A stretch of 64,000 nt of DNA from an uncultured Spirochaetota bacterium (lineage in GTDB: Bacteria > Spirochaetota > Spirochaetia > SZUA-6 > Fen-1364): positions 10,013 through 74,012 of the forward strand of contig CAWJSK010000015.1 of the NCBI GenBank assembly GCA_963845535.1, read 5' to 3'. The translations under genes and the position numbers were made by a program. Within the stretch, counting starts at the first letter, position 1; each line of letters starts with the position of its first letter. Of the stretch, positions 1 through 64,000 are shown piece by piece. The notes beneath the pieces are model-generated. The model did no database searches and was not told the origin of the DNA. It saw only the letters and a list, made by a program, of their open reading frames with translations.

Positions 1-15
1 AGCGGCCGACTTAGA

Positions 16-667
16 ATGACGGCGTTCCTGCTCGTTCTGTCCTTATATTGCGTCATGCTCTCCGCGTTCCGGTTCCTCTACACGGGGACTCATGGATACC
101 TGTCCCTGAACTGGAATCTCTCCCTGGCCTTCCTTCCGTGGCTGCTCACGAGCGTTGCTGTGCTTAGGAACGTCAGGAGCAGGATCGCCATCCCGGCCAT
201 TGTCGCGGTATGGCTTCTGTTTTTCCCCAATTGTCTCTACATCCTCACCGACCTCATTCACCTGCGTCAGGTCGTGAACGCCCCGCTGTGGCTGGACCTC
301 ATCCTCGTGCTCTCTTTTGCCTGGGCGGGTCTGTGCTTCGGCTTCTCGAGCCTCATGGACATCGAGTTTTTCATGAGAAAGGGATTCCGCGCGGGAGCGA
401 AGACGGTGGCTTTCCTCTCCGCTAGTATGATCTATCTGGCGGCTTTGGGTATCTACATCGGGCGGTTCTGGCGGTGGAACAGCTGGGACCTCCTGGGAAA
501 TCCGGCGGAGCTGATGCACTTCATGTTCGATCGATTCACGGACGCAGGGAACTGCCTACCGCATCGTCGGGTTCACCATTCTCATGGGGACCCTCTTGAA
601 CCTCATGTATTTTCCGTTCCGCTACATGCGGCAGAAAGGGGCCCGCTCTATTCCAACCTCTTCCTGA
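16..667 (+). pseudogene. DUF1361-like integral membrane protein, apparent frameshift near 530-556
   Basis: ORF 16..786 is multi-TM up to ...WNSWDLLGNPAELMHFMFDRF. After that it becomes non-membrane sequence antisense to the permease gene. The next frame reads TQGTAYRIVGFTILMGTLLNLMYFPFRYMRQKGARSIPTSS with stop at 665-667, a plausible final TM helix. Confidence 0.55.
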
Positions 668-1787
668 AGCGCAGCACGCTCGCCGCAATGACAACCACGC
701 CTATTGCGGCGAGCGCCGCCGTCTCCCTCCACAGCTCGGCAAAGCTCACCCCTTTGAGGAAAAGCCCCCGGATGATGACGAAGTAGTATCGCAGGGGGAA
801 TATGTAGGTCACCGCCTGAATGATGGGCGGCATGCTCTCGATGGGAAACACGAAACCGGACAGGATGATCATGGGCATCATGAAAAAGAACATGGATATC
901 ATCATGGCTTGCTGCTGCGTTTTGGCCACGGTGGACACGAAGAGCCCAATGCCGAGTGAGCTCAGCATGAAGAGCAGGGACAGCGCGTAGAGCACGAGCA
1001 GGCTGCCGCGCACGCCAATCCCGAAAAGCAGGAGACTGGCCACGAGCACGACCGTGATGATCACCAGGCTGATGATCACAAACGGCGCAAGCTTGCCAAT
1101 GATGAGCTGCCGCGGCGTGATGGGCGTCACAATGAGCTGCTCCAGCGTGCCCAGCTCCTTCTCCTTCACGATGGCGAGTGAGGTGAGGATGGTGGTGATG
1201 ATCATGAGGATCATTGCCAGCACGCCGGGCACCATGAAGTTCCTGCTTGCCAGCGTGGGGTTGTAGAGGACCCGGACCGCGGGGTCCACGCGCACCGCCT
1301 TGATCTGCCGGAGCACGCGGGGGTCAAGACCCGCCAGCCTTTGCGCGGCGCGTGCGCTCTGTTCCTGGGAGACAATAAGGGTTGCATACGTCAGCCCGAT
1401 TGCCGCGGACTGCGTGTCGGAGCCGTCCGCCAGGAGCTGAAGCGGCGCCGTCTTTGTCCCCGCCAACTGCCTTCCGAATCCGGGGGGTATGACGAGGGCA
1501 AGGGAGGACTTTCCTTCCTCAATGCTTCGTTCGGCGCTCTTGGCATCAGGAACGTACGCGCTTGCCACGTAGCTTCCTGATTCCAGGAAGCTCGCCGCAA
1601 GCTGCCGGCTTTCCACGGTGTGGTCCTGATCGCAGACGGCCAGCGGGATGTCCTTCACGTCCATGTTCGCCGCGTACCCCAGGAGCGCTATCTGGATGAC
1701 CGGTGACAGGAAGATCAGGGGAAGCAGGCGGCGGTCTCTGCGAAGCTGCTGGAACTCCTTGCGGATGATGAAACCAATGGTCCTCAT
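648..1787 (-). CDS. ABC-2 type transporter permease (YbhS/YbhR-like)
   Basis: 379 aa with an N-terminal TM, a large extracytoplasmic loop, then clustered C-terminal TM helices. Its start overlaps the stop of the upstream paralog by 4 nt. Confidence 0.85.
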   Translation of the reverse strand: MRTIGFIIRKEFQQLRRDRRLLPLIFLSPVIQIALLGYAANMDVKDIPLAVCDQDHTVESRQLAASFLESGSYVASAYVPDAKSAERSIEEGKSSLALVIPPGFGRQLAGTKTAPLQLLADGSDTQSAAIGLTYATLIVSQEQSARAAQRLAGLDPRVLRQIKAVRVDPAVRVLYNPTLASRNFMVPGVLAMILMIITTILTSLAIVKEKELGTLEQLIVTPITPRQLIIGKLAPFVIISLVIITVVLVASLLLFGIGVRGSLLVLYALSLLFMLSSLGIGLFVSTVAKTQQQAMMISMFFFMMPMIILSGFVFPIESMPPIIQAVTYIFPLRYYFVIIRGLFLKGVSFAELWRETAALAAIGVVVIAASVLRFRKRLE

Positions 1788-2917
1788 CTGCCCTGCCTCC
1801 TCAAGCGCAGCACGCTCAAGCCCCCCGTTATTGCCGCAAAGACAAGGAGCGCCAGCACCTGGTCACTGAAAGCCCAGAAGCCGACGCCCTTCACCATGAT
1901 GGCCCGAAGCGCGGCAAGATAGTACCTGCCCGGCAGGAGATAGCTCACAACCTGGATGACAACGGGCATGTTGCGAAATGGGAAAACGAACCCCGAGAGA
2001 ATAAAGGTGGGCAATAACGTGAGAAGGGAGGACAGGAGGAAAGCCACCTGCTGGCTGTCGGAGATCGTGGAAAGCAGGACGCCGAACGCGAGGCAGCCGA
2101 ACAGGAAGACAAGCGTCACGACGCCGAGGTCCACCCAGCTCCCCTTGACGGTCACGCCGAACAGCAGGCGGCTGGCAACCAGGATGGTGGCCGCTGCCAC
2201 GAGGCTCATGAGGAGGTAGGGGAGGGTCTTGCCGAGGATCAGCTCGAGAGGGCGCACGGGAGAGACCGCGATCTGCTCCATGGTCCCTCTTTCCTTTTCC
2301 CGTACAATGGAAAGCGTTGTGGACAAGACGGCGGTCATCATAAGGATGAGGACGATCAGGCCCGGGATCAGGAAGTTGGCGCTCCGAAGCTCAGGATTGA
2401 AGAGCACGCGCGGCTGGAAATCGATTGTCGTCTTCATGTCCCCGGCTCCGGCTCTCTCCAGCGAGCGCACGAACGCGCGCTGCGAGTAGTCGGCGGCCAC
2501 TGCCTGCACGTAGCCGATTGCCGTTGCCGCCGTGGTGCCGTTGGACCCGTCCACCACTGCCTGTATCTCCACCCTCGTGCCGTTGGCCACATCCCGGCCG
2601 AAGTCGGTTGGGATGACGAGCGCAACCAGCACCCGCCCCGTGTCCAGAAGGCCGTCGATCTGGTCCTCACGGTCGATCACGGTCTTCAAGTCGAAATACT
2701 CGGAGTGAAGGAACGACTGGAGAAACTCCCTGCTGTACTGGCTCTTGTCATGGTCCAGCACGGCAAGCTGGATATGCTTGGTGTCCAGGTTGATGGCAAA
2801 GCCGAACATGAGAAGAAGGAAAAGGGGCACAACCAGCAGCATCCCGAGCGTCGCGGGGTCACGTGACACCTGGCGAAGCTCCTTGACCATGATCGTGGAA
2901 ATCCGCGCCCCACTCAT
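1784..2917 (-). CDS. ABC-2 type transporter permease (paralog)
   Basis: 377 aa with the same architecture as 648..1787. There is a 4-nt overlap with the ATPase gene upstream. Confidence 0.85.
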   Translation of the reverse strand: MSGARISTIMVKELRQVSRDPATLGMLLVVPLFLLLMFGFAINLDTKHIQLAVLDHDKSQYSREFLQSFLHSEYFDLKTVIDREDQIDGLLDTGRVLVALVIPTDFGRDVANGTRVEIQAVVDGSNGTTAATAIGYVQAVAADYSQRAFVRSLERAGAGDMKTTIDFQPRVLFNPELRSANFLIPGLIVLILMMTAVLSTTLSIVREKERGTMEQIAVSPVRPLELILGKTLPYLLMSLVAAATILVASRLLFGVTVKGSWVDLGVVTLVFLFGCLAFGVLLSTISDSQQVAFLLSSLLTLLPTFILSGFVFPFRNMPVVIQVVSYLLPGRYYLAALRAIMVKGVGFWAFSDQVLALLVFAAITGGLSVLRLRRQGR

Positions 2918-3858
2918 CCTTTGGACTCTCCGTTTCTGTCGATCACGCGGATGAAGACGTCCTCCAGGGAAGGGACAATGCGGCCATGCGCGTCCACGGA
3001 AAGGCCGGCGGAGCGGAGCGCGGAAAGCGCCGCCTCGATATCCTCATCCCGGTCCAGGCTGACGTGCAGCCGGGTTGCGAAGATGGCCGTTTCCCGCACC
3101 TCAGGCACGGAGCGAAGAGCGGACATGCCCGCAACGGGGTCGGAGCACTCCACCTCGTAGACGGAGCCCGTGATCACCTCGCGCTTGAGCGCGCCCGGAC
3201 TTCCCTGAGCCACAATCCTTCCCGCGTGCATCAGCACAAGGTCGTTGCAGTATTCCGCCTCATCCAGGTAGTGCGTGGTGACGAGCACGGTGGTCCCCGC
3301 CTGCGCCAGCTCGTTGATCACGTCCCAGAAAAGCCTTCGGGAAATGGGGTCAGTTCCGCCCGTTGGCTCATCAAGAAAAACAATGCCCGGCCGGTGAAGC
3401 ATGGCGCATCCCAAAGCGAGGCGCTGCTTCCAACCGCCAGAAAGCTCCCGCGTGAGAAGTTTCTCCCTGCCCTCCAATCCCGCCAGGTGAACCGTCTCCC
3501 TCTGCCTCTCCACAAGCTCCCTGTCTGAAAGCCCGTACACCCCCCCGAAAAATCTGATGTTCTCCTCCACCGTGAGGTCGTTGTACAGCGAGAACCGCTG
3601 GGACATGTAGCCGATGCTGCGCTTCACCCCTTCGGGGTTGCGCGCGATGTCGATTCCGGCAACGGCCGCGGAGCCCGACGTGGGCGCAAGGAGGCCGCAG
3701 AGCATCCTGATGGTGGTGGACTTGCCGGCGCCGTTGGCTCCCAGGAGGCCGAAGATGCTGCCCGCCGGCACCTCGAAGGATACCGAGTCCACGGCAACGA
3801 ATGACCCGAAGCGCTTGGAGAGCTCCCTGGTGCTGATGGCGAGCTGAGCGCTGCTCAT
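2914..3858 (-). CDS. ABC transporter ATP-binding protein
   Basis: Walker A GANGAGKST, signature LSGGWKQRL, Walker B IVFLDEPT. Confidence 0.9.
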   Translation of the reverse strand: MSSAQLAISTRELSKRFGSFVAVDSVSFEVPAGSIFGLLGANGAGKSTTIRMLCGLLAPTSGSAAVAGIDIARNPEGVKRSIGYMSQRFSLYNDLTVEENIRFFGGVYGLSDRELVERQRETVHLAGLEGREKLLTRELSGGWKQRLALGCAMLHRPGIVFLDEPTGGTDPISRRLFWDVINELAQAGTTVLVTTHYLDEAEYCNDLVLMHAGRIVAQGSPGALKREVITGSVYEVECSDPVAGMSALRSVPEVRETAIFATRLHVSLDRDEDIEAALSALRSAGLSVDAHGRIVPSLEDVFIRVIDRNGESKG

Positions 3859-5255
3859 TCCCCCACCGCCCTCTCCAGGGCAGCGCGCGCCACCTGGCAG
3901 TCGAACAGCGCGCTGTTCTCCCGCAGCCGGGCCCGCACCAGCAAGGTCTGCGCGTCCAGGCTTTCCGAGGAGAGCGCGACGCCCTGGCGGTATCTTTCCT
4001 GGGTGACGCGGTCATTCTCCTCCGCCTGCACGGCTTCCTCATGGAGGGACGCCCGTCGCCCCAGCGCTTCGTTCAGCGTTACGTACGCGCGGATGACGTC
4101 CGCGGTGACCGCGTCCGCGATCTGGCGCGAGCCCTGCAGGGCCTGCGAGAGCTTGTTCCGCGCCTGCTCGGTCTGCGCAAGCACCTGGGGATACCGGCCC
4201 ACGTCTATGGAGGCGAGCAGCCCGATGGACCACGTTCCCACGAACTGGTCCGACTGCGGGAAGACGCGCTGGTTGGGGTTGGCCAGCGTGTAATTCCCCG
4301 TGACGAAAAGGTTCGGGTAAAGGCCTGACTGGGCGAGATCCACGGACGCCTCGGATGCGGTCACCCGGGATCGGGCTGCCTGGATATCAGGCCTTGAGGC
4401 CAGGGCCTTGGCCACGAGGTCCGAGAGGCTCTCCTTTGGAGCCTGCACGTTTTGCCCCTCGTCATCAGGAACATCGACGCTGCCCGTCCAGGGAAGCCCA
4501 ATGAGGATTGCGAGCTGCGCCTGGGCTATCTGCTGAGCGCTTTGGGCGCTTGCCAGGTCTATCTTCGTGTCCTCCAACCGCATCCGGGCCTGCAGTACGT
4601 CATTGTTGGTCGCCATTCCCTGGTCCCGAAGCTTCTGTGCATCCGCGAGATGCGTATCAGCCTGTGAGAGGCTCTGGCTGATGGCCTGCACCTGGGTCTT
4701 CGCCTTGGCCAGGTTCCAGAACGCCTGCGTGATGGAGTAGCGGAGGTCCAGCCGGCTCTTGCCCAGGTCCCCTCTGCTGGAATCCCTCAGGGCCTCCGCC
4801 TGCCGTATGGAGCTTGCAATCCGCTGCCCGGTGAACAGCGGCTGCTGCAGCGCCAGTTGGAACATCGTGCTGTTATCCAGGGACGGCGGGAAGGTGATGT
4901 TCTGCGTGCCTATGGGCGGCGGCAGGCTCACGGACAGGCTGCCCGGCGCTACGTCTGAGAGCCGGGAGTATCCCCCCTGCAAGGAGAGAGAGGGCAGGTA
5001 CTGACCCTGCATCTCGTGGATGCGAGCATCCGCAATCTGCGTTTCAAGCTCGTCCGTGCGCAGACCGGCATCGTTTGCAAAACCCAGACGGAGGCACTCC
5101 TCCAGCGTGAGGATGCGGGGGGCGTTCGCAGATCCCGCAGGGGCGGGCGCGGCGTTCGCAGATCCCGCGGGAGCGGGCGGGGCGTCCGCAGACGCCGCAA
5201 TGGCGGGTACGACGCATAACGCACACGCGAGCGCGGCTGTACAGCTAACTCTCAT
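3855..5255 (-). CDS. TolC-family outer membrane efflux protein
   Basis: 466 aa with a signal peptide (MRVSCTAALACALCVVPAIAASA). Long Ala/Gln/Leu-rich helical repeats are typical of outer membrane efflux proteins, and the gene is embedded in the efflux operon. Confidence 0.8.
   Translation of the reverse strand: MRVSCTAALACALCVVPAIAASADAPPAPAGSANAAPAPAGSANAPRILTLEECLRLGFANDAGLRTDELETQIADARIHEMQGQYLPSLSLQGGYSRLSDVAPGSLSVSLPPPIGTQNITFPPSLDNSTMFQLALQQPLFTGQRIASSIRQAEALRDSSRGDLGKSRLDLRYSITQAFWNLAKAKTQVQAISQSLSQADTHLADAQKLRDQGMATNNDVLQARMRLEDTKIDLASAQSAQQIAQAQLAILIGLPWTGSVDVPDDEGQNVQAPKESLSDLVAKALASRPDIQAARSRVTASEASVDLAQSGLYPNLFVTGNYTLANPNQRVFPQSDQFVGTWSIGLLASIDVGRYPQVLAQTEQARNKLSQALQGSRQIADAVTADVIRAYVTLNEALGRRASLHEEAVQAEENDRVTQERYRQGVALSSESLDAQTLLVRARLRENSALFDCQVARAALERAVGE
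5121..5198. repeat. 30-bp tandem repeat (about 2.6 copies) inside the tolC-like gene
   Basis: ggcgttcgcagatcccgcaggggcgggcgc / ggcgttcgcagatcccgcgggagcgggcgg / partial ggcgtccgcagacgccgc. It encodes A(A/P)PAPAGSAN repeats just after the signal peptide. Confidence 0.8.
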
Positions 5256-6234
5256 GAGACTCCTCGCTTTCGCTTCTGATGAGGGAGATGAAGGCGTTCT
5301 CCAGGCTGGAAGGGATGACGCGAAGGGAAGCGATCTGAATGCCGGCCTCCCCGAGCGCGCGGCGCACCGCTTCTTCTCCCGACTGCGGGTCCAGCGCCAC
5401 CGCGTTCAGCCTGTCCCCGAAGAGCTGCACTTCCCGAAGCTCCCCCAGGGCGCGCAGCACGGTGCTTGCCCTCCTGGTTTCAGCGCAGATGATCTCCAGC
5501 ACAGAGCCGCGCATGGAGGCCTTGATGCGGGCCGGGCTCTCCGCGGCCATGAGACGGCCCGCGTTCATGAGCCCCACGCGGCTCGCCCTCTCCGCCTCAT
5601 CCAGGTACGGGGTGGACATGAGGATCGTGATGCCTTCCCTCAGGAGCTGTGACAGGATGATCCAGAACTCCCGGCGGGACACGGGGTCAACGCCCGTTGT
5701 CGGCTCGTCCAGGAAGATGATGCGCGGCCTGTGAACGAGCGTGCAGGCCAGGGCGAGCTTCTGTTTCATTCCTCCCGAGAGCCTGTCCGCGAGCCGGCTG
5801 CGAAACGGAAGGAGCCGCGTGAAGGAGAGAAGCTCCTCCCGCCGGTCCTGGAAATCACGGACGCCGTGGATGCGCGCAAAGAACTCCACGTTCTCATCCA
5901 CGGTGAGGTCCCCGTAGAGGCTGAAGCGCTGGGAAAGATAGCCGATCTGTTCCTTCACCCACGGCAGATCGTGATGGAGGTCTCGGCCCATGACGCGAAC
6001 GGTCCCTGCGGCCGGCCTGAGGATCCCGCACAGCAGACGGATGGTGGTTGTCTTGCCCGCGCCGTCCGGGCCCACCAGCGCGAACATCTCGTTCGCCTCC
6101 ACGCGCAAGTCCAGACTGGAAACCGCGGGCTGGCTGCCGTAGCTGTAGGAGAGACCCGTCATCTCGAGGGCGGGCGGGGCTCCCGTCGCGGGCTCGCTCA
6201 CGGCGTCATCCCCCCATCCTGGCCAGCGTGGCAT
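5245..6234 (-). CDS. ABC transporter ATP-binding protein (second ATPase of the efflux operon)
   Basis: Walker A GPDGAGKTT, signature LSGGMKQKL, Walker B IIFLDEPT. The start is set at ATG 6234; GTG 6201 is an alternative. It overlaps the HlyD stop region. Confidence 0.85.
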   Translation of the reverse strand: MPRWPGWGDDAVSEPATGAPPALEMTGLSYSYGSQPAVSSLDLRVEANEMFALVGPDGAGKTTTIRLLCGILRPAAGTVRVMGRDLHHDLPWVKEQIGYLSQRFSLYGDLTVDENVEFFARIHGVRDFQDRREELLSFTRLLPFRSRLADRLSGGMKQKLALACTLVHRPRIIFLDEPTTGVDPVSRREFWIILSQLLREGITILMSTPYLDEAERASRVGLMNAGRLMAAESPARIKASMRGSVLEIICAETRRASTVLRALGELREVQLFGDRLNAVALDPQSGEEAVRRALGEAGIQIASLRVIPSSLENAFISLIRSESEESHES

Positions 6235-7183
6235 CCGCGGGCATGCCTGGCTTGAAGATCCCCTGGGGGTTGGCAATCTCGATCCTCACCGCATAGACGA
6301 GCTTCACCCGTTCGTCCTTGGTCTGGATGTCGCGCGGAGTGAACTCTGCAATGGGCGATATATAGGTGACCATGCCGGGGAAGGTGACGCCGGGGCGGGA
6401 GTCGATTGATATGCGGGCCTCCTGGCCAAGGCGGATGTTGCCAAGGTCCGTCTCCGACACGTAGATGGTGAGCTTGACCGTGTCCAGGTTCGTGATTACG
6501 TAGAGCCCGGTGCCCGGCGCGGCAAGCTCGCCTTCCTCCACGAGCTTCTCCGTGACAATGCCGTTCACGGGAGAATGCACCGTGCAGTCCTGGATGCTCT
6601 TTTCCAGGAGCCGGACCGAGTAGACGGCCTGGTCCACCCTGGCAAGCGCGGCTTTGACGTCTTCGGGCCGCGCGAAGTTCTGAAGCTTCAGGAGCGCCTG
6701 CTGCGCGGAGCTTGCTTGCGCCTTTGCGCCGGTGTAGCGGTATTCCGCGTCATCCCGCTGCTTCTTGGTGGCGGCGTTGACCTTGTAGAGGCTCTCCATG
6801 CGGTTGAAGTCTTCCTGCGCGTTTTGCAGAGTGTCGTTGGCCTGGTTCAAGGCGTCCTTTGCCTGGGCCAGGTCCTCTCCCCGCGCGCCGTTTGTCAGCA
6901 GGTCGAGCTGGGCTTTTGCAAGGTCCACGCCGCTTCGGGCCTGGCCAAGCTGGAGCTCCAGGGTCGCGTGGTCTATCACGGCCAGGATGTCCCCTTCTTT
7001 CACGAATGTCCCCTCGCTTGCATCCAGGTGGAGGATCTCTCCTGATGACTTGGAAGAGACCTGGACGCTGGTGGCCTCGATGGTTCCGGAAGCCTCAATT
7101 GCACGCGAGCCGCGGGAACACGCTGCAAGGCTGAGACACACGCCTGCAAGGCACGCCATGGCTGTGAACGGGGCCTGCTTCAT
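6206..7183 (-). CDS. HlyD-family periplasmic adaptor (membrane fusion) lipoprotein
   Basis: Lipobox LSLAAC, a coiled-coil middle section, and barrel-sandwich/beta-barrel-like ends (GDILAVID..., VYAVRIEI). Confidence 0.85.
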   Translation of the reverse strand: MKQAPFTAMACLAGVCLSLAACSRGSRAIEASGTIEATSVQVSSKSSGEILHLDASEGTFVKEGDILAVIDHATLELQLGQARSGVDLAKAQLDLLTNGARGEDLAQAKDALNQANDTLQNAQEDFNRMESLYKVNAATKKQRDDAEYRYTGAKAQASSAQQALLKLQNFARPEDVKAALARVDQAVYSVRLLEKSIQDCTVHSPVNGIVTEKLVEEGELAAPGTGLYVITNLDTVKLTIYVSETDLGNIRLGQEARISIDSRPGVTFPGMVTYISPIAEFTPRDIQTKDERVKLVYAVRIEIANPQGIFKPGMPADATLARMGG

Positions 7184-7261
7184 ATCTTTCCCTCCTGGGA
7201 GAAAAACTTGCGCCGCGCGCTATCCGTGAGGATCCCTCCAAAGAGGATCCGCATGAACGTG

Positions 7262-7810
7262 TCAAAGAGCTTTGCCCGGCGGGACGGTGAGCTGGAGCAT
7301 CTGCTCCGGCGTGATGACCGAGCTGATGGCGTTGATGAAGAGCATGGGCGTCAGGTGGGCGTCTATGTCTGTCCGGATGAAGCCCTCTTTGCGCCCTTCC
7401 TCGAAGAGCCGGGTGATGATGGTGAACACGTGCTCTCGGCGGAACTTGTCGATCTTGTGCCACAGCTCGGGCCTGCTGTAGTAGACGTCCTTGATGAGCG
7501 TCTGGCTGATCTGGGCAATCTGCGTGCCCACGGCCTGCAGGATGCCCCGTAGCCGGTCCAGGTACGTGAGGCTGGAGTCCGCGGCAATCCTGTCCGCCTC
7601 TTTTGCAATGAAGGCTATCCGTTCTTCCACGGTGGCGCTGACGAGGGCATCCTTGTTGGGAAAGAACTTGTACAGCGTCTTCTTGCTGATGCCCTGGAGG
7701 GAAGCGATGTCCTCCATGGTCAGCGCGTTCACCCCGCGCTCGAAGAGGAGCTCGCGGGAGCGATCCATGATCATCCTTCGTTTCTCCGCGTCGGGAATCC
7801 CTTTTGCCAT
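7262..7810 (-). CDS. TetR/AcrR family transcriptional regulator
   Basis: N-terminal HTH LTMEDIASLQGISKKTLYKFFPNKDAL. The start is set at MAKGIPDAEKRR. It is the first gene of the efflux cluster. Confidence 0.85.
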   Translation of the reverse strand: MAKGIPDAEKRRMIMDRSRELLFERGVNALTMEDIASLQGISKKTLYKFFPNKDALVSATVEERIAFIAKEADRIAADSSLTYLDRLRGILQAVGTQIAQISQTLIKDVYYSRPELWHKIDKFRREHVFTIITRLFEEGRKEGFIRTDIDAHLTPMLFINAISSVITPEQMLQLTVPPGKAL

Positions 7811-7958
7811 GCCCTTGCCGCCTCCCCATAGGAAACGATTTATGTTTATTTCGTTTCCAAAAAGAATGTAGCTCATGAAACCAAATGCGTCAAGCGGTGT
7901 TCTCTTTCATGCAGGTGCTTTCAGTCACCGATAGTAAAGGGGAGGGGCGGTACACGGC

Positions 7959-8468
7959 ATGAAAACATCGACTCGCGATATTCTTTTCATCTTCGTCGGG
8001 CTGTTCGTTTCCATTGGAACCCTGTGGGCTTCCCGGGCAGGCACGGAGATGCGCCTGGGGAGCGATGTTGCCTACCTCAACAGCGTTGGCAAAAGCCAGA
8101 GCGGGGAGAAGTCTCTCAGTGAATCCATCGAGTCGCGCTTCAGGACGGAGCCGGGGCAGATTGCGGACCTTCGCAAGCGGAAGCTTGGCTACGGGGACAT
8201 CTCCGTTGTCTTCGCCACGGCTTCCCGGCTTCGGGGCGGGATAAGCAGAACTAATATAGAAAGGATTGTCGCGATGTGGAAAAGCCCCAAATCAGGAAGT
8301 TGGGGAAAAATCATCAGGTCTTTTGACGTGCGCGTGGAGCGCGTGGTGCTTCAGATCGAAAGCCTGCACGAGCCGGCGCGGGGCGCGCAAACAAGGACGT
8401 CCATGCGGGCTCCCGGGGCCCAGCCCAAGGGGTATGACCCGGTCTTGCGGCTGGTCCACGGAGGATAA
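7959..8468 (+). CDS. hypothetical protein with N-terminal signal/anchor helix
   Basis: 169-aa ORF with a hydrophobic N-terminus (ILFIFVGLFVSIGTLWA). No motif recognised. Confidence 0.45.
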   Translation: MKTSTRDILFIFVGLFVSIGTLWASRAGTEMRLGSDVAYLNSVGKSQSGEKSLSESIESRFRTEPGQIADLRKRKLGYGDISVVFATASRLRGGISRTNIERIVAMWKSPKSGSWGKIIRSFDVRVERVVLQIESLHEPARGAQTRTSMRAPGAQPKGYDPVLRLVHGG

Positions 8469-8672
8469 AAGCAACAGACCCGCGCGTGGCGTGTCTGGTT
8501 GACGTCTGGGAAAAGGGCCTGCCGCGAGGCAGAGCAAGCCCTCTCCGCACGTTATCCCTTTCCACTTTCCCTGAACGAACCCTATTGTAGCATATTTTTC
8601 GCAGGACGGCATGCGTGGAAATTACGTATTTTTGTGGGCGCCTTTTGCGTGCTGGGGCCTCAGTGGGCGCCC

Positions 8673-9454
<782 letters not shown>

Positions 9455-9458
<4 letters not shown>

Positions 9459-10465
9459 TTGAAGTGGTCCCATCCCGACGCTCCAAGAGGCATCGTCTTC
9501 CCGTCCGGCAGGACAAGCTGTGAGGTTTCCTCAGGGGGAAGGATCTCCCCGATTATGGTGACAGGCGTGCCCGTCTCCGCGGTGATCCTTTGCGCCAGCC
9601 TCTCCGCGCGCCCGGGGGGCGCGGTCATCATCAGCTCGTAGTCCTCCCCGCCGTGCAGGGCGAAGTGCCATTCGTCTCCGCGCGCGGCCTGGGCAAGCGC
9701 TCTGTTCTCGGGACGCACGGGAAGGCGGGCCGCCTCCACGCGCGCGCTCACGCGGCTTTTTTCGCAAATGTGGCCGAGGTCCCCCGCCACGCCGTCGCTT
9801 ACGTCTATCATCGAGGTGGCTTGCCGAAGCGCGCCAATCAGCGCCCCTTCCTTCACGCGCGGGGTGGGGGAGTACTGGCGCTCGGTTGCCGTGACGGCGT
9901 AGGACTCATCCGTCTTCAGCGTCTTGTCGAGGAGGAGCGCCACGCCGGCCGCGGCATCCCCCACGCTTCCCGTGACCATGATCCTGTCCCCCGGCTTTGC
10001 TCCGGACCTGAGCACCACGTTTTCCCGCAGGGTCTCCCCCAGGAGAAAAACGTCAATGAACATGCCCAGCCGGGTCTTCGAGACATTGCCGCCCACGATC
10101 TCCACCCCGTATCTTTCCCCTTCTTCGCGAAGCCCCACATACAGCTCGTCGATGAAGGCCACCTCCAGGTCTTTGGGCAGTCCCAGGGACACCAGGGCAA
10201 ACCGGGGAATCCCGCCGGCGGAGGCGATGTCGCTCAAGTTGATGGCCAGCGCCTTGCGGCCGAGGCTTTTCGGCGGGATGGAGTCCCTGAGGAAATGGGC
10301 GCCTTCCACCTGGACGTCGCACGTGGCAAGCCACACGCTTTCCGCGGAGCCCTCCAGCACGGCAACGTCATCCCCTATTCCAACCACCACGTTCGGCCCC
10401 GGCTCCGGCAGCGCCGAACGGATCCTGTCGATGAGCCCGAACTCACCCAACTGGTCGATCTTCAT
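9455..10465 (-). CDS. thiL: thiamine-monophosphate kinase
   Basis: 336 aa with an AIR-synthase-like fold: GEFGLIDRI, IGDDVAVL, LSDIASAGG. Confidence 0.85.
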
Positions 10466-10503
10466 GACTTCCTCACTTTTTCGCGCATGGGCGCGAGCGT
10501 CAA

Positions 10504-10535
10504 CCCCTCACGCAGGTCACCCCTCACGCAGGTCA
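10504..10535. repeat. 16-bp perfect tandem duplication at the thiE 3' end
   Basis: cccctcacgcaggtca occurs twice in tandem. The second copy contains the thiE stop codon. Confidence 0.9.
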
Positions 10536-11174
10536 GCGACGCGTGGCTTTCCGCGCGGCTTCTTTCACCGCGTCGGCAATGGCGCGCGCCGCCGCCTCCA
10601 CGTCCTGTGCTCCTACAATCGCGGAAACCACGGCCAACCCCGCGGCGCCCGCAAGCATGACAGCGCGCGCGTTCTGCGCGTTCATGCCGCCAATGGCCAC
10701 AACGGGGATGCTCACCGCGCCAGCCAATTTCCGCAGGCCTTCCACGCCCATGGGGGCCGGCGCGTCGGGCTTGGTGGGCGTTGCAAAAACGGGGCTCGCG
10801 CCAATGTAGTCCGCCCCTTCCTCCTCCGCCCTCCGCGCCTCATCCACGTTTCCCGCGGAGACACCAAGGATCCTCCCTTTGCCAATGAGCCTGCGGGCAA
10901 GCGGGGCCGGCATGTCGTCCTGCCCCACGTGCACGCCGTCGGCGTCCACCGCCAGCGCCACGTCTATCCTGTCGTTGACGATAAAGGGCACGCCGGCAGC
11001 CCTGCAGAGCTGCCGAAGCTCCCGCGCCTCAGCGATCATCCGGCGCGTGCTTGCGGCTTTCTCCCGGTACTGAACCACCGTGACGCCACCTCGAATGGCG
11101 GCTTCCACCACCTGCGTGTGTGTCCTTCCCGGGGAGAGCCCCGCGTCAGTCACAAGGTAGAGTGTGTAATCCAA
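10533..11174 (-). CDS. thiE: thiamine-phosphate synthase
   Basis: 213 aa: LYLVTD..., VQYREK, GADYIGASPVFATPTK. Confidence 0.9.
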   Translation of the reverse strand: MDYTLYLVTDAGLSPGRTHTQVVEAAIRGGVTVVQYREKAASTRRMIAEARELRQLCRAAGVPFIVNDRIDVALAVDADGVHVGQDDMPAPLARRLIGKGRILGVSAGNVDEARRAEEEGADYIGASPVFATPTKPDAPAPMGVEGLRKLAGAVSIPVVAIGGMNAQNARAVMLAGAAGLAVVSAIVGAQDVEAAARAIADAVKEAARKATRR

Positions 11175-11180
11175 AGGTTT

Positions 11181-12011
11181 TCAGCCCACGTCCACAATGC
11201 GGGCGCCCTTGGTCACATCCGCCGGCGTGAGGTTGTACAGGCAATCGATCAGCGCGGTGCGGAAAGAGCCGGGGCCCCTGGCGCCACGCGCCGCGTTCTG
11301 CGCCGCAAGTCCGTACGCGGCCAGCGCCGCGGCGGTTGCCAGGAGCTTGTCGGACTCAACCGCGCAGAAGATGGCAATCACCGTGGTGGCCATGCATCCC
11401 GTGCCGGTCACCGTCTTCAGCAATTCGTGGCCATTGTCCACCCCGAACACACGGGTGCCGTCAGAGATGATGTCACGCTTGCCGGTGATGGCAACGACGG
11501 TGGCCCTGCGCTTTGCAAGCTCCCGCGCCACCCCTGCCGGGTCCGCCACCCCTTGAACCGACTCCACGCCTTTGACCTCGCCGCCTGCTCCTGCAAGCGC
11601 ACCCACCTCCCCCGAGTTGCCCCGCACCACGTCCAGGTGCAGTTCCTTCATGATCCGGTCCGCCGTATCGTTCCTGTACTTCGTTGCCCCTACGCCTACG
11701 GGGTCATAGACGATGGGGACGCCGCGCTCGTTTGCGCGCTTGCCGGCAATGATCATGGCGTCCACGAGGTCCGGGTACAGCGTGCCCGGGTTGAGCACCA
11801 GCGCCCCGGCGGCGCTGACCATTTCCGCCACTTCCTCCTTGGCGTGTGACATGACAGGCAGCGCTCCGAGGGCCAGCGTTGCGTTTGCCGTGTCGTTCAT
11901 GACCACCCAGTTGGTCATGTGGTGGATCAACGGGTTGCGGTGATGGATGCGGTCCAGAAGCTCGGCGGCAAATGCGCCGAGGCTCTTTGTCTGAACGTCA
12001 GGTGCGGTCAT
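11181..12011 (-). CDS. thiM: hydroxyethylthiazole kinase
   Basis: Real start at MTAPDVQ (ATGA overlap with the upstream permease stop). Motifs PLIHHMTNWVVMNDTAN and VTGTGCM. The N-terminal 136 aa of the track ORF is out-of-frame overlap. Confidence 0.85.
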   Translation of the reverse strand: MTAPDVQTKSLGAFAAELLDRIHHRNPLIHHMTNWVVMNDTANATLALGALPVMSHAKEEVAEMVSAAGALVLNPGTLYPDLVDAMIIAGKRANERGVPIVYDPVGVGATKYRNDTADRIMKELHLDVVRGNSGEVGALAGAGGEVKGVESVQGVADPAGVARELAKRRATVVAITGKRDIISDGTRVFGVDNGHELLKTVTGTGCMATTVIAIFCAVESDKLLATAAALAAYGLAAQNAARGARGPGSFRTALIDCLYNLTPADVTKGARIVDVG

Positions 12012-13384
12012 TCCTTTTTCCTCCAAATGATTCCTGCGAGAAGTGAGAGCACGAATGCCACGACAAAGCTGGGCAGAGAGCCGCCTGCAATCCCAAGAGA
12101 GGCAGGCACGATTTTCTGCCACGCGGGGAAAATGGCGCCCAGCGTGCCGGGGTTTGCAAGGTGATATGCGATGATTCCCAGAAACCACACGATGATGGCC
12201 GGGATGTTCACGCCCGCGGTGTACCAGTATGCCCCGCGGGTCTTGTAAAACTGATCCACGCGGTAGCGGCCGGCCCGAAGCACGAAGTAGTCCGCCGTGA
12301 GGATCCCGAACAGCGGCACGAAGAAGGACCCGATCACGAACAGGAAGTTCTGGTAGCGGGTGATGTCCAGGAAGACCGCCACAAGGAAGCACGCGGCGCC
12401 CAGCGCGGTGATGAGCCATCGCTGCTTCACCTTGGGGAACAGGTTCTGGATGGACACCGCGGATGAGTACAGGTCAGCCCACGCGTTGTGCGTTTCATCG
12501 GCAAGCAGGATGAGGAGCGCAACCCATCCCGCGGTAAGCGCAATGGCGGAGGCAAAGTCTTTCGGCGCCTGGGCAACCTTGGAGCCAAGGAGCAGCATGG
12601 CCCCCAGCGCAAGGAACCACGCGTTGGTAACGAAGAACCCGATCATCGTCCCCAGGAATCCCCGGCTCGTGGACTTGGAGAACCTGTTGTAGTCCGCAAC
12701 CAGGGGAAGCCAGGAGATGGGAAGGGCAATCGCCAGGTCCACCCCGACGCCAAAAGAAAGGGATCCGTCTCCCGCCCGGCGCAGAAGAGCGTGAATGTCA
12801 TAGCGCGTGAAGACCAGGACCGTGAGCCAGACGCCGGTGGCAAGGGCGATCCATACGGCGAACTTCTCAAGCCACTGGCGCACCACTCCGATGGGACCGC
12901 CCACTCCCATGAGGATGACGATCGCCGCAAAGACCGCGGCCCACACCGCGTAGCTGCCGGTGCCGAAGAGCGTGCGGGCAATGGTGGAAGCTGCCACGCC
13001 CATGACCACGAACTCGAAGATGGTCCACCCGACGAGCTGGAGCACGTTCAGCACGCTGGGCACGTAGCTCCCTCGCACCCCCAGCACGGGGCGCAGGAGC
13101 ACCATGGTGGGCGCGCCGGTGGCGCTCCCCACCGCGCCAATCAGCGCCAGGAGGAGGCAGCCTCCGGCGCTTCCCACAAGGATTGCCAGGAGCGCCTCGC
13201 CGAGCCCCAGCCCCGGCACCAGGAACGTGCCTGCCAACATGACAAGGAGCCCAATCCCCAGGTCCCCCCAGAGGACAAGATAGTCCATGAGGCCCAGGAC
13301 CCGATGTGCCTGGGGAACAGGCTCGATCCCCCACTCGGGCGCTGCGTGCGTAATGATCCTTTGCATGACCTTCGAGGTCATCAT
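12008..13384 (-). CDS. NCS1-family permease, CytX-like putative hydroxymethylpyrimidine transporter
   Basis: 458 aa with about 12 TM helices, cytosine/purine/thiamine permease-like. It is the first gene after a TPP riboswitch and ahead of thiM/E/L/D. Confidence 0.75.
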   Translation of the reverse strand: MMTSKVMQRIITHAAPEWGIEPVPQAHRVLGLMDYLVLWGDLGIGLLVMLAGTFLVPGLGLGEALLAILVGSAGGCLLLALIGAVGSATGAPTMVLLRPVLGVRGSYVPSVLNVLQLVGWTIFEFVVMGVAASTIARTLFGTGSYAVWAAVFAAIVILMGVGGPIGVVRQWLEKFAVWIALATGVWLTVLVFTRYDIHALLRRAGDGSLSFGVGVDLAIALPISWLPLVADYNRFSKSTSRGFLGTMIGFFVTNAWFLALGAMLLLGSKVAQAPKDFASAIALTAGWVALLILLADETHNAWADLYSSAVSIQNLFPKVKQRWLITALGAACFLVAVFLDITRYQNFLFVIGSFFVPLFGILTADYFVLRAGRYRVDQFYKTRGAYWYTAGVNIPAIIVWFLGIIAYHLANPGTLGAIFPAWQKIVPASLGIAGGSLPSFVVAFVLSLLAGIIWRKKE

Positions 13385-13410
13385 GAGAGCCCCCCTGTTG
13401 GGGCAGGCGA

Positions 13411-13447
13411 TAAAAAAAGGCCGCCCCGAATGTTCGCCGGGGCGGCC
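13411..13447 (-). terminator. intrinsic terminator (riboswitch expression platform)
   Basis: Minus-strand GGCCGCCCCG-loop-CGGGGCGGCC followed by U7, located between the TPP aptamer and the permease start. Confidence 0.8.
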
Positions 13448-13459
13448 TGCATGTGCCGG

Positions 13460-13553
13460 ATTACCGTCCCTGCGCTGGCATTATCCAGATCAGGTTCAAC
13501 GGGTCGGCGGCTGACAGCCGCCATCTCAGCCCGGTCACACCGAGCCCCCCGAA
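13460..13553 (-). ncRNA. TPP (THI-box) riboswitch aptamer
   Basis: The minus strand reads ...GGGGGGCUCGGUGUGACCGGGCUGAGAUGG...GACCCGUUGAACCUGAUCUGGAUAAUGCCAGCGCAGGGACGG. It contains the invariant CUGAGA and ACCUGAUCUGGAUAAUGCCAGCG elements of the Rfam RF00059 class. Confidence 0.92.
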
Positions 13554-13661
13554 AAAATGTCTTGCTTCCGGATCAAATGTAGCGACAAGGGGCGGGCGCG
13601 TCAACGCCGCTTTTGACACCTCCCCGCAAGTCCGCTATAGTCTGCGCCAGGAGGACAAAAC

Positions 13662-14648
13662 GTGGCTGACGGCAAAAAGGGGACTTTCGCTGACCTTCTG
13701 GACGGCACGTGGAACCTGGTCTCACGCACATGGATGACGTCATTGGTCCTTGGCGGGGTGCTTTTCATCCCTTCCGCATACCTGTTCGGCTGGGCGTATG
13801 GGGCATTCATGGACGGTTTCAAAGGCATTGCGGAAATGGGGCGGCAGGATCCCGCCACTTTGCTGTCCACCTTGGGGATTGCCTACCTGTGGATTTTCCT
13901 GGCAGCCCTCGTGCAAGGCGTGCTCTTTCTCTTTGTCCGCGCCTGTGTCACAGAGCATTCGGCGCGCGCCGTCCGCGGTGAGCCGGCCAATACGTTCACC
14001 ATTGCCCTGCACGTCATGACGCACACGTACCTCAGGCTCCTTGGCCAGAGGATCCTCCAGATGGTCATCCTTTCAATCACGTTCGGCGCAGCCGTCCTCA
14101 TCACGAGCGTCGCAGCGGGAATCCTTGCTTCTCTTCATCTGATTGCCTTGGCCGTTCTGGCAGGTTGTCTTCTCGGCCTGGCAGGCCTTGGAGTTTCCAT
14201 CTGGATTGCCATACGCTACACGGTTACTCTGGAGTCCATGGTGGTTGACGGCACCGGGATCGATCAGAGCTTCGACCAGAGCATGGCCCTGGTCAGGCGC
14301 CGGTGGTGGCGGGTGTTCGGCTACACGCTGCTCTTTGGCCTCATGGTGAGCTTCGCGTCCACCCTCATCGGCACCCCAATCATGTTCTTCTCCACCATCC
14401 GCCAGTTCATGCACGCGCTGGAATCCGTGCTCAGGGATGCATCCGGACCGCGCAGCGCGAACGCCGTGTTCATGCAGCTTCTTGTGGGCCTGGGCAGGAG
14501 GCTCGGGATATTGCAGTACATCCAGAGCCTGATTGCGGGATTCGTGACGCCTGTTTTCATGACGCTGCTCTTTCTCGAGCTGAAGAGGCCTGAGCCTGAG
14601 CCCGCGCCGTTGCCGCAGGAAGCTCTTCCCGCAGGGACCGGCTCGTGA
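13662..14648 (+). CDS. hypothetical polytopic membrane protein
   Basis: 328 aa with about 6 TM helices. Its stop overlaps the start of the CPBP protease gene. Confidence 0.6.
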   Translation: MADGKKGTFADLLDGTWNLVSRTWMTSLVLGGVLFIPSAYLFGWAYGAFMDGFKGIAEMGRQDPATLLSTLGIAYLWIFLAALVQGVLFLFVRACVTEHSARAVRGEPANTFTIALHVMTHTYLRLLGQRILQMVILSITFGAAVLITSVAAGILASLHLIALAVLAGCLLGLAGLGVSIWIAIRYTVTLESMVVDGTGIDQSFDQSMALVRRRWWRVFGYTLLFGLMVSFASTLIGTPIMFFSTIRQFMHALESVLRDASGPRSANAVFMQLLVGLGRRLGILQYIQSLIAGFVTPVFMTLLFLELKRPEPEPAPLPQEALPAGTGS

Positions 14649-15604
14649 GGCCCCGGCCCCAAGCGGTCCTTGACGGAGCCTGGGAGAAGCCGGGCCGCAA
14701 TCCGGTGGGAGCGGGCGTTGCCGGTCTCCTGATCACCGGCGCGCTCTACACAACCGTTGGCGGCCTGATCCTTTCCGTTGTTGCGCTCATTGTCTCCGCC
14801 CATGACAAGTCGTGGGTGAGGACTGACAACTTCGTCGATTTTCTCCTGAGCTACTATCAGAAGTTCCAGATTCCCATCCTCGTGGTGACCGCGGTCATGG
14901 AGTTCGCGGTCTTCTTCGGAATGACGCTTCTCCTTGTCCGCGCGTGGCACTCCAGCCAGCCGACGCGCTACCTGTCTTACCATCCCCCCGCCGCGCTGGA
15001 CCTGGTCCTTGCGGGACTGGGGGCAGTGGCGGTTGTGCCTATTGCGGAGCTCCTGGATAGCTGGTCCTACATCCTTTTTCCCGTGCTCCGCGAGCTGCGC
15101 GGCGGGGAGTCATCCCTCCTCTCCGTTCACTCCGCAGGACAGACAGCGCTCGTGATATTCGCGGTGTCCATCACGCCGGCAATCTGTGAAGAAGCGATTT
15201 TCCGCGGCTGGCTCCAACACACCATCAGGCGCAAGGCTTCTGCTGCGGCCTCCATCATCATCACAGGGGTGATTTTTGCGCTGTTCCACATGAGCCCGCT
15301 GTCCATAGCGGCGCTTGCCTTCGTGGGCTTCTACCTCGGCTACCTCTTCGAGCGCAGCGGGACGCTGTACGCCTCCATGACCGCGCACGGCATCTACAAC
15401 CTGACCATCATCGCGCTCGTCAACGTGAAGCTGACGTGGCCCTGGCTGATGACCAGCTCTGGGGACATCGCGCTCCCAGCCATGCTCGGGTCAGTGGTGG
15501 TGTTTGCCCTTGTGATTCTGGGGATCGAGCTGAAAGCGCGGTGGCAAGACTCTGAGGCCGGCAGCCCGTTGGAGCCACGGGAGTCCCCCGCGGGTTTGCG
15601 CTGA
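14645..15604 (+). CDS. CPBP-family intramembrane glutamic endopeptidase (CAAX protease-like)
   Basis: Motifs EEAIFRG, FALFH and HGIYN in a polytopic membrane protein. Confidence 0.8.
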   Translation: MRPRPQAVLDGAWEKPGRNPVGAGVAGLLITGALYTTVGGLILSVVALIVSAHDKSWVRTDNFVDFLLSYYQKFQIPILVVTAVMEFAVFFGMTLLLVRAWHSSQPTRYLSYHPPAALDLVLAGLGAVAVVPIAELLDSWSYILFPVLRELRGGESSLLSVHSAGQTALVIFAVSITPAICEEAIFRGWLQHTIRRKASAAASIIITGVIFALFHMSPLSIAALAFVGFYLGYLFERSGTLYASMTAHGIYNLTIIALVNVKLTWPWLMTSSGDIALPAMLGSVVVFALVILGIELKARWQDSEAGSPLEPRESPAGLR

Positions 15605-15609
15605 GCCGG

Positions 15610-15672
15610 CCAATCGCCAGGCGACACCAATCGCCAGGCGCGCTTGACTTCGCTCTGAGCGTTCCCTATCAT
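15610..15672 (+). promoter_or_regulatory. putative promoter with upstream direct repeats for the sugar ABC operon
   Basis: ccaatcgccaggcg occurs at 15610-15623 and 15627-15640. It is followed by TTGACT (15645-50), 16 nt, and TATCAT (15667-72). Confidence 0.45.
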
Positions 15673-15683
15673 TTGCGCAGACT

Positions 15684-16925
15684 ATGGACAGCGCGCGCCA
15701 CTGGAGCCCTCATCGCGACGGAGCCGTCCGGAAGCAGTCGCGTCCAGCGCCAGGCGGCACACGCGGCCGCGTCCGCGCCTGGCGGGCGCGAGATGCGCTG
15801 AGCGCGTACCTGTTCATCAGCCCGTCGGCGCTCATCATTACCGTTTTCGGGATATTCCCGCTCTTTTTCACGTTCGCCATCAGCCTCTTCAAGTGGCGGC
15901 TCACGCGGGGAAGCTTTCTGGGGCTTGGCAACTACGAGTCGCTGTTCGGCGCAAGCCTTGCTCCGCTCCTGGCCCTTGTCGCTTCCATTGGCGGAATCGT
16001 CGTTGCCGCTTTCCTTCTGCGTCAGACCGCCGCGTCCGGCTTGGGTCTGCGCAGGGCGGGGGCGCTCGTTCTCCTTGCAGCCTCCCTCGGCGGACTTTTT
16101 TTCTCCCTGCCCGTCCTGGCATCGCAGGGAGACGGGGAAGTCTTCGATTCCCTGCGCGTGACGATCTGGTACACGGTCCTTACCGTCCCGGTCCAGCTCG
16201 TCCTCGGTCTATCCGTCGCGCTCCTTCTCACGCGCAAGGTGCGGGGGAGGCAGGCGTTCCGCGTCATGTTCCTCCTTCCCTATATCGCCCCCACCGTTGC
16301 AACCGCGGCGGTCTTCGAGCTGCTGTTTTCCCTGAGGCCTGACTCGTTCGCGAACCAGCTCATCGGTCTCCTGGGAGCCCGTCCGCTGCAGTGGCTGCAG
16401 GAGCCCCGAGGGATCATCCCGCTCATCTTCGGCATGGGACAGCAGCCGCCGTCAGCGGCGGTCATTTCTTCCTACTGGATGGCGTGGGCGCGCGGCCCGA
16501 GCCTTGCCCTCGTCTCCATCGTCTTTTTTAGCTGGTGGGTGTTTGTCGGCTACTACGCGCTCATCTACATCAACGGGCTGGGGTCCATCCCGCGCCAGCT
16601 TTACGAAGCCGCGGAAGTGGATGGAGCGGGGAAAGTCCGCACCTTCTTCTCCGTCACGGTCCCCCTGCTTTCCCCCACCACGTATTTCCTGACTCTTCTG
16701 GGCGTGATCGGGACGTTCAAGGCGTTCACGCACCTCTACGTCCTTCGCACGGCCGCCGCGGCGGGAACCGCTGATCCCATCAGCATCGAGATCTTCTTCA
16801 CGTTTTTCCGAAAGGCCCAGCTCGGATACGCTTCGGCCATTTCCATCATTCTCTTCCTCACCGTGCTCGGGTTGACCCTGATCCAGCAGAGGACGTTCGA
16901 AAGGCGAGTCTCCTATGGCGATTGA
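15684..16925 (+). CDS. carbohydrate ABC transporter permease (MalF-like)
   Basis: 413 aa, polytopic, with an EAA-like loop (YEAAEVDGAGKVRTFFSVTVPLL). Confidence 0.85.
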   Translation: MDSARHWSPHRDGAVRKQSRPAPGGTRGRVRAWRARDALSAYLFISPSALIITVFGIFPLFFTFAISLFKWRLTRGSFLGLGNYESLFGASLAPLLALVASIGGIVVAAFLLRQTAASGLGLRRAGALVLLAASLGGLFFSLPVLASQGDGEVFDSLRVTIWYTVLTVPVQLVLGLSVALLLTRKVRGRQAFRVMFLLPYIAPTVATAAVFELLFSLRPDSFANQLIGLLGARPLQWLQEPRGIIPLIFGMGQQPPSAAVISSYWMAWARGPSLALVSIVFFSWWVFVGYYALIYINGLGSIPRQLYEAAEVDGAGKVRTFFSVTVPLLSPTTYFLTLLGVIGTFKAFTHLYVLRTAAAAGTADPISIEIFFTFFRKAQLGYASAISIILFLTVLGLTLIQQRTFERRVSYGD

Positions 16926-17799
16926 AACGGAGCCGATCACTCGCGCCGGCCCGCCGCGTCCCCGGCTCACCGCGGGCAGGGTGATCCTGTATGCCGCCCT
17001 CTCCCTCGGCGGGCTCGTCTGCATCCTTCCTTTCCTGTACATGGCGAGCACGTCGCTCAAGTCCTCCGCGGAGACGATCACCCGGGTCAGCCCTCTTCCC
17101 TTCACGCCTGACTTCTGGCCTACAGTATTGCGGGTAAGCAACTACGGTGAGGCATGGACGCGCGCCAGCTTCAGCCTGTATTTCCGCAACAGCGTCATCA
17201 CGGCCGCCGTGACCGTGGCCGGCGTGATCCTCACGTCGAGCCTTGCCGCGTACGCTTTTGCAAAGATCAGGTTTCCGGGATCACGACAGTTGTTTGCCGT
17301 CCTCCTGGCAACGCTGATCATTCCCGAAAGCGTGTACCTTGTCCCCAACTTCATCATCGTGACGCGCCTGGGATGGTACGACACGCTGGCCGCGCTTACC
17401 GTCCCGTTCATGGCGAGCGCTTTTTACATCTTCCTCTTGCGGCAATTCTTCGCGCAGATCCCCAACGAGCTGGTGGAGAGCGCCCGCATTGACGGCGCGG
17501 GGCACGCGAGGTCCCTCGTCTCCATCGTGCTTCCTCTTTCGGGAGCGCCCCTGTTTACCGTGGCATTCCTTGCATTCGTCGGATCATGGAACTCGCTCCA
17601 ATGGCCTCTGGTGGCCACACGCACCTCTCGGTGGCGGCCCATCACGGTGGGGCTCACCACGTTCATTTCCGACGCGGGACCGGAGAATCAGCTCATCATG
17701 GCCGGGGCGGTGATCGCCATCCTGCCGGTCGTCCTCCTGTATTTCGTCGCGCAGAAGCAGTTCACGGAGGCAATCGCACGGAGCGGGATCAAGGGATGA
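16915..17799 (+). CDS. carbohydrate ABC transporter permease (MalG-like)
   Basis: 294 aa with the EAA loop ESARIDGAGHARSLVSIVLPL. Confidence 0.85.
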   Translation: MAIETEPITRAGPPRPRLTAGRVILYAALSLGGLVCILPFLYMASTSLKSSAETITRVSPLPFTPDFWPTVLRVSNYGEAWTRASFSLYFRNSVITAAVTVAGVILTSSLAAYAFAKIRFPGSRQLFAVLLATLIIPESVYLVPNFIIVTRLGWYDTLAALTVPFMASAFYIFLLRQFFAQIPNELVESARIDGAGHARSLVSIVLPLSGAPLFTVAFLAFVGSWNSLQWPLVATRTSRWRPITVGLTTFISDAGPENQLIMAGAVIAILPVVLLYFVAQKQFTEAIARSGIKG

Positions 17800-17865
17800 C
17801 GACGAGGTGACGACGCGGACCGCATGATTGTGCAGTATCGGGTGATGAGACGGAAAGGAGTCGAT

Positions 17866-19167
17866 ATGAGGAAGGTTGTCCTGGCCCTGGCCGTTTTGGC
17901 GGCGCCCATGATCCTTCATGCCCAGGGAAGCCCTCTTGCCGGAGTGGATCCCACAGGCGCCAGGATCACGTTCTGGTACCAGCACTCCGGGGACCGAGAC
18001 AAGGCCATGCAGGCCATGCTGGATGAGTTCAACTCGACGAACCAATGGAAGATCACCGTCCGCGGCGAGTATGCGGGGCCCTACGACCAGATCTACAACA
18101 AGATGGTTGCCTCCATTGCGGCGGGAAGGCCGCCAGAGCTGGTGGTTGCCTACCAGAACCAGGCCGCAACCTACGACGGCGCCCTCGTGGATCTCAACCC
18201 GTACGTCAATGATCCCACGTGGGGCATCACGGGAGAGCTGGGGGATTTCTTTGCAGGGTTCATCAACCAGGACATCTCCGCCCAGCTCGGGGGCAAGAGG
18301 CTCGGGTTCCCGCCCAACAGGTCCATCGAGGTGCTGTTTTACAACGAGGCAATGCTCAGGCGGGCGGGGATCAACGCGCCTCCGCGCACGTGGGACGAGT
18401 TTGCCGCCGACTGCCGACGGGTGACCAGCAATACCGCGGGAACCTACGGCTATGCCCTGGACAGCCTGGATGCCTCCCACGTCTTCTCATTCGTGATCTC
18501 CCGCGGCGGCACGTTCACCACTCCTGACGGCAGGGGGTACGCCCTCGACTCTCCCCAGATGAGAGAGTCGATGCTGTTCATGCGGCGGCTCGTCACCGGG
18601 GGATGGGCCCGCAAGATCGCAAAGAAGTTCGATGACCAGAGCGAGTTCGGAAACGCGCAGTGCGCCTTCACGATGAGCTCCACGTCCGGACTGACCTTCT
18701 ATGCGGCCGCGGTGAAGGCGGGCAAGAACGGGCAGTTTCCGTGGAGCATTGCCGCCATCCCCCAGTCCAAGCCAACCGACGAGCCGGTTATCGACCTGTA
18801 CGGAGCAAGCGTCAGCGTGCCCAAAACGACGCCCCAGAAGCAGCTTGCCGCGTGGCTCTTCATCAAGTGGTTTTCCGAGCCCCGCCAGCAGGCGGCCTGG
18901 ACCCACGTGTCCCTCTACTTCCCCGTGAGAAAGTCGGCGGAGCCCCTCATCAGGGATATCCTCCGCTCTGACCCCCGCTTTTCCACCGCCTGGGAGCTTC
19001 TCAAGCGGGCAGACCTCCGGTCGGAGCCTTCGTTCGTCGGCTATGACCTCGTGCGGGACGCCATCAGCGCGGCGTACAACAAGGTGCTGGACGGCGCGGA
19101 CCTGGATTCCACCGTAGCGGCGCTGCAAGCCCAGGCGCAGAAGATCCTGAAGGATTCCTCGCCGTGA
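17866..19167 (+). CDS. ABC transporter extracellular solute-binding protein (sugar family)
   Basis: Start at MRKVVLALAVLAAPMILHAQG (signal peptide), preceded by AAAGGAG. Family-1 SBP-like sequence. There is no cognate ATPase gene in the operon. Confidence 0.8.
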   Translation: MRKVVLALAVLAAPMILHAQGSPLAGVDPTGARITFWYQHSGDRDKAMQAMLDEFNSTNQWKITVRGEYAGPYDQIYNKMVASIAAGRPPELVVAYQNQAATYDGALVDLNPYVNDPTWGITGELGDFFAGFINQDISAQLGGKRLGFPPNRSIEVLFYNEAMLRRAGINAPPRTWDEFAADCRRVTSNTAGTYGYALDSLDASHVFSFVISRGGTFTTPDGRGYALDSPQMRESMLFMRRLVTGGWARKIAKKFDDQSEFGNAQCAFTMSSTSGLTFYAAAVKAGKNGQFPWSIAAIPQSKPTDEPVIDLYGASVSVPKTTPQKQLAAWLFIKWFSEPRQQAAWTHVSLYFPVRKSAEPLIRDILRSDPRFSTAWELLKRADLRSEPSFVGYDLVRDAISAAYNKVLDGADLDSTVAALQAQAQKILKDSSP

Positions 19168-19190
19168 GGCGCCTCGCCGTGAGGCGCCAG

Positions 19191-19694
19191 CTATTTCAGC
19201 GCCGCCGCGAGAGCCCTTTCGTAGGACGGCTCCTTTTCGATCTCGGGCACCTGCTCGGTGTACAGCACCTTGTTGTGCTCGTCGAGGACCACGACTGCCC
19301 GCGACAGGAGGCCGGCGAGAGGTCCGTCAACGATCTCGACGCCGTAGGCGGTCCCGAAGTCGCGGCTTCTCATCTGCGACAACGTCACGATGTTGCGGAT
19401 ACCCTCCGCCTCGCAGAACCGCTTCTGCGCGAAGGGCAGGTCGTTGCTGATGGTGAGGACGACCACGTTCTGCAGGTCGGCCGCCTCGGCGTCGAAGCGC
19501 CGCGCCGAGGCCGCGCAAACCCCGGTGTCCAGGCTCGGCACGATGTTGAGGATCTTTCGCCGGGCGCCGAAGCTTGCCAGGCTGACGTCGGTCAGATCGG
19601 AACGGGTGAGCTTGAAGTCGGGCGCCCTGGATCCGATGGCAGGCAGCCTGCCACGAGTCTGTATCGTCTTCCCTTTGTGGGTGATTTCCGCCAT
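19191..19694 (-). CDS. tpx: thiol peroxidase
   Basis: 167 aa: APDFKL..., VPSLDTGVCAASARRF (peroxidatic Cys context). Confidence 0.9.
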   Translation of the reverse strand: MAEITHKGKTIQTRGRLPAIGSRAPDFKLTRSDLTDVSLASFGARRKILNIVPSLDTGVCAASARRFDAEAADLQNVVVLTISNDLPFAQKRFCEAEGIRNIVTLSQMRSRDFGTAYGVEIVDGPLAGLLSRAVVVLDEHNKVLYTEQVPEIEKEPSYERALAAALK

Positions 19695-19759
19695 GGGACT
19701 CTCCTAACGAAAAGGTACCGGCGCGCCTTGGGCAATTCCACTCTCCAGCAAAAATTTCG

Positions 19760-19789
19760 TTGACACGCGGCCCCTTTCACGCGTAGAAT
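19760..19789 (+). promoter_or_regulatory. sigma70-like promoter for the small zinc-ribbon gene
   Basis: TTGACA (19760-65), 18 nt, TAGAAT (19784-89). Downstream are the hairpin TGCCGGGCTCCCGGCA and the SD GGGAGGGG. Confidence 0.5.
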
Positions 19790-19844
19790 CCTCTCCCGTT
19801 GTACGTTGCCGGGCTCCCGGCAGCGACACGACGGGAGGGGCGTC

Positions 19845-20027
19845 ATGGAGAAAGTCCATCGGAGAGAGGGGATTGTCTGCATTTGCGCCGAATGCAAAAA
19901 GGTGATCAAGGTCATCGGAAACGTCACACCGCAAACGTCTCACGCGGTGAGCCACGGCATCTGCCCAGAGTGCGCTGAGCATCTCTACGGGGACCTGTTC
20001 AGGAAATCGCGGCCGTCTGAGCCGTGA
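19845..20027 (+). CDS. small CxxC...CxxC zinc-ribbon protein (60 aa)
   Basis: MEKVHRREGIVCICAECKKVIKV...SHGICPECAEHLYG. It has its own promoter and SD. Confidence 0.55.
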   Translation: MEKVHRREGIVCICAECKKVIKVIGNVTPQTSHAVSHGICPECAEHLYGDLFRKSRPSEP

Positions 20028-20036
20028 GCGGCGCTG

Positions 20037-21164
20037 CTACACGACCTTGCGGGGGAGCAGCGGGCTGATCCGCGTGACGATCTCGTAGTTGATCGTCCCC
20101 GCCCATTCCCCCAGGGTTTCCGCGCTGATCCGCTCGTCTCCTGAGCTGCCAAGAAGGACCACTTCGTCCTCCAACTGCGCGGCCGGCACATCGGTGAGAT
20201 CGATCATGCAGAGATTCATGCAAATGCGTCCAATGACCGCGGCTCGCCGCCCGCGCACGAGCACGTGCGCCCTGTTGCCCAGCGCGCGGTCGTACCCGTC
20301 CGCGTAGCCGATGGGAAGCACGCCCAGGAGCGTCCTGCGCGTCGCGCGATACGAGCACCCGTATCCGACGTACGTCCCTTCCGGGACCCACTTGATCTGG
20401 ACGACCCTCGTCTTCCACGAGAGGACGGGATGGAAGTCCACGGGGGCCCCCTTCTCCCTGACCGAGATGAATGTCTCACGGGACGGCCACAGGCCGTAGA
20501 GGCCGATCCCCGTGCGCAGCATGGTGAAATGCGTGGACGGAAAGAGGAGCGCCGCTGCCGTGCACGCTGTGTGGACAAACGGGATGCGGCCGGCAATTCC
20601 TTCCGCGCACTTCAGGGCTGACTGGAAGCGCTCGATCTGGAGCTTCGCGTAGTCGTGGTTCAGCGTGTCCTCGATGTTCGCAAAATGCGTCGAAAGCCCT
20701 TCCAGCAGAACGTTGCGCGAGCTCTTCAGGAGGCGCGTGAAATCCGGCACATCCTCCGGCAGCACCCCCTGGCGGCTGGTCCCGGTGTCCACTTTCATGT
20801 GGAGCCGGGCCGGGTGCGTCACGGAACGCATGGCGGCGATTTTCTCAACGGTTTCCCGGTTGTAGACGGTAAGCGCCAGATCAGCCTCGATGGCGGCAGA
20901 GAGCTCGGCAAGTGGCACATGGCCCAGGAGGAGAACGGGCTTCGTGACTCCCATGGAGCGGAGCTCGAGACCTTCTTCCAGGGAGTTTACGCCGAACCAT
21001 TCAGCGGAGGGGAGAAGCGGGGCGATGAGCGCCACGCCGTGGCCGTAGGCGTTGGACTTTATGACGGCGCATGCCGCGGTGCCCGCGGCGCTTCCTTTTC
21101 GCATTTCCCTCAGGTTATGCTCAGGGGCTTTTCCGTCGATCTCCACCCAGACAAGGCTGCTCAT
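20037..21164 (-). CDS. alr: alanine racemase
   Basis: PLP-lysine motif AVIKSNAYGHG. Start at MSSLVWVEID, preceded by GGAGGA. Confidence 0.9.
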   Translation of the reverse strand: MSSLVWVEIDGKAPEHNLREMRKGSAAGTAACAVIKSNAYGHGVALIAPLLPSAEWFGVNSLEEGLELRSMGVTKPVLLLGHVPLAELSAAIEADLALTVYNRETVEKIAAMRSVTHPARLHMKVDTGTSRQGVLPEDVPDFTRLLKSSRNVLLEGLSTHFANIEDTLNHDYAKLQIERFQSALKCAEGIAGRIPFVHTACTAAALLFPSTHFTMLRTGIGLYGLWPSRETFISVREKGAPVDFHPVLSWKTRVVQIKWVPEGTYVGYGCSYRATRRTLLGVLPIGYADGYDRALGNRAHVLVRGRRAAVIGRICMNLCMIDLTDVPAAQLEDEVVLLGSSGDERISAETLGEWAGTINYEIVTRISPLLPRKVV

Positions 21165-21239
21165 TGATCCTCCGTCCGAGGGGAGAATAGTATGAAGCCC
21201 CGCATTGGTCAAAGGGAAAAGGGGCGCGCGGATTTTGGC

Positions 21240-22085
21240 CTAGACCCATTCCTCCGCGAGCGTCTCTCCGGTCTTGATTCCGACGATCACCGCTTTCAGG
21301 GGCACTTTGCGCTGCGCGCGGGACGCTGCGTCCCGCGCAATGGCGAGGAGCCCGCGGCAGCACGGCACTTCCATCATCACGACCGTCAGCGTGTTGATGC
21401 GCGCCGTGTCGATCATGGCGATGATCTTGTCGCGATAGACGTCTTTTCCCTCATCGAGCTTCGGGCAGGCAATGGCGAGAGCCTTTCCCTTCAGGAACCT
21501 GGCCTGGAAATCCGGCACGGCATGGGCCACGCAGTCCGCGCTGAGAAGCACATCCTTTCCCGAAAGCTGAGGGGCAAGCGGCGAGAGGAGGTGGAGCTGG
21601 ATGGGCCAGTTGGAAAGCTCGCTTTCCGCGGGGGTCTCAATGGGCGCGTGAGATGGCGTCTGACGCTGCTCTTGGGGCGGCCTCTGAAGCTGCACACGCT
21701 GGGGGCGCGCGGGCTGGGGCGGGGTGATTCCGTCAGGGACCGCCACGCGCTGTTCATGGAGATACCGGATTGCGTGGGAGAAGAGCTCCATTTCCCCGTG
21801 GTCTCGAAGATGACGCAGGTGCGCCCGGATGGTGTTGGCGCCCTGGGGAGCGATGACGGCCATCACTTTGCTCTCATCGTAGGGCTCGGCTTCACGCTCG
21901 ACGATTTCGATGGCGCCCTCGGGGCAGTGCCCGATGCAGGCTCCCAGGCCGTCGCAGAAAAGATCGCTCACCAGGCGCGCCCTGCCGTCGATGAGCTGGA
22001 GGGCTCCTTCGGGGCAGTTGGGGATGCACAGGCCGCACCCGTTGCATGTATCGTGGTGGATCGAGATGATTTTTCTGGTGCTCAT
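21240..22085 (-). CDS. 4Fe-4S dicluster domain protein with uncharacterised C-terminal domain
   Basis: CNGCGLCIPNCP and CDGLGACIGHCP at the N-terminus, a Pro/Gln-rich linker, and a C-terminal domain ending MMEVPCCRGL. Confidence 0.7.
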   Translation of the reverse strand: MSTRKIISIHHDTCNGCGLCIPNCPEGALQLIDGRARLVSDLFCDGLGACIGHCPEGAIEIVEREAEPYDESKVMAVIAPQGANTIRAHLRHLRDHGEMELFSHAIRYLHEQRVAVPDGITPPQPARPQRVQLQRPPQEQRQTPSHAPIETPAESELSNWPIQLHLLSPLAPQLSGKDVLLSADCVAHAVPDFQARFLKGKALAIACPKLDEGKDVYRDKIIAMIDTARINTLTVVMMEVPCCRGLLAIARDAASRAQRKVPLKAVIVGIKTGETLAEEWV

Positions 22086-22155
22086 GGGAAGAGGATACCC
22101 CGCCACGCCGCGGCGGTCCTTGACGGGGAGCAAACGGGAACGGGACCGAGCGCGC

Positions 22156-24436
<2,281 letters not shown>

Positions 24437-24530
24437 AGGGACGAACCTCCATGCGAAAGCGCCAAGGCGGGGAGAGCGGTGCTTTTCCTTGACACCCCCT
24501 CCCCATTCCGATATCTTGGGGAAAATATCG

Positions 24531-26282
24531 ATGCACCTTGATGCCAATCAATCACACGCTGAAATCCTCCAGATCCTGAGAAAAGCCGGATTCGCACCCC
24601 CCACCCCGGCGCAGGAAAAACTGGCGCCTCTTTTCCTCAAGGGCAGGGACGCGGTGGTGGAATCCGCGCGCGCCTCGGACTCCGCCCCCGGTTTCTTTCT
24701 CCCTCTTATTCTCGGCCTTCGCGGAGCCGGGCTTGCGCCGCGTGCCCTTCTTCTTGTGCCGGCACAGCAGGACGTTGAAAAGATATCGCAGGCAATCGGG
24801 CGTTTCACGCGCGTCGTAAAGGACCTCCCGGCCTTTGTGCCGTTGGGGGAGATCGAGGATGAGCGGCGCGAGCAGCGGCGCCTGGAAAAAGGGGCAACCG
24901 TCGTCGCCGGCACCACGGAGCGCGTTATTGACCACGTTCGCCGGGGGAGCCTGGAGACCGGTCAGCTTGCCGCGGTGGTCGTCCAGGAGCCCGAGGGAGA
25001 GCTCCGAGCGGATTTCATCAAGGACGTGCAGTTCATTTTTGCCCGGTTATCGGGCCGTCATCAGATGATTCTTTTCACCTCGCTTCCCGCCGGACAGGAG
25101 AGCGAGTTGCTGGCCCTCCTTCACCACCCGGTTGTCGTGACTGAGACCTCGTCGTCCGCCATCCCCGTTTCCGCGGGCAAGGAAAACCTTCTCTTCGAAG
25201 TGCCGGCCGGGGACAAAGTCCAGGCGCTTGCCCGGGTCCTCCTTGGCCGCAAGGTCCCCTCCGCCCTCGTGCTTTGCCCGGGGCGCATGGACCCGCTGAA
25301 GGTGTCCCAGGCTCTCCGCTCACGGCAGCTTCGCGCCGTTGCGTGGCCTTCCGGTCCGTTGACGGGCGCCGGAGGCCAGCGCGGGAGGTCCGTACGGGGG
25401 GCCGGCGCGGAGAGGGCCTCCATCCAGGCGGCGTTGTCCCGAGGGGACGCGGACGTCGTTATTGGCTCCTCGCTTCCGGAGGGTTTTTCGCCGTCCCACG
25501 TGGTGTACCTCGAGGTCCCCGCCGGCATTCGTCCCGTGCGGTGGACTTCTTCTCTCATCGCTCTTGTGGATCGGGGCCAGGAAAAGGAAATCTCACGACT
25601 GCAGGAGGCGGTTGGCGTGACACTAAAAAAGGAAGAGCTTCCGACTGACAAAGAGGTCGTCGTAGGCTTGATAGACCGGGTCCTTCAGAACTTGAAGGAC
25701 GACAAGGAAGGGACTCAGCTCGCGCAGCTTCGTTCGCTGATTCGCCGCCAGGTCCCGCTCCTCCAGCGCCCGCTCTTCATGGCGTACCTGTTGAAGTCCC
25801 TGCTTCCGGCGGGAGCGGTGGGCGTCCCGACTGCCCAACCCCAGGATACCGCCGGGCGCGCTTTCGCGGGGCGGGAGGCGCTCCCCGCGCAGGGACGGCC
25901 GGCCCCGCGCCGCGGCGCCCCGGCCCAAGCCCCGGCCGCGGCGGAGCCGGGGAAGGCTTCCCGCGGAAGGTTTGCCCGGAGCATCGAGGTTCCGCGGTCA
26001 CCCGCTGAAGCGCAGCCGGGCAAGGGGTTCACGCAGCTTTTCGTCAGCATCGGCAGGAACAGGCGCGTCTACGCCCGCGAGCTTGCCGAGTTGTTCACGG
26101 AAAAGCTCCAGCTCGGAGCCAACGAGCTGGGCAGCGTGCGCGTCTTTGACAAGTATTCCTTCGTGGACATCAACCCTGCCAGGGCGGATGAGGCAATCAC
26201 GCGCCTTTCCGGCAGCGAAATGAAAGGCCGGACCATCACCGTCAATTACGCAAAGAAGAAGGAAGAGAAAGGCGAGCACTGA
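24531..26282 (+). CDS. DEAD-box helicase-like protein with degenerate ATPase motifs and a DbpA-type C-terminal RNA-binding domain
   Basis: Real start at ATG 24531 (MHLDANQ). The Q motif (GFAPPTPAQ) and GRD are kept. Walker A is ARASDSAP, DEAD is QEPE, SAT is TSL, and there is no HRxGRxGR. The C-terminus FTQLFVSIGRNRRVYARELAELF...GRTITVNYAKK is DbpA/RRM-like. Confidence 0.7.
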   Translation: MHLDANQSHAEILQILRKAGFAPPTPAQEKLAPLFLKGRDAVVESARASDSAPGFFLPLILGLRGAGLAPRALLLVPAQQDVEKISQAIGRFTRVVKDLPAFVPLGEIEDERREQRRLEKGATVVAGTTERVIDHVRRGSLETGQLAAVVVQEPEGELRADFIKDVQFIFARLSGRHQMILFTSLPAGQESELLALLHHPVVVTETSSSAIPVSAGKENLLFEVPAGDKVQALARVLLGRKVPSALVLCPGRMDPLKVSQALRSRQLRAVAWPSGPLTGAGGQRGRSVRGAGAERASIQAALSRGDADVVIGSSLPEGFSPSHVVYLEVPAGIRPVRWTSSLIALVDRGQEKEISRLQEAVGVTLKKEELPTDKEVVVGLIDRVLQNLKDDKEGTQLAQLRSLIRRQVPLLQRPLFMAYLLKSLLPAGAVGVPTAQPQDTAGRAFAGREALPAQGRPAPRRGAPAQAPAAAEPGKASRGRFARSIEVPRSPAEAQPGKGFTQLFVSIGRNRRVYARELAELFTEKLQLGANELGSVRVFDKYSFVDINPARADEAITRLSGSEMKGRTITVNYAKKKEEKGEH

Positions 26283-26959
26283 TGCCGGCGGACCTCCTGG
26301 AGACCGCGTGGCCTGCGGTAGCCAGCCCTCTTCTCCATCTGCCCTTCGCCTCTCGGCTGGAAGTGGAGATTGGGTGCGGGAACGGACACTTCCTCTGCGA
26401 ATATGCGGCGGAACGGCGTGAGGCAACCCTTGTCGGCATCGACATAAAAAAAAAGAGGTGTCTCAAGGCGCAGGACAAAGCCGAGCGCCGGGGGTACAGA
26501 AATGTCGTCATCATCAATGCGAGCGCCGAAAAGGTCCTTCAGGACCTGCCGGGCGGCTCGGTTGACGCATTCCACATCTACTTTCCCGACCCGTGGCCCA
26601 AGAGCAGGCATCGAAAGAGAAGATTTTTCACCATGGGGAACCTCCTCATCATGCACAACCTGCTCAAGGAAGGGGGGCGGCTGCACTTTGGGACTGATTT
26701 CTTCGACTACTATATCCAGGCGAAAGTGCTCGTTGCTCTCCATCCCGGGTTTTCCATCACGGAAGAGCCCGCGCCGGCCCCCGTCCTCTCCTCCCTCTAT
26801 GGACGCAAGTTCGTCGGCGTGAGCAAACAGATCCTCATCTTTTCAGCCGTCAAGACGGCCGCAGCATCCGTGACGGCCGGCTCAACGGATGAGAAAAGAC
26901 AGGAGGAAGAACATCAGCGGGATGTTGATGGCCGTGTTGAGGATGATGAAGAGCGCTGA
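26282..26959 (+). CDS. trmB: tRNA (guanine-N7)-methyltransferase
   Basis: LEVEIGCGNGHFL, FPDPWPKSRHRKRR. The last ~26 codons overlap the convergent gene. Confidence 0.85.
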   Translation: MPADLLETAWPAVASPLLHLPFASRLEVEIGCGNGHFLCEYAAERREATLVGIDIKKKRCLKAQDKAERRGYRNVVIINASAEKVLQDLPGGSVDAFHIYFPDPWPKSRHRKRRFFTMGNLLIMHNLLKEGGRLHFGTDFFDYYIQAKVLVALHPGFSITEEPAPAPVLSSLYGRKFVGVSKQILIFSAVKTAAASVTAGSTDEKRQEEEHQRDVDGRVEDDEER

Positions 26960-28150
26960 AACCATTGCGTAGACGGACGCCATGCGGCCGCTCCTGGCGG
27001 AGATGGCTTCCGGGTCCCCTTCCAGAAGCATGAGCTCCGCCATCGGATCTTCGGGCTTGGAGAGCACGAAGCTCCCGCCTTCCACCCGGTAACCCCCAAA
27101 GGCCACGCATGCGCCGTCCGCAGGGCCTGGCGATGCGCGGCGCGCGCCACGCGCTCTGCGCAAAGGCAGATCCGCGGCGACTCTTCTGACGTCGAGCGGA
27201 AGCACCACGGAGTGCCCGTCCGACGTCACCAGGCCGGCCGCTGGTTCTCCGGCAGCCCCCCCCGCGGCCTTCATTGCCTTGATCATGATGTAGGGCTCCC
27301 GGTCCGGCAGGAGCGTGGTTCTCCTGACGCCTTCGTCGTCGATGGTGGACGGGAAGTAACGCATGGGCAGGCGCACAATGTCGCGCTGCACCCTCATCAG
27401 GCGCGCCTTTTTCCAGAACCGGCGGTAGGCGAGGTACAGCGGGAACGCGGGGGGGAGAAAGGGCGATACAGGGGCGAGGCCGGCGGCCAGCGCCACCAGG
27501 GCGAGCACGCGCGCCTCGGGGGCGGCGAGGAGACGATAGGCGAGCAGGATGAGCGAGAGAGAGCCGATGGCAACCGACGGGAGCGTGAAGGGGTTCATGT
27601 ACTCGTTGCGTTGCCGTCCGCCGCGGATGGCGGATTCGACAATGCTCTCCCGGGGGCAGTCATGGATCACGACCAGGAGCCTGGCCTTCCCATACCCACG
27701 AAAAACACCGCGGCCTTCCTCGGAGAACAGCGCTCCGCCGACAAAGACCGGCGTTCCTTCCGGGAGAGAGAATATCCGGCTCCACGGCACGCTGCGCAGC
27801 TCCGTGTCCTCAGCGGCGGCGGCGTGAGCGGTATCCTGGCCGCCGTCTTCCGGGATCAGGTATACGTGGACGTTCCTCAAGTCCGCGGCAACGGAGAACC
27901 TGCCGTTGGTTATCCATATTCTGTGCTCGCCCTGGATGGCCTCCAGCGTCCCGAAGAAACGGAAAAGGCCGATGAACGCATTCCGCTCCCGTCCAACCGC
28001 GTGGGGAGTGGCGGTAGGGTAGCGCGAGACCTCGTGGATGGTCCGGCGAAAGACCCTCCACCGGCCCCGGACGCGAAATGCCCCGATTCCCGGGAAGACT
28101 GCGTAAAAAAGGAGCGCGATTGCCAGGATGAGGAGGAGATACCACATCAT
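26882..28150 (-). CDS. hypothetical membrane protein
   Basis: 422 aa with an N-terminal TM, central TM pair and C-terminal TM. No motif recognised. Confidence 0.6.
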   Translation of the reverse strand: MMWYLLLILAIALLFYAVFPGIGAFRVRGRWRVFRRTIHEVSRYPTATPHAVGRERNAFIGLFRFFGTLEAIQGEHRIWITNGRFSVAADLRNVHVYLIPEDGGQDTAHAAAAEDTELRSVPWSRIFSLPEGTPVFVGGALFSEEGRGVFRGYGKARLLVVIHDCPRESIVESAIRGGRQRNEYMNPFTLPSVAIGSLSLILLAYRLLAAPEARVLALVALAAGLAPVSPFLPPAFPLYLAYRRFWKKARLMRVQRDIVRLPMRYFPSTIDDEGVRRTTLLPDREPYIMIKAMKAAGGAAGEPAAGLVTSDGHSVVLPLDVRRVAADLPLRRARGARRASPGPADGACVAFGGYRVEGGSFVLSKPEDPMAELMLLEGDPEAISARSGRMASVYAMVSALFIILNTAINIPLMFFLLSFLIR

Positions 28151-28197
28151 ATCGCGTATTGATAAAGGGCTGCGAATCCTTTAGGCTGGAGTATATC

Positions 28198-29190
28198 ATG
28201 GTGGAGAGAGTTGTCGTAGGTCCTTGGAAGACAAATTGTTACATCTTTTCCAGTACCAAGAAAGAATGCATCATCATTGATCCAGGAGGGGATGAGGAGG
28301 AGATAGCCTCCCGTGTCGACGTTCTCAACATGGTGCCCGTCGGCATTGCCCTGACACACGGCCACGTAGACCACCTTGCCGCTCTCGGGAGGCTCCAGTC
28401 GAGCTACGCCGGCCGCGGGTACACTCTTCCCATCGCAATCAGTCCCGCTGACCGCCGCTTCCTGGGATCGGGAGCGCTGGAGGCGCACAAGGAGAGCCTC
28501 AAGGGCCATGCGCTGGACGAGCTGGCTTTCTTCACCGGGGACGCCCCCGAGCTGCCGAAGGCGGACGTGAGGCTCAGGGAAGGGGACCGGGTTTTCGACA
28601 TGGACCTCGTTGTCCTGGAAACCCCCGGGCACACACCGGGAAGCCTCTGTTTCTACAGCGAGAAGGAAGGGGTGCTCTTCTCGGGTGACACTCTGTTTTT
28701 CGACGGAGTGGGAAGAACCGACCTTCCCGGAGGGAGTGACAAGAGGCTCAGGGAAAGCATCGAAAAGAAGATCGCGGTCCTCCCACCGGAGACGCGAGTG
28801 TTCCCAGGCCATGGCCCTTTCACCACCGTGGAAAGGGAAAGGCGGGGGAACCCCTTTTTCCGCCAGCCGCCGCCGGAGCCCAAGCCGCCTGAGCCTCAGA
28901 AGCGCGCGCCCGCAAAAACAGCGGGGAAGCCCGCCCGACGGCAGTCGGTTGCCCGGCCCAAGGCCACCAGGTCTCCAAAGGCCGGACGGGCCGGCCAGCA
29001 GCCGAGCAGGAAAACCGTGAACGCCAAGGTGAAGACGCTTCGGCCCAAGGGAGCAAAAGACGACCGGCGCGCTGCAAAGCCCGCGGTCCGGCGCGCTGCG
29101 GCAAAAAGCGCGGCGCGGCCCGTTCGGACCCGCGCGCACAGTCCCGTCAAATCGACCCAACGGATGTCCGCAAAGAAAAAGGGACGCTAA
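28198..29190 (+). CDS. MBL-fold metallo-hydrolase with a long Lys/Arg/Pro/Ala-rich C-terminal tail
   Basis: THGHVDH motif, glyoxalase II-like core (~215 aa), then a ~115-aa basic low-complexity tail. Start at MVERVVVGPW. Confidence 0.8.
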   Translation: MVERVVVGPWKTNCYIFSSTKKECIIIDPGGDEEEIASRVDVLNMVPVGIALTHGHVDHLAALGRLQSSYAGRGYTLPIAISPADRRFLGSGALEAHKESLKGHALDELAFFTGDAPELPKADVRLREGDRVFDMDLVVLETPGHTPGSLCFYSEKEGVLFSGDTLFFDGVGRTDLPGGSDKRLRESIEKKIAVLPPETRVFPGHGPFTTVERERRGNPFFRQPPPEPKPPEPQKRAPAKTAGKPARRQSVARPKATRSPKAGRAGQQPSRKTVNAKVKTLRPKGAKDDRRAAKPAVRRAAAKSAARPVRTRAHSPVKSTQRMSAKKKGR

Positions 29191-29214
29191 GCCGGGCCGC
29201 GGCGCGCTATGGCG

Positions 29215-29571
29215 TTATCGGTTACGGCGCTCTTCGGATGATTTGCAATCTATGCACAGGAGAGCGTAAGGGATGGCTTCAAGCCTCTCACGGGGGATCT
29301 TCTTGGAGCATCTGGCGCACAGGCCGTACTTCTTGTTTTCGATCCTGGCAAGCGCAGACTCGATGAGCTGCAAGCGGCGCAGCTCCTGGGTCCCCAGGGC
29401 TTCGAGCGTCTTGCGGTCAATGTCATCCGCGGCAATGTCCGCCAGGTCCTTCGGATCCATGTCTTCTATTATGGTGCGGAAATCCTCACTCTCAGAAGCC
29501 AGGTTTTTCAGAATTTCCTTTTTAAGGTCGATAAGCGAGACTCTCATTTTCTTGAGGAAGTTTTCTTCCAT
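29215..29571 (-). CDS. DksA/TraR-family C4 zinc-finger protein
   Basis: 118 aa: CARCSKKI...CIDC with an N-terminal coiled coil. Confidence 0.8.
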   Translation of the reverse strand: MEENFLKKMRVSLIDLKKEILKNLASESEDFRTIIEDMDPKDLADIAADDIDRKTLEALGTQELRRLQLIESALARIENKKYGLCARCSKKIPRERLEAIPYALLCIDCKSSEERRNR

Positions 29572-29678
29572 GCGGTTACCTTTAGGGAAAGGAATCTACA
29601 TACAAACATCGCCAGTTGTCAATCCCAGGTCAAAAATCGCCTAAACCTCCAGAGTTTTCCCCCATTTCCTCCCGACCG

Positions 29679-29707
29679 TTGACAGCGTGTCTCAAAGCGC
29701 CTACACT
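29679..29707 (+). promoter_or_regulatory. sigma70-like promoter for infA
   Basis: TTGACA (29679-84), 17 nt, TACACT (29702-07). The SD AAAGGAGAG lies before the TTG start. Confidence 0.55.
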
Positions 29708-29727
29708 GAATTTCAAAGGAGAGCTCA

Positions 29728-29946
29728 TTGCCGAAGGAAGAAGCCATTGAAGTCGACGGAAAAGTGAAAGAATCGCTTCCCAACACTATGTTCAGGGTAG
29801 AGTTGGAAAATGGGCACCTTATCCTTGCCCACCTTTCTGGAAAGATGAGGAAACACTACATCCGCATTGTCCCGGGAGACAAGGTGAAAGTCGCCTTATC
29901 CCCCTATGATCTCACGCGCGGAAGGATCATCTTCCGCGAGAGATAG
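29728..29946 (+). CDS. infA: translation initiation factor IF-1
   Basis: 72 aa: [11 protein letters not shown]...[10 protein letters not shown]...[13 protein letters not shown] start. Confidence 0.95.
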
Positions 29947-29969
29947 CTCGCGCGCCACGCACGTCCCGG

Positions 29970-31250
29970 CTACGACCTGTAATCCGCGTTCTCCTTGACG
30001 TAATCATAGGAAAGATCGGATCCAAGCACCTCCGCAAACAGGGACGAAATTCCCAGAATGACTTCTATGTCCACGGTCTTGTCGTGCTGAGGCCACGGAG
30101 GGCGCCGCGTGTCGAGGGCCCGATCTTTCAGGTAGGCGCTGAGCTTCTCCTCCTTGACGGAGTCGAGCTGGAAGCCGCCGCCGGCAAAGATGTCCACGCC
30201 GCCCATGCGCACCCGCACGCCGGCCGGATCCAACGGCTCACCTGCGTTCCCCAGGTAGTCGCCGACTGCTGAGATGATCCTTCCGACGTTCGGATCATTC
30301 CCGAATATCGCCGTCTTCACGAGCGGCGAGTTCACGATGGCGCGGGCCACCGACAACGCCGTGCTCTCATTCCTGCCGCCGGTCACCCGGACCCGCATCA
30401 CGTGCCCCACCCCCTCGGCGTTGCGCATGATGTCGAAGGCAAGCCCGGACAGGACCTCGAGAAGCCCTTGCCGGAGCTCCTCCCGCGGCACCGCGGGGCG
30501 TCGTCCTGAGGACAAAATGATTGCCGTGTCGCTCGTGCTCTGGTCGCTATCCACGGAGATGCGGTTCAGCGACCTCTCCACGCACCATGCAAGCTCCTCC
30601 CGCAGCGTCTCCCGGGGCATGGCGATATCCGTGCAGACAAAGCAGAGCAGAGTGGCCATGTTCGGCTCGATCATTCCCGCCCCTTTCGCGGTCCCCAGGA
30701 TTGTTCCCTGACCAACCGAAGCCCGTCGTACTTTCGGGAAAGCGTCAGTAGTCATGATTGCGCGCGCAAGGGGCAGGATGGAGGAGCGGTCCAGCCCGGC
30801 CACGAGCCGGGGAAGCGCCTCTTCCATTTCCCGCAGCGGCAGTCCCCACCCGATTATCCCCGTGGAGGCGGCGAAAAAACTCTCCGCTGAGGCTCCGAGC
30901 TGGGAGCCGAGGGCGGCCAAAAGAGCTTCAGCGTCCTTTTCTCCGTCCGGCGTGCCGACGTTGGAGATCTTGTTGTTGATGAGGATGCCCTGGATGGAAT
31001 CCCGCTCCAGCCTTCGCCGCCCCAGGAGAACGGGCGCGCCGGGAAAACGATTGCGCGTGAATACGGCGGCAAAATCCCTGCTCGGCTGGTCGAGCAGGAT
31101 GAGCGCAAGGTTCATGGGAAGCGGCTGGGGGACGCTTTTTTCCCGGGGGAAGAACTCAAGCGATGCCGTTGCGCATCGGAATCCCTCCGGCAGGGCGGAC
31201 CGGGCCGCAAGCTCTTTCAGGTAGTCTGATTCTGATGAGAATGATTCCAC
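29970..31250 (-). CDS. argJ: bifunctional glutamate N-acetyltransferase / amino-acid acetyltransferase
   Basis: 426 aa with the autoprocessing site context NMATLLCFVCTD. Confidence 0.9.
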   Translation of the reverse strand: MESFSSESDYLKELAARSALPEGFRCATASLEFFPREKSVPQPLPMNLALILLDQPSRDFAAVFTRNRFPGAPVLLGRRRLERDSIQGILINNKISNVGTPDGEKDAEALLAALGSQLGASAESFFAASTGIIGWGLPLREMEEALPRLVAGLDRSSILPLARAIMTTDAFPKVRRASVGQGTILGTAKGAGMIEPNMATLLCFVCTDIAMPRETLREELAWCVERSLNRISVDSDQSTSDTAIILSSGRRPAVPREELRQGLLEVLSGLAFDIMRNAEGVGHVMRVRVTGGRNESTALSVARAIVNSPLVKTAIFGNDPNVGRIISAVGDYLGNAGEPLDPAGVRVRMGGVDIFAGGGFQLDSVKEEKLSAYLKDRALDTRRPPWPQHDKTVDIEVILGISSLFAEVLGSDLSYDYVKENADYRS

Positions 31251-31280
31251 AGGTTTTTATAACCGGGCCACGAGCGATAT

Positions 31281-32327
31281 TCAACCGTCAATGACGAGAG
31301 TGATGAGAAGCGGCAGATGGTCCGAGTAGCCTCGTTCCTTTTTCAGGCGCGTCCACTTCCGCGGCGTCCCGTCCGCACGGAGGAGGAAAGGGAGTCGCAC
31401 CGCGTGGAAACTTCCTTTCTTGTAGCGCAAGCCGCTGGAGCCCAGAAGCCCGGCGGAGAGGAGGATGTGATCCATGGTTTCCCACTCCCCCTGGTAGAAA
31501 TAGGATCCCCGTTCCGCCGGGCTCAGCTCGACCCAGGGTTCGTAAAGGATGACGCGCCCTCGGGGATCCACCGAAGGACCCGTGTTTTCGTCCGCAAGAA
31601 AGAGGCTGGAAACGGAATAGGGCGCGGGGACGGTTTTCGAAGCGGGGATGAGGGCGGTCTGGTAGCCGCCGCCGACCCTTTCGAGCTCATCAGAGTTCTC
31701 ATTCATGTCTCCGGCAACGATGATGCGCGCGGACGGGTCCTGGGCCAGCATTTCCTTGATCCTGCGGACCACGATCCCCGCGGACTCCAGGCGTGAACGC
31801 TCTGTTGCCCGGGCGCCGCCGGCCTTCGATTTCCAGTGGTCGTCAAACACGTGGAGGACGCCGCCCGCGGTCTCTATCTCTGCCTCGATGACGTCACGCA
31901 CCGGGTTCTTCCGCCAGGCGTGCACGGCATTCGAGCGCACGTGGGAAATGGGGAACCGGCTCGCAATGGCGACGTTGGCGGCAAGCTTCTTTTTCGGCAC
32001 GAGGACGGAGAAGTTGTAACCCAGCCCGGAAAGCCCGGAGGTGAGGAGGACGTGGAGGGCATTTTCGTTCTCCACTTCCTGGAGCAGGAGGACGTCAGGA
32101 CCGCCGGGGACCGCCTTCCGTACCACTTCGGCAATGGTTTCCACGCGCATATGGAAGAGGTCCGAGCTCCATACGCCGCGGGCCGGGTCGAACTCCGGAA
32201 ACTCCGAGCCGTCATGGACGTCATCAAACAGGTTCTCCACGTTGTAGCTGAGGACGGTGAGCTCCCGGGCCCCGAGGGGCCACAGCCAGGAGAGCAGAAG
32301 GATGACGGCAAGGAAGAAGCGTCTCAC
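31281..32327 (-). CDS. endonuclease/exonuclease/phosphatase (EEP) family protein, secreted
   Basis: LTVLSYNVENLFD and SDHLP motifs with a signal-like N-terminus. GTG start placed directly after the purC stop. Confidence 0.7.
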   Translation of the reverse strand: MRRFFLAVILLLSWLWPLGARELTVLSYNVENLFDDVHDGSEFPEFDPARGVWSSDLFHMRVETIAEVVRKAVPGGPDVLLLQEVENENALHVLLTSGLSGLGYNFSVLVPKKKLAANVAIASRFPISHVRSNAVHAWRKNPVRDVIEAEIETAGGVLHVFDDHWKSKAGGARATERSRLESAGIVVRRIKEMLAQDPSARIIVAGDMNENSDELERVGGGYQTALIPASKTVPAPYSVSSLFLADENTGPSVDPRGRVILYEPWVELSPAERGSYFYQGEWETMDHILLSAGLLGSSGLRYKKGSFHAVRLPFLLRADGTPRKWTRLKKERGYSDHLPLLITLVIDG

Positions 32328-33280
32328 CTTTCCGCCGCCGAGGTCACGATGGCCGCCTCTTCGCGGGCGCCTGCGGCGCGAGGCGTGAAGCCTTTCCCGG
32401 TGATGGTCTGCCAGGCCGTGACGTACCGCCACGCCACTTCTGTTCGAACTTCGTCAGGAATGTGAGGGCAGGGACCATCCCCCTTCCATCCCCAGGCGAT
32501 CAGCCACTGCCTGAGATACTCCTTGTCCAGCTCACGCTGCGGCTCCCCCGCCTTGAAGAGTCTCTCCCACGTGTCCGCGTACCAATAGCGGCTGGAATCC
32601 GGCGTGTGCACCTCATCCACGAGCATCAGCGTGCTTCCCCGAAGCCCGAACTCGTATTTGGTGTCCACCAGGAGGAGGCCCCTGCGAGCGGCAACCTCTT
32701 TTCCGCGTTTGTAGAGAGCGAGCGCGTCTTCCTCCACTTTTTCCCAGACTTTTGTTTCGACTTTTCCGCTGGCAAGCACTTCCTCACGGGAAACGGGCCT
32801 GTCATGGGTCCCCGTTCCTTCTTTCGTGGACGGCGTTATGAGGGGCACCTCGAACGCCTGGTTGAAGCGCATGCCGGCCGGCAGTCTGATCCCGGAGATA
32901 TCCTTGCCAGCCTGGTAGTCCCGCCAGGCAGAGCCGGTGAGGTATCCACGAACCACCACCTCGAACGGGAGAACCTCTGCCTTCGCGACGCGCACCGTCC
33001 GGGGAGACACTTCCTCCCGCACGTGGTGCGGGACGATGTCCGCGCCCGCGGCGAACCAGAAGAGGGAGAGCGTGTTCAGCACTTCTCCTTTGCACGGAAT
33101 CGTGGTCAGGACGCTGTCAAAGGCGGAAATGCGGTCCGTTGTGGTGATCAGGAGCTCCTGTCCGAGGTCCACGACGTCCCTGACCTTCCCGCGCTGGAGC
33201 CGAGCGCCGCCGGGAAGCCCGCCAAGCTCGAGATGGTCCAGGCAATCCCCGAGGCGGGCGGAAAGGTCCTCTTTTTTCAC
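32324..33280 (-). CDS. purC: phosphoribosylaminoimidazole-succinocarboxamide synthase
   Basis: 318 aa, long-form SAICAR synthetase (GKVRDV..., LLVDTKYEFG). Confidence 0.88.
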   Translation of the reverse strand: MKKEDLSARLGDCLDHLELGGLPGGARLQRGKVRDVVDLGQELLITTTDRISAFDSVLTTIPCKGEVLNTLSLFWFAAGADIVPHHVREEVSPRTVRVAKAEVLPFEVVVRGYLTGSAWRDYQAGKDISGIRLPAGMRFNQAFEVPLITPSTKEGTGTHDRPVSREEVLASGKVETKVWEKVEEDALALYKRGKEVAARRGLLLVDTKYEFGLRGSTLMLVDEVHTPDSSRYWYADTWERLFKAGEPQRELDKEYLRQWLIAWGWKGDGPCPHIPDEVRTEVAWRYVTAWQTITGKGFTPRAAGAREEAAIVTSAAER

Positions 33281-33873
33281 CCCTTGATCTCGTCCCGCTT
33301 GTGGATGACGCGGGAGAGAAGCCCGTAGGAGACGGCTTCCTCCGAGTTCATCCAGTAGTCACGGTCCGTGTCCTTCTCCACCTTCGAGATTGCTTGTCCC
33401 GTTTCATCCGAGATCAGCTTGTTGATCTTTGCGCGCAGCTTTTCGATCTCCTTGGCCTGGATCTCGATCTCTGTTGCCACGCCCCGCGCGCCGCTGGAGG
33501 GCTGGTGGATGAGGTAATGGGAGTTCGGGAGGCCGAGGCGGCGCTCCCGCGGCGCGGCAAGGAGGATGAGCGCCGCCGCGCTTGCCACGAGGCCCATGCC
33601 GATCATGGTTATCTGCGGCTTCACGAACCTCATCATGTCGAAGATGGCGTAGCCGGCGTCCGCGTCTCCGCCCGGGGAATCGATGTAGACCTTGATGGGG
33701 TCCGGGCTCTCTTCCTCCAGGAGGATGAGGGACCTCGTCACCCGTTCCGCAAGCGGCTTGTTGATCTCTCCCGAGACCATGATGGTGCGAGACTTGAGCA
33801 TCCTGGCGAAGAACATCCCTTCGTCGATGCGGGGCGCGCCTTCCGGTTCTTCCGGTTTGTCCTGCATGTTCAT
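33277..33873 (-). CDS. clpP: ATP-dependent Clp protease proteolytic subunit
   Basis: Real start MNMQDKPEE. Motifs VASAAALIL, YLIHQPS, DTDRDYWM. ATGA overlap with the purC start. Confidence 0.9.
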   Translation of the reverse strand: MNMQDKPEEPEGAPRIDEGMFFARMLKSRTIMVSGEINKPLAERVTRSLILLEEESPDPIKVYIDSPGGDADAGYAIFDMMRFVKPQITMIGMGLVASAAALILLAAPRERRLGLPNSHYLIHQPSSGARGVATEIEIQAKEIEKLRAKINKLISDETGQAISKVEKDTDRDYWMNSEEAVSYGLLSRVIHKRDEIKG

Positions 33874-33943
33874 ACTATCGATTACAATAAGAAAATTCCC
33901 GGTGAATGTCACTGGGTGGGCTGAGGGAGAAGTTGAGCAGGTG

Positions 33944-34036
33944 AAAAAAAGGCCGGGACATTTCTGCCCCGGCCACCCGTCAATCTTCCGTCCTCCAATT
34001 GGTACTGGAGGTCGTGGGGCGGAAGACTCCCAAAAA
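33944..34036 (-). ncRNA. candidate small RNA or leader transcript (promoter plus terminator, ~90 nt)
   Basis: Minus-strand TTGACA (34067-72) with TATACT/TACTAT (34043-50). The transcript folds as UCUUCCG...CCUCCA-loop-UGGAGG...CGGAAGA, then GGCCGGG-loop-CCCGGCC plus U7 (33944-33974). No ORF. Confidence 0.45.
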
Positions 34037-34220
34037 CAGCTTATAGTATACATCCGTTTCTTCTCGTGTCAACGAAAAAGCCTGATACGTAAGGAAAAAC
34101 CGCTGTTTTTACGGGAAAAAGTGGTGATCGTCTGTGTAGCTTTCGAAAGCGTCAGTACCGGATCCGGGCTCCCTTGCATGCGGATGGCGTTTCCCGCACA
34201 ATGCCCTCCCGGAGGTGAGC

Positions 34221-35090
34221 ATGAAGGCGCGGCTGGCACTGATCGGCGGAAGCGGATTGTATTCGATGGAGGACATCAGGCCATTGGAAGAGCTTGAGGT
34301 GCCGACTCCCTGGGGGCTGCCCTCAGACAAGGTGACTATCGCCGACGTACACGGGGAGCCCGTTGCCTTTCTCCCCCGCCACGGCAGGGGACACAGGTAC
34401 CTGCCCGCCGAGGTGCCCTCCCGGGCCAACATTTGGGCTCTCAAGTCACTTGGCGTCCAGCAGATCATCTCGGTCAGTGCCGTGGGCTCCCTTACGGAGA
34501 GCTTTGCCCCCGGGGACTTCGTACTCTGTGATGAGCTCGTGGACAAGACTTCCCGCACGCCGGGAAGCTTCTTTGGACAGGGCGTGGTGGGGCATGTCGG
34601 TTTTGCTGACCCTTTCTGCCCCGGGATGCGCGCGGCCATCGCCGGGGTGTTCCGTGGCCATGGCCATGCCCACCACAGCGCGGGCACCTACGTCTGCATG
34701 GAGGGGCCGTCGTTCTCCACGAGGGCCGAATCGAACCTCCACAAGTCCTGGGGGGCGCAGCTCATCGGGATGACGGCGGTTCCCGAGGCCAGGATGGCGC
34801 GCGAGGCGGAGATGTGCTACGCCACCATCGCCATGGTCACCGACTATGATTGCTGGAAAGCGGACCAGGAGAGCGTGAGCGTGGAGATGGTGATCGAAAC
34901 GATGAAGAGGAACACCGCCGCGGTCCAGCGGATGATCCCCGACATCGTTTCCGCCTTGAAGGGCCGGGATGACTGCGGCTGCCGTCACGCGGCCAAAAAC
35001 GCAATCATGACGGATCCTGCCCTGATCCCGTATGACGTGAAGCGGAAGCTCGCGCTTTTCTACGACCGATACTGGGCCCCCCAAGGATGA
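34221..35090 (+). CDS. mtnP: S-methyl-5'-thioadenosine phosphorylase
   Basis: MKARLALIGGSGLY..., PNP/MTAP family. GGAGG lies 5 nt upstream of the ATG. Confidence 0.88.
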   Translation: MKARLALIGGSGLYSMEDIRPLEELEVPTPWGLPSDKVTIADVHGEPVAFLPRHGRGHRYLPAEVPSRANIWALKSLGVQQIISVSAVGSLTESFAPGDFVLCDELVDKTSRTPGSFFGQGVVGHVGFADPFCPGMRAAIAGVFRGHGHAHHSAGTYVCMEGPSFSTRAESNLHKSWGAQLIGMTAVPEARMAREAEMCYATIAMVTDYDCWKADQESVSVEMVIETMKRNTAAVQRMIPDIVSALKGRDDCGCRHAAKNAIMTDPALIPYDVKRKLALFYDRYWAPQG

Positions 35091-35097
35091 GCGCCGA

Positions 35098-35973
35098 GTG
35101 AAGTCCGCGGTGGTGGCCGTGGTCGGGAGACCTTCGGCGGGCAAATCGACTCTCGTGAACGCACTGTGCGGCGCCAAGGTGTCCATCGTCTCCCCTGTCC
35201 CGCAGACCACGCGCAACCGTGTCCGCGGGATTCTCAACGCTGAGGATGCCCAGCTCGTCTTCATCGACACCCCCGGATTCCATCTCTCCACGAAGAAGAT
35301 CAACACGTACATGACGGGCATCGTCTCCTCCACTCTGGGGGAGGTCGACATCATCCTGTACGTCGTTGACGGCAGCAGGGCGAGCGGTGAAGAGGAAAAA
35401 GCCATCTCGGAGGCCGTCCGCGCGGCCCGCAAGCCGACCGTGATCTGCCTCAACAAAAAGGACGTCGCGGGCGAGGTGTGGGCGCAGGTCAGGGAAGGCG
35501 CCTGCGGCTTTCTGCCCGACGCCGCGCCATTCGAAGTCTCCGCCAGCGCGGGGACGGGGCTCGAGGCGCTGCGGGAGAAGCTGATCCAGCTCAGCCCTGA
35601 CGGGGAGCAGATGTACCCTCCGGACTACTACACCGACCAGACACCCGAGTTTCGCATCTCGGAGATCGTACGGGAAAAGGTGACCCTCGGCACCCGTGAG
35701 GAGGTCCCTCATTCGGTCTACGTGCGCATCGAAGACGTGGAAATGCATGATGAAGGGGAAACGCTGTGGGCGCGCGGGTTCATATGCGTGGAGAGGGAGT
35801 CCCAGAAAGGGATCATCGTCGGCCGGGCCGGGGACAAGATCCGCCAGATCGTCCGCGACTCGGAGGCGGAGCTGTCTGAGATCTTCCCCTGGAGGGTCAA
35901 GCTCGACCTGCGCGTGAAGGTTGACCGCGAGTGGCGAAAACGTGATCCACTTCTGAAGAAGATGATCAGGTAG
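35098..35973 (+). CDS. era: GTPase Era
   Basis: GRPSAGKST, DTPG, NKKD and a C-terminal KH domain. GTG start. Confidence 0.92.
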   Translation: MKSAVVAVVGRPSAGKSTLVNALCGAKVSIVSPVPQTTRNRVRGILNAEDAQLVFIDTPGFHLSTKKINTYMTGIVSSTLGEVDIILYVVDGSRASGEEEKAISEAVRAARKPTVICLNKKDVAGEVWAQVREGACGFLPDAAPFEVSASAGTGLEALREKLIQLSPDGEQMYPPDYYTDQTPEFRISEIVREKVTLGTREEVPHSVYVRIEDVEMHDEGETLWARGFICVERESQKGIIVGRAGDKIRQIVRDSEAELSEIFPWRVKLDLRVKVDREWRKRDPLLKKMIR

Positions 35974-36011
35974 AAGGCTTCACGAGGTCAGGGAGCGAGG
36001 GGGGAGAGCGC

Positions 36012-37871
36012 CTATGACCTTTCTCGGACCGCCAGCACGCGAAGCACAATGACCTGCGTCCGGGCCGTCTGGGGGTTGGCAACGCGAACAACGAGGGTGG
36101 GGGAGTTGCCGGCTCGATGACGGCACGCTCAGGACCTTGTCTCCCGCCGAGGTGGACACCGAAAGGGATTGGCCGGTCACGGTGACCTTGAGCTTCAGCT
36201 CGCCGCCGTCCGCCGTCACCGGAATGTCCGCTGCTATCGATGAATCTCCCTGCCACTGAAGCCTGATGGTGGCCGCCCGAGAGGAATCCGGGGAGAGCTC
36301 CACCGTGTACGACACGGGTCCCTTGGCGAGGTTGACTCCCGCAAATACAAGTGCGCTGTCCGGCGCAAGCGTCAGCGCTCCCGGGGTGTTGGCGGCTTTT
36401 CCCTCGGTCGTCATGCCGGCGGGAAGATTCGCCGTTTCGAATCCGTACGCAAGCACCAGGTCTCTCCCGTATTTGCGCTGCGCCGTCCTCAAGTACTGCG
36501 CAGGGTCCGCGGAGGGTCTCCCCTGGTCGTCACGGTAGTAGACCCCGAGCTCATCGATGACCCCGGAAAAGCCGTTCGGTCCGCCAATGACGGTCGTGCC
36601 GTCCTGCCGGAGCATGGGGGAGGTGAAAGACGCCGTGCGCGTCGACATGAGCTCACCGTTCAGGAACCACAGCGCGGTGAGGGTCTGTCCTTGCGGGATG
36701 ACGCTCAGGGACAGGAGGTACCTCTGGCCGGTGAGCAGGCCCACTCCTGACCAGGGGATCGTGATGGACTGGCCCGCGGCCTGAATGACAGCCAGCGGCG
36801 CGTGGGTCGTTGCATCCACGGAAACCGTGAAGGTGAAGTTGCCGTCCGAGGTGGAAGCCACCAGCAGGACGTTCGAAGCGGAGAAGCTGTCGAAGTTGAT
36901 TCCAAAGCTCACGGTGAACGGGTTCAGCGTGCTTCCGTCAACGGGAAGCGCGAACCAGGGGAGGGAGAACCCCCGCGCCGCCCGGCAAGTCGATAGCCGA
37001 AACCGTTCTCCGTGGAGACGATCTCCGGCGAGCCTATGGTGGCGGTGGCAGAAGTCTTTCCCAGTCTCCTGGCGCCGGCGCCGGAATCATCCAGCGTGCC
37101 CTGGAGGCGCAGCAGCGTGAGGTAGGAGTCCGCGGACCCGAGGTCACCGCTTCCGGACGTGTTTCCCGTGGATACGTAGACTTCCGTGGAAAGCGAGAGG
37201 GACGACGAGAAGGAGTAGTCAGCGTCCGGGGCGGGAGCCGCGGGGAACATCTCCAGCGTTATGGTATAGACTCCCTCCTCCGCGGGGACCGTCCAAAGGA
37301 CTTTCCCGAGGCCCTGGCTCAGGGCGCCTTTCTGGATCACTTTTCCCTTGTATGACCAGCGCAACCAGGGGTCCGAGCCATCGGGATACTGCAGGTCCGC
37401 TTTCAGGAGGACCTTCCCTGATGATCCGATCACAGGCGGATAGCTCTTGATGCCGGCGATTTTCCAGCTTCCCGTGGCGACAAAGAAGCTTGCGCTTTTT
37501 TTCTGGGACACCTCGCCGGATGAATAGATCACGAGATCCATCCTGTACTGTCCGGGCGGCAGAGAAGGGGGCTGAATGTAGAGTTGCTCGTTCACCGCGG
37601 GCACGTTCTGGCGGCTGTGCCACACGCTTGCCCCGCCGGGGGCGCTGAGGGTCACCTCCATCTCGAGGTCTTTTGCCTTGGAAGGATCCTGAACCGAGAC
37701 CGTCAACGGGATTCCCTTGCCGTCCGTGAGGACCTGGCCGTCAACAACCGTGGCTGCCTGGAGGTCCGGGACGGTGTTGTTCAGGGACATGAAAAGCGAT
37801 TGATCCCCGCATGAGGTTATCAGTCCCAGGAACATGAGTAGCGCAACTTTTTGGCCAATTTTGGGGATCAT
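36012..37871 (-). pseudogene. surface lipoprotein with LamG/concanavalin-like C-terminal region, interrupted by two frameshifts at 5-nt G/C runs
   Basis: Lipobox LGLITSCG. ORFs 36924..37871 and 35980..36912 join if one base is changed in the run at 36970-36974 (...YRLAGRRGG / FSLPWFALPVDGSTLNPFTVSFGINF). A second shift at run 36099-36103 restores ...TLVVRVANPQTARTQVIVLRVLAVRERS with stop at 36012-14. Confidence 0.6.
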
Positions 37872-37903
37872 CTAGGTCTAATATACCACGAAGGGGTCCC
37901 AAA

Positions 37904-38224
37904 TCAAGGCTTGCCGGCGAGGTGCAAGACTTCGATCTCCACGTCCCCGTAGACGTAGCTCTGGCAGGCCAACCTGATGTCCGGACCCGACGGCTCTCCC
38001 CGGGCCGCAAGCTGAGCCAGCAGCCTGGTCTCCCGGTCCTTGCGCTGGCTGAAGAACTTCTGCCCTGACGTGATCCGGATGATGTCCCGCCCGCACTCGA
38101 CTTTCCCGCCGCAGATGGTCTGGATGGGAAAGCCGTTTCGAAGAAGGATGTTGAGGATGGACGTTGTCAGGTTGCCCTCGAAGACATGGGATGTGCCATG
38201 GATGCTGATTTTGGGGGCTTTCAT
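37904..38224 (-). CDS. ferredoxin-fold (2Fe-2S-like) small protein, cluster ligands incomplete
   Basis: 106 aa with ICGGKVECGRD and LACQ. Only three Cys are present. Confidence 0.45.
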   Translation of the reverse strand: MKAPKISIHGTSHVFEGNLTTSILNILLRNGFPIQTICGGKVECGRDIIRITSGQKFFSQRKDRETRLLAQLAARGEPSGPDIRLACQSYVYGDVEIEVLHLAGKP

Positions 38225-38257
38225 AGCGCCGACTCCTCTGTTTACAGGTCCCTCGAT

Positions 38258-38929
38258 CTAGAGGTCCCTTGACGGGCATAGATCGCGCACAGGGCAGCCT
38301 GCGTGATCTGGCTTTCGGGCGGCGCAGCATTTGCGCCCATGAAAAGTGACGGCGTGGGAAAAGGCCGTCCAATCCTTGCGGGGCAGGAGGCCTGCAATGT
38401 CCTCTTCGATGCGGTCCGGGTCATCGTTCTCCGTCAGCCCGAGGCGCTGGGTCACGCGTCGGAAATGGGTGTCAACCACGATTGCTGGAACGCCGAAGCA
38501 TGTCCCAAGGACCACGTTGGCGGTCTTTCTTCCCACGCCCGGGAGAGTGACAAGGTCTTCCATGCGGTCAGGGAAGCCTTTGGCAAAATCCCTGGCAAGG
38601 GCAGCCGATGCTCCCTTGATGCTTTTCGCCTTGTTATGGAAGAAACCCGTCGAACGAATCAGGATTTCCAGCTCTCCCACGTCCGCCTCCGCCATGGCCG
38701 CGGGAGTTGGGAAGCGCTTGAAAAGCGAAGGGGTCACCTTGTTCACGCGCTCATCCGTGCACTGCGCCGCCAGGATGGTGGCAACGAGAAGCTGAAAGGC
38801 GTCCGCGTGGTCCAGCATGCACCGCGCGTCCGGATACGCCTTGATGAGCGCGCGGGCGATCTTTGCAGCTCGCGCCGCTCGCGTTGCGCGGGCCTCTTCA
38901 GGCGCGCTTGCGGGCCGTGAAGTACGCAT
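38258..38929 (-). CDS. nth: endonuclease III
   Basis: HhH LPGVGRKTANVVL and a C-terminal Cys cluster CCAARKPDHAGCPVRDLC. Confidence 0.9.
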   Translation of the reverse strand: MRTSRPASAPEEARATRAARAAKIARALIKAYPDARCMLDHADAFQLLVATILAAQCTDERVNKVTPSLFKRFPTPAAMAEADVGELEILIRSTGFFHNKAKSIKGASAALARDFAKGFPDRMEDLVTLPGVGRKTANVVLGTCFGVPAIVVDTHFRRVTQRLGLTENDDPDRIEEDIAGLLPRKDWTAFSHAVTFHGRKCCAARKPDHAGCPVRDLCPSRDL

Positions 38930-39022
38930 CCGCTTCCTCCGTGGTCAGGCAATTTCGTTGAGGGCCTGGGCAATGCCGCCGTTATTCATCGCTCTGTGCA
39001 GAATCTATAGTATATTCTCGCC

Positions 39023-39484
39023 ATGATCCACGCCATGTACCAACTCCTGGGTCGGCTCGGTTACAACCACCCAGTACACCCTTTGCTCGTTCACGTCACA
39101 ATCGGGCTCACCGTGGGCGCGTTTGCCTTTGGCCTCGTCTCCGTCATTTTCCGACGGCCGCGGTTGAAGCTCACGGCTTGGCACACCGCCGTGCTTGCCA
39201 CCGTCAGCGTCATCCCCACAGCATTCCTTGGTTACGGGGACTGGCAGGAGAGGATGCATGGTCAGCCAATGACCGTGATCACCATCAAGATCATTCTCGC
39301 CATATCCCTGTTCGTGGTCTTGTTCATTTCCCTGTTCTTCGGCAGGGTGCGCGGCGGGGAGACGGATGACCCGAAGGCGCGAGTCTGGCGTGACGCACGA
39401 TCCATTGTCGCGCTGTGCCTCTACGGCGTGTGCTTCGGCCTGGTCACGGCGCTGGGCTACTTCGGCGGGTCGCTGGTGTATTGA
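39023..39484 (+). CDS. DUF2231-like membrane protein
   Basis: 153 aa with 4 TM helices and the N-terminal HPVHPLLVHVTIGL motif. Confidence 0.6.
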   Translation: MIHAMYQLLGRLGYNHPVHPLLVHVTIGLTVGAFAFGLVSVIFRRPRLKLTAWHTAVLATVSVIPTAFLGYGDWQERMHGQPMTVITIKIILAISLFVVLFISLFFGRVRGGETDDPKARVWRDARSIVALCLYGVCFGLVTALGYFGGSLVY

Positions 39485-39530
39485 CAAGGCCCTGATTCTG
39501 CAATTCAATTCGCATCTCTCATAAATATTC
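39481..39530 (+). promoter_or_regulatory. putative argR promoter with ARG-box-like sites
   Basis: TTGACA (39481-86), 17 nt, TTCAAT. TGCAATTCAATTCGCA (39499-514) and TCATAAATATTC (39519-30) resemble the TGAAT-W4-ATTCA ARG box. Confidence 0.35.
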
Positions 39531-39533
39531 CGC

Positions 39534-40037
39534 GTGAGCAGACTGGACAGATCTATGACGGGTGATTCGCAAGGGAGGGTCAATCTGAAAAGTCAGGAGT
39601 CCCGACGCCGGCTTATCCACAATATCCTGCATGGGGAGAAGATCCACAGCCAGGAGGAGCTCCTCAAGCGTTTGGAAAAGGAAGGCGTCGAAGTGACGCA
39701 AGCCACCCTGTCGCGTGACCTGAAGTTTCTGGGCGTGGCCCGAGTCCCTGACCAGACCGGGGAATACGTTTACACGGTTGATCCGCCGGCGGAGTTCACC
39801 CCTGATCCATTCGTGCGCGACGACATGAGGCGCCAGATCGTCAGCATCGATTTTTCCGCCAACCTCGCTGTCATCAAGACCAAGATGGGACATGCCCCAG
39901 GAATTGCCTTCGGGATCGATCAACTCAAGATCAAGGACGTCATAGGAACGGTCGGCGGGGATGACACACTGCTCGTTGTGCTTCGGGAAGGCACGGACAG
40001 GGCCAAGTTCCTCAAGGAGCTCATGGGAGAAGGGTAA
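39534..40037 (+). CDS. argR: arginine repressor
   Basis: SQEELLKRLEKEGVEVTQATLSRDLKFLG and GTVGGDDTLLVV. The start is GTG 39534 or ATG 39555. Confidence 0.9.
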   Translation: MSRLDRSMTGDSQGRVNLKSQESRRRLIHNILHGEKIHSQEELLKRLEKEGVEVTQATLSRDLKFLGVARVPDQTGEYVYTVDPPAEFTPDPFVRDDMRRQIVSIDFSANLAVIKTKMGHAPGIAFGIDQLKIKDVIGTVGGDDTLLVVLREGTDRAKFLKELMGEG

Positions 40038-40197
40038 GCAGTTCCGGCCCGCCGGAAGCGCGCCGGGAACGATGGCAACGCTCGCGCGTCTTGACCGGTG
40101 CAGGGGAATGACGTACGTTTCCACGGAATACCGTACCACGGGCTCCCGCGGTTTGCTGCGCAAACCGCTGCCGCCCTCCGCGTGGAGTACCACGCTA

Positions 40198-40270
40198 CGG
40201 GATGTAGCCTAGCGGCTAAGGCGCCTGCTTTGGGAGCAGGAGAGCGGTGGTTCGAATCCACTCATCCCGA
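40198..40270 (+). tRNA. tRNA-Pro (anticodon UGG)
   Basis: Hand-folded cloverleaf: acceptor CGGGATG/CATCCCG, D stem GCCT/AGGC, anticodon stem CCTGC/GCAGG, loop TTTGGGA, T arm GGTGG-TTCGAAT-CCACT. No encoded CCA. Confidence 0.9.
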
Positions 40271-40347
40271 AAGAATCTATGGAACCGACTAGGGTTCGTG
40301 CGTAGCACTGGTTTATCGCATCGAAAACGACCGACGGTGGTGAAACC

Positions 40348-40650
40348 ATGCAAAGCGCAAAATCAGGCATGGTTGACAAATCGTTAGGGTGGACATATTC
40401 TTTGTTTGCACCGATATTCAGAACGAAGGCACTGAAGGGGGTAGCTTTGGGCGGCTCGGATTTCCTTTTTATCCGACCATCATTTCTCAACGGCATGGCA
40501 AAGGCTATAGACGTCACGGCAAGCATGGACGACTACAATATTAGTCCAACACCGGAGGAGGCTGACGCTCGAGCTCTTCACGCGGACTGGCAGGAGATCG
40601 GCCGCGACCTTAAAATTGTACTAGAAAAAGTCACCAGGGCTCACGAATGA
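40348..40650 (+). CDS. hypothetical protein (100 aa) in low-GC islet
   Basis: The ORF precedes the DUF2335-like gene by about 50 nt. No motif recognised. Confidence 0.5.
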   Translation: MQSAKSGMVDKSLGWTYSLFAPIFRTKALKGVALGGSDFLFIRPSFLNGMAKAIDVTASMDDYNISPTPEEADARALHADWQEIGRDLKIVLEKVTRAHE

Positions 40651-40702
40651 CAGTCCGGCGGTAATGTCTCACGGCAGTAGGGCCCGGAGAAGAGCCTTAA
40701 GA

Positions 40703-41125
40703 ATGTCCCAAGACCTTCCCAACGGACAAATGCCGCAAGCAAGTCAGATCCGGCAGGTTGCCCAAACCATAATCCGTCAGGAACTCTACCAAGGGCCCAT
40801 GCCTCACCCGGACATTTTGGCGAAGTACGAAACGCTTTGCCCTGGCACGGCAAAGAGGCTCTTCGACCAACTCCAGGAACAGACGCACCACCGGATGAGC
40901 ATGGAGAAAACCGTAATTACGGCAAACGTGCGAAGCTCGCGGTTGGGTCAGTGGATGGGATTCACGATCTGCATGACTGCTCTGGTTGGGGGCGGCGTGA
41001 TGGCTGCATTTGGTATAGACACCGCCGGGCTGATACTTGCGGTGGGCGGCTTGGTTTCCCTTGTGGCAGTCTTCATGGCTGGAAGGCTCACCGGTCAAAA
41101 AGAACTGCGCGCGAAGCGCCAGTAG
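40703..41125 (+). CDS. DUF2335-like membrane protein
   Basis: LYQGPMPHPDILAKYETLCPGTAKRLFDQLQEQTHHRMSMEK followed by two TM helices. Start at MSQDLPNG. Confidence 0.6.
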   Translation: MSQDLPNGQMPQASQIRQVAQTIIRQELYQGPMPHPDILAKYETLCPGTAKRLFDQLQEQTHHRMSMEKTVITANVRSSRLGQWMGFTICMTALVGGGVMAAFGIDTAGLILAVGGLVSLVAVFMAGRLTGQKELRAKRQ

Positions 41126-41190
41126 AAGCGTCCGGCCGGGACGAGCCAACGAATAATCAACCAAATCCACTTATTCCCGAAATCTTTCCC

Positions 41191-41367
41191 CTACTTTTGG
41201 GCAGCCAGGAACGCCTCCACCTCAGCCGCCTTGATGAACCCCAGCGCAACCGCTATGTCACCGAAGTGCCGCTTGTCGCCCGAGGCCTTTGCGCGTGCGA
41301 CCTCGTCCACCTGGGACTGATTCATTGAGCCCATCCTGATCGTGAAGTCACCTATTCGCTCTGGCAT
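41191..41367 (-). CDS. hypothetical small protein (58 aa)
   Basis: MPERIGDFTIRMGSMNQSQVDEVARAKASGDKRHFGDIAVALGFIKAAEVEAFLAAQK. It has two weak LG-I-x-EQV-type half repeats. Confidence 0.4.
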   Translation of the reverse strand: MPERIGDFTIRMGSMNQSQVDEVARAKASGDKRHFGDIAVALGFIKAAEVEAFLAAQK

Positions 41368-41731
41368 AGCGGAAGTATAGGCGGGGAAGCGGCACGTCGC
41401 AAGCCGAGAATGCAGCTGCTGCCTCATGGTGACAAAACCCCCGCCGCCCCCGTGTTGCGGTCCTTCTCGCTCTCCGCGCAGCTTCGAACCTTAGAAAGAA
41501 GTCGGTCCTATTTGTCTCTCTCGGCCCAGTGGCCCGGCAATACTTTCCAGAGGCTGTACGCGGCCGCCGAGAACGCCTGATGAAACGGCGGCAGGAACTA
41601 CCTCGAGCTGCAGGACGCCCAGAACAAGCTCAGTAGCAAGCCGAATAGGCCCCAGTACGATTGACATCGCGTGATTTGGATTGATACCTTTACTCCGTTG
41701 TAGAGGGGATGGTTCGGGTCCGTCTTTGTCT

Positions 41732-41805
41732 GCGTCTATAGCTCAGCTGGATAGAGCAACAGCCTTCTAAGCTGTGGGTCGCCCGTTCGAATCGGGCTAG
41801 ACGCA
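41732..41805 (+). tRNA. tRNA-Arg (anticodon UCU)
   Basis: Acceptor GCGTCTA/TAGACGC, D arm GCTC-AGCTGGATA-GAGC, anticodon stem ACAGC/GCTGT, loop CTTCTAA, T arm GCCCG-TTCGAAT-CGGGC. Confidence 0.92.
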
Positions 41806-41822
41806 CTTAAGTATTTAGATAT

Positions 41823-41993
41823 AATAAAAAGAATTAGAAGGGCGGAGCGAAATCCGGCGAGCTCCCGCGCTACTACAGCCACAGCCTGTTTGTTGGTCTT
41901 ACCCTGAGCACGATTTTGAAGTACTTCTTGACGGGCTTCCAACAGTCTTGTTCCAGCGCAGAGAGTTACGGGATTGGCTGACCGGTTCCTCCA
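41823..41993 (-). mobile_element. possible IS110-family transposase C-terminal remnant
   Basis: The minus-strand translation ...TRLLEARQEVLQNRAQGKTNKQAVAVVARELAGFRSALL resembles the GK..K.A.VAVARKLA..IWA tail of IS110/IS902 transposases. There is no intact ORF and the match is from memory only. Confidence 0.25.
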
Positions 41994-42119
41994 GTCCTCC
42001 GCCCACACCATCCCCCAACCTTCTCCTCCGGCAGCGCCACCTGTCACATTGTCCTGACCTTGCGCGTCATAAGAGTGAGGGCAACGAGTGAATGAAAGTC
42101 GCCCGACGATGGAGGTACC

Positions 42120-42503
42120 ATGACCCAAATGATGAGGGTGGTATATATACACCAGTTTGTAAGCAGCCAAGACAAGGCGCTCGATTTCTACACAAGAGCG
42201 CTTGGCTTCGAGAAGCGCACTGACAGCCCGACACCCGACGGACCGTGATTCCTCACCGTCGCGGCCAAAGGCCAGGACTTTGAGCTTGTACTCTGGACGG
42301 GGAAGCCTGGGGAGGCTCAGCCGGTCTTCGGCCGCATCCCCACGTCGGTCACAATCGAGACCCCGGATTGCCGAAGGACGTTCGAAGAGCTGAAATCGCG
42401 CGGCGTGAGTTTTGAGACGGAGGTGCTTGAGATGCCTTTTGGCTGGGTTGCGGTGTTTTTAGATCCGGACGGCAATCGGTTGCAGTTGCGGCAAGGCCGC
42501 TAG
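42120..42503 (+). pseudogene. VOC (glyoxalase/bleomycin-resistance) family gene with an in-frame TGA at codon 43
   Basis: GGAGG then ATG 42120. MTQMMRVVYIHQFVSSQDKALDFYTRALGFEKRTDSPTPDGP-TGA(42246-48)-FLTVAAKGQDFELVLW...FLDPDGNRLQLRQGR is one continuous frame. Confidence 0.7.
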
Positions 42504-42535
42504 GCCGCTGGGGTGCGCCCAAGGGAAGGCGGGTT

Positions 42536-43441
42536 GTGCAAGGATTTGACGACGAATGGCTTGCGAAGCGTTTTCAAGAGCAAAGGCCCAGGCTGAAGTC
42601 CGTGGCCCAGAGGATGCTAGGATCATCGGCCGAGGCAGAGGACGCCGTACAGGAGGCCTGGTTGAGGCTGTCGAGGGCCGACTCGTCTTCCATCGACAAC
42701 CTGGGAGCCTGGCTCACTACAGTGGTGGCAAGGGTGAGTCTGGACCAGCTGAGGCGTCGCAAAGTCAGGGGGGAAGAAGAACAACTGGATGAGGAGGCTC
42801 TGGTTCCGGCAGCTTTGGAGAACTCCGTGGAGCCGGACCACGAGCTTCTCCTCGCCGAGTCGGTGGAGCAGGCCATGATCTTGGTGTTGGACCGCCTGGC
42901 CCCGGCCGAACGGGTAGCCTATGTTCTTCATGACCTTTTTGACCTCCCCTTTGGCGACATCGCGAGCATTTTGGAACGCAGCGAAGAGAGCGCCCGCCAG
43001 CTGGCCAGCCGCGCACGGAGGCGCGTGAGGATCGCCAGGGAAAGCGGCCAGGTCCACAATCGCAACAACAGGCAGGTCGTCGAGGCATTCCTGGCCGCTT
43101 CGCGCCTGGGTGACTTTTCGGCGTTGCTGAGATTGCTGGATCCTCAGGTGGTTCTGAAGGCCGATGCCATCGCCGTTCAGATCGCTGCATCAAATCGGGC
43201 CAAAGGCGCACCTTTGTTTGAGCCTGAAGTGAAAGGACCAGAGCACGTTGCGAAGGCCTTTAGCGGAAGGGCCCGGGGAGCGCGCTTGGCGATGGTGGCC
43301 GGTGAAGTCGGCGCGGTCTGGTTTGACGAAGTTGTGCGGGCGGTTTTCATCTATAAGGTTAAGACAGGCCTGGTCCAGGAAATCGAAATAGTGATGGAAC
43401 CGGGCCGATTGCAGGCCATGAGCATCAGCTTGTTGGAATAG
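42536..43441 (+). CDS. ECF-type RNA polymerase sigma factor with SnoaL-like C-terminal extension (SigJ-like)
   Basis: Region 2 DAVQEAWLRL, region 4 ERVAYVLHDLFDLPFGDIASILERSEESARQLASRARRRV, plus a ~120-aa extension. GTG start. Confidence 0.8.
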   Translation: MQGFDDEWLAKRFQEQRPRLKSVAQRMLGSSAEAEDAVQEAWLRLSRADSSSIDNLGAWLTTVVARVSLDQLRRRKVRGEEEQLDEEALVPAALENSVEPDHELLLAESVEQAMILVLDRLAPAERVAYVLHDLFDLPFGDIASILERSEESARQLASRARRRVRIARESGQVHNRNNRQVVEAFLAASRLGDFSALLRLLDPQVVLKADAIAVQIAASNRAKGAPLFEPEVKGPEHVAKAFSGRARGARLAMVAGEVGAVWFDEVVRAVFIYKVKTGLVQEIEIVMEPGRLQAMSISLLE

Positions 43442-43488
43442 CCCGCTCTGGAGCCGTCTCGCTTCATAGGAGGACCACTTTCAGAATC

Positions 43489-43530
43489 CCTTCCAAGCTG
43501 TGGGTCGCCCGCTCGAATCGGGCTGGACGC
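43489..43530 (+). repeat. direct repeat of the 3' 42 nt of tRNA-Arg (att-like scar)
   Basis: ccttccaagctgtgggtcgcccgctcgaatcgggctggacgc versus tRNA 41763-41804 ccttctaagctgtgggtcgcccgttcgaatcgggctagacgc: 39 of 42 identical by hand alignment. Confidence 0.85.
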
Positions 43531-43541
43531 GGCGGGGTGGC

Positions 43542-44747
43542 TCAGCCAGCCGTCGCCTCGCGCGCGAGCATTTTCCTCGTCCCGAAGAAAAAGGGAAGAG
43601 ACGCGAGCTGGGCAGCGAGCGAAAAGATCACGAGACCAAGGCGGGACGTGTCGTAGAGCAACCCCATCGCCCAGCTTCCAAGGAACCAGAAGGCGCCGAA
43701 GCCAGAATAGAAGACCCCGAAAGCCGTGCCTCGCTTTTCCTTTGACACCATGGTCGACACGGCCGATTTAAGGACCGACTCCTGCGCACCCATACCGAGT
43801 CCCCACAGCATCACTCCCGCGACAACGAAGACTGGCTCGCGGAAGAGAAAGACAAGGGGGGCGAAGAATGCGGAGATGGTCGAGGCCACGATGATAGCTG
43901 CCATTCCTCTCCTGTCGAACATCCTGCCGAAGACGAACGCGGAAAGAGCATCGACACCCATAGCAACCGAGTAGAGGATGGGGACGAGATTGTCGGGGAG
44001 AATCCGCTGTTTGGCCACGTGATAAGCCATGAGGGGGAAGTCCGCGAAGCCCGCTGCCAGGAAGGCGATGCCGACGAGGTAGAGCCAGTACGCCCCACTC
44101 ATGCCGTTCTTCGGCCGTGGCGGCGATGAGGTCTCAAGCTCGTGTGGACGCGGATAGCGGATCTTCGCCGCGACGAGGAGTGCTATAACAATCAAACCAG
44201 GAATTCCAAGCAGGAGAAAGCCGAGGGAATAGGCCGACAGCTTGTCCGTGGTGCCTTTCAACGTGAGCACGGCGAAGAGCATGATCGGCCCAATGAACGC
44301 GCCGAATTGGTCCATGACCTGTTGAAGGGCGAATCCCTTGCCCGCCCCGACCTCGTTTGCGGCAAACGACGTGAGCGTGTTCTTGGCGGGATGCCTGACG
44401 GCTTTGCCGAAACGCTCTACAACGATGATGCCGCACGCGAAGACCCAGCCGTATCTCGGAGCCAGAGCGAGAGCAGGAACGGCGAACAGGTTGATGCTGT
44501 AGCCGAGAATGGTCATGAACCAGTATCGATGCGTCTTGTCGCTGATGAGTCCCGTGGCAAGGCGAAGCGCGTATCCGATAAGCTCGCCGAGACCCGAAAC
44601 AAACCCGACCGTAGCGGCCGAGGCTCCGAGAAGCAGCAAAAACGGTCCGAGAATGCTTCGGGCGCCTTCGTAGCTCAGGTCGGAGAACAGACTGATCACG
44701 CCGAGCAGCACCAGAAAGGCGTAGGCCGACTTGCGGTTGTCATTCAT
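43542..44747 (-). CDS. MFS transporter
   Basis: About 12 TM helices. Start at MNDNRKSAYAFLVLLG. Confidence 0.8.
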   Translation of the reverse strand: MNDNRKSAYAFLVLLGVISLFSDLSYEGARSILGPFLLLLGASAATVGFVSGLGELIGYALRLATGLISDKTHRYWFMTILGYSINLFAVPALALAPRYGWVFACGIIVVERFGKAVRHPAKNTLTSFAANEVGAGKGFALQQVMDQFGAFIGPIMLFAVLTLKGTTDKLSAYSLGFLLLGIPGLIVIALLVAAKIRYPRPHELETSSPPRPKNGMSGAYWLYLVGIAFLAAGFADFPLMAYHVAKQRILPDNLVPILYSVAMGVDALSAFVFGRMFDRRGMAAIIVASTISAFFAPLVFLFREPVFVVAGVMLWGLGMGAQESVLKSAVSTMVSKEKRGTAFGVFYSGFGAFWFLGSWAMGLLYDTSRLGLVIFSLAAQLASLPFFFGTRKMLAREATAG

Positions 44748-44958
44748 TTTCAAGCAGCCTACCGAATCTCGCGACTTTGTTGAATATCGGGTGATCGCTC
44801 GAACCATCCTTTTCGGGTCGAGAACCCGCTTGCCGTGCCGATAGCAGAAGGGGCCAGAAAACCGCGAGCCCTACGGAGTGATTCCCAACGACGACAATCC
44901 GTTCATCACCGAAAGTTCCGGAAGACTTGAAAAAGGACGCACAATGCCTCGCGATGAC

Positions 44959-44987
44959 TTGACATTATTGGCATATGCTCATAATAT
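44959..44987 (+). promoter_or_regulatory. sigma70-like promoter upstream of the DUF134-NifX gene
   Basis: TTGACA (44959-64), 17 nt, TAATAT (44982-87). The -10 sits in the palindrome TCATAATATGA. Confidence 0.5.
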
Positions 44988-45059
44988 GACGCTGATGACT
45001 GACCCAGATGAGGTGCTTTCACGCCGCGTCCCCTGAACGAACGCCGGGTCGGCTGCCGC

Positions 45060-45719
45060 GTGCCCGCGCGCGCCTTCAAGCCGGCAGGCGTGCCGGGGCG
45101 CGCTCTGGAGGAAGTGGTCCTCAGCCTGGACGAGGCGGAATCCATCCGCCTCGCGGACCTCGAAGGCCTCTATCAGGAGGCGGCGGCCCTGCGGATGGCC
45201 GTTTCGCGCCAGACCTTCGGACGCATCGTGGAATCGGCGCGGCGCAAGGTGGCAGACGCCATTATTAATGGGAAGCTCCTCCGCATCGAAGGCGGAGAAG
45301 TGGTCATACATGAGGAAGGAGATAAACTGATGAAGGTCGCGGTCCCCGCTCGGGAAGGTCAAGTGGATGAGCATTTCGGACACTGTGAGCATTTCATGGT
45401 GTATGCCCTCGATGAAGGTCGACACATTGCTTCCGAAGAGAGTGTTGATTCGCCCGAGGGATGCGGCTGCAAGTCGGATATTGCAGGGATCCTTGCGCGG
45501 ATGGGCGTCACCCACATGGTGGCAGGAGGCATGGGGGAGGGCGCTGTCCGCGTCATGCAGGCGCACGGCATACAGGTGGTCCGGGGCGCAAGCGGCGGCA
45601 CACGTGCGGCCGTGGAACGGCTTGGCGCGGGAGCCTTGGCTGACTCAGGCACGACATGCGCCGGGCACGAAGGCCAGCATGGCCATGCCCATGATCACGG
45701 CAAGGACTGCCATCATTGA
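45060..45719 (+). CDS. DUF134 (putative DNA-binding) fused to a NifB/NifX-type FeMo-cofactor-binding-like domain, His-rich tail
   Basis: FKPAGVPGRALEEVVLSLDEAESIRLADLEGL... (DUF134), then MKVAVPAREGQVDEHFGHCEHFMVY...GGMGEGA (NifX-like), then GHEGQHGHAHDHGKDCHH. The conserved N-terminus continues upstream to 45012 without a canonical start. Confidence 0.7.
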   Translation: MPARAFKPAGVPGRALEEVVLSLDEAESIRLADLEGLYQEAAALRMAVSRQTFGRIVESARRKVADAIINGKLLRIEGGEVVIHEEGDKLMKVAVPAREGQVDEHFGHCEHFMVYALDEGRHIASEESVDSPEGCGCKSDIAGILARMGVTHMVAGGMGEGAVRVMQAHGIQVVRGASGGTRAAVERLGAGALADSGTTCAGHEGQHGHAHDHGKDCHH

Positions 45720-45847
45720 TCAGGGAAGTCGACCCTTCTCGCCCTGGGCCCTCCGAACGCGGTTGCCCCGGGTGCCAGGAAGGCGAGAAAAAGATTGAGC
45801 AGCAGTTGGTTCCGGGGCGTCCAGCCTGCGCGGTGTCGCTTTATCCT

Positions 45848-47071
45848 TTAGAACATCGGTGTTGGCACGTCGCCCCATCCCGTCCCTCCCGGCGTATCCT
45901 CGACCTGAAGAACCTCATTCGAGTGGAGGTGAATGTCGACAAAAAAGCTCGGGACGCGAACGTCGTTGATTCCGAAATCTGCCGCGGCAGACGGAATCTG
46001 CTGATTGCCCCGCACCTCGATGAAAATGATCCGCCGCATCATTGCCGGGCTGTCGTGCGTCATCGGACCCATGTGGCTCATGTGGCCGCCCCCCTGCAGA
46101 TGGCCCATGGGATTGATGACGTAGTCAGTGATCATGGGGAGGGTTTGATGACGCTGGAAGAGCATCCAGTCAGGTCCCGTGTTGGCAATCATCCCCTGCA
46201 TCACGTAGTTGACCGGGACGACATACGCCAGGGTGCGCGCACCCTGATTCGCCTGCATGGTGCGTAAACGCTCAGCGACACGCGAATCGCTCTCAGCACT
46301 CTGAAGAAGACTGTTGGCCATCGGCACGTCGTCGGGAAGGATGCTGATCACATCAACTCCGTCGACTGTTTCCAAGGGCAGATGGGCAACCGTGTACGCC
46401 CGCAAGCCAAAGCCGACCGCCGCGACTCCTCCGACGAGCACAACAAGCAGAACAACAGCGTTCAGCAGCCGTAGCGGCCGCGCCGCCGCCCGCCGTTGGT
46501 TCAGGCGCGGGAAGAACGTGCCTGTTCGCTCCCGGTATTCCTGATAGGACTCACCGTAGCGTCGGAGCATGCGCTGCTCCTCGTCCTTTGCCAGGAGGTA
46601 GTAAAGGAACATCATTATCCCGAGAAATATCAGCGTCAGGAAACGAGGCCACAGGATGGCAAGTCCTGCTCCCGCCATGACCAATCCCGTGTATTGAGGA
46701 TGGCGCATGAGAGCATAGAATCCGCGGCTGGCTACGCCCCATTTCAGCATCTTGCCCAAGTATACCTGCGCTGCGCAGATGAGAAAGATGAGGGTCCCTA
46801 CGATGAACAGAATGGACCCCAGAACCCGCAATCCGACCAGAAGGGGTGTCGGCGGGACGATCATGTGAGGGAGGAAGAACGCCGTGAGCCAGCGAGTCCC
46901 TCCCCATTTGTTCAACCCTAAAAGGATGGGATTGAAGACGGAATAGAAGAAGAACGCAAACGGGCTGATCATGATGACGATTTCCAGCGCAGCGATGAAG
47001 TACACGAGAGCCACGCCGCCGACCAGATAGCCTCGTCCGCGTCCCTTTTCAGCATTTTGATTCTGAATCAT
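45848..47071 (-). CDS. isoprenylcysteine carboxyl methyltransferase (ICMT/PEMT)-like membrane domain fused to an unknown extracytoplasmic domain
   Basis: GFYALMRHPQYTGLVMAG...RMLRRYGESYQEYRERTGTFFP, then a TM helix and a ~210-aa domain with the Met/His-rich stretch HLQGGGHMSHMGPMTHDSPAMM. Confidence 0.7.
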   Translation of the reverse strand: MIQNQNAEKGRGRGYLVGGVALVYFIAALEIVIMISPFAFFFYSVFNPILLGLNKWGGTRWLTAFFLPHMIVPPTPLLVGLRVLGSILFIVGTLIFLICAAQVYLGKMLKWGVASRGFYALMRHPQYTGLVMAGAGLAILWPRFLTLIFLGIMMFLYYLLAKDEEQRMLRRYGESYQEYRERTGTFFPRLNQRRAAARPLRLLNAVVLLVVLVGGVAAVGFGLRAYTVAHLPLETVDGVDVISILPDDVPMANSLLQSAESDSRVAERLRTMQANQGARTLAYVVPVNYVMQGMIANTGPDWMLFQRHQTLPMITDYVINPMGHLQGGGHMSHMGPMTHDSPAMMRRIIFIEVRGNQQIPSAAADFGINDVRVPSFFVDIHLHSNEVLQVEDTPGGTGWGDVPTPMF

Positions 47072-47559
47072 TGTTTCCCTCCGCTTGGCATTTCATGGGG
47101 AAGGCGCCGCCTCCTGACTCCCACGGATGGCCCGCTGTTGACCAGCGTCTCCAGAAGCCATGCCCTCCCGCCGTTGTGCGTGCCCGCCAGCCGTGCATCC
47201 CAATCCTCAAGCATGGCGCGCAGGTCGTCGCGCAGACTCCGAAGGGCGCGGATGCGACTCTCCAGCTCTTCCAGTTTTTTCGCCGCGAGCGCGCGCACTT
47301 GCTTGCAGGGAGCGCCGCCTTGGTCCCGAACTTTGAGGAACCTGGCCAGCTCGTCCAGCGCGAACCCGACCGAAAGAGCATGCTGCACGAGCATCACCCG
47401 AGGTAGCGCGTCCGGCGGGTATTCGCGGTAGCCGTTTGAAGCCCGCCGTGAGGTAAGCAGGCCCTTGCGTTCGTAATGGCGCAGGGTGTCCGTGCTGAGC
47501 CCCGCCAGCCTGGCCAACTCGCCCGAACGCAACGGACCGCTTTTTATTGGATCACCCAT
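47068..47559 (-). CDS. MerR family transcriptional regulator
   Basis: HTH GELARLAGLSTDTLRHYERKGLL and a coiled-coil dimerisation helix. ATGA overlap with the downstream ICMT-like gene. Confidence 0.88.
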   Translation of the reverse strand: MGDPIKSGPLRSGELARLAGLSTDTLRHYERKGLLTSRRASNGYREYPPDALPRVMLVQHALSVGFALDELARFLKVRDQGGAPCKQVRALAAKKLEELESRIRALRSLRDDLRAMLEDWDARLAGTHNGGRAWLLETLVNSGPSVGVRRRRLPHEMPSGGKQ

Positions 47560-47565
47560 GATGGG

Positions 47566-47597
47566 AATATAAACCCTGGAACGAATTCCAGGGTCAA
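47566..47597 (-). promoter_or_regulatory. MerR-type promoter: -35 TTGACC, 19-bp spacer containing a 9-bp inverted repeat, -10 TTATAT
   Basis: The minus strand reads CTTGACCCTGGAATTCGTTCCAGGGTTTATATTCCCATCATG. The dyad is ACCCTGGAA (47573-81) / TTCCAGGGT (47586-94). The ATG follows only 7 nt after the -10. Confidence 0.65.
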
Positions 47598-47675
47598 GAA
47601 GTCTCTTGCGCTGTACTTCGCGATCATGTTCATGATAACGTTTCCAAAGTGCCGGCTGCTAGGAGGTAGATATTA

Positions 47676-47711
47676 ATGCCACTCTCGTTGAGCGAATGGA
47701 ACGCACAGTGA
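47676..47711 (+). CDS. possible 11-codon upstream ORF with a strong SD
   Basis: AGGAGG (47661-66) then ATG 47676: MPLSLSEWNAQ. Its TGA overlaps an in-frame GTG (47708) of the downstream gene as GTGA. Confidence 0.3.
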   Translation: MPLSLSEWNAQ

Positions 47712-48040
47712 TCAAGACCATGATCCAGGCCGGCATTTGCGGCTTCACGACCACAGTGAGAGCCCGTTCGGAAAATCTGCAGAACGTGACCCTTGAAATG
47801 GAGAGCACCTGCGATAAGATTCGCATGCTTGCCGCTGCGCTGAAAGAGCCCGTTGATGCATATCAGGAGATCGGCGATGGTTTCGACGGTGTGATCCTGC
47901 GGACAGTCCGCACGCACCTCAAAGGCTGCTGCGCTGGCTGCGTGGTGCCCAGCGGAATCTTCAAGACAGTTCAGGTTGCGGGGGGCGTCGCACTCCCCGC
48001 GTCTATCTCTTTCATAATTGAAAAGACGGAGAATGATTGA
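47696..48040 (+). CDS. hypothetical Cys-rich protein (~110 aa)
   Basis: GICGFTTTV...STCDKI...LKGCCAGCVVPSG. The start is ambiguous (ATG 47696, GTG 47708 or ATG 47720). Confidence 0.55.
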   Translation: MERTVIKTMIQAGICGFTTTVRARSENLQNVTLEMESTCDKIRMLAAALKEPVDAYQEIGDGFDGVILRTVRTHLKGCCAGCVVPSGIFKTVQVAGGVALPASISFIIEKTEND

Positions 48041-48231
48041 GGCGATCGTGAGAGCGCAACGAATTTCGCCGAGCCCATTTTAGATCAGCCAGAGCAATCC
48101 ATAGCCAACAGGTGTGGGAGAGGGCTGAGCACCCTCCTCGGGCCGCAAGGCCATGCCGGAATCCTGAGGGGGGGCCAAATTGGCGAAACCCGCGGGACAA
48201 CGGGGCAGGGTCTGCCAGCTCCTCGGTGCTC

Positions 48232-48597
48232 TCAGATGGTGCGTCTTCGCCCTGCCGGGACAGCACTGACCATCCCATTCAAAGCCCGACGCTGCTTCTC
48301 GAATTTGTTGCGAACGACCCGCTCCACGCCCTCTGTCACCGCTTTGTAGCAATCGCAGGAAAGCCGGTAGTACGTCGAGGTGCCTTCCTTGCGATCCTCT
48401 TCAATTACCCCGGCAGCCTTGAGAATGGACAGGTGTTTAGAGACAGTCGATCCATCGGCGCCCACCATTTCCGTGAGTTCACAGACACAATAGGGTTTTT
48501 CCTCGAGCTTCTCTACCATGAACAGCCGGCTCGGGTGGGCGAGCGCCTTCAATACCTCTGCCCGCGATCTAGCTCGCAGCTTTTCGTTTTCGGTCAT
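48232..48597 (-). CDS. ArsR/SmtB family metalloregulator with CVC motif
   Basis: Start at MTENEK. LKALAHPSRLFMVEKLEEKPYCVCELTEMVGADGSTVSKHLSILKAAGVI. Confidence 0.88.
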   Translation of the reverse strand: MTENEKLRARSRAEVLKALAHPSRLFMVEKLEEKPYCVCELTEMVGADGSTVSKHLSILKAAGVIEEDRKEGTSTYYRLSCDCYKAVTEGVERVVRNKFEKQRRALNGMVSAVPAGRRRTI

Positions 48598-48604
48598 TCT
48601 TGGC

Positions 48605-48643
48605 TCCTTGGCAATATTATCATGAATTGTTCTCGGGGTCAAT
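48605..48643 (-). promoter_or_regulatory. promoter-operator module copy 1 (upstream of the arsR-like gene)
   Basis: Minus strand: TTGACC (48637-42), 17 nt, TAATAT within TGATAATATTGCCA (48609-22), then AGGAGCCAAGAATG. Confidence 0.6.
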
Positions 48644-48728
48644 GGGCGCCGCAGCACGTGTCAAGGCGCCGCCGCACGTCACACCACAAGAACATGTGCG
48701 CTGCGGCCGAGCCGCAACGCATGACCGC

Positions 48729-49079
48729 CTACGCTTTCGCGAACTCGTCTGCCGCTTTCAAGAGCGGAGTCAGATACATGAGGGCAGGACCACCGTGCAT
48801 CACCACCGCCATGAATCCGGCGGAAATTATCTGGGCCCGCGTCGCCCCGGCTTCCACCGCGTTCCTGACGTGGAACGCGATGCACCATTCGCACTGGGCC
48901 CCGACAGAGAGACCGACGTTGATCAGCTCTTTCGTTCGCACGTCCAGCCCCTCTCCATCGGTGGCCTTCTGCAGAAAGTTCAGGAAGGCTCCCGTCTCGC
49001 TTGGAAACTCCTTTCTCAGTTTCCCCACCAGAACATTAACCTCATTGAGCCTCTCGCTCATCGTCACATCGCCGTTCAT
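48729..49079 (-). CDS. carboxymuconolactone decarboxylase (AhpD-like) family protein
   Basis: 116 aa with CxxC in GAQCEWCIAFH. Confidence 0.8.
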   Translation of the reverse strand: MNGDVTMSERLNEVNVLVGKLRKEFPSETGAFLNFLQKATDGEGLDVRTKELINVGLSVGAQCEWCIAFHVRNAVEAGATRAQIISAGFMAVVMHGGPALMYLTPLLKAADEFAKA

Positions 49080-49126
49080 ATGATACCTCCGTTCGTCTTT
49101 GTTCTTCCGGCCCTCGATGAGACCTG

Positions 49127-49456
49127 CTACGCAAGGCGAGTCAACCGACCCTCGCGTGCCGCCTCGACCAGCTCAAGAACCGACCCGTTCTCCGCGGTGA
49201 AGAGAATAATCCCCGCCACAGCAAGTCGATTTCGCGCTTCCCCCGAAAGTTTTCCAGTGACAAGCGCTCCGGCTCCCTGGCGAACCAGCCACGCCACTCG
49301 TGCAGCGCCCAGGGGGTCGGGCCAGGAAGCGCCGTCCTGCCCCCACGATTCGAAGCGTCCCTCCTCGCTCACCAGAACAAGCTGGCGGCTTTCTTCGAAA
49401 ATGGGGTCCAGCCACGCTCCCAGACCCGAGCCTTTTGCCGTGACCGCAATCTTCAT
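49127..49456 (-). CDS. NifB/NifX-family (dinitrogenase FeMo-cofactor-binding-like) protein
   Basis: MKIAVTAKGSGLGAWLDPIFEESRQLVLV...GAGALVTGKLSGEARNRLAVAGI. Confidence 0.65.
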   Translation of the reverse strand: MKIAVTAKGSGLGAWLDPIFEESRQLVLVSEEGRFESWGQDGASWPDPLGAARVAWLVRQGAGALVTGKLSGEARNRLAVAGIILFTAENGSVLELVEAAREGRLTRLA

Positions 49457-49543
49457 ATCGCGCACCCGTCCTTTCACCCTGGCTGACAAGCGGCGCGACG
49501 AACCACGCGGTTTCCCGACGACACCGCGGCGCCGCTGTTGACC

Positions 49544-49924
49544 CTACTCTCCCTTCGCGCTTTCCATCTTGGGCGCCTCAACCATCTTTTTAATGGCATC
49601 AGCCGCCTGAGAGGTATCCATATTTCGTATGTCCACCCCGTGAATGTTCTCCTTGCGGAATTCCGCGGACTCCAGCGCGTCACGGAACATCTTTACCTGC
49701 ATCGTCGGATCACAAGCGGCGACGTACAGCTCATCTGTGGATTTCCCCTTGAGCAGCGTTGAGAGGAAGCGATCTCCATCGGTGGCGCACAACTGGGGAT
49801 GAATTGCGATGTAGTCCACCAGTTTCTCACGCCGAATCGAATTGCCCACGTCGAAAATGTTCATCTTCTGGAACGATGGGCAGTTGCCTTGACACACGCA
49901 CAACAGAAGCCCTTTATTTGCCAT
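49544..49924 (-). CDS. hypothetical Cys-motif protein (126 aa)
   Basis: MANKGLLLCVCQGNCPSF... The start lies 1 nt after the stop of the upstream ferredoxin gene. Confidence 0.55.
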   Translation of the reverse strand: MANKGLLLCVCQGNCPSFQKMNIFDVGNSIRREKLVDYIAIHPQLCATDGDRFLSTLLKGKSTDELYVAACDPTMQVKMFRDALESAEFRKENIHGVDIRNMDTSQAADAIKKMVEAPKMESAKGE

Positions 49925-49925
49925 G

Positions 49926-50159
49926 TTACGCTCCTTTCGCGCTTGGCTGGGACACCTTTTCGGTGTCGCCAAAATAGCTGATTGCCTCAGTTGGGCAGAT
50001 CTTCGAGCATCCCCTGCAAAACTCAACGCACGCCTCGGGCTGTGCCACCACCGGATGGTCCTCACCGGCTTGGAAGACCCCGTGGGTGCAGAAATCCAGG
50101 CAAGTATTGCAGTTGGAACAAAGATCCGGGTCGATGATCGGATGCCAGTTTGCAGCCAT
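49926..50159 (-). CDS. 4Fe-4S dicluster ferredoxin (77 aa)
   Basis: CSNCNTCLDFC and CVEFCRGCSKICP. SD AAAGGAGG upstream. Confidence 0.8.
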   Translation of the reverse strand: MAANWHPIIDPDLCSNCNTCLDFCTHGVFQAGEDHPVVAQPEACVEFCRGCSKICPTEAISYFGDTEKVSQPSAKGA

Positions 50160-50180
50160 AAGCTGCCTCCTTTCTAGTGT

Positions 50181-50222
50181 TGGCTTAATGGCAATATTAC
50201 CACTAATTCATTATTTGTCAAG
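50181..50222 (-). promoter_or_regulatory. promoter-operator module copy 2 (upstream of the ferredoxin operon)
   Basis: Minus strand: TTGACA (50216-21), 16 nt, TAATAT within TGGTAATATTGCCA (50189-202), then TTAAGCCA. Confidence 0.6.
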
Positions 50223-50232
50223 TGGCCTGAGC

Positions 50233-50262
50233 TTAAAAGAGCCGGTCGAGGGGACCGGCTCT
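50233..50262 (-). terminator. intrinsic terminator after the CoADR-rhodanese gene
   Basis: Minus strand: GAGCCGGTC-CCCTC-GACCGGCTC followed by TTTTAAG. Confidence 0.7.
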
Positions 50263-50311
50263 TTGCATCCCCTTGGGGAGGGGTGACCGTCAGGGTCTGA
50301 ACAGGCGGTTC

Positions 50312-52039
50312 TTATGAGGCTGCCTGGATTGAATCGTCCCTCAAGATGATGTCATTTTCATAGATGTCCTCATTGGACTGCTTCTGCATCGCCAATTGAT
50401 ATGTCTTATAGCCACCGCTCAGATTCCTGACTCTGGCAAACCCATGCTGCTTGAGAATGCGAAGCGCAATGTACCCGCGCAAACCCACCTGGCAGTAGAC
50501 GTAGAGGTTCTTCTCCTGAGACAATTCAGAAAGGCGGTCGCGCAGGGAATCCACCGGAATGTTGACCGCGCCGGGGATTGAGCCCTGCTGAAACTCATCC
50601 TGCGTGCGGACATCGATAATCACGGAGGTGGCGCTGTCAATCTGCGGGATCTCGTTCCAATGAAAGACCGGGCAGTCGCCTTTCAGGATATTGGCGGCCG
50701 TATAGCCGGCAATGTTGACCGGATCCTTGGCAGAGGAGTACATGGGCGCGTAGGCGAGCTCGAGTCTCTCGAGATCAAACACCGTCAACCGCGAACGCAT
50801 GGCGGTGGATATGACATCGATCCGTTTGTCCACGCCGTCGTAGCCGATGATCTGGGCTCCCAGCACCCTTCCATCAGGCCGGGAAAACAGCAGTTTGACG
50901 GCCATCAGTGTGCCACCAGGATAGTATCCTGCGTGGGACGGGGAGTGGGTAAAGGACTTCTCGTATGATACTCCCATTCGCTTCAGCGCCCCTTCGTTGG
51001 CGCCGGTGGTGGCCACTGTGATATCGAAGACCTGCACGATGGAGGTGCCTTGCGTGCCTTGGTAGGATTCAGTGACGCCGCAGATATTGTTCGCGGCGAT
51101 GCGGCCCTGCTTGTTGGCCGGTCCGGCAAGAGGGATCAGCGCGGCTTCTCCGGAGGTGAAGTCTTCCACCTCAATCGCATCCCCAACGGCGTAAATGTCA
51201 GGATTGGAAGTCCTCAAGTGCTCATCAACTTTGATCCCGCCCCTCGGTCCGAGCACGACTCCCGCCTCACGCGCCAGTTGGACGTCAGGCTTCACGCCGA
51301 CACCGAGCACGGCCAGATCTGCCCGAAGGATTTTTCCGTCCGTAAGCCGGATTTCCAGGAAACCGCGTTTCTCAGAGAACGAGGCAACGGCCTCCTTGAG
51401 GTAGAACTCCACGCCTTTTGTCTTGAGATGCTGATGGACAAGGGCAGCCATGTCAAAATCCAGCGGCGCGATGACATGGTCAGCGAGCTCGACGATTGTT
51501 ACCCGCGTTCCCGTTGCGGCAAGGTTTTCCGCCACTTCAAGACCGATGAACCCCGCCCCGATGACGACCGCACGTTGCGGCTTCTGTTTTTCAACGAGCT
51601 CCTTGATCTTCAGGGTGTCTGGGATCGTACGCAGGGTGAAGATCCTTTCCGAATGGATGCCCGGAAGATTCGGCCGAAAAGGTTCTGCACCTGGCGATAA
51701 AAGAAGCTTGTCATAGCGCTCGATGTACCTGCTCTCCTTCGCATGATCGAAGATTTCCACCTCTTTCCGCTCAGGAATGATGCGGCGGACTTCTGACCGG
51801 AGCCGAACCTTGATGTGGAACCGCTTCCACATGCTTTCGGGGGTCTGCACCAGCAGATCTTTGGTTTCCGGGATAACACCTCCTATGTGATAGGGCAGGC
51901 CGCAGTTTGCATACGAGATGTAGTCCCCCTTTTCGACAATGATGATCTCTGCCCCCTCGTTGATTCTTCTCAGACGAGCTGCTGCCGTTGCGCCGCCGGC
52001 CACGCCACCTACAATGATAACCTTGAGTGCCATATCCAA
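50312..52039 (-). CDS. CoA-disulfide reductase / NADH oxidase-like flavoprotein with C-terminal rhodanese domain
   Basis: GGVAGGATAAARLRR, active-site SYANCGLPYHIGG, and a C-terminal rhodanese loop YCQVGLRG. Confidence 0.85.
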   Translation of the reverse strand: MDMALKVIIVGGVAGGATAAARLRRINEGAEIIIVEKGDYISYANCGLPYHIGGVIPETKDLLVQTPESMWKRFHIKVRLRSEVRRIIPERKEVEIFDHAKESRYIERYDKLLLSPGAEPFRPNLPGIHSERIFTLRTIPDTLKIKELVEKQKPQRAVVIGAGFIGLEVAENLAATGTRVTIVELADHVIAPLDFDMAALVHQHLKTKGVEFYLKEAVASFSEKRGFLEIRLTDGKILRADLAVLGVGVKPDVQLAREAGVVLGPRGGIKVDEHLRTSNPDIYAVGDAIEVEDFTSGEAALIPLAGPANKQGRIAANNICGVTESYQGTQGTSIVQVFDITVATTGANEGALKRMGVSYEKSFTHSPSHAGYYPGGTLMAVKLLFSRPDGRVLGAQIIGYDGVDKRIDVISTAMRSRLTVFDLERLELAYAPMYSSAKDPVNIAGYTAANILKGDCPVFHWNEIPQIDSATSVIIDVRTQDEFQQGSIPGAVNIPVDSLRDRLSELSQEKNLYVYCQVGLRGYIALRILKQHGFARVRNLSGGYKTYQLAMQKQSNEDIYENDIILRDDSIQAAS

Positions 52040-52068
52040 CCTCCAATCCTTTCGTGGATGCTCCTCGC

Positions 52069-52154
52069 GCCTTATTCGCGGACCACGTCAGGGTCCGCTT
52101 CCAGCTTTGCGGCCAGCTCCTTGCGAAGCTGCTCCTTGGGAATGCTTCTGGCCA
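52069..52154. repeat. 86-bp direct repeat, copy A (gene-remnant side of chrA)
   Basis: 84 of 86 nt identical to 53432-53517. It lies within a 32-codon remnant ORF (52072..52170, minus): MNVRDLARSIPKEQLRKELAAKLEADPDVVRE. Confidence 0.9.
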
Positions 52155-52184
52155 GATCGCGAACATTCATAGACAGACAAACCC

Positions 52185-53402
52185 TCATGCCAATCCCAAC
52201 GCCAGCAGGCCGCTCCACAGGGCCAGCCCGCCAAGAAAGACCCACAGAATGTCAATCTTAAACCAGCGCACTGCCGCAAACGCAGCACCCGCCAAAGCCA
52301 GCGAAGCTGGTCCCGTGAGAGCTGCACCGCCAAGCTGTAGCAGCACCACCGCCAGCAGACCGACGAAAGACGCCATGACCCCGGCCAGCGCGCCGCGCAC
52401 TGCTTTCAGATTTCGAATGTGCGCAAAAACCTCGGTGAACAACAGCGTCATGGCAAAGGAGGGCGAAAACATGGCAAAGGTTGCCAACAGACCGCCCAGA
52501 AAGCCGGCCACCTTGTAGCCGATGAACGTGGCGGTAATCAAGAACGGGCCAGGCGTAATCTGCCCCAGGGCAATCCCATCCGCAAATTGGTTGAGCGGCA
52601 TCCAGTGATGAACGTCCACTGTTTCTGCCTGGATAAGCGGGATGATGGCGGAACCGTTTCCGAATGCCACCGAACCGATCTTGAACAACGATAAGGAGAG
52701 CCTGCCCATTTCTGACCTCAGGCTCCATGAAAAAGCGACCACACCTATGATTACCGCTGCCACCGTCGCTATACCCGCCCAGCGCTTTGCTGATGCGTGT
52801 TCGATTTTGGAGAATGGTTTGCGCGCTTCAGCAGTTTTCCCTTTGCCTGTCACCGGGCGAATCAGCAGAGCGCCCAACGCCAGCGCGACCAACACGATCA
52901 AAACCGCATTGAACTTTAGCAGCAAAGAGACAAAGGCCAGCAGCGTGATGACTGCCTGCGTGCGGTTCTGGATGTTGCGCCCACCCATCTCCAGCGTGAC
53001 GTTGAAGAGGATGCCCACAACCAGCGCTTCCAACCCCGAAAAGAGAGGATGCGCCCAGAGTAAATTGCCGGCGGCGAAGTAGAAGGCAGAAAGGACCGAC
53101 ATCAAAACAAAAGAAGGCAGGACAAATCCAGTTGTCGCAAAAACAGCGCCGATCACGCCACGCAGTTTGTAGCCCACATAGGCGGTGAAATCGACCATCA
53201 ACGGGCCGGGATACAGTTGGACCATTGCCAGCCCTTCGTTCATCTCCTCTTCACTCAGCCAGTGATTATCCATCACCAGCGCTTTGAGTTTCTGCAAGAT
53301 AGCCATGCCGAAGGCCGTGAGGCCGACGATGAAGTAGGAGGAAAAAATGGCCCGCAGGGATACGCGCGGACGGGATTCAGGCTTGTCTAATTCAGCAGTC
53401 AT
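52185..53402 (-). CDS. chrA: chromate ion transporter (CHR family)
   Basis: 405 aa with two homologous halves. Motifs FGMAILQKL...LYPGPLMV and FGNGSAIIPL...GQITPGP. Confidence 0.85.
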   Translation of the reverse strand: MTAELDKPESRPRVSLRAIFSSYFIVGLTAFGMAILQKLKALVMDNHWLSEEEMNEGLAMVQLYPGPLMVDFTAYVGYKLRGVIGAVFATTGFVLPSFVLMSVLSAFYFAAGNLLWAHPLFSGLEALVVGILFNVTLEMGGRNIQNRTQAVITLLAFVSLLLKFNAVLIVLVALALGALLIRPVTGKGKTAEARKPFSKIEHASAKRWAGIATVAAVIIGVVAFSWSLRSEMGRLSLSLFKIGSVAFGNGSAIIPLIQAETVDVHHWMPLNQFADGIALGQITPGPFLITATFIGYKVAGFLGGLLATFAMFSPSFAMTLLFTEVFAHIRNLKAVRGALAGVMASFVGLLAVVLLQLGGAALTGPASLALAGAAFAAVRWFKIDILWVFLGGLALWSGLLALGLA

Positions 53403-53431
53403 GTGCAGTTCCTTACCGCGCGCTTGTCAAT

Positions 53432-53517
53432 GCCTTATTCGCGGACCAAGTCAGGGTTCGCTTCCAGCTTTGCGGCCAGCTCCTTGCGAAGCTGCTCCTT
53501 GGGAATGCTTCTGGCCA
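53432..53517. repeat. 86-bp direct repeat, copy B (3' end of the intact ferredoxin-like gene)
   Basis: Covers the last 27 codons plus the stop of 53435..53785 (...ARSIPKEQLRKELAAKLEANPDLVRE). Confidence 0.9.
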
Positions 53518-53785
53518 ACTCCCGCACGTACTGGTCATCGTGAGGAAATGAAATCGCATTCCAGAGGCAACCCACCTGGCAGTTGTTGCATCCCACCATG
53601 CAGTGATCCTGAAAAAGCACCACTGCCTTCTTCTTTTCAGGATCGTACCCAAAAACGTTTCGCTTCTCCCCGCAGGTGACGACGCAAAAGCCACAACCGG
53701 TGCACTTGTCACTGTTGATCACCGGACCCCAACTGATCTTTGCGCGGTCGATTCCATGCCATTTCGAAAAAAAATCATCAGCCAT
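53435..53785 (-). CDS. ferredoxin-like 4Fe-4S protein (116 aa)
   Basis: WHGIDRAKISWGPVINSDKCTGCGFCVVTC...CMVGCNNCQVGC. Confidence 0.75.
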   Translation of the reverse strand: MADDFFSKWHGIDRAKISWGPVINSDKCTGCGFCVVTCGEKRNVFGYDPEKKKAVVLFQDHCMVGCNNCQVGCLWNAISFPHDDQYVRELARSIPKEQLRKELAAKLEANPDLVRE

Positions 53786-53799
53786 TTCCCTACCCTCCT

Positions 53800-54153
53800 T
53801 TATGTGGCGCCGCTTTTGACAACATGATCAGGAAACTTCTCCAGCCGTGCCTGAAGCTCTTTCTTTACCGTTGGCAAGACCTTGAACTTCGACATTGCTT
53901 TCTTCACGAATTTCTCGGGTGCTTCGGGAAAAGTTATCGCTGTCTCGGGGCACACCCTCCCGCATGTCGTGCATCCGACGGCACAATTGCCGGGATTTGC
54001 CACCAGGTAGCGGTCTTGAGACTTTGACCAGGCGAATACGCCGCTGCCGCAACTCAAAAGACACAACCCACAGTTTGTGCATTTCGATTCGTCGATCGTC
54101 GGATGCCAGACAAAGTTTGACCTTCCGACCCCATGCCATTGCTTTTCCGCCAT
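53800..54153 (-). CDS. ferredoxin-like 4Fe-4S protein (117 aa, paralog)
   Basis: WHGVGRSNFVWHPTIDESKCTNCGLCLLSC...CAVGCTTCGRVCP. Confidence 0.75.
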   Translation of the reverse strand: MAEKQWHGVGRSNFVWHPTIDESKCTNCGLCLLSCGSGVFAWSKSQDRYLVANPGNCAVGCTTCGRVCPETAITFPEAPEKFVKKAMSKFKVLPTVKKELQARLEKFPDHVVKSGAT

Positions 54154-54210
54154 CGCGGTTACCTCCGTTCGAGTGGTTTCCGTTCCTTACTTTGATGATT
54201 GAAAGGACGT

Positions 54211-54630
54211 TCAAATCTTGCTGATCTGTCCCGATACAGGAATCGCCAGCCGCAGGGTCGAAACGACCGTGCTGTTTCGCTCGGCAAGGCCGAGCAGCCT
54301 GCGAAGCTTTTCCTCGTCGACGTCGGTCCGGATCCGCATCTCAAAGCGAATCTCGGTGAGAGTCGGAGGCTTGTCCTGACGCACACCAAAGACGTCCACC
54401 TCCACGTCGGACAGACGCACGCGGCTCAGCTCCGCCACCATGCTGAGGCTGCTGGTCAGGCAGGCGCCAACCGCGGAAAGAAGGGTCTCGACGGCGTTGA
54501 AGCCAGCGGAAGCGTCCCCCCTGTGCGCGCCAAGCACCATGGAGAAGTCCCGCACCGTAGCGGCCGTCCGGATTCCGTCCGGCTGCCGTGCGAGGTGTAC
54601 CTGATAATGCTGTGTACCCATGGCTGCCAT
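54211..54630 (-). CDS. OsmC/Ohr family peroxiredoxin-like protein
   Basis: 139 aa: FNAVETLLSAVGACLTSS...STLRL. Confidence 0.75.
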   Translation of the reverse strand: MAAMGTQHYQVHLARQPDGIRTAATVRDFSMVLGAHRGDASAGFNAVETLLSAVGACLTSSLSMVAELSRVRLSDVEVDVFGVRQDKPPTLTEIRFEMRIRTDVDEEKLRRLLGLAERNSTVVSTLRLAIPVSGQISKI

Positions 54631-54641
54631 CTCTATCTTTC

Positions 54642-54755
54642 TGGCTTAGTGGCAATATTGCCATGATAAAGATATTTCGTCAAGAGGCTCTTGTAAAGAT
54701 CGCAGAACCCCCATCACGCTGTCCTGAGTCGTGGCGTAAAGAATGCAGCATCAAG
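54642..54755 (-). promoter_or_regulatory. promoter-operator module copy 3 plus 114-nt repeat R1 (upstream of osmC)
   Basis: Minus strand: TTGACG (54678-83), 17 nt, CAATAT within the perfect palindrome TGGCAATATTGCCA (54650-63). A second dyad is CAAGAGGCTCTTG (54681-93). Conserved upstream blocks are CGACTCAGGA and GATGCTGCATTCTT. Confidence 0.65.
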
Positions 54756-54850
54756 TCTGGGCTCAAGTTGACACCATAATGGTAGCTTCGCGAGCCGTTG
54801 TTCGTAGCGGATTTCCAAAGCCGCATGTCGAAGCGGAAGGTGATTATATA

Positions 54851-55867
54851 TCAACTGACCGTCAACGCAGGAGTTATTCTTGCGCTGAGCTTCCTGCACA
54901 CCTCGTCGATGGCCGCGTCGTTCAGTGCGATCATGTGATCTGCAAGCGCCGTAAGACAGCTAAGATTTTTCCTTCCGGCGTCATCTATCGCCAGCGAGCA
55001 GCCGCCGAGAGCTGCGTTGATGCGGATATAACGGACTCCGCTCATGCGACTGAGCTGATGGCTGACCGCTTCGCTTTGGCCCGCCGACATGATTGCACCG
55101 ATCGGAAACCCTTTCGCCGGATTCACCCACTCCATGTAGCCCCATGAATATATGTCCCGATAGCGGTACCCATGTTGGTGATCTCCGGTGCCAATGGAAA
55201 GGATGAGAAACTCGGATTCCGTAGGGAATATCTTCGTCGACTCCACGTACGCAAGGCCAGACGGATTGTTCGCGAATACCGCTCCGTCGATCAGTGAGAA
55301 TCTGATGTGCGGCGCGCCAACAGGACTGATCCGTGCGGGAGGAAAGTACGTCGGGGCGGCCGCGGACGCACGCGCAACGTCACGCATATAGAAGTCTGGA
55401 TCTGTCAGCCATTCGCCACGCGCGGGACGACGCTTCATGCAGTGCGGCTGCATCGCTTCCGTGTCGAAACTGGTTATGAGCAGGTTCGTCGCCGCGCTCT
55501 TCAGTGAAGCATCTCCGAAGATCTCCCGAAGGAACCGCTCAAACGGTCCAGGCGAGTATTTGTGACGAAATGCCTGCATGACGGCGTGGATCGCGCTGCG
55601 AAACGACGGTGGGAATATCTCAGTACCGCGGCGCGCATACAATTCGACGATTTCCGAAGCTGAGTAGCGCTCCGTTCCGTCTTCTTTGCGCAGTGCAATC
55701 GCAAGCGCGACAAGCGCTCCGCTGGAGGTTCCTGCGATGAGATCGAAGAGCTCTGAAAATGGCCGGCTTTCACCTGCCAGGTCCAGACGGTGACGGATCT
55801 CCTGAAGGACCCGGGCAGGAAGGAGCCCCCGAATGCCTCCCCCGTCGATCGAAAGAATCGTGACCAT
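54851..55867 (-). CDS. patatin-like phospholipase
   Basis: DGGGIRG, GTSSGA (GxSxG), DGAVFANNP. Confidence 0.88.
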   Translation of the reverse strand: MVTILSIDGGGIRGLLPARVLQEIRHRLDLAGESRPFSELFDLIAGTSSGALVALAIALRKEDGTERYSASEIVELYARRGTEIFPPSFRSAIHAVMQAFRHKYSPGPFERFLREIFGDASLKSAATNLLITSFDTEAMQPHCMKRRPARGEWLTDPDFYMRDVARASAAAPTYFPPARISPVGAPHIRFSLIDGAVFANNPSGLAYVESTKIFPTESEFLILSIGTGDHQHGYRYRDIYSWGYMEWVNPAKGFPIGAIMSAGQSEAVSHQLSRMSGVRYIRINAALGGCSLAIDDAGRKNLSCLTALADHMIALNDAAIDEVCRKLSARITPALTVS

Positions 55868-55873
55868 CGCCGG

Positions 55874-56116
55874 CTATTCCTTGAGGCTTACCACTTTGCG
55901 CTGAAAGCATATTTGATGCGCAGTCCCGCGGGTAGCGTTTGGAGTGGAAGTGTTGGTGAAAGTGCCGATGGCCTTCCTGTTTGTTCCCGCAAGATTGTCA
56001 ACCACGAAGTATGCCGCGGGGACAATCACGCCCGCAGCGTACGAAGCCCTTGTGCAGAGCACAATGTCCTGGTTTGCAGAGTTGGAGTCGCTTTCCGGCT
56101 GAGCCTGGAATATCAA
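55874..56116 (-). CDS. hypothetical 80-aa ORF between pfkA and the patatin gene
   Basis: It overlaps the pfkA stop by 4 nt and ends 6 nt before the patatin start. No motif, so the support is positional only. Confidence 0.3.
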   Translation of the reverse strand: MIFQAQPESDSNSANQDIVLCTRASYAAGVIVPAAYFVVDNLAGTNRKAIGTFTNTSTPNATRGTAHQICFQRKVVSLKE

Positions 56117-57081
56117 TCCAGGCTCCTCGCAAGCTCGAGCAAGTGCAGATCGAGCGGTTTCTTGTTTGCGACCACTTCGGAAAGGGGCGTGGGTTTGATT
56201 TCGCCTTTGATCAGGCCAACCAGAACGCCCACTTCGTCTCGTTCCAATTGATCGGTTGCCGCAGCGCCGAGCCGGCTGGCAAGAATCCGATCAAACGCCC
56301 CGGGGTTGCCTCCCCGCTGAACGTGGCCCAATCTTGTCGACCGGAGGTCAAAGCCAAGCCGCTCGTGGTGTTCGGTAAGATAGGCTGCGAGTTTATCTGC
56401 GTTATATTCAGATCCTTCCGCGACCACGATGATCGCATGGGGCTTTCCCTTTTTGTAGGCTGCTTCGATCCGTTCGGCAAGGATCTCGGGATCCGTCTTC
56501 ACTTCAGGGATGACGACAGCCTCGGCGCCGCCCGCGATGGCAGTCATCAACGCCAGATAACCGCAATCTCTGCCCATGACCTCAAGAATGAACGCCCGCT
56601 GGAGCGACGATGCAGTGTTCTTCAATCGGTCGAGAGCCTCCAAGGCTATATTGAGAGCAGTGTCCACTCCGATTGTCATCTCAGAACCGTACAGATCGTT
56701 GTCAATCGTAGAGGCGACGCCCACGACCGGGAAGTCCATTTGGGACAACGCATAGGATCCTGTCTGAGATCCATTACCACCGATGACCACCAACCCTTCG
56801 ATGTCATGTTCGCGCAGAATGCTCACCGCCTTCAGTTGGGCGGCTCTCGTCTTGAAGTCTGGACAGCGAGCACTTCCCAGGACGGTTCCTCCTCTTTGGA
56901 TTATCCCGCCTACTTCGCGTGGACCGAGAGGGACAGCGTTCCCTGAGATCAGCCCTATGAATCCCTGCTCAAACCCGATGACTTCCCAGCCCCTGTTCAG
57001 ACCTGTGCGCACAACAGCACGTATCGCGGCGTTCATGCCAGGCGCATCACCACCACTCGTCAATACCGCTATCCGTTTCAT
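56113..57081 (-). CDS. pfkA: ATP-dependent 6-phosphofructokinase
   Basis: MKRIAVLTSGGDAPGMNAAIR, IGGNGS, EVMGRDCGYLAL. SD GGAGGA upstream. Confidence 0.9.
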   Translation of the reverse strand: MKRIAVLTSGGDAPGMNAAIRAVVRTGLNRGWEVIGFEQGFIGLISGNAVPLGPREVGGIIQRGGTVLGSARCPDFKTRAAQLKAVSILREHDIEGLVVIGGNGSQTGSYALSQMDFPVVGVASTIDNDLYGSEMTIGVDTALNIALEALDRLKNTASSLQRAFILEVMGRDCGYLALMTAIAGGAEAVVIPEVKTDPEILAERIEAAYKKGKPHAIIVVAEGSEYNADKLAAYLTEHHERLGFDLRSTRLGHVQRGGNPGAFDRILASRLGAAATDQLERDEVGVLVGLIKGEIKPTPLSEVVANKKPLDLHLLELARSLD

Positions 57082-57284
57082 AATGACATCCTCCACAGTT
57101 GCGCTGCATGGCGCGGTCTTCTGAAGAATCCATGCATACCCGTCGGATATTGGACTGCCAGCGCGCCAAGCGAAAGCCACCCAGCGGAAATCAGGGCCTT
57201 GGTCTTTCCAATTCCGTCCCGATTCCGTCGGGTTGGCTTGCGACGTGGACCCGATATTCCTTGTATGCCTATAACAGTCACTCT

Positions 57285-57398
57285 TGGCTTAATGGCAATA
57301 TTGCCATAATAGGGAAGATATGTCAAGAGACTCTTGCAGATACCGCAGGAAACCCCGCATGCAATCCTGAGTCGCGGCGCGAAGAATGCAGCATCGAG
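57285..57398 (-). promoter_or_regulatory. promoter-operator module copy 4 plus 114-nt repeat R2 (about 200 nt upstream of pfkA)
   Basis: Minus strand: TTGACA (57321-26), 17 nt, CAATAT within the perfect TGGCAATATTGCCA (57293-306). The second dyad is CAAGAGACTCTTG (57324-36). It is collinear with R1. Confidence 0.65.
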
Positions 57399-57419
57399 CT
57401 ACTTTTCCACGTGTGCCCA

Positions 57420-58733
57420 TCAACTGCCTGCGAATATGCCATAGAGCAGATACACATTGAGCGCGATGATTATGGCAGTGATCAGGACTATCAGGATTCT
57501 TGTTGCGGCTCTGTTCACCAGAGCCCCCATGAGGTCCTTCCTGCCGGTAAATATCACAAGGGGAATGAGTGCTAAAGGCAGAGAGAAGCTCAGCACCACC
57601 TGGCTGATAACCAGACTCCGTGTGGGATCAAGATTGGTCAGGATGATCACAAATGAAGGCACCATTGTGATCAGACGCCGAAGCCATATGGGTATCCGCC
57701 GATTCAGGAACCCCTTGAGTATGATCTGGCCTGCCTGGGTCACCACCGTGGCCGAGGATAACCCGGAGGCGCACAAAGAAACCGCGAAAACCCATGTAGC
57801 TGCCTGACCCAGGAGAGGCTGAAGTGTCTTGTAGGCTTGTTCCAGTGTTCCTACGTTTTCTATTCCATGCTGGTAGAAGGTACTTGCAGCCATCACAAGC
57901 ATGGCCATATTCACGAGGCTTGCTACTCCCATAGCCACACTCACATCTACGATCTCGAACCGAAACAGTCGTTTCTTCTGGATATCCCCACGTGGAACCA
58001 CGCGGTCCTGTGTGAGCGCAGAATGGAGGATGATTGCATAAGGAGTCACCGTAGCTCCAATAATCCCGGCAGCAAGCACAATACTTTGGCCGCTTTGAAG
58101 TTGGGGAATGATCGCGTGAGTGAGAACTGCACGCCAAGGCGGCTTCACAAACAGGATCTCGATGACATAGCATATTGAGATGATCCCGACGAGGGTGGTT
58201 ATCGTCGTTTCCAGCGAGCGAAATCCAAAACGTTCAAGACCAAGTATCAGGAAAGCGGCCACTCCAGTCAGAAGACCTGCCGACCAGAGAGGCATTCCGA
58301 ACAAAAGATTGAAGCCGACTGTTGCGCCAATGAACCCTGTGAGGTCCGATGCCATGGCACCCACTTCCATCGCGATCCAAAGACCAAATGAGATAGGTCT
58401 CGGGAATTGATCAGCGCAGTGCTCTGCGAGATTTTTCCGCGACGCGATCCCCAGCTTCGCAGCGAGAGCCTGGACGAAAGAGGCCATGACATTGCTCCCA
58501 AGTACCACCCAGAGAAGGAGGTAGCCGTCTTGCGCTCCGGATTGGATGTTCGTGGCGAAATTGCCTGGATCAATGTAGGCTATACTCGCAATGAATGCTG
58601 GGCCCAGAAAGGGGAGAACTCTTCGAAAAAAGACTCTGCGGCTGCGGCCCTCCAGGACTTCGTTTGCGGCCCTTGCAGTTCCGGCGGACATCGAAGACAA
58701 AGGCACTCTGGCAAACCAGTTCTTGAGGCGCAT
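57420..58733 (-). CDS. mntH: NRAMP-family divalent metal (Mn/Fe) transporter
   Basis: LGPAFIASIAYIDPGNFATNIQSGA with about 11 TM helices. The start is uncertain (ATG 58733, ATG 58691 or TTG 58793). Confidence 0.85.
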   Translation of the reverse strand: MRLKNWFARVPLSSMSAGTARAANEVLEGRSRRVFFRRVLPFLGPAFIASIAYIDPGNFATNIQSGAQDGYLLLWVVLGSNVMASFVQALAAKLGIASRKNLAEHCADQFPRPISFGLWIAMEVGAMASDLTGFIGATVGFNLLFGMPLWSAGLLTGVAAFLILGLERFGFRSLETTITTLVGIISICYVIEILFVKPPWRAVLTHAIIPQLQSGQSIVLAAGIIGATVTPYAIILHSALTQDRVVPRGDIQKKRLFRFEIVDVSVAMGVASLVNMAMLVMAASTFYQHGIENVGTLEQAYKTLQPLLGQAATWVFAVSLCASGLSSATVVTQAGQIILKGFLNRRIPIWLRRLITMVPSFVIILTNLDPTRSLVISQVVLSFSLPLALIPLVIFTGRKDLMGALVNRAATRILIVLITAIIIALNVYLLYGIFAGS

Positions 58734-58835
58734 CCGCTTGCAAACTGTAGCGAATTCTGCACAAAAAGACGACGCAATCCGGAGTCGAGTCAATAAGTTG
58801 TTGCCTACCCACGGGCCGTTCCCGAGGGAGCCGAA

Positions 58836-59795
58836 CTAACGGAGCAGCCCCTGGATGATCATTTCGGTTGCCGCCTCCTCGTCCAGACCGCGCGCAAGAA
58901 GGGTCTGAAGCTGCCGGGAGTCCACGCTGCCGATTGCCGCCTCGTGAGTGACGTGCGCGCGGGCATTATTGACCCGGACTATCGGAATGGCCGAGGCTTT
59001 TCCCTTTCCGTGCAGGATTTCCTTGCAATCCACGTGGCCCCGAGATTCCGGGGCGTTCGCTTCAATTTCGTTGACGATTTCGGCCTGCGCATCGTCCATC
59101 AGGGCAAGATGCGAGGTGAGAACAGCGCGGGATTCCGCCCCATTCAGGATGGCCGCCTCGTGGACGCGGATGCGGTCCTCTCCTCTGCCAAACACGCTCA
59201 CCTTCATTTCCGCTACCGACTGGAAACCGCAATCCACCCCGTAATCGATATCCACCTCTCCGGCCCGGCCCGATGTGAGCTGGAAGTCCGAGCTGAAGCG
59301 AGCCCCGTCGCGCAGGCGTACCCGCGTCTTGGGGACCACGACAACACCTCCGGCTGGGCCATGCATATGTCGTTCCGAGTAGACGAGCTCAGCGCCCTTT
59401 TCGATTGTGACGCCTGCGTCCATGACGTGGCGGACCGCTACGGCGTTGGGAAAGGTGCAGCTTGCTACGAACGTGGCCCGCGCGTTCTCCTCGATGTGGG
59501 TTTCGAGGGTGATGTGTTGAAGCCCCTTCGTCGGCACCATGCCGAAACAGAACTGCACCGGCTGCTCGAGGATGGTCCCCGCCGTGACGCGGATTTTCAC
59601 TTTCACCCCGTCTGCCTGTTCCTCAGATTCTACGAGAAGCCCGGGAACCAGGACGGAGCGCAGCACCCGATTGCCGTGGATCTCCACGTGTGCTACGCCG
59701 GGCGCGAAGGAGTGTCGGCCGATCGAGTCCAGAAGCTCCCGCAGAAGCCGCGTGGATTCCAAGACGGCCGCGCTGCCGTTGCCGGCTGCGTTCAT
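58836..59795 (-). CDS. SufB/SufD-family Fe-S cluster assembly scaffold protein (short form)
   Basis: 319 aa from MNAAGNG (ATGA overlap with the sufC stop). C-terminus ...HVTHEAAIGSVDSRQLQTLLARGLDEEAATEMIIQGLL. Confidence 0.8.
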   Translation of the reverse strand: MNAAGNGSAAVLESTRLLRELLDSIGRHSFAPGVAHVEIHGNRVLRSVLVPGLLVESEEQADGVKVKIRVTAGTILEQPVQFCFGMVPTKGLQHITLETHIEENARATFVASCTFPNAVAVRHVMDAGVTIEKGAELVYSERHMHGPAGGVVVVPKTRVRLRDGARFSSDFQLTSGRAGEVDIDYGVDCGFQSVAEMKVSVFGRGEDRIRVHEAAILNGAESRAVLTSHLALMDDAQAEIVNEIEANAPESRGHVDCKEILHGKGKASAIPIVRVNNARAHVTHEAAIGSVDSRQLQTLLARGLDEEAATEMIIQGLLR

Positions 59796-60556
59796 GAGGC
59801 TGCTCCCACGGCATTCTGGTCCGGCACATTCACATGCTTGCAGGGCAGGCACGTGCCCTCGAAATAGGGGATGATCCTGTCTGCCGTTCCCTTTTCGATC
59901 AGTCGGCCGGAGCAGAGCAGAAATGCGTGGTCCGCGTGCCTGAGGACAGAAAGGCTGTGCGTGATCAGGATGACGGTGGTTCCTTCTTCCCGAAGCCTCT
60001 TGATGGCTTCCAGAATGAAGTGCATGGCGTCCATATCCACGCCGGAATCGGGTTCGTCCATCATGACGATCCTTGGCTTCATGGCAAGGATGGAGGCAAG
60101 CTCGATCCTCTTGCGTTCGCCCCCGGAGAGAGTGCGGTCGACCGCGCGTCTGGCGTAGAGATCGGGGTCGAGCCCGACCATGGCCAAAGACTCCCGCATC
60201 GTTCCTTCGCTCTTTTCGGGAGCTCCTGCGAGGACAAACTCCGCCACCCCGAGCCCTTCGAACCGGGCCGGCTCCTGCCAGGCCAGCGTCAGGCCTCGTC
60301 GAGCACGCTCCTGGATGGGAAGATCGCGAATCGACGTTCCATCCAGGAGGATGTCACCTGAGGTCACATGGTAGCCTGGCAACCCCATGATGGCGTGGGC
60401 CAACGTGCTCTTTCCCGCTCCGTTCGGCCCCACAATCGCATGAACGTATCCTCGCCAGACATCCAGGGTGACCCGGTGGAGCAGGGTCTTGCCGCCGGCC
60501 TGGACGCACAGGTTCTCCACGGACAGGACTTCTTTTCGCTCCTGACCAGAGCTCAT
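59792..60556 (-). CDS. sufC: Fe-S cluster assembly ATPase SufC
   Basis: GPNGAGKSTLAHAIMGLPGYHVTSG, LSGGERKRIE, MMDEPDSGVD. Confidence 0.88.
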   Translation of the reverse strand: MSSGQERKEVLSVENLCVQAGGKTLLHRVTLDVWRGYVHAIVGPNGAGKSTLAHAIMGLPGYHVTSGDILLDGTSIRDLPIQERARRGLTLAWQEPARFEGLGVAEFVLAGAPEKSEGTMRESLAMVGLDPDLYARRAVDRTLSGGERKRIELASILAMKPRIVMMDEPDSGVDMDAMHFILEAIKRLREEGTTVILITHSLSVLRHADHAFLLCSGRLIEKGTADRIIPYFEGTCLPCKHVNVPDQNAVGAAS

Positions 60557-60563
60557 GCTTTGC

Positions 60564-60776
60564 CTATCCGCAACATCCCGGCCCCGCTTTTGGCCCGCAG
60601 GTAGAACCGCTGTCGCTGCGGCGTAAAAGCAATATACCTGAGCTCAGGAGCTGACGCGTGCCCTTCCTGTGGCATTGCGGGCACTCAGGGTCGAGTCCCA
60701 GCTCCTTTTCTCGGAAGGTTGCCCGCACTTCGAAAACGCTCTTACAGTGCTGGCATTGATAGTCGTACAAAGGCAT
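60564..60776 (-). CDS. FmdB-family CxxC-CxxC zinc-ribbon protein with C-terminal GCCG
   Basis: MPLYDYQCQHCKSVFEV...CPQCH..., ends PGCCG. Confidence 0.8.
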   Translation of the reverse strand: MPLYDYQCQHCKSVFEVRATFREKELGLDPECPQCHRKGTRQLLSSGILLLRRSDSGSTCGPKAGPGCCG

Positions 60777-60790
60777 TGTGACCTCCCTCC

Positions 60791-61165
60791 TCAGCAGGTG
60801 GAATGCTTGGCAAGGGATGCGAAGTTGATCCCGAGGAGCTCCGTGATTTCTGTGTTGATTTCCCGCAGGAAATAGATTGCTCCCTGTTGGGACCCGGCGT
60901 ATTCCATGACAGCCGGGTCATCCTGCGCCTTGCCCTGAAGCTCCCGCAAGGTATCGATGTCTGGCTGGGTCACGTCTCCGTTGGCCTGCCGCTGGCGCAT
61001 CCTGGCCTGCGCTTCCGAGAGCCGATCCAAAAGACCCCGGGCGTCTGGATCCGCATCGAGGCGGGAACGAGCCTTTTCGTACCGAAGGAAGGGTCCGGAA
61101 GCCAGCAGGCTGTCACACAAGGATTGAGCGGCCGTCTGAAGGGCGGAAGGGATTTCAGTCTGCAT
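60791..61165 (-). CDS. YlbF/YmcA-family (Com_YlbF-like) helical protein
   Basis: 124 aa from MQTEIPS. FLRYEKARSRLDADPDARGLLDRL...LRELQGK, ends KHSTC. Confidence 0.6.
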   Translation of the reverse strand: MQTEIPSALQTAAQSLCDSLLASGPFLRYEKARSRLDADPDARGLLDRLSEAQARMRQRQANGDVTQPDIDTLRELQGKAQDDPAVMEYAGSQQGAIYFLREINTEITELLGINFASLAKHSTC

Positions 61166-61176
61166 CTCTGTGCCTC

Positions 61177-61557
61177 CTACCCGCAGCAGCTTGCGCCGCA
61201 TGAGGCGGCATAGTCCAGCCCAATGGACCCGGACACCATGTCGCCCAACCTTTGGCACAGCCCTGCCAGTTCCGACTGCGCCTTGGAATACTCCACGACA
61301 GACGGAAGAGTGACAAACGCCTGATGCAGCGCATCAAGATCCGCCCGCTGTTCGGCGGTCGCTTCCTTGAGCATGAGAAGCACGCGCAGGGACTGCTCTT
61401 TCTGCTGGTAGGCCTGCATCGCCTCCTGCGCCGTTCGATCCTGCCGGAACTGTTCCTCGGCCTGCTCGAACGCCTTGAATTGCGGCGTTTCAGCCAGAGA
61501 AGCAGCGAAGCCGTGAGCGGCACGCTTGACCGTCTCGAGAGTGGCAGTTTCTTCCAT
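61177..61557 (-). CDS. YlbF/YmcA-family helical protein with C-terminal SCGASCCG
   Basis: 126 aa: FKAFEQAEEQFRQDRTAQEAMQAYQQKEQSL...; a paralog of 60791..61165. Confidence 0.6.
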   Translation of the reverse strand: MEETATLETVKRAAHGFAASLAETPQFKAFEQAEEQFRQDRTAQEAMQAYQQKEQSLRVLLMLKEATAEQRADLDALHQAFVTLPSVVEYSKAQSELAGLCQRLGDMVSGSIGLDYAASCGASCCG

Positions 61558-61575
61558 ATTACGAAACTCCTTTCT

Positions 61576-61872
61576 TTACGTACGATTCCCGCTCAAGAGG
61601 GCTTCAATCGCACGCCGTATGGCTGGCACGGAAATCTTCCCGCCGCTGCTGACCACGTCGCCCTCAGCCAACACCAGCGGTAGCTCAGCATCGACGGGCA
61701 TGGGCGGGCAGTCAGCGTCGAAAAGGTCATGGTACTTCACCTGCACCGCATCTTCGAAGCGTGCTTTCAACTGACCCTGTGCCCAACGCGCCACTTCGCG
61801 CCAGCTTTCCTTCACGCCCTCCTTGCAGGCTACAGGCGCCCCGATGATCTGGATGAGAACGGAGCCTCTCAC
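61576..61872 (-). CDS. thioredoxin-fold protein, ArsD/YuzD (DUF1462)-like, lacking the ArsD Cys triad
   Basis: 98 aa: VLIQIIGAPVACKEG...WAQGQLKARF...LPLVLAEGDVVSSGGKISVPAIRRAIEAL. ATGA overlap with the arsA stop. The family call is from memory of YuzD/ArsD patterns. Confidence 0.5.
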   Translation of the reverse strand: MRGSVLIQIIGAPVACKEGVKESWREVARWAQGQLKARFEDAVQVKYHDLFDADCPPMPVDAELPLVLAEGDVVSSGGKISVPAIRRAIEALLSGNRT

Positions 61873-63719
61873 GTCGCCACCTTCTCCCCGTAAAGTTGCG
61901 CGGCCAGCCGCGAGAGCATTGCCACGCCCTTCACTTCACGGGGCAAAAGCGGTATCTGCACGAGGGGCAGACCGAAGCGTTCGCCTATTTCCGCAAGATA
62001 TTTCTCCTGCATGGCCCGTCGGGCCCGCACAAATGGTGTGGATGCCCGTTCGGGTGGGATGACGAAGTTCGCCACCACAAGACTTGGGCGAATCCCCACA
62101 GTTTCCAGTTCCCGCGCCGCCCGCCACGCTTCGAGAATGGGTGTTGCCTCCGGATACATGACAAAGGCGAAAGTGCTCTGCTCCTGGTCGCGCATCATGT
62201 CGATCACCTGGGCGAACCGCTTCTTGGCAACGTCATCGGCGGCGGAAGCATCCACGGAGGCAAAGACTTTCACATCGATCTGCTTGCTCCAGTCGATGGG
62301 CAGCTCAAGCAGACGAAGGGTGTGCCCCGTCGGGGCGGTGTCGAAAACCACCGCCTGCCAGTCTGGCTGGGAAGCATATTCGATGAACTTGTCGAACGCG
62401 GCCATCTCCTCCGTGCAGGGCGAGTTGAGCTCCTCCTCCATCACCGCGATGGCTGATTCGGGCCGACCGCGCTTGCGGGCATCCTCGAGGATACGCGCCT
62501 TGTAGGTCTCCGCCGCGGTCTTCGGATCGATCTTGACCGCCCACAGGTCAGGCTGCCCTGCGACGGCCGCGATTTTATCTCCAACAGGGGTGTCCAACAC
62601 GTCGCCCAGATGCGCTGCCGGATCCGTGGTCAAAAGCAGGGTCTTGTATCCCTGCTGCGCCAGCCAGACGGCGGTGACGCACGAGGCGACGGTTTTGCCC
62701 ACGCCGCCTTTGCCCGCAAAGAACAGGGTCCGGCGATGGCCGTTGGGCTGGATGCGGGAGCGAATGTCATCGAAGCTCGATGCAAAATCCTCCCCGACGG
62801 TTTTCTCATCTGCCGCGTCAGAGTCCAGCCGAGCCTTCTCGCCGTCAAAGAAGACTCTCCCCACCTCCCGAAGCCCCTCCACCCCCATGATTTCGCCTGG
62901 CAGCAGGATCATGCGCTTCTGAGGCATGGCGAACTCGCGCTTGATCTGAACGAGATAATCAGCCTGCATTTCGGCGCGGGCGGCGAACAGAGGGTCTTCG
63001 GCGTCGTCGGCCTGGATGATGCCGTTGACGATCAAGCGGAAATTGTTGATTCCCAGTTTTTTAAGCTCACCGATGGCGCGCCGTGTCTCCCGGATGGCTA
63101 TGGCTTCGGGGTGCAAGACGAACACAAAGGTCGAGAACGATGCGTTGCGCAGGGCGGCAAGGGCTCGTTCATACTTGAGCTTGGCGTCCTGAATGGCGGC
63201 GGCGGGACCGATGCAGGTCTGCCCGCTGCCCGCGCTGGCGGCGTCAATGGATTGCGTCCATTCGGCGGGCAGTTCCAGCAAGCGGATGGTGTGGCCGGTC
63301 GGGGCGGTGTCGAAAATCACCACGTCGTAAGCGTTTCCGTCCTGAGCGGGCGAATCCAGGAAGTCGGTGAAGCGGTCGAAGGCGGCGACCTCCGCCGTGC
63401 AGGGACCGCTCATCTGTTCTTCCATCACCTGCACCATCTGGGGAGGGAAAGCGGCGCGGATGGGCGCCATGGCGCGGTCAATGTATTCCTGCGTCGACTT
63501 GTCGGGGTCGATTTCCATGGCGGCAAGGCCCGGCACGCCCGCGATCGGCGTGATCTGGTGTCCGATTTCCTGCTCGAACACGTCGGAGAGATTCGAAGCC
63601 GGGTCGGTGGTGACGATGAGAGTGCGCTTCCCCTCGTCCGCATAGCGCACGGCATGCGTACACGCCAGACTGGTCTTGCCCACCCCGCCTTTGCCGGAGA
63701 AGAACATGGACTGGGTCAT
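61869..63719 (-). CDS. arsA: arsenite/antimonite-stimulated ATPase ArsA (two-domain)
   Basis: Two GKGGVGKT P-loops and two DTAPTGHT signatures. Cys are present in the contexts of the R773 metalloid site (SGPCTAEVAAFD, GQTCIGP, NSPCTEEMAAFD). Confidence 0.9.
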   Translation of the reverse strand: MTQSMFFSGKGGVGKTSLACTHAVRYADEGKRTLIVTTDPASNLSDVFEQEIGHQITPIAGVPGLAAMEIDPDKSTQEYIDRAMAPIRAAFPPQMVQVMEEQMSGPCTAEVAAFDRFTDFLDSPAQDGNAYDVVIFDTAPTGHTIRLLELPAEWTQSIDAASAGSGQTCIGPAAAIQDAKLKYERALAALRNASFSTFVFVLHPEAIAIRETRRAIGELKKLGINNFRLIVNGIIQADDAEDPLFAARAEMQADYLVQIKREFAMPQKRMILLPGEIMGVEGLREVGRVFFDGEKARLDSDAADEKTVGEDFASSFDDIRSRIQPNGHRRTLFFAGKGGVGKTVASCVTAVWLAQQGYKTLLLTTDPAAHLGDVLDTPVGDKIAAVAGQPDLWAVKIDPKTAAETYKARILEDARKRGRPESAIAVMEEELNSPCTEEMAAFDKFIEYASQPDWQAVVFDTAPTGHTLRLLELPIDWSKQIDVKVFASVDASAADDVAKKRFAQVIDMMRDQEQSTFAFVMYPEATPILEAWRAARELETVGIRPSLVVANFVIPPERASTPFVRARRAMQEKYLAEIGERFGLPLVQIPLLPREVKGVAMLSRLAAQLYGEKVAT

Positions 63720-64000
63720 CTGGCGCCCCCATTCAGTGATGCTTTGACTTCGTCAATACTTGGGTAAGCGCCCGTTTTGACAACCTGGCCCCGCACAACG
63801 GTGATCGGAAGGCATTCCATCTGCTTTGCGCGCACCAGGCGCATCACCTCGGCGTTGCCAAGAAAGGCCTTGGGGTTGCTGCTCATCTGGTAGCGTTCCA
63901 CGCGCAGGTTGTCGCGCTGGAGAGTCAGGATCATCTCATTGACGTCCAGCAGGGTCTGGTCAAGTGTAGGTCCGCAAAGTCCCGTAGGACAACACATCGG
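63716..64000 (-). CDS. arsD: arsenical metallochaperone ArsD (5' end beyond the window)
   Basis: (P)MCCPTGLCGPTLDQ...ERYQMSSNPKAF...LPITVVRGQVVKTGAYP carries the Cys12/13/18-type motif. The frame stays open to the window edge. Confidence 0.85.
   Translation of the reverse strand, partial: PMCCPTGLCGPTLDQTLLDVNEMILTLQRDNLRVERYQMSSNPKAFLGNAEVMRLVRAKQMECLPITVVRGQVVKTGAYPSIDEVKASLNGGAR

What the first reader, a model, noticed from the sequence alone, without database searches (positions are those of the whole stretch)
48605..57326. One promoter-operator module occurs four times and ties an ArsR-family gene to three stress operons
The same architecture sits on the minus strand upstream of four units. 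Those units are the arsR-like gene (start 48597), the ferredoxin / CVCQGNCP protein / NifX-like / CMD unit (start 50159), the osmC / two ferredoxin-like / chrA / CoADR-rhodanese unit (start 54630), and pfkA / 80-aa ORF / patatin (start 57081).

The architecture is -35 TTGAC(A/G/C), 16-17 nt, then a -10 (C/T)AATAT forming the centre of the palindrome TGGCAATATTGCCA. The palindrome is perfect at 54650-63 and 57293-306, TGGTAATATTGCCA at 50189-202, and TGATAATATTGCCA at 48609-22. Three copies continue with YTAAGCCA.

A dyad overlapping the -10 is a classic repressor layout. ArsR/SmtB repressors bind AT-centred inverted repeats and usually autoregulate. The local ArsR-like protein carries the CVC motif known from As(III)-sensing ArsR.

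The predicted regulon mixes thiol/persulfide chemistry (CoADR-rhodanese, OsmC, AhpD-like CMD), odd ferredoxins, NifX-like proteins, a chromate exporter, glycolysis and a phospholipase. I cannot map this combination to any described stress regulon.
Basis: partly seen in the sequence, partly recalled or inferred. Interest (0 to 1): 0.72.

Follow-up and report, generated by a model that had tools for sequence, protein, structure and literature searches.

The report
ArsR operator regulon in arsenic island
Four promoters in a 9-kb stretch carry the same 14-bp palindrome, which comparison with other genomes shows to be the binding site of the local ArsR-type repressor; this is an ordinary kind of arsenic-response circuit, but its operator has not been described and its target genes are unusual.

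Summary
TGGCAATATTGCCA (up to 2 mismatches) occurs four times in 64 kb, against 0.12 expected. Each copy is centred on the -10 hexamer of a TTGAC/16-17 nt/YAATAT promoter, upstream of arsR, fd-hdrA-like-nifX-like-CMD, osmC-fd-fd-chrA-CoADR-rhodanese and pfkA-orf80-patatin.

- In every relative of this ArsR examined that has its own promoter (55-98% identity, plus 37-62% relatives in at least five phyla), the same palindrome lies about 20-25 nt before the arsR start.
- A weight matrix built only from non-window sites recovers exactly the four window sites (24-33 bits; the next best is 9).
- In relatives the operator also precedes acr3, arsP, Trx_3 (ArsE), DGC, Trx/CcdA, sufCBD and a CDF gene.
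- In an 84% relative, the fd-hdrA-like-nifX-CMD unit carries acr3 and arsR in one operon.
- The window also holds arsD-arsA.

So this is the local regulon of an uncharacterised, widespread ArsR clade inside an arsenic island, not an unmappable stress regulon. The clade has invariant Cys37, Cys39 and Cys83. The effector, probably As(III) or Sb(III), and binding itself are inferred.

It is a new member of a known kind and of moderate interest. No searchable paper contains the operator sequence, and the targets include glycolysis, CoA/persulfide redox and Fe-S proteins.

The parts
48609..48622 (-). Operator O_arsR (TGATAATATTGCCA on the minus strand). It overlaps the -10 TAATAT (48619-48614). The -35 TTGACC is at 48642-48637. 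The operator begins 25 nt before the arsR ATG.
   Evidence: 24.4 bits. The operator starts 24-26 nt before the arsR ATG in L035, L036, L037, L039, L041, L048, L052, L054, L056 and L057.
48232..48597 (-). arsR, 121 aa, ArsR/SmtB family. Cys37-Val-Cys39 lies in the alpha3 region, with Cys81 and Cys83 after the wing.
   Evidence: HTH_5, E = 3e-13. NF033788 scores 77.6 bits (cut-off 55). Cys37 and Cys83 are in 121 of 121 aligned sequences, Cys39 in 120 and Cys81 in 74.
50189..50202 (-). Operator O_fd (TGGTAATATTGCCA). The -10 TAATAT is at 50199-50194 and the -35 TTGACA at 50221-50216.
   Evidence: 30.6 bits. The orthologous promoter before the ferredoxin gene in L048 also carries a site, at 2967.
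48729..50159 (-). Unit 2: ferredoxin (50159-49926), 126-aa HdrA-N-terminal-like CVCQGNCP protein (49924-49544), NifX-like protein (49456-49127) and CMD/AhpD-like protein (49079-48729).
   Evidence: In L048-L051 the same four genes are followed by acr3, a second nifX-like gene and arsR, all co-directional and closely spaced, which suggests one operon.
50236..50264 (-). Intrinsic terminator closing the osmC...CoADR unit, immediately upstream of the -35 of P_fd.
   Evidence: a 12-bp GC-rich hairpin followed by a U-run, -29.3 kcal/mol, z = -4.45.
54650..54663 (-). Operator O_osmC (perfect TGGCAATATTGCCA). The -10 CAATAT is at 54660-54655 and the -35 TTGACG at 54683-54678.
   Evidence: 27.4 bits. 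L036 has sites at 5764 and 5841 before osmC.
50312..54630 (-). Unit 3: osmC (54630-54211), two ferredoxin-like genes (54153-53800 and 53785-53435), chrA (53402-52185) and CoA-disulfide-reductase-rhodanese (52033-50312).
   Evidence: chrA is bracketed by a 96-nt direct repeat and is absent from L036.
57293..57306 (-). Operator O_pfkA (perfect TGGCAATATTGCCA). The -10 CAATAT is at 57303-57298 and the -35 TTGACA at 57326-57321.
   Evidence: 32.6 bits. L036 has a site at 4150 before pfk.
54851..57081 (-). Unit 4: pfkA (57081-56113), an 80-aa ORF (56116-55874) and a patatin-like phospholipase (55867-54851). The unit is preceded by a leader of about 210 nt.
   Evidence: No Rfam family matches the leader.
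61869..63997 (-). Context: arsD (cut by the window end) and arsA, followed by ylbF x2, sufC, sufBD and an Nramp gene. This marks the region as an arsenic island. No operator for this unit lies inside the window.

Best explanation
The 14-bp palindrome TGGYAATATTGCCA is the operator of the 121-aa ArsR/SmtB-family repressor encoded at 48232-48597.

Each operator is fused to its promoter. The left half-site supplies the TGn extended -10 and the first bases of the -10 hexamer YAATAT. The right half-site runs almost to the predicted transcription start. A bound ArsR dimer would therefore occlude sigma-70 contacts and repress all four units, including arsR itself (autoregulation).

The regulator belongs to a widespread, uncharacterised clade found inside ars clusters of anaerobes. 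The most likely inducer is a thiophilic metalloid, As(III) or Sb(III), possibly methylarsenite. It would be bound by the invariant Cys37/Cys39 (the CVC of alpha3) and Cys83, releasing the protein from DNA.

The four units form the local arm of an arsenic-stress regulon. In this Spirochaetia MAG it covers:
- Fe-S and low-potential electron carriers;
- thiol/persulfide and peroxide chemistry (OsmC, AhpD-like, CoADR-rhodanese);
- an inserted ChrA;
- PfkA and a patatin lipase.

Shown: the sites, their promoter geometry, their conservation beside arsR, and their association with ars genes. Inferred: binding, repression, the effector and the sensing residues.
For: Site statistics:
- Four sites against 0.12 expected.
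- An independent PWM recovers only these four in 64 kb.
- They are the best sigma-70-like promoters of the region.
- A strong terminator separates unit 3 from P_fd.

Regulator-operator pairing:
- The site starts 24-26 nt before arsR in relatives of 55-98% identity: L035, L036, L037, L039, L041, L048, L052, L054, L056 and L057.
- Four of the 6 ArsR-adjacent GTDB hits carry the module directly before an arsR that is 37-47% identical. These are a Phycisphaerae MAG, a Solibacteraceae MAG, Malonomonas and a Spirochaetota MAG; the -35 TTGAC is kept in three of the four, and the Solibacteraceae site has TTGGCT.
- In the other two, both Deltaproteobacteria MAGs, it lies just downstream of arsR, before arsP_1 or a DGC gene.
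- Four of 5 metagenome matches to the full module lie directly before arsR.

Arsenic link:
- Operator sites precede Trx_3-arsP (the same site faces an arsM-like gene) in L041, which also holds acr3 and two arsC genes.
- They precede Trx_3-DGC-arsP, the Trx/CcdA and acr3 divergent region, and DUF169-DUF6951 in L054.
- They precede Trx_3-DGC-arsP in L056 and SLAC1-Trx_3-arsP-acr3 in L057.
- They precede arsR-arsP_1 in L003 and L015, arsR-SBF/Acr3 in L034 and DGC in L027.
- They precede sufCBD, a CDF gene and the fd-CVC-nifX-CMD-acr3-nifX-arsR operon in L048.
- arsD-arsA lie in the window.

Sensor:
- Cys37, Cys39 and Cys83 are invariant or nearly so in the 121 aligned sequences (the query plus its 120 closest homologues).
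- In R773 ArsR the Cys32/Cys34 pair of the CVC suffices for As(III) response.
- An ArsR-like protein with CxC...CxC controls As-induced hgcAB in P. mercurii (10.1101/2022.10.17.512643).
Against: - There is no experimental binding, transcription-start or induction data.
- The third cysteine of the classical type-1 As(III) site (Cys37 of R773 ArsR, CVCDLC) is absent.
- No arsenite pump lies in any of the four window units, and several targets (pfkA, patatin, CoADR-rhodanese) have no established arsenic role.
- In L048 the operator also precedes a CDF cation-efflux gene, and an Nramp gene adjoins the window cluster. A divalent-metal effector (Cd, Zn or Pb) therefore cannot be excluded.
- Three clade members (L037, L039, L052) are orphan arsR genes with no ars genes within 10 kb.
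- The rest of the source genome could not be scanned, so the regulon size and the genome-wide specificity of the motif are unknown.
Confidence: 0.72

Rival explanations
1. The regulator and operator are the same, but the effector is not arsenic. The Cys-rich ArsR would sense sulfane sulfur, persulfide or oxidative thiol stress, as BigR and SqrR do, and would switch on persulfide and peroxide defences.
For: The targets include CoADR-rhodanese, OsmC and an AhpD-like CMD protein. BigR is the best-scoring solved structure (E = 4e-9). In Ornatilinea apprima a related gene island holds DsrE, TusA, a YeeE-like transporter, a rhodanese and TauE.
Against: The NCBIfam BigR model scores 54.7 bits against a cut-off of 155. 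BigR's sensing cysteine in alpha2 aligns with Glu/Lys here, and the CVC has no BigR counterpart (alignment). Clade members and their operators sit next to acr3, arsC, arsP, arsM-like, arsD and arsA genes rather than sqr, pdo or sulfur-oxidation genes. The O. apprima island uses different ArsR paralogues and lacks this operator.
Confidence: 0.12
2. The regulator and operator are the same, but the physiological inducer is a divalent thiophilic metal (Cd, Zn or Pb) bound at a four-cysteine CxC...CxC site, as in CadC.
For: This protein has four cysteines: C37, C39, C81 and C83. The authors of the ND132 study raise the same possibility for their four-Cys ArsR2. The operator precedes a CDF efflux gene in L048. 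An Nramp gene adjoins the window cluster.
Against: Cys81 is present in only 74 of 121 aligned clade sequences, so a four-Cys site is not a clade feature. The dominant neighbours are arsenic genes, not cadA or czc genes.
Confidence: 0.1
3. The palindrome is bound by another regulator encoded nearby: the MerR-family protein at 47068-47559 or the DUF134-NifX protein at 45060-45719.
For: Both genes lie within 4 kb of the cluster.
Against: MerR operators lie inside 19-20 bp promoter spacers (PMC1526738 abstract). Here the spacers are 16-17 bp and the dyad is centred on the -10. The merR-DUF6951 intergenic region has its own, different 8-4-8 palindrome. tblastn finds a MerR homologue only in L035, the 98% counterpart of the window, and in none of the other operator-bearing loci fetched by then, whereas arsR is present in L036 and in the six ArsR-adjacent GTDB loci.
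Confidence: 0.03
4. The four copies are only a duplicated strong-promoter cassette, and the dyad is incidental to an AT-rich extended -10. There is no shared repressor.
For: P_osmC and P_pfkA share a 114-nt duplicated segment at 77% identity.
Against: P_arsR and P_fd share only the -35, the dyad and the AGCCA tail with the others. The dyad, and not the flanks, is conserved across phyla and is always next to arsR. The right half-site TTGCCA has no role in a sigma-70 promoter.
Confidence: 0.03

Closest known systems
E. coli R773 and chromosomal ArsR (type-1 As(III)-responsive repressor of the ars operon)
   Same: It belongs to the ArsR/SmtB winged-helix family. It has a CVC pair at the start of the alpha3 region. 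It is an autoregulated repressor whose operator lies at its own promoter, and it is associated with arsD/arsA, acr3 and arsC genes.
   Different: The third cysteine of CVCDLC is missing, and an invariant Cys83 after the wing is present instead. The NCBIfam E. coli-type model scores 37 bits against a cut-off of 97. From memory, the R773 ArsR site is an imperfect dyad upstream of the -35; here a perfect palindrome is centred on the -10. The targets here extend beyond detoxification genes.
Pseudodesulfovibrio mercurii ND132 ArsR2 (hgcAB regulator) and the ArsR5-ArsP-ArsE-DGC operon (10.1101/2022.10.17.512643)
   Same: These are ArsR-like proteins of anaerobes with a CxC...CxC cysteine pattern that control ferredoxin-type (HgcB) genes and respond to arsenic. 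The arsP/Trx_3(ArsE)/DGC gene sets match the operator-controlled operons found here in L027, L054 and L056.
   Different: The cysteine spacing differs: 47/49/86/88 against 37/39/81/83. No operator was defined in that work.
SmtB/CzrA/CadC metal sensors with 12-2-12 operators
   Same: They are dimeric ArsR/SmtB repressors that bind AT-centred inverted repeats overlapping promoters. From memory of the SmtB and CadC sequences, Cys81 and Cys83 fall at the positions of the first two alpha5-site ligands (D104/H106 in SmtB). I did not test this alignment.
   Different: The half-site sequence differs: TGGCAAT against TGAACA-type. The ligand set here is all cysteine. The gene neighbourhood is arsenic genes rather than zinc or cadmium genes.
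BigR/SqrR persulfide-sensing ArsR-family repressors
   Same: BigR is the best hit among solved structures, and the target genes here include thiol and persulfide enzymes.
   Different: The BigR model scores well below its cut-off, and the sensing cysteines are not conserved.

Membership tests
ArsR/SmtB family metalloregulator | Winged-helix HTH_5 domain that passes the curated family thresholds. | tested here: met
   Pfam PF01022 gives E = 3.1e-13 and 49.8 bits against a cut-off of 22. NCBIfam NF033788 gives 77.6 bits against a cut-off of 55.
ArsR/SmtB family metalloregulator | A palindromic operator at the promoter of its own gene (autoregulation) and of its target operons. | tested here: met
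   This is met at sequence level only. The dyad lies 25 nt before arsR and at three further promoters. The position is conserved in at least 19 relative loci. Physical binding was not testable.
ArsR/SmtB family metalloregulator | Ligand-induced release from DNA. | not testable with these tools
   This needs EMSA or fluorescence anisotropy with purified protein and candidate ligands.
Type-1 As(III)-sensing ArsR (R773 type) | Cys32-X-Cys34-X-X-Cys37 triad in alpha3 (ELCVCDLC). | tested here: inconclusive
   The sequence is YCVCELT. The CVC pair is present and is found in 120-121 of the 121 aligned clade sequences, but the third cysteine is absent. The ND132 paper's text says Cys32 and Cys34 alone suffice in R773 ArsR. 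The E. coli-type model NF007528 scores 37.1 bits against a cut-off of 97.
Type-1 As(III)-sensing ArsR (R773 type) | Genomic association with arsenic resistance genes. | tested here: met
   arsD and arsA lie in the window. Genes for Acr3, ArsC, ArsP, an ArsM-like protein, Trx_3 and DGC lie next to clade members, many behind the operator.
BigR/SqrR sulfane-sulfur sensors | An equivalog-level sequence match and the conserved alpha2/alpha5 cysteine pair. | tested here: not met
   NF040642 scores 54.7 bits against a cut-off of 155. In the BigR alignment its cysteine (LVCTL) faces MVEKL in this protein.
MerR-type operator | The dyad lies inside an over-long (19-20 bp) -35/-10 spacer. | tested here: not met
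   The spacers are 16-17 bp and the dyad is centred on the -10 hexamer.

The most novel reading that the evidence does not exclude
This ArsR clade may not be a plain detoxification switch. It may be a broader metabolic regulator that, on sensing a thiophilic metalloid or a thio-arsenic or sulfane-sulfur species, rewires glycolysis (pfkA here; a pyruvate kinase lies in the L048 island), CoA/persulfide redox, Fe-S supply (sufCBD in L048) and membrane lipids.

A second possibility is that the conserved, uncharacterised fd / HdrA-N-terminal-like / NifX-like / AhpD-like module, which is co-operonic with acr3 in L048, is a new anaerobic arsenic-handling or Fe-S-repair system. The sensing site (alpha3 CVC plus Cys83) would then be a fourth, undescribed As(III)-site architecture in the family.
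Probability: 0.2. Interest if true: 0.6.

Novelty: new member of a known kind. Interest (0 to 1): 0.4.

Why it matters
It gives an uncharacterised but widespread ArsR clade of anaerobes (Spirochaetota, Desulfobacterota, Acidobacteriota, Planctomycetota and metagenomes) a concrete operator consensus, TGGYAATATTGCCA fused to an extended -10. With this consensus its regulon can be read directly from any genome or metagenome.

It also assigns a regulatory context, probable arsenic or metalloid stress, to several families of unknown role. These are the HdrA-N-terminal-like 126-aa protein, the small NifX-like proteins, HgcB-like ferredoxins, DGC, DUF169 and DUF6951. It further suggests that PfkA, CoADR-rhodanese and Suf are wired into the metalloid response.

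The compact promoter-operator cassette could serve as a portable biosensor part. None of this changes how ArsR repressors are understood to work.

Tried and rejected
- **GTDB representative scan.** The source genome is not among the representatives, so no genome-wide site count was possible. Twenty-eight of the 34 hits have no ArsR homologue within the fetched locus of up to 8 kb, and are close to the roughly 17 matches expected by chance from my own arithmetic.
- **ArsA look-up.** I tried to extend past the window end to test for a fifth operator before arsD. The protein is not on record, and the look-ups were then exhausted.
- **Rfam.** Nothing matches in the cluster or in the 210-nt pfkA leader.
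- **Literature.** No searchable paper contains GGCAATATTGCC, or AATATTGCCA together with ArsR.
- **Weaker sites.** The best additional PWM hit is at 47633-47646 (9.2 bits), in the merR/DUF6951 intergenic region. It is within shuffle noise and lacks proper -35/-10 geometry, so I rejected it.
- **Ornatilinea apprima.** Its island has fd-CVC-nifX but different ArsR paralogues (32-42% identity) and no operator. The accessory module is therefore not tied to this one regulator.
- **Other readings.** A MerR-type operator, a BigR-type sensor and a plain promoter duplication are rejected for the reasons given under the rival explanations.
- **Structure prediction.** I did not run it, because the tool returns no coordinates and could not test whether the cysteines lie close together.

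Full report

Yes. On the minus strand of 48-58 kb, the palindrome TGGCAATATTGCCA with up to two mismatches occurs exactly four times in the 64-kb window. The sites are 48609-48622, 50189-50202, 54650-54663 and 57293-57306. Shuffles predict 0.12 matches, and none of 100 reached four.

All four copies read AATATTGCCA-NNN-AGCCA. A sigma-70 consensus scan returns the same four places as the best promoter-like sites of the region:

| Promoter | -35 | Spacer (nt) | -10 |
|---|---|---|---|
| arsR | TTGACC | 17 | TAATAT |
| fd | TTGACA | 16 | TAATAT |
| osmC | TTGACG | 17 | CAATAT |
| pfkA | TTGACA | 17 | CAATAT |

The TG of the left half-site forms a TGn extended -10 (flags it at the two TAATAT promoters; at the other two it is read from the sequence). 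The promoter and the dyad are therefore built from the same bases.

- The arsR product is 121 aa, with HTH_5 at E = 3e-13.
- The ferredoxin unit encodes Fer4, a 126-aa protein with no Pfam hit that weakly resembles the N-terminus of HdrA, a Nitro_FeMo-Co (NifX-like) protein and a CMD/AhpD-like protein.
- The osmC unit encodes OsmC, two Fer4 proteins, ChrA and a CoA-disulfide-reductase-rhodanese fusion.
- The last unit encodes PFK, an 80-aa ORF and a patatin-like protein.

A hairpin of -29 kcal/mol with a U-run (z = -4.45) lies between the CoADR gene and the -35 of P_fd. Units 3 and 2 are therefore separate transcripts.

**2. Whose site is it?**

I tested the regulator-operator pairing by phylogenetic footprinting.

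*Close and mid-range relatives of the ArsR were located on contigs.*
- In every one that has its own promoter, a TGGYAAnnTTnCCA site begins 24-26 nt before the arsR start. This holds for L035 (98% identity), L036 (88%), L048 (84%), L041 (67%), L037 (67%), L052 (65%), L039 (63%), L054 (63%), L056 (60%) and L057 (55%).
- L056 and L057 were not used for training. Each contains exactly two sites above 20 bits: one before arsR and one before the neighbouring ars operon.

*An exact-pattern scan of 596 Gb of GTDB genomes gave 34 hits.*
- My arithmetic puts the chance expectation near 17.
- Six of the 34 lie beside an ArsR homologue of 37-49% identity. These are in a Phycisphaerae MAG, a Solibacteraceae MAG, two Deltaproteobacteria MAGs, Malonomonas rubra and a Spirochaetota MAG.
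- In four of the six the module sits directly before arsR; three of these keep the -35 TTGAC at the right distance, and the Solibacteraceae site has TTGGCT. In three of the four the arsR ATG follows AGCC directly, which implies a near-leaderless mRNA.
- In the two Deltaproteobacteria MAGs the module lies just downstream of arsR, before arsP_1 or a DGC gene.

*A metagenome scan for the complete module gave five hits.* The pattern was TTGAC, 15-18 nt, GGYAATATTGCCA-NNN-AGCC. Four hits lie directly before arsR homologues. The fifth lies before a Trx_3 gene followed by a ferredoxin 42% identical to the window's 117-aa ferredoxin.

*A symmetrised PWM made only from these non-window sites scores the four window sites at 24-33 bits.* The next best score in 64 kb is 9.2, and shuffle maxima range from 3 to 11.8. 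Two of the training sites come from the 88% lineage; the rest are distant.

I conclude that the dyad is the cognate operator of this ArsR clade. Because it is centred on the -10, the protein should act as a repressor, including of its own gene.

**3. What does the regulon do?**

The relatives resolve this, because the clade lives in arsenic clusters.

| Locus | Genes preceded by an operator site | Other ars genes in the locus |
|---|---|---|
| L041 | arsR; Trx_3-arsP (the same site faces an arsM-like gene) | acr3, two LMW-PTP arsC genes |
| L054 | Trx_3-DGC-arsP; the Trx/CcdA and acr3 divergent region; DUF169-DUF6951; arsR | |
| L056 | Trx_3-DGC-arsP; arsR | acr3, two arsC genes |
| L057 | SLAC1-Trx_3-arsP-acr3; arsR | |
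| L003, L015 | arsR-arsP_1 | |
| L012 | arsP_1 | |
| L034 | arsR followed by an SBF/Acr3-type carrier | |
| L027 | a DGC gene | |

The 84% relative L048 is the most telling.
- The window's exact fd / CVC-protein / nifX / CMD unit continues into acr3, a second nifX-like gene and arsR; the seven genes are co-directional and closely spaced, which suggests one operon behind an operator site.
- Further sites flank the divergent sufCBD and CDF promoters.
- The island also holds osmC, arsD, arsA, a Usp gene and a pyruvate kinase.

The window itself carries arsD-arsA-ylbF-ylbF-sufC-sufBD and an Nramp gene just upstream of P_pfkA. The four units are therefore the local arm of an arsenic or metalloid island.

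The accessory genes fall into four groups: low-potential ferredoxins, an HdrA-like Fe-S protein and NifX-like proteins; AhpD/OsmC peroxidase-type proteins; CoADR-rhodanese; and Suf. They fit, by inference, repair or avoidance of damage by a thiol- and Fe-S-reactive toxicant.

The site before pfkA is conserved in the 88% lineage (L036). I can offer only speculation for the role of PfkA and patatin, such as compensating glycolytic flux or membrane remodelling.

**4. Effector and sensing site (inference)**

- Among the query and its 120 closest homologues, Cys37 and Cys83 are invariant, Cys39 is present in 120 of 121, and Cys81 in 74 of 121.
- The CVC pair corresponds to the Cys32/Cys34 pair that suffices for As(III) sensing in R773 ArsR. 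The third R773 cysteine is missing here (paper text).
- From memory of the SmtB and CadC sequences, Cys81 and Cys83 fall at the positions of the first two alpha5-site ligands. I did not test this.
- P. mercurii ArsR2 has a CxC...CxC pattern, and the hgcAB genes it controls are induced by arsenic (10.1101/2022.10.17.512643). It is the nearest published analogue.
- The protein is not a BigR-type persulfide sensor. The model scores 54.7 bits against a cut-off of 155, and the sensing cysteine is not aligned.

My probabilities are about 0.85-0.9 that the dyad is this ArsR's operator, and about 0.6 that As(III)/Sb(III)-type metalloids are the inducer. Divalent thiophilic metals and sulfane sulfur or oxidants are the main alternatives.

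**5. Rivals to the regulator assignment**

- A MerR-type operator is excluded by geometry: the spacers are 16-17 bp and the dyad is on the -10. tblastn also found a MerR homologue only in L035, the 98% counterpart of the window, and in none of the other operator-bearing loci searched. The merR/DUF6951 intergenic region has its own, different palindrome.
- A pure promoter duplication explains the 114-nt similarity between P_osmC and P_pfkA. It does not explain the cross-phylum conservation of the dyad alone.

**6.

- The AGCCA tail is lineage-dependent.
  - In Malonomonas it completes a perfect 28-bp palindrome, GGCTATTTGGCAATATTGCCAAATAGCC; the two Deltaproteobacteria MAGs carry near-perfect versions.
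  - In several phyla it abuts the arsR ATG.
  - In L037, L039, L041 and L048 it is replaced by a GGAG Shine-Dalgarno sequence.
  - Its role, whether outer operator contacts or initial transcribed sequence, is unexplained.
- chrA is a recent insertion into the osmC operon. It is bracketed by a 96-nt direct repeat of the preceding ferredoxin gene's 3' end (94% identity) and is absent from L036.
- In L036 the ferredoxin unit is fused to the CoADR gene with no operator of its own. The number of operator-controlled promoters therefore varies between close relatives.

**7. Source and limits**

- The exact window proteins are in NCBI as 'MAG: Spirochaetia bacterium', on a 465,874-bp contig.
- An attempt to extend beyond the window, to the arsD promoter, failed.
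- No searchable paper contains the operator sequence.

**8. Verdict**

- In kind this is a classical ArsR/SmtB autoregulated repressor circuit. What is new is the operator consensus of a widespread, unstudied clade, and a local regulon that reaches into glycolysis, CoA/persulfide redox and Fe-S proteins.
- I class it as a new member of a known kind, with interest 0.4.

Noticed in passing
window 52069-52164 and 53432-53527, flanking chrA at 52185-53402: A 96-nt direct repeat (94% identity) duplicates the 3' end of the 116-aa ferredoxin gene on both sides of chrA. The 88%-identity relative L036 has the ferredoxin gene followed directly by CoADR-rhodanese. chrA therefore looks like a recent insertion into the osmC operon.
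   Followed up: partly
window 54642-54755 and 57285-57398: The osmC and pfkA promoters share a 114-nt segment at 77% identity. It extends about 70 nt upstream of the -35 and is absent from L036. This looks like duplication of a whole promoter cassette in this lineage. The function of the upstream part is unknown.
   Followed up: partly
window 57082-57292 (minus strand): pfkA has a leader of about 210 nt between the operator and its ATG, against about 85 nt in L036. No Rfam family matches it. I did not fold it or compare it further.
   Followed up: no
window 47574-47593 and 47633-47646: The divergent merR/DUF6951 intergenic region holds a perfect 8-4-8 palindrome, CCCTGGAAcgaaTTCCAGGG, which is a candidate MerR operator. 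A weak ArsR-like site (TGATAACGTTTCCA, 9.2 bits) lies nearby but is within shuffle noise. DUF6951 sits behind a genuine operator in L054.
   Followed up: partly
window 49544-49924 (minus strand); L060 10001-10357: The 126-aa CVCQGNCP protein has no Pfam domain and weakly matches the N-terminus of HdrA. Its homologues are 70-90% identical; the named ones come from Anaerolineae/Chloroflexota (Ornatilinea, Bellilinea), where NCBI calls it 'HdrA-like'. In the loci examined here (window, L035, L036, L048-L051, L060) it is flanked by a small ferredoxin and a NifX-like gene. In O. apprima this trio sits next to a different ArsR paralogue, without this operator.
   Followed up: partly
L003 5227-5250, L025 7206-7229, L034 2273-2294, L043, L045, L046: In several phyla the arsR ATG follows the operator tail directly (AGCC-ATG). 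With a transcription start about 7 nt after the -10, this implies a leaderless or near-leaderless arsR mRNA. In the window the leader would be about 10 nt and would begin with GGAG.
   Followed up: no
window 58836-63997 (minus strand): arsD-arsA is followed, on the same strand, by two YlbF/YmcA-family genes, sufC and sufBD. The arrangement is conserved in L036. It is an unusual coupling of the ArsA ATPase with Fe-S assembly genes. The promoter lies beyond the window end.
   Followed up: no
window 45060-45719 (plus strand): An ORF fuses DUF134, a putative DNA-binding domain, to a NifX-like Nitro_FeMo-Co domain. It is a third small NifX-like protein near the cluster.
   Followed up: no
window 13450-13561 (minus strand): A TPP riboswitch (71.6 bits) lies upstream of a cytosine/purine/thiamine-type permease at 12008-13384. 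Two tRNA genes lie at 40198-40270 and 41732-41805.
   Followed up: no
L035 5576-8284: In the 98%-identity ENA contig, chrA and the CoADR-rhodanese gene are split into several short ORFs. These are probably frameshift errors of that assembly rather than pseudogenes.
   Followed up: no

Follow-up and report, generated by a model that had tools for sequence, protein, structure and literature searches.

The window, which is the whole 64-kb stretch of DNA analysed, carries on its minus strand eight genes that are the distal part of a genuine arsenite-resistance operon, which we assign to a Chloroflexota (Anaerolineae-like) bacterium. The conserved unit in this operon is a four-gene accessory module, X98-Y1-Y2-Zn, placed after arsD-arsA, and not a fusion with Fe-S assembly genes. 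The arrangement is not due to chance and recurs across many independent contigs. By contrast, the smsCB pair that ends the operon is a known minimal Fe-S system, attached to the ars module solely in the lineage of the window.

Organization of the arsenite-resistance operon

As presented in Table 1, the genes follow the order arsD (5' end cut)-arsA-X98-Y1-Y2-Zn-smsC-smsB, and all neighbours in this run overlap by 4 nt or are separated by 7 to 18 nt. The initial annotation had described a tight eight-gene minus-strand operon with no visible terminator, and this was borne out: from 58836 to 64000 the minus strand showed no terminator-like site, and the sole promoter-like match there was weak (9/12) and lay inside smsC. 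It had also reported ATGA overlaps at three junctions, which is correct for arsD-arsA and smsC-smsB, whereas arsA and X98 overlap by GTGA, the start codon of X98 being GTG. The remaining gaps measure 18, 11, 14 and 7 nt, and GGAG-type ribosome-binding sites are visible at three of them. The GC3 is uniform from arsD through smsB (0.65-0.77) and lower in the genes that follow (0.58 for mntH and 0.61 for pfk).

Table 1. Genes of the arsenite-resistance operon in the window, in reading order.
Gene	Position	Strand	Product	Characteristics
arsD	63716 to beyond 64000	-	Arsenite metallochaperone	PF06953 92 bits; NF033727 95.4 bits (cutoff 90)
arsA	61869-63719	-	Two-domain As(III)/Sb(III)-activated ATPase	616 aa; PF02374 472 bits
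X98	61576-61872	-	YuzD/DUF1462- and ArsD-kind thioredoxin-fold protein (predicted fold)	98 aa
Y1	61177-61557	-	YlbF/RicF-like helical protein	126 aa; PF06133 56 bits; ends SCGASCCG
Y2	60791-61165	-	YlbF/RicA-like paralogue	PF06133 52 bits; ends KHSTC
Zn	60564-60776	-	FmdB-type CxxC...CxxC zinc ribbon	70 aa; TIGR02605 48.5 bits; PF09723 44.3 bits
smsC	59792-60556	-	ATPase of the minimal SMS Fe-S assembly system	254 residues
smsB	58836-59795	-	Short SufB/D-family partner of SmsC	319 aa; PF01458 71 bits

The 5' end of arsD falls outside the window. In close relatives of the window, the operon begins CDF-arsR-arsD, and full-length ArsD orthologues have 115-119 aa and are encoded 3' of an ArsR-family gene. 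The ArsD motif is PMCCPTGLCGP, of which the MCCPTGLCG part corresponds to C12/C13/C18; the ArsDs of these loci are short forms, in which the C-terminal CC pairs of R773 ArsD are missing. ArsA scored 651 bits against NF041417 ArsA_halo (cutoff 800) and 521 bits against TIGR04291 (cutoff 650), and it matched Natrinema ArsA with 503 bits (43% identity) compared to 347 bits for R773 ArsA (1F48). By these scores it is nearer to the haloarchaeal than to the enterobacterial (R773) type. Its C107, C169 and C435 align with the metalloid-site C113, C172 and C422 of R773 ArsA and are invariant in 24/24 ArsAs of related loci. The alignments thus confirm that ArsA keeps its three metalloid-site cysteines and ArsD its CC...C motif, as the initial annotation had stated.

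Cysteine-tailed proteins Y1, Y2 and Zn and the thioredoxin-fold protein X98

The gene assignments made earlier were all right, including that of the 98-aa product as an ArsD/YuzD-like protein. Profile searches supported PF06133 for Y1 and Y2, TIGR02605 for Zn and PF01458 for SmsB; X98 had no match in Pfam or NCBIfam. The Y1 profile matched the RicA/YmcA structures 2PIH and 6PRH (E ~1e-7) with homology over the full length, and Y1 scored 66 bits against NF041416 HcsL (cutoff 140). Its tail has the form C-x3-CC-G, and the internal C101 is also invariant. We observed the xCxxxCCG tail in 117 of 120 close homologues, with CCR or CCS in the remaining 3, and a CCG or CC ending in 87 of the best 150 representatives of the family. 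For Y2, the orthologues support a 124-aa protein starting from the ATG at 61165, and a 155-aa ORF with a GTG start was rejected. In almost every related locus Y2 has a ...(S/T)C or a ...CC ending. Natural Y1-Y2 fusion proteins were also found, in which the Y1 motif is internal. Zn ends in CGPKAGPGCCG (C-x7-CC-G), a tail kept in related loci as CGPxxGxGCCG (C-x6/7-CC-G). Y1 and Zn each possess three thiols, two of them vicinal, as does the CC-x4-C site of the local ArsD.

X98 has 363 homologues, some of which are called 'disulfide oxidoreductase YuzD' by JGI. Its AF2 model (pLDDT 86.8) gave as top PDB fold match 1XG8, a DUF1462/YuzD structure. Two cysteines are invariant, C16 (in APxAC) and C55 (in DCPP); they lie 39 residues apart and the CxxC motif is absent. 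The X98 profile matched ArsD weakly (probability 20%), with C16 falling on ArsD C13.

Conservation of the module in bacteria and haloarchaea

The comparison set consisted of 31 non-redundant loci, from Chloroflexota and one Actinomycetota MAG. The synteny of arsD-arsA and the small-protein genes recurs in these loci and is therefore not confined to one genome. Y2 followed Y1 in 27/27 loci, arsA and arsD were each found upstream of Y1 in 22/23, and Zn and X98 were each present in 23/27. In one locus (L009), Y1-Y2 stand after arsR-acr3 with no arsD or arsA. A low-molecular-weight arsC often lies between arsA and Y1; many loci have no arsC, and it is absent from the window. The initial annotation had noted that no arsenite pump follows: this holds for the window, where we found no homologue of acr3, arsB or arsP in the whole 64 kb, but not for the family, as 7 of the 13 loci with 5 kb or more on each side encode Acr3 or ArsP. 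A nearby pump is missing from many loci.

In haloarchaea, the gene order arsD-arsA-hcsL-hcsS is found on plasmids, among them pNRC100 of Halobacterium NRC-1. Of 27 plasmids with hcsL, 25 have annotated records, and in 21 of these (pNRC100 included) arsA directly adjoins hcsL, the stop codon of one overlapping the start codon of the other. For a few haloarchaeal hcsLS pairs, no arsA is listed alongside. HcsL is similar to Y2, with 24% identity across 109 aa (E 7e-11), and HcsS has a tail like that of Y1, whereas X98, Zn or any third partner is absent from these operons. Overall, haloarchaea have the bacterial arrangement in reduced form. The view that no such system had been described holds for the searchable literature, in which we found no published work on hcsL/hcsS or on the four small proteins, but HcsL, HcsS and ArsA_halo are names that the haloarchaeal counterparts have already received in NCBI annotation models.

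The smsC-smsB pair

The last two genes had been read as sufC and a short SufB/D-family gene. The family placement was right, and the pair is more precisely the characterised minimal system SmsCB. The best solved relative of the smsC product is MJ0035 SmsC (E 5e-64, residues 10-246 aligned, 237/254), whereas its score against TIGR01978 SufC (182 bits) is under the cutoff of 213. In the alignment, its C214 and CLPC fall on C218 and on the C239/C242 CxxC of MJ0035 SmsC, which in M. jannaschii ligate a [4Fe-4S] cluster (PMC12192291). The SmsB family profile matched the MJ0034 SmsB structures 9H78 and 9H7Y with an E of 1e-83, compared to 1e-7 for SufB. SmsB has 1562 homologues, with 55-60% identity in Spirochaetota, Goldbacteria and Saccharicenans. 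In M. jannaschii, SmsCB is complete and self-sufficient, and SMS comes without a carrier of its own (PMC12192291).

SmsB accompanied the module in only 2/27 non-redundant loci, namely in close relatives of the window and one further contig; on the related contigs, SmsB is 78-93% identical. Two of these contigs have deletions in smsC: 75 nt together with a frameshift in L008, where Zn is absent and smsC begins 12 nt past Y2, and the Walker A region in L037. The same SmsCB family is usually a solitary two-gene unit, as in Rectinema, Goldbacteria and other genomes. It is on this pair that the earlier headline suggestion, Fe-S assembly protected against metalloids, depends.

Discussion

The comparative data agree best with the other suggestion of the initial annotation, that the small Cys-tailed proteins accept As(III) or serve ArsA as chaperones, because these proteins accompany arsR-arsD-arsA (about 30 loci, plus haloarchaea) with or without Fe-S genes. 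We tentatively propose, with slightly less than even confidence, that a RicA/RicF-like Y1-Y2 pair together with Zn and X98 binds As(III)/Sb(III) on thiol tails in cooperation with ArsD/ArsA, and that SmsCB is an addition specific to this lineage, which would enhance arsenite-sensitive Fe-S assembly. RicF heterodimerises with RicA, and the C-terminal Cys tails of the two act jointly (PMC6751060). Y1 and Y2 would pair in the same manner, and the existence of natural Y1-Y2 fusions supports such a complex. The thiol tails at their C-termini, which would be flexible, could join X98 and the tail of Zn in forming three-sulfur sites resembling those of ArsD (CC-x4-C) and ArsA; As(III)/Sb(III) would be captured there and passed to and from ArsD/ArsA. 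Given the 3-4 cysteines of Y1 (tail and internal) per ~125 aa, these proteins would make poor bulk sinks, and we therefore infer that a role as chaperone or regulator, feeding or controlling the ArsA ATPase, is favoured. As(III) should poison the exposed Cys/CxxC cluster-assembly site of SmsC, and co-transcription of smsCB with the ars genes may provide more Fe-S assembly capacity under arsenite. We regard SmsCB as outside the core system. Against the proposal stand L009 and the few hcsLS pairs without adjacent arsA, and the weak X98-ArsD match; against its SmsCB part stand the rare linkage, the damaged smsC copies and the usually solitary state of the family.

The position of smsCB could also result from gene-order drift in a stress island, leaving an ordinary or spare Fe-S machine beside the ars operon of one lineage with no arsenic tie. 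We consider this somewhat unlikely. The attachment in 2/27 loci on window-related contigs, the solitary relatives, the damage in L008 and L037 and the self-sufficiency in M. jannaschii all agree with it; however, smsC begins 7 nt past Zn and nothing resembling a promoter or terminator lies between them, the GC3 of smsCB matches that of the ars genes and differs from that of the downstream genes, and the 12-nt spacing in L008 suggests that tight linkage survived a rearrangement. In addition, SmsCB homologues in other phyla lie beside ArsR-family genes or Acr3/ArsP (L036, L039, L043), and As(III) could plausibly target the cluster site of SmsC. The main alternative to the metalloid-acceptor proposal is an Fe-S function, to which homology alone would point, because the equivalent C-terminal cysteines of RicA/RicF, the closest characterised homologues, ligate [4Fe-4S] and not metalloid. 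Y1, Y2 and Zn might then hold a [4Fe-4S] cluster between C-terminal cysteines as RicF, RicA and RicT do, serving the ars system as an arsenite-labile sensor or regulator or, in the window lineage, acting as an Fe-S carrier or acceptor supplied directly by SmsCB. In RicAFT, cluster 2 has as ligands two cysteines from the multi-Cys tail of RicF, the C-terminal RicA Cys and one Cys of the CC pair in the RicT CX4CC motif (PMC6751060), a layout mirrored by the multi-Cys tail of Y1, the terminal Cys of Y2 and the C-x7-CC of Zn. The Y1 match to RicA/YmcA structures, the proximity of smsCB, a system without a carrier, and the P-loop class that ArsA shares with Fe-S carrier ATPases (weak matches to ParA/NUBPL, MrpORP and ApbC models) are consistent with such a complex. 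We nevertheless judge it unlikely, since the module tracks arsD-arsA and not Fe-S genes over 31 loci and 27 haloarchaeal plasmids, SmsB is rare, the haloarchaeal version has no Zn or other third partner, and no RicT/PSP1 homologue was found in any locus examined. Moreover, RicAF alone accepts no cluster and vicinal cysteines jointly ligating one cluster are not known (PMC6751060), whereas the invariant feature here is a vicinal CC pair.

The YuzD-like fold of X98 and the JGI name of its homologues, the frequent arsC between arsA and Y1 and the Thioredoxin_3 genes common in such islands would suit a thiol-disulfide relay, in which X98 and the Cys tails keep the ArsD/ArsA metalloid sites reduced or aid arsenate reduction without carrying metalloid. 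This appears improbable, given that X98 has distant cysteines and no CxxC, that haloarchaeal operons have CC-tail proteins without X98, and that arsC is missing from many loci, the window included. Eukaryotic Rab CC/CXC ends are lipid-modified, and in most members of the family the Y1 motif forms the very end of the protein; a lipid-modified CC/CCG end might thus tether a helical adaptor that docks ArsA on an unrecognised exporter. We know of no such C-terminal lipid modification in these groups, the loci share no conserved modifying enzyme, the fusions have the Y1 motif internally, and we found no membrane-spanning or hydrophobic segment in X98, Y1, Y2 or Zn. Even if many loci have no pump nearby and the ArsA-dependent resistance of Halobacterium works without ArsB (PMC1447603; PMC3600143), a membrane adaptor is highly improbable.

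Returning to the metalloid-acceptor proposal, the organisms concerned have, to our knowledge, no glutathione to present As(III). If the proposal is true, protein-based As(III) acceptors could matter where glutathione is missing.

Organization of the operon

The eight-gene minus-strand operon read in the initial annotation was recovered, and family searches, a fold match and alignments showed that all of its gene calls were correct. As listed in the table below, arsD and arsA are followed by four small genes, X98 (thioredoxin fold), Y1 and Y2 (YlbF/Ric-like, with cysteine tails) and Zn (zinc ribbon), which we call the accessory module, and then by a sufC-like and a sufBD-like gene (smsC and smsB). 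Two of the junctions described as ATGA overlaps, arsD-arsA and sufC-sufBD, are indeed of this type, but the arsA-X98 overlap is GTGA; the remaining intergenic gaps of 18, 11, 14 and 7 nt agree with the 7 to 18 nt first given. The start of Y2 was placed at the ATG at 61165 and not at an upstream GTG, because its orthologues are 124-125 aa long. No terminator-like site was found on the minus strand between 58836 and 64000, as had been claimed, and the sole promoter-like match in this interval was weak (9/12) and lies within the sufC-like gene. GC3 stays at 0.65-0.77 from arsD through smsB and is lower beyond (mntH 0.58, pfk 0.61), and the eight genes therefore constitute one compositional block. 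MntH (57420-58793) was rejected as an operon member on account of a longer intergenic region, its GC3 and its absence from that position in relatives.

Features of the operon and Rfam matches in the window
Feature	Position	Strand	Remarks
arsD	63716 to beyond 64000	-	5' end cut by window edge
arsA	61869-63719	-	616 aa
X98	61576-61872	-	98 aa
Y1	61177-61557	-	126 aa; C-terminus SCGASCCG
Y2	60791-61165	-	124 aa; C-terminus KHSTC
Zn	60564-60776	-	70 aa; C-terminus CGPKAGPGCCG
sufC-like (smsC)	59792-60556	-	254 aa
sufBD-like (smsB)	58836-59795	-	319 aa
TPP riboswitch	13450-13561	-	Rfam, 71.6 bits
tRNA gene	40198-40270	+	Rfam
tRNA gene	41732-41805	+	Rfam

Downstream on the same strand (50312-58793), redox and metal-stress genes, partly syntenic with the related locus L008, encode MntH/Nramp, PFK, a patatin, OsmC, a 2x[4Fe-4S] ferredoxin, a ChrA chromate transporter and a Pyr_redox-rhodanese (CoA-disulfide-reductase-like) protein. 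Over the whole window, the TPP riboswitch and the two tRNA genes were the only Rfam matches above the gathering score.

ArsD and ArsA retain their metalloid sites

ArsD and ArsA form a textbook metallochaperone-ATPase pair. Despite an N-terminus cut by the window edge, ArsD scored 95.4 bits against NF033727 (cutoff 90) and 92 bits against PF06953. Its MCCPTGLCG segment aligns with MCCSTGVCG of the canonical R773 ArsD, and C12, C13 and C18 are invariant in eight aligned ArsDs. The ArsDs of these loci keep this CC-x4-C site and are missing the C-terminal CC pairs of R773 ArsD. ArsA is a two-domain protein (PF02374, 472 bits) with two homologous halves, in which GKGGVGKT and DTAPTGHT each occur twice. 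It exceeded the threshold of the subfamily model TIGR00345 (471 bits against 135) and remained under both equivalog cutoffs, scoring higher with the haloarchaeal model NF041417 ArsA_halo (651 bits, cutoff 800) than with the canonical model TIGR04291 (521 bits, cutoff 650); its identity to the Natrinema ArsA was 43% (503 bits). In an alignment on 1F48, C107, C169 and C435 correspond to R773 C113, C172 and C422 and are invariant in 24 related ArsAs. The metalloid cysteines of ArsA and the CC...C motif of ArsD are thus preserved, as first read.

Compared with the arsRDABC operon of R773, the window shares the arsD-arsA stop/start overlap, the CC-x4-C site of ArsD, and the metalloid cysteines, P-loops and DTAPTGHT motifs of ArsA, and an ArsR-family gene upstream of arsD is seen in its relatives. 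In contrast, neither arsB nor acr3 follows arsA in the window, four additional small cysteine-bearing genes are present as a conserved module, ArsD is devoid of the C-terminal CC pairs and ArsA scores below the canonical equivalog cutoff. The reported lack of a downstream arsenite pump was upheld, since no acr3, arsB or arsP homologue was found in the 64-kb window; none was found either within 10 kb in the relatives L006 and L008. In one Chloroflexota ars operon (L004 7157-7858, L005 2478-3179), a PIG-L family gene (BshB/MshB-like deacetylase) lies between arsA and arsC, which may be the sign of a low-molecular-weight thiol other than glutathione.

Proteins of the accessory module

At E<=0.01, X98 matched no Pfam or NCBIfam family, DUF1462 and ArsD included. 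Its AlphaFold (AF2) model, built on an alignment of 30 homologues, was confident and thioredoxin-like (pLDDT 86.8), and the top Foldseek match was the DUF1462/YuzD structure 1XG8 (E 3.4e-4, TM 0.60, 23% identity), followed by thioredoxins; some homologues also carry the JGI label 'disulfide oxidoreductase YuzD'. Of the family assignments proposed initially, those to ArsD, Com_YlbF and FmdB were recovered by HMM searches, and that of X98 to YuzD/DUF1462 was borne out by fold. The two invariant cysteines of X98 are C16 and C55. A profile-profile comparison with ArsD gave a weak match (probability 20%), in which C16 falls on ArsD C13, and a search of the X98 profile against PDB sequences returned nothing significant. 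For these two reasons, X98 was not adopted as an ArsD paralogue and is called YuzD/ArsD-like by fold. It resembles both YuzD/DUF1462 and ArsD in its predicted fold, and the loop that follows strand 1 bears a cysteine at the place of C12/C13 of ArsD. Unlike ArsD, it has one cysteine in this loop, and its second invariant cysteine belongs to a DCPP motif.

Y1 and Y2 scored 56.1 and 52.4 bits against Com_YlbF (PF06133, cutoff 23.9), and the Y1 profile matched the RicA/YmcA crystal structures over its full length (E about 1e-7). Against NF041416, the model of the haloarchaeal 'halo-CC-star' protein HcsL, they reached 66 and 47 bits, both under the equivalog cutoff of 140; judged by these scores, Y1 and Y2 are related to HcsL and not equivalent to it. 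The tail xCxxxCCG was present in 117 of 120 close homologues of Y1, the other three ending in CCR or CCS. Searched exhaustively, 1.84 billion representatives yielded 567 Y1-family clusters at E<=1e-3; among the best 150 of them, 54 end in CCG, 33 in CC and 11 in C, the rest being mostly fragments. Y2 homologues in nearly all related loci end in (S/T)C or CC. In the window the endings are CCG (Y1) and C (Y2); other Chloroflexota have members that end in CC. Zn is an FmdB-type zinc ribbon (TIGR02605, 48.5 bits against 31.3; PF09723, 44.3 bits against 34.4) with two CxxC motifs formed by the cysteines at positions 8, 11, 32 and 35, and its tail in related loci is C-x6/7-CC-G. No membrane segment was found in X98, Y1, Y2 or Zn.

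In four family representatives of about 265 aa (P0366, P0367, P0409 and P0427), Y1 and Y2 are naturally fused; the cysteine motif of Y1 has become internal and the terminal cysteine of Y2 is retained. By Rosetta-stone reasoning, these fusions hint at a Y1-Y2 complex. The AF2 model of P0367, run without an alignment, was all-helical at low confidence (pLDDT 68, pTM 0.45, tails below 50) and was set aside.

In Bacillus subtilis, RicA, RicF and RicT (YmcA, YlbF and YaaT) form a complex with two [4Fe-4S] clusters that partners RNase Y in the RNA maturation of Firmicutes (PMC6751060). Module and complex share the Com_YlbF fold family; each has two paralogues, one with a multi-cysteine tail (Y1/RicF) and the other with a single C-terminal cysteine (Y2/RicA), and one more small protein, which carries a Cx(n)CC motif. 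The module differs by its arsD-arsA context, by a vicinal CC pair at the extreme end as its invariant feature, and by the lack of RicT/PSP1: no PSP1-like (RicT/YaaT) gene was found in any locus table examined.

Conservation of the module in Chloroflexota

Y1 homologues were collected from Chloroflexota metagenome contigs and genomes, and the window proteins were mapped onto 31 non-redundant loci. The 26 species-representative loci were nearly all from Anaerolineales or other Chloroflexota, with one Actinomycetota MAG. Y2 followed Y1 in all 27 loci scored, and ArsA was encoded upstream of Y1 in 22 of the 23 loci with enough upstream sequence, as was ArsD (22/23). The gene order is therefore not confined to one genome, a finding that would have spoken against the initial reading. 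Zn and X98 were each present in 23 of 27 loci, and SmsB in 2 of 27. Acr3 or ArsP was encoded in 7 of the 13 loci whose flanks extend for 5 kb or more on either side. The common order was arsR-arsD-arsA-[X98]-[arsC]-[acr3]-Y1-Y2-Zn-[X98], and the operon starts with CDF-arsR-arsD in L006/L007 and L008. In one Anaerolineales locus (L009 6166-9841), the order was arsR-acr3-Y1-Y2, with arsD and arsA absent from 9 kb upstream; the module can therefore occur without the ATPase nearby.

A haloarchaeal counterpart encoded after arsA

When Y1 was compared with translated plasmid sequences, it matched haloarchaea only, in genes that carry the annotations hcsL and hcsS. The arsD-arsA-hcsL-hcsS genes of Natrinema, Halorubrum and Halobacterium NRC-1 pNRC100 overlap at their stop and start codons, and arsC-arsR lies divergent from them. 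HcsL aligned with Y2 (E 7e-11), and the last 20 residues of HcsS, IGLEYGDVCGAGSDCC, aligned with the Y1 tail, IGLDYAASCGASCCG. We found hcsL on 27 haloarchaeal plasmids, with arsA abutting it in 21 of 25 annotated records. The window and the haloarchaeal operon have in common cysteine-tailed YlbF-like proteins downstream of arsA, translational coupling, the ArsA subtype and a pump-free operon. In contrast to the haloarchaeal operon, that of the window encodes two YlbF-like proteins of full length, with the endings CCG and C in place of CC, and adds the zinc ribbon, the thioredoxin-fold protein and SmsCB.

According to two reviews, in Halobacterium NRC-1 deletion of arsADRC led to arsenite sensitivity and deletion of the chromosomal arsB homologue had no effect, for which reason an unknown pump was proposed (PMC3600143; PMC1447603). 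On pNRC100 (L047, NC_001869.1), hcsL and hcsS lie at 6004-6551, between arsA and arsR2-arsM, inside the cluster studied genetically as arsADRC/arsR2M, and the two reviews do not mention them. Given this position and the arsB-free resistance, hcsL and hcsS are specific candidates that can be put to the test in an organism amenable to genetics.

The smsC-smsB pair, a probable lineage-specific attachment

The sufC-like gene product matched SmsC of M. jannaschii (MJ0035) with an E value of 5e-64 over 237 of 254 residues (10-246), compared with about 1e-36 for SufC. The profile of the sufBD-like family matched SmsB (MJ0034) with an E value of 1e-83 over profile positions 29-312, compared with 1e-7 for SufB. 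The LLCSG and CLPC motifs of the window protein align with LICAG and CGKC of MJ0035, the equivalents of C218 and of the C239/C242 CxxC; in the SmsC2B2 structure, C218, C239 and C242 are the residues that ligate the [4Fe-4S] cluster (PMC12192291). Both NCBIfam cutoffs were missed (SmsB NF052511, 65 bits against 650; SufC TIGR01978, 182 bits against 212.8), and NF052511, with a profile length of 445, appears to be adjusted to archaeal proteins of greater length. No other suf gene (sufD, sufS or sufE) was found in the window. By these alignments, the last two genes of the operon are identified as smsC and smsB, a minimal SUF-like (SMS) Fe-S system. They resemble the M. jannaschii pair in their near-full-length match, the conserved cluster cysteines of SmsC and the ATGA overlap; they differ in being bacterial and inside an ars operon, whereas the bacterial subfamily is usually a free-standing two-gene unit.

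SmsB has over 1500 homologues, with 55-60% identity in Spirochaetota, Goldbacteria, Saccharicenans and others, and its association with ars genes was assessed in eight hand-picked contexts. Three of these consisted of the two genes alone, and ars genes were absent. In a Saccharicenans MAG, arsR, a radical-SAM/SPASM gene and smsC-smsB are found together, with ArsP, Thioredoxin_3 and Acr3 within 5 kb, and an ArsR-family gene adjoins the pair in two further contexts. SmsB was attached to the module only in the near relatives L006/L007 and L008; in L037, the pair lies in the same ars island with two other genes between it and the module. L008 (10767-10900) is missing the Zn gene and has smsC 12 nt after Y2, with a 75-nt deletion and a frameshift, and L037 (9100-10855) has an smsC without the Walker A region and an smsB with a frameshift close to its end. 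Sequencing error might account for the single-base frameshifts, but the 75-nt deletion and the loss of Walker A are not typical read errors. Either the copy linked to the ars genes is decaying or the damage is an artefact of assembly, and we gave it limited weight because these are metagenome assemblies. The fusion of an ars operon with Fe-S assembly genes, proposed initially, holds for the window, where the pair is tightly coupled; SmsCB is the least conserved part of the arrangement. We take it to be an addition specific to this lineage, on which selection is weak or variable, and not a member of the conserved system.

The radical-SAM/SPASM protein, whose conserved cysteine-rich C-terminus reads CFGN..P.CGGCLWAQG.IQCP (L036 3904-5208, L037 12179-13414), is possibly an arsenic-related enzyme. 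Its gene adjoins smsCB under an ArsR-family gene in the Saccharicenans MAG, and acr3, RseC and arsC in a Chloroflexota-like contig.

Discussion

The initial observation was confirmed and its interpretation was supported in part; our confidence in the comparative findings is high. The operon is an ars system with an accessory module; NCBI curators have given names to part of this module, and its function is undescribed in the literature found. The novelty claimed for this composition is accordingly qualified: we found no paper on the module, on HcsL/HcsS, or linking ArsA with YlbF-, FmdB- or YuzD-like proteins, but the haloarchaeal genes already had their names.

We tentatively propose that a soluble Y1-Y2 heterodimer, together with Zn and X98, would capture As(III)/Sb(III) and exchange it with ArsD/ArsA, as an acceptor, a donor or a regulator of the ArsA ATPase. 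The heterodimer is suggested by analogy with RicA-RicF, with the natural fusions in support. Y1 and Zn have three thiols each, including a vicinal pair, as does the ArsD site; such a set would suit three-coordinate As(III), and Y2 adds a terminal thiol. Because of this ArsD-like inventory, the cysteine placement of X98, the absence of C-terminal CC pairs from ArsD and the lack of membrane segments, we favor a soluble exchange role; with so few cysteines per chain, the four proteins are unlikely to be bulk sinks. To our knowledge, Chloroflexota and Halobacteria are host groups without glutathione, in which a protein-based thiol carrier would therefore be useful.

The main rival explanation is that the tails of Y1, Y2 and Zn would hold a [4Fe-4S] cluster, as in RicAFT, where two cysteines of the RicF tail, the C-terminal cysteine of RicA and one of the RicT CC pair are the ligands (PMC6751060). 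The cysteine layout of the three proteins is strikingly similar to that of RicAFT, but the module follows arsDA and not Fe-S genes, its haloarchaeal version has no third partner, and its invariant feature is a vicinal pair, which according to the Ric authors is not known to ligate one cluster (PMC6751060). Beyond the metalloid-exchange role that we favor, a bolder reading, which we consider unlikely, is that the Cys-tailed Ric-like proteins, namely Y1, Y2, Zn and X98 in Chloroflexota and HcsL and HcsS in haloarchaea, are the missing partners of a distinct ArsA subtype, allowing ArsD-ArsA to confer arsenite and antimonite resistance with no need for ArsB or Acr3. For instance, ATP could drive the transfer of the metalloid to thiol tails of proteins, or the metalloid could be passed to an unrecognized exit route.

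A smaller point concerns SmsCB. The SmsC cluster is built on an exposed Cys/CxxC site (PMC12192291), which arsenite should attack, and co-expression of smsCB with ars genes could compensate for this attack; our literature search found no relevant paper on arsenite with sufB. The attachment suggests that an exposed-cysteine Fe-S machine may be an arsenite target for which some anaerobes compensate.

Overall, the module is found in two distant groups from two domains of life, Chloroflexota and Halobacteria, and it bears on the question of pump-independent ArsA function. If the Cys-tailed proteins were indeed the missing partners of ArsA, this would account for the requirement of NRC-1 for arsADRC but not arsB, reported by 2006 and unexplained. 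Study of the module could also give the YlbF/Ric fold a second biochemical role, in metalloid or cluster handling, outside Firmicute RNA processing.
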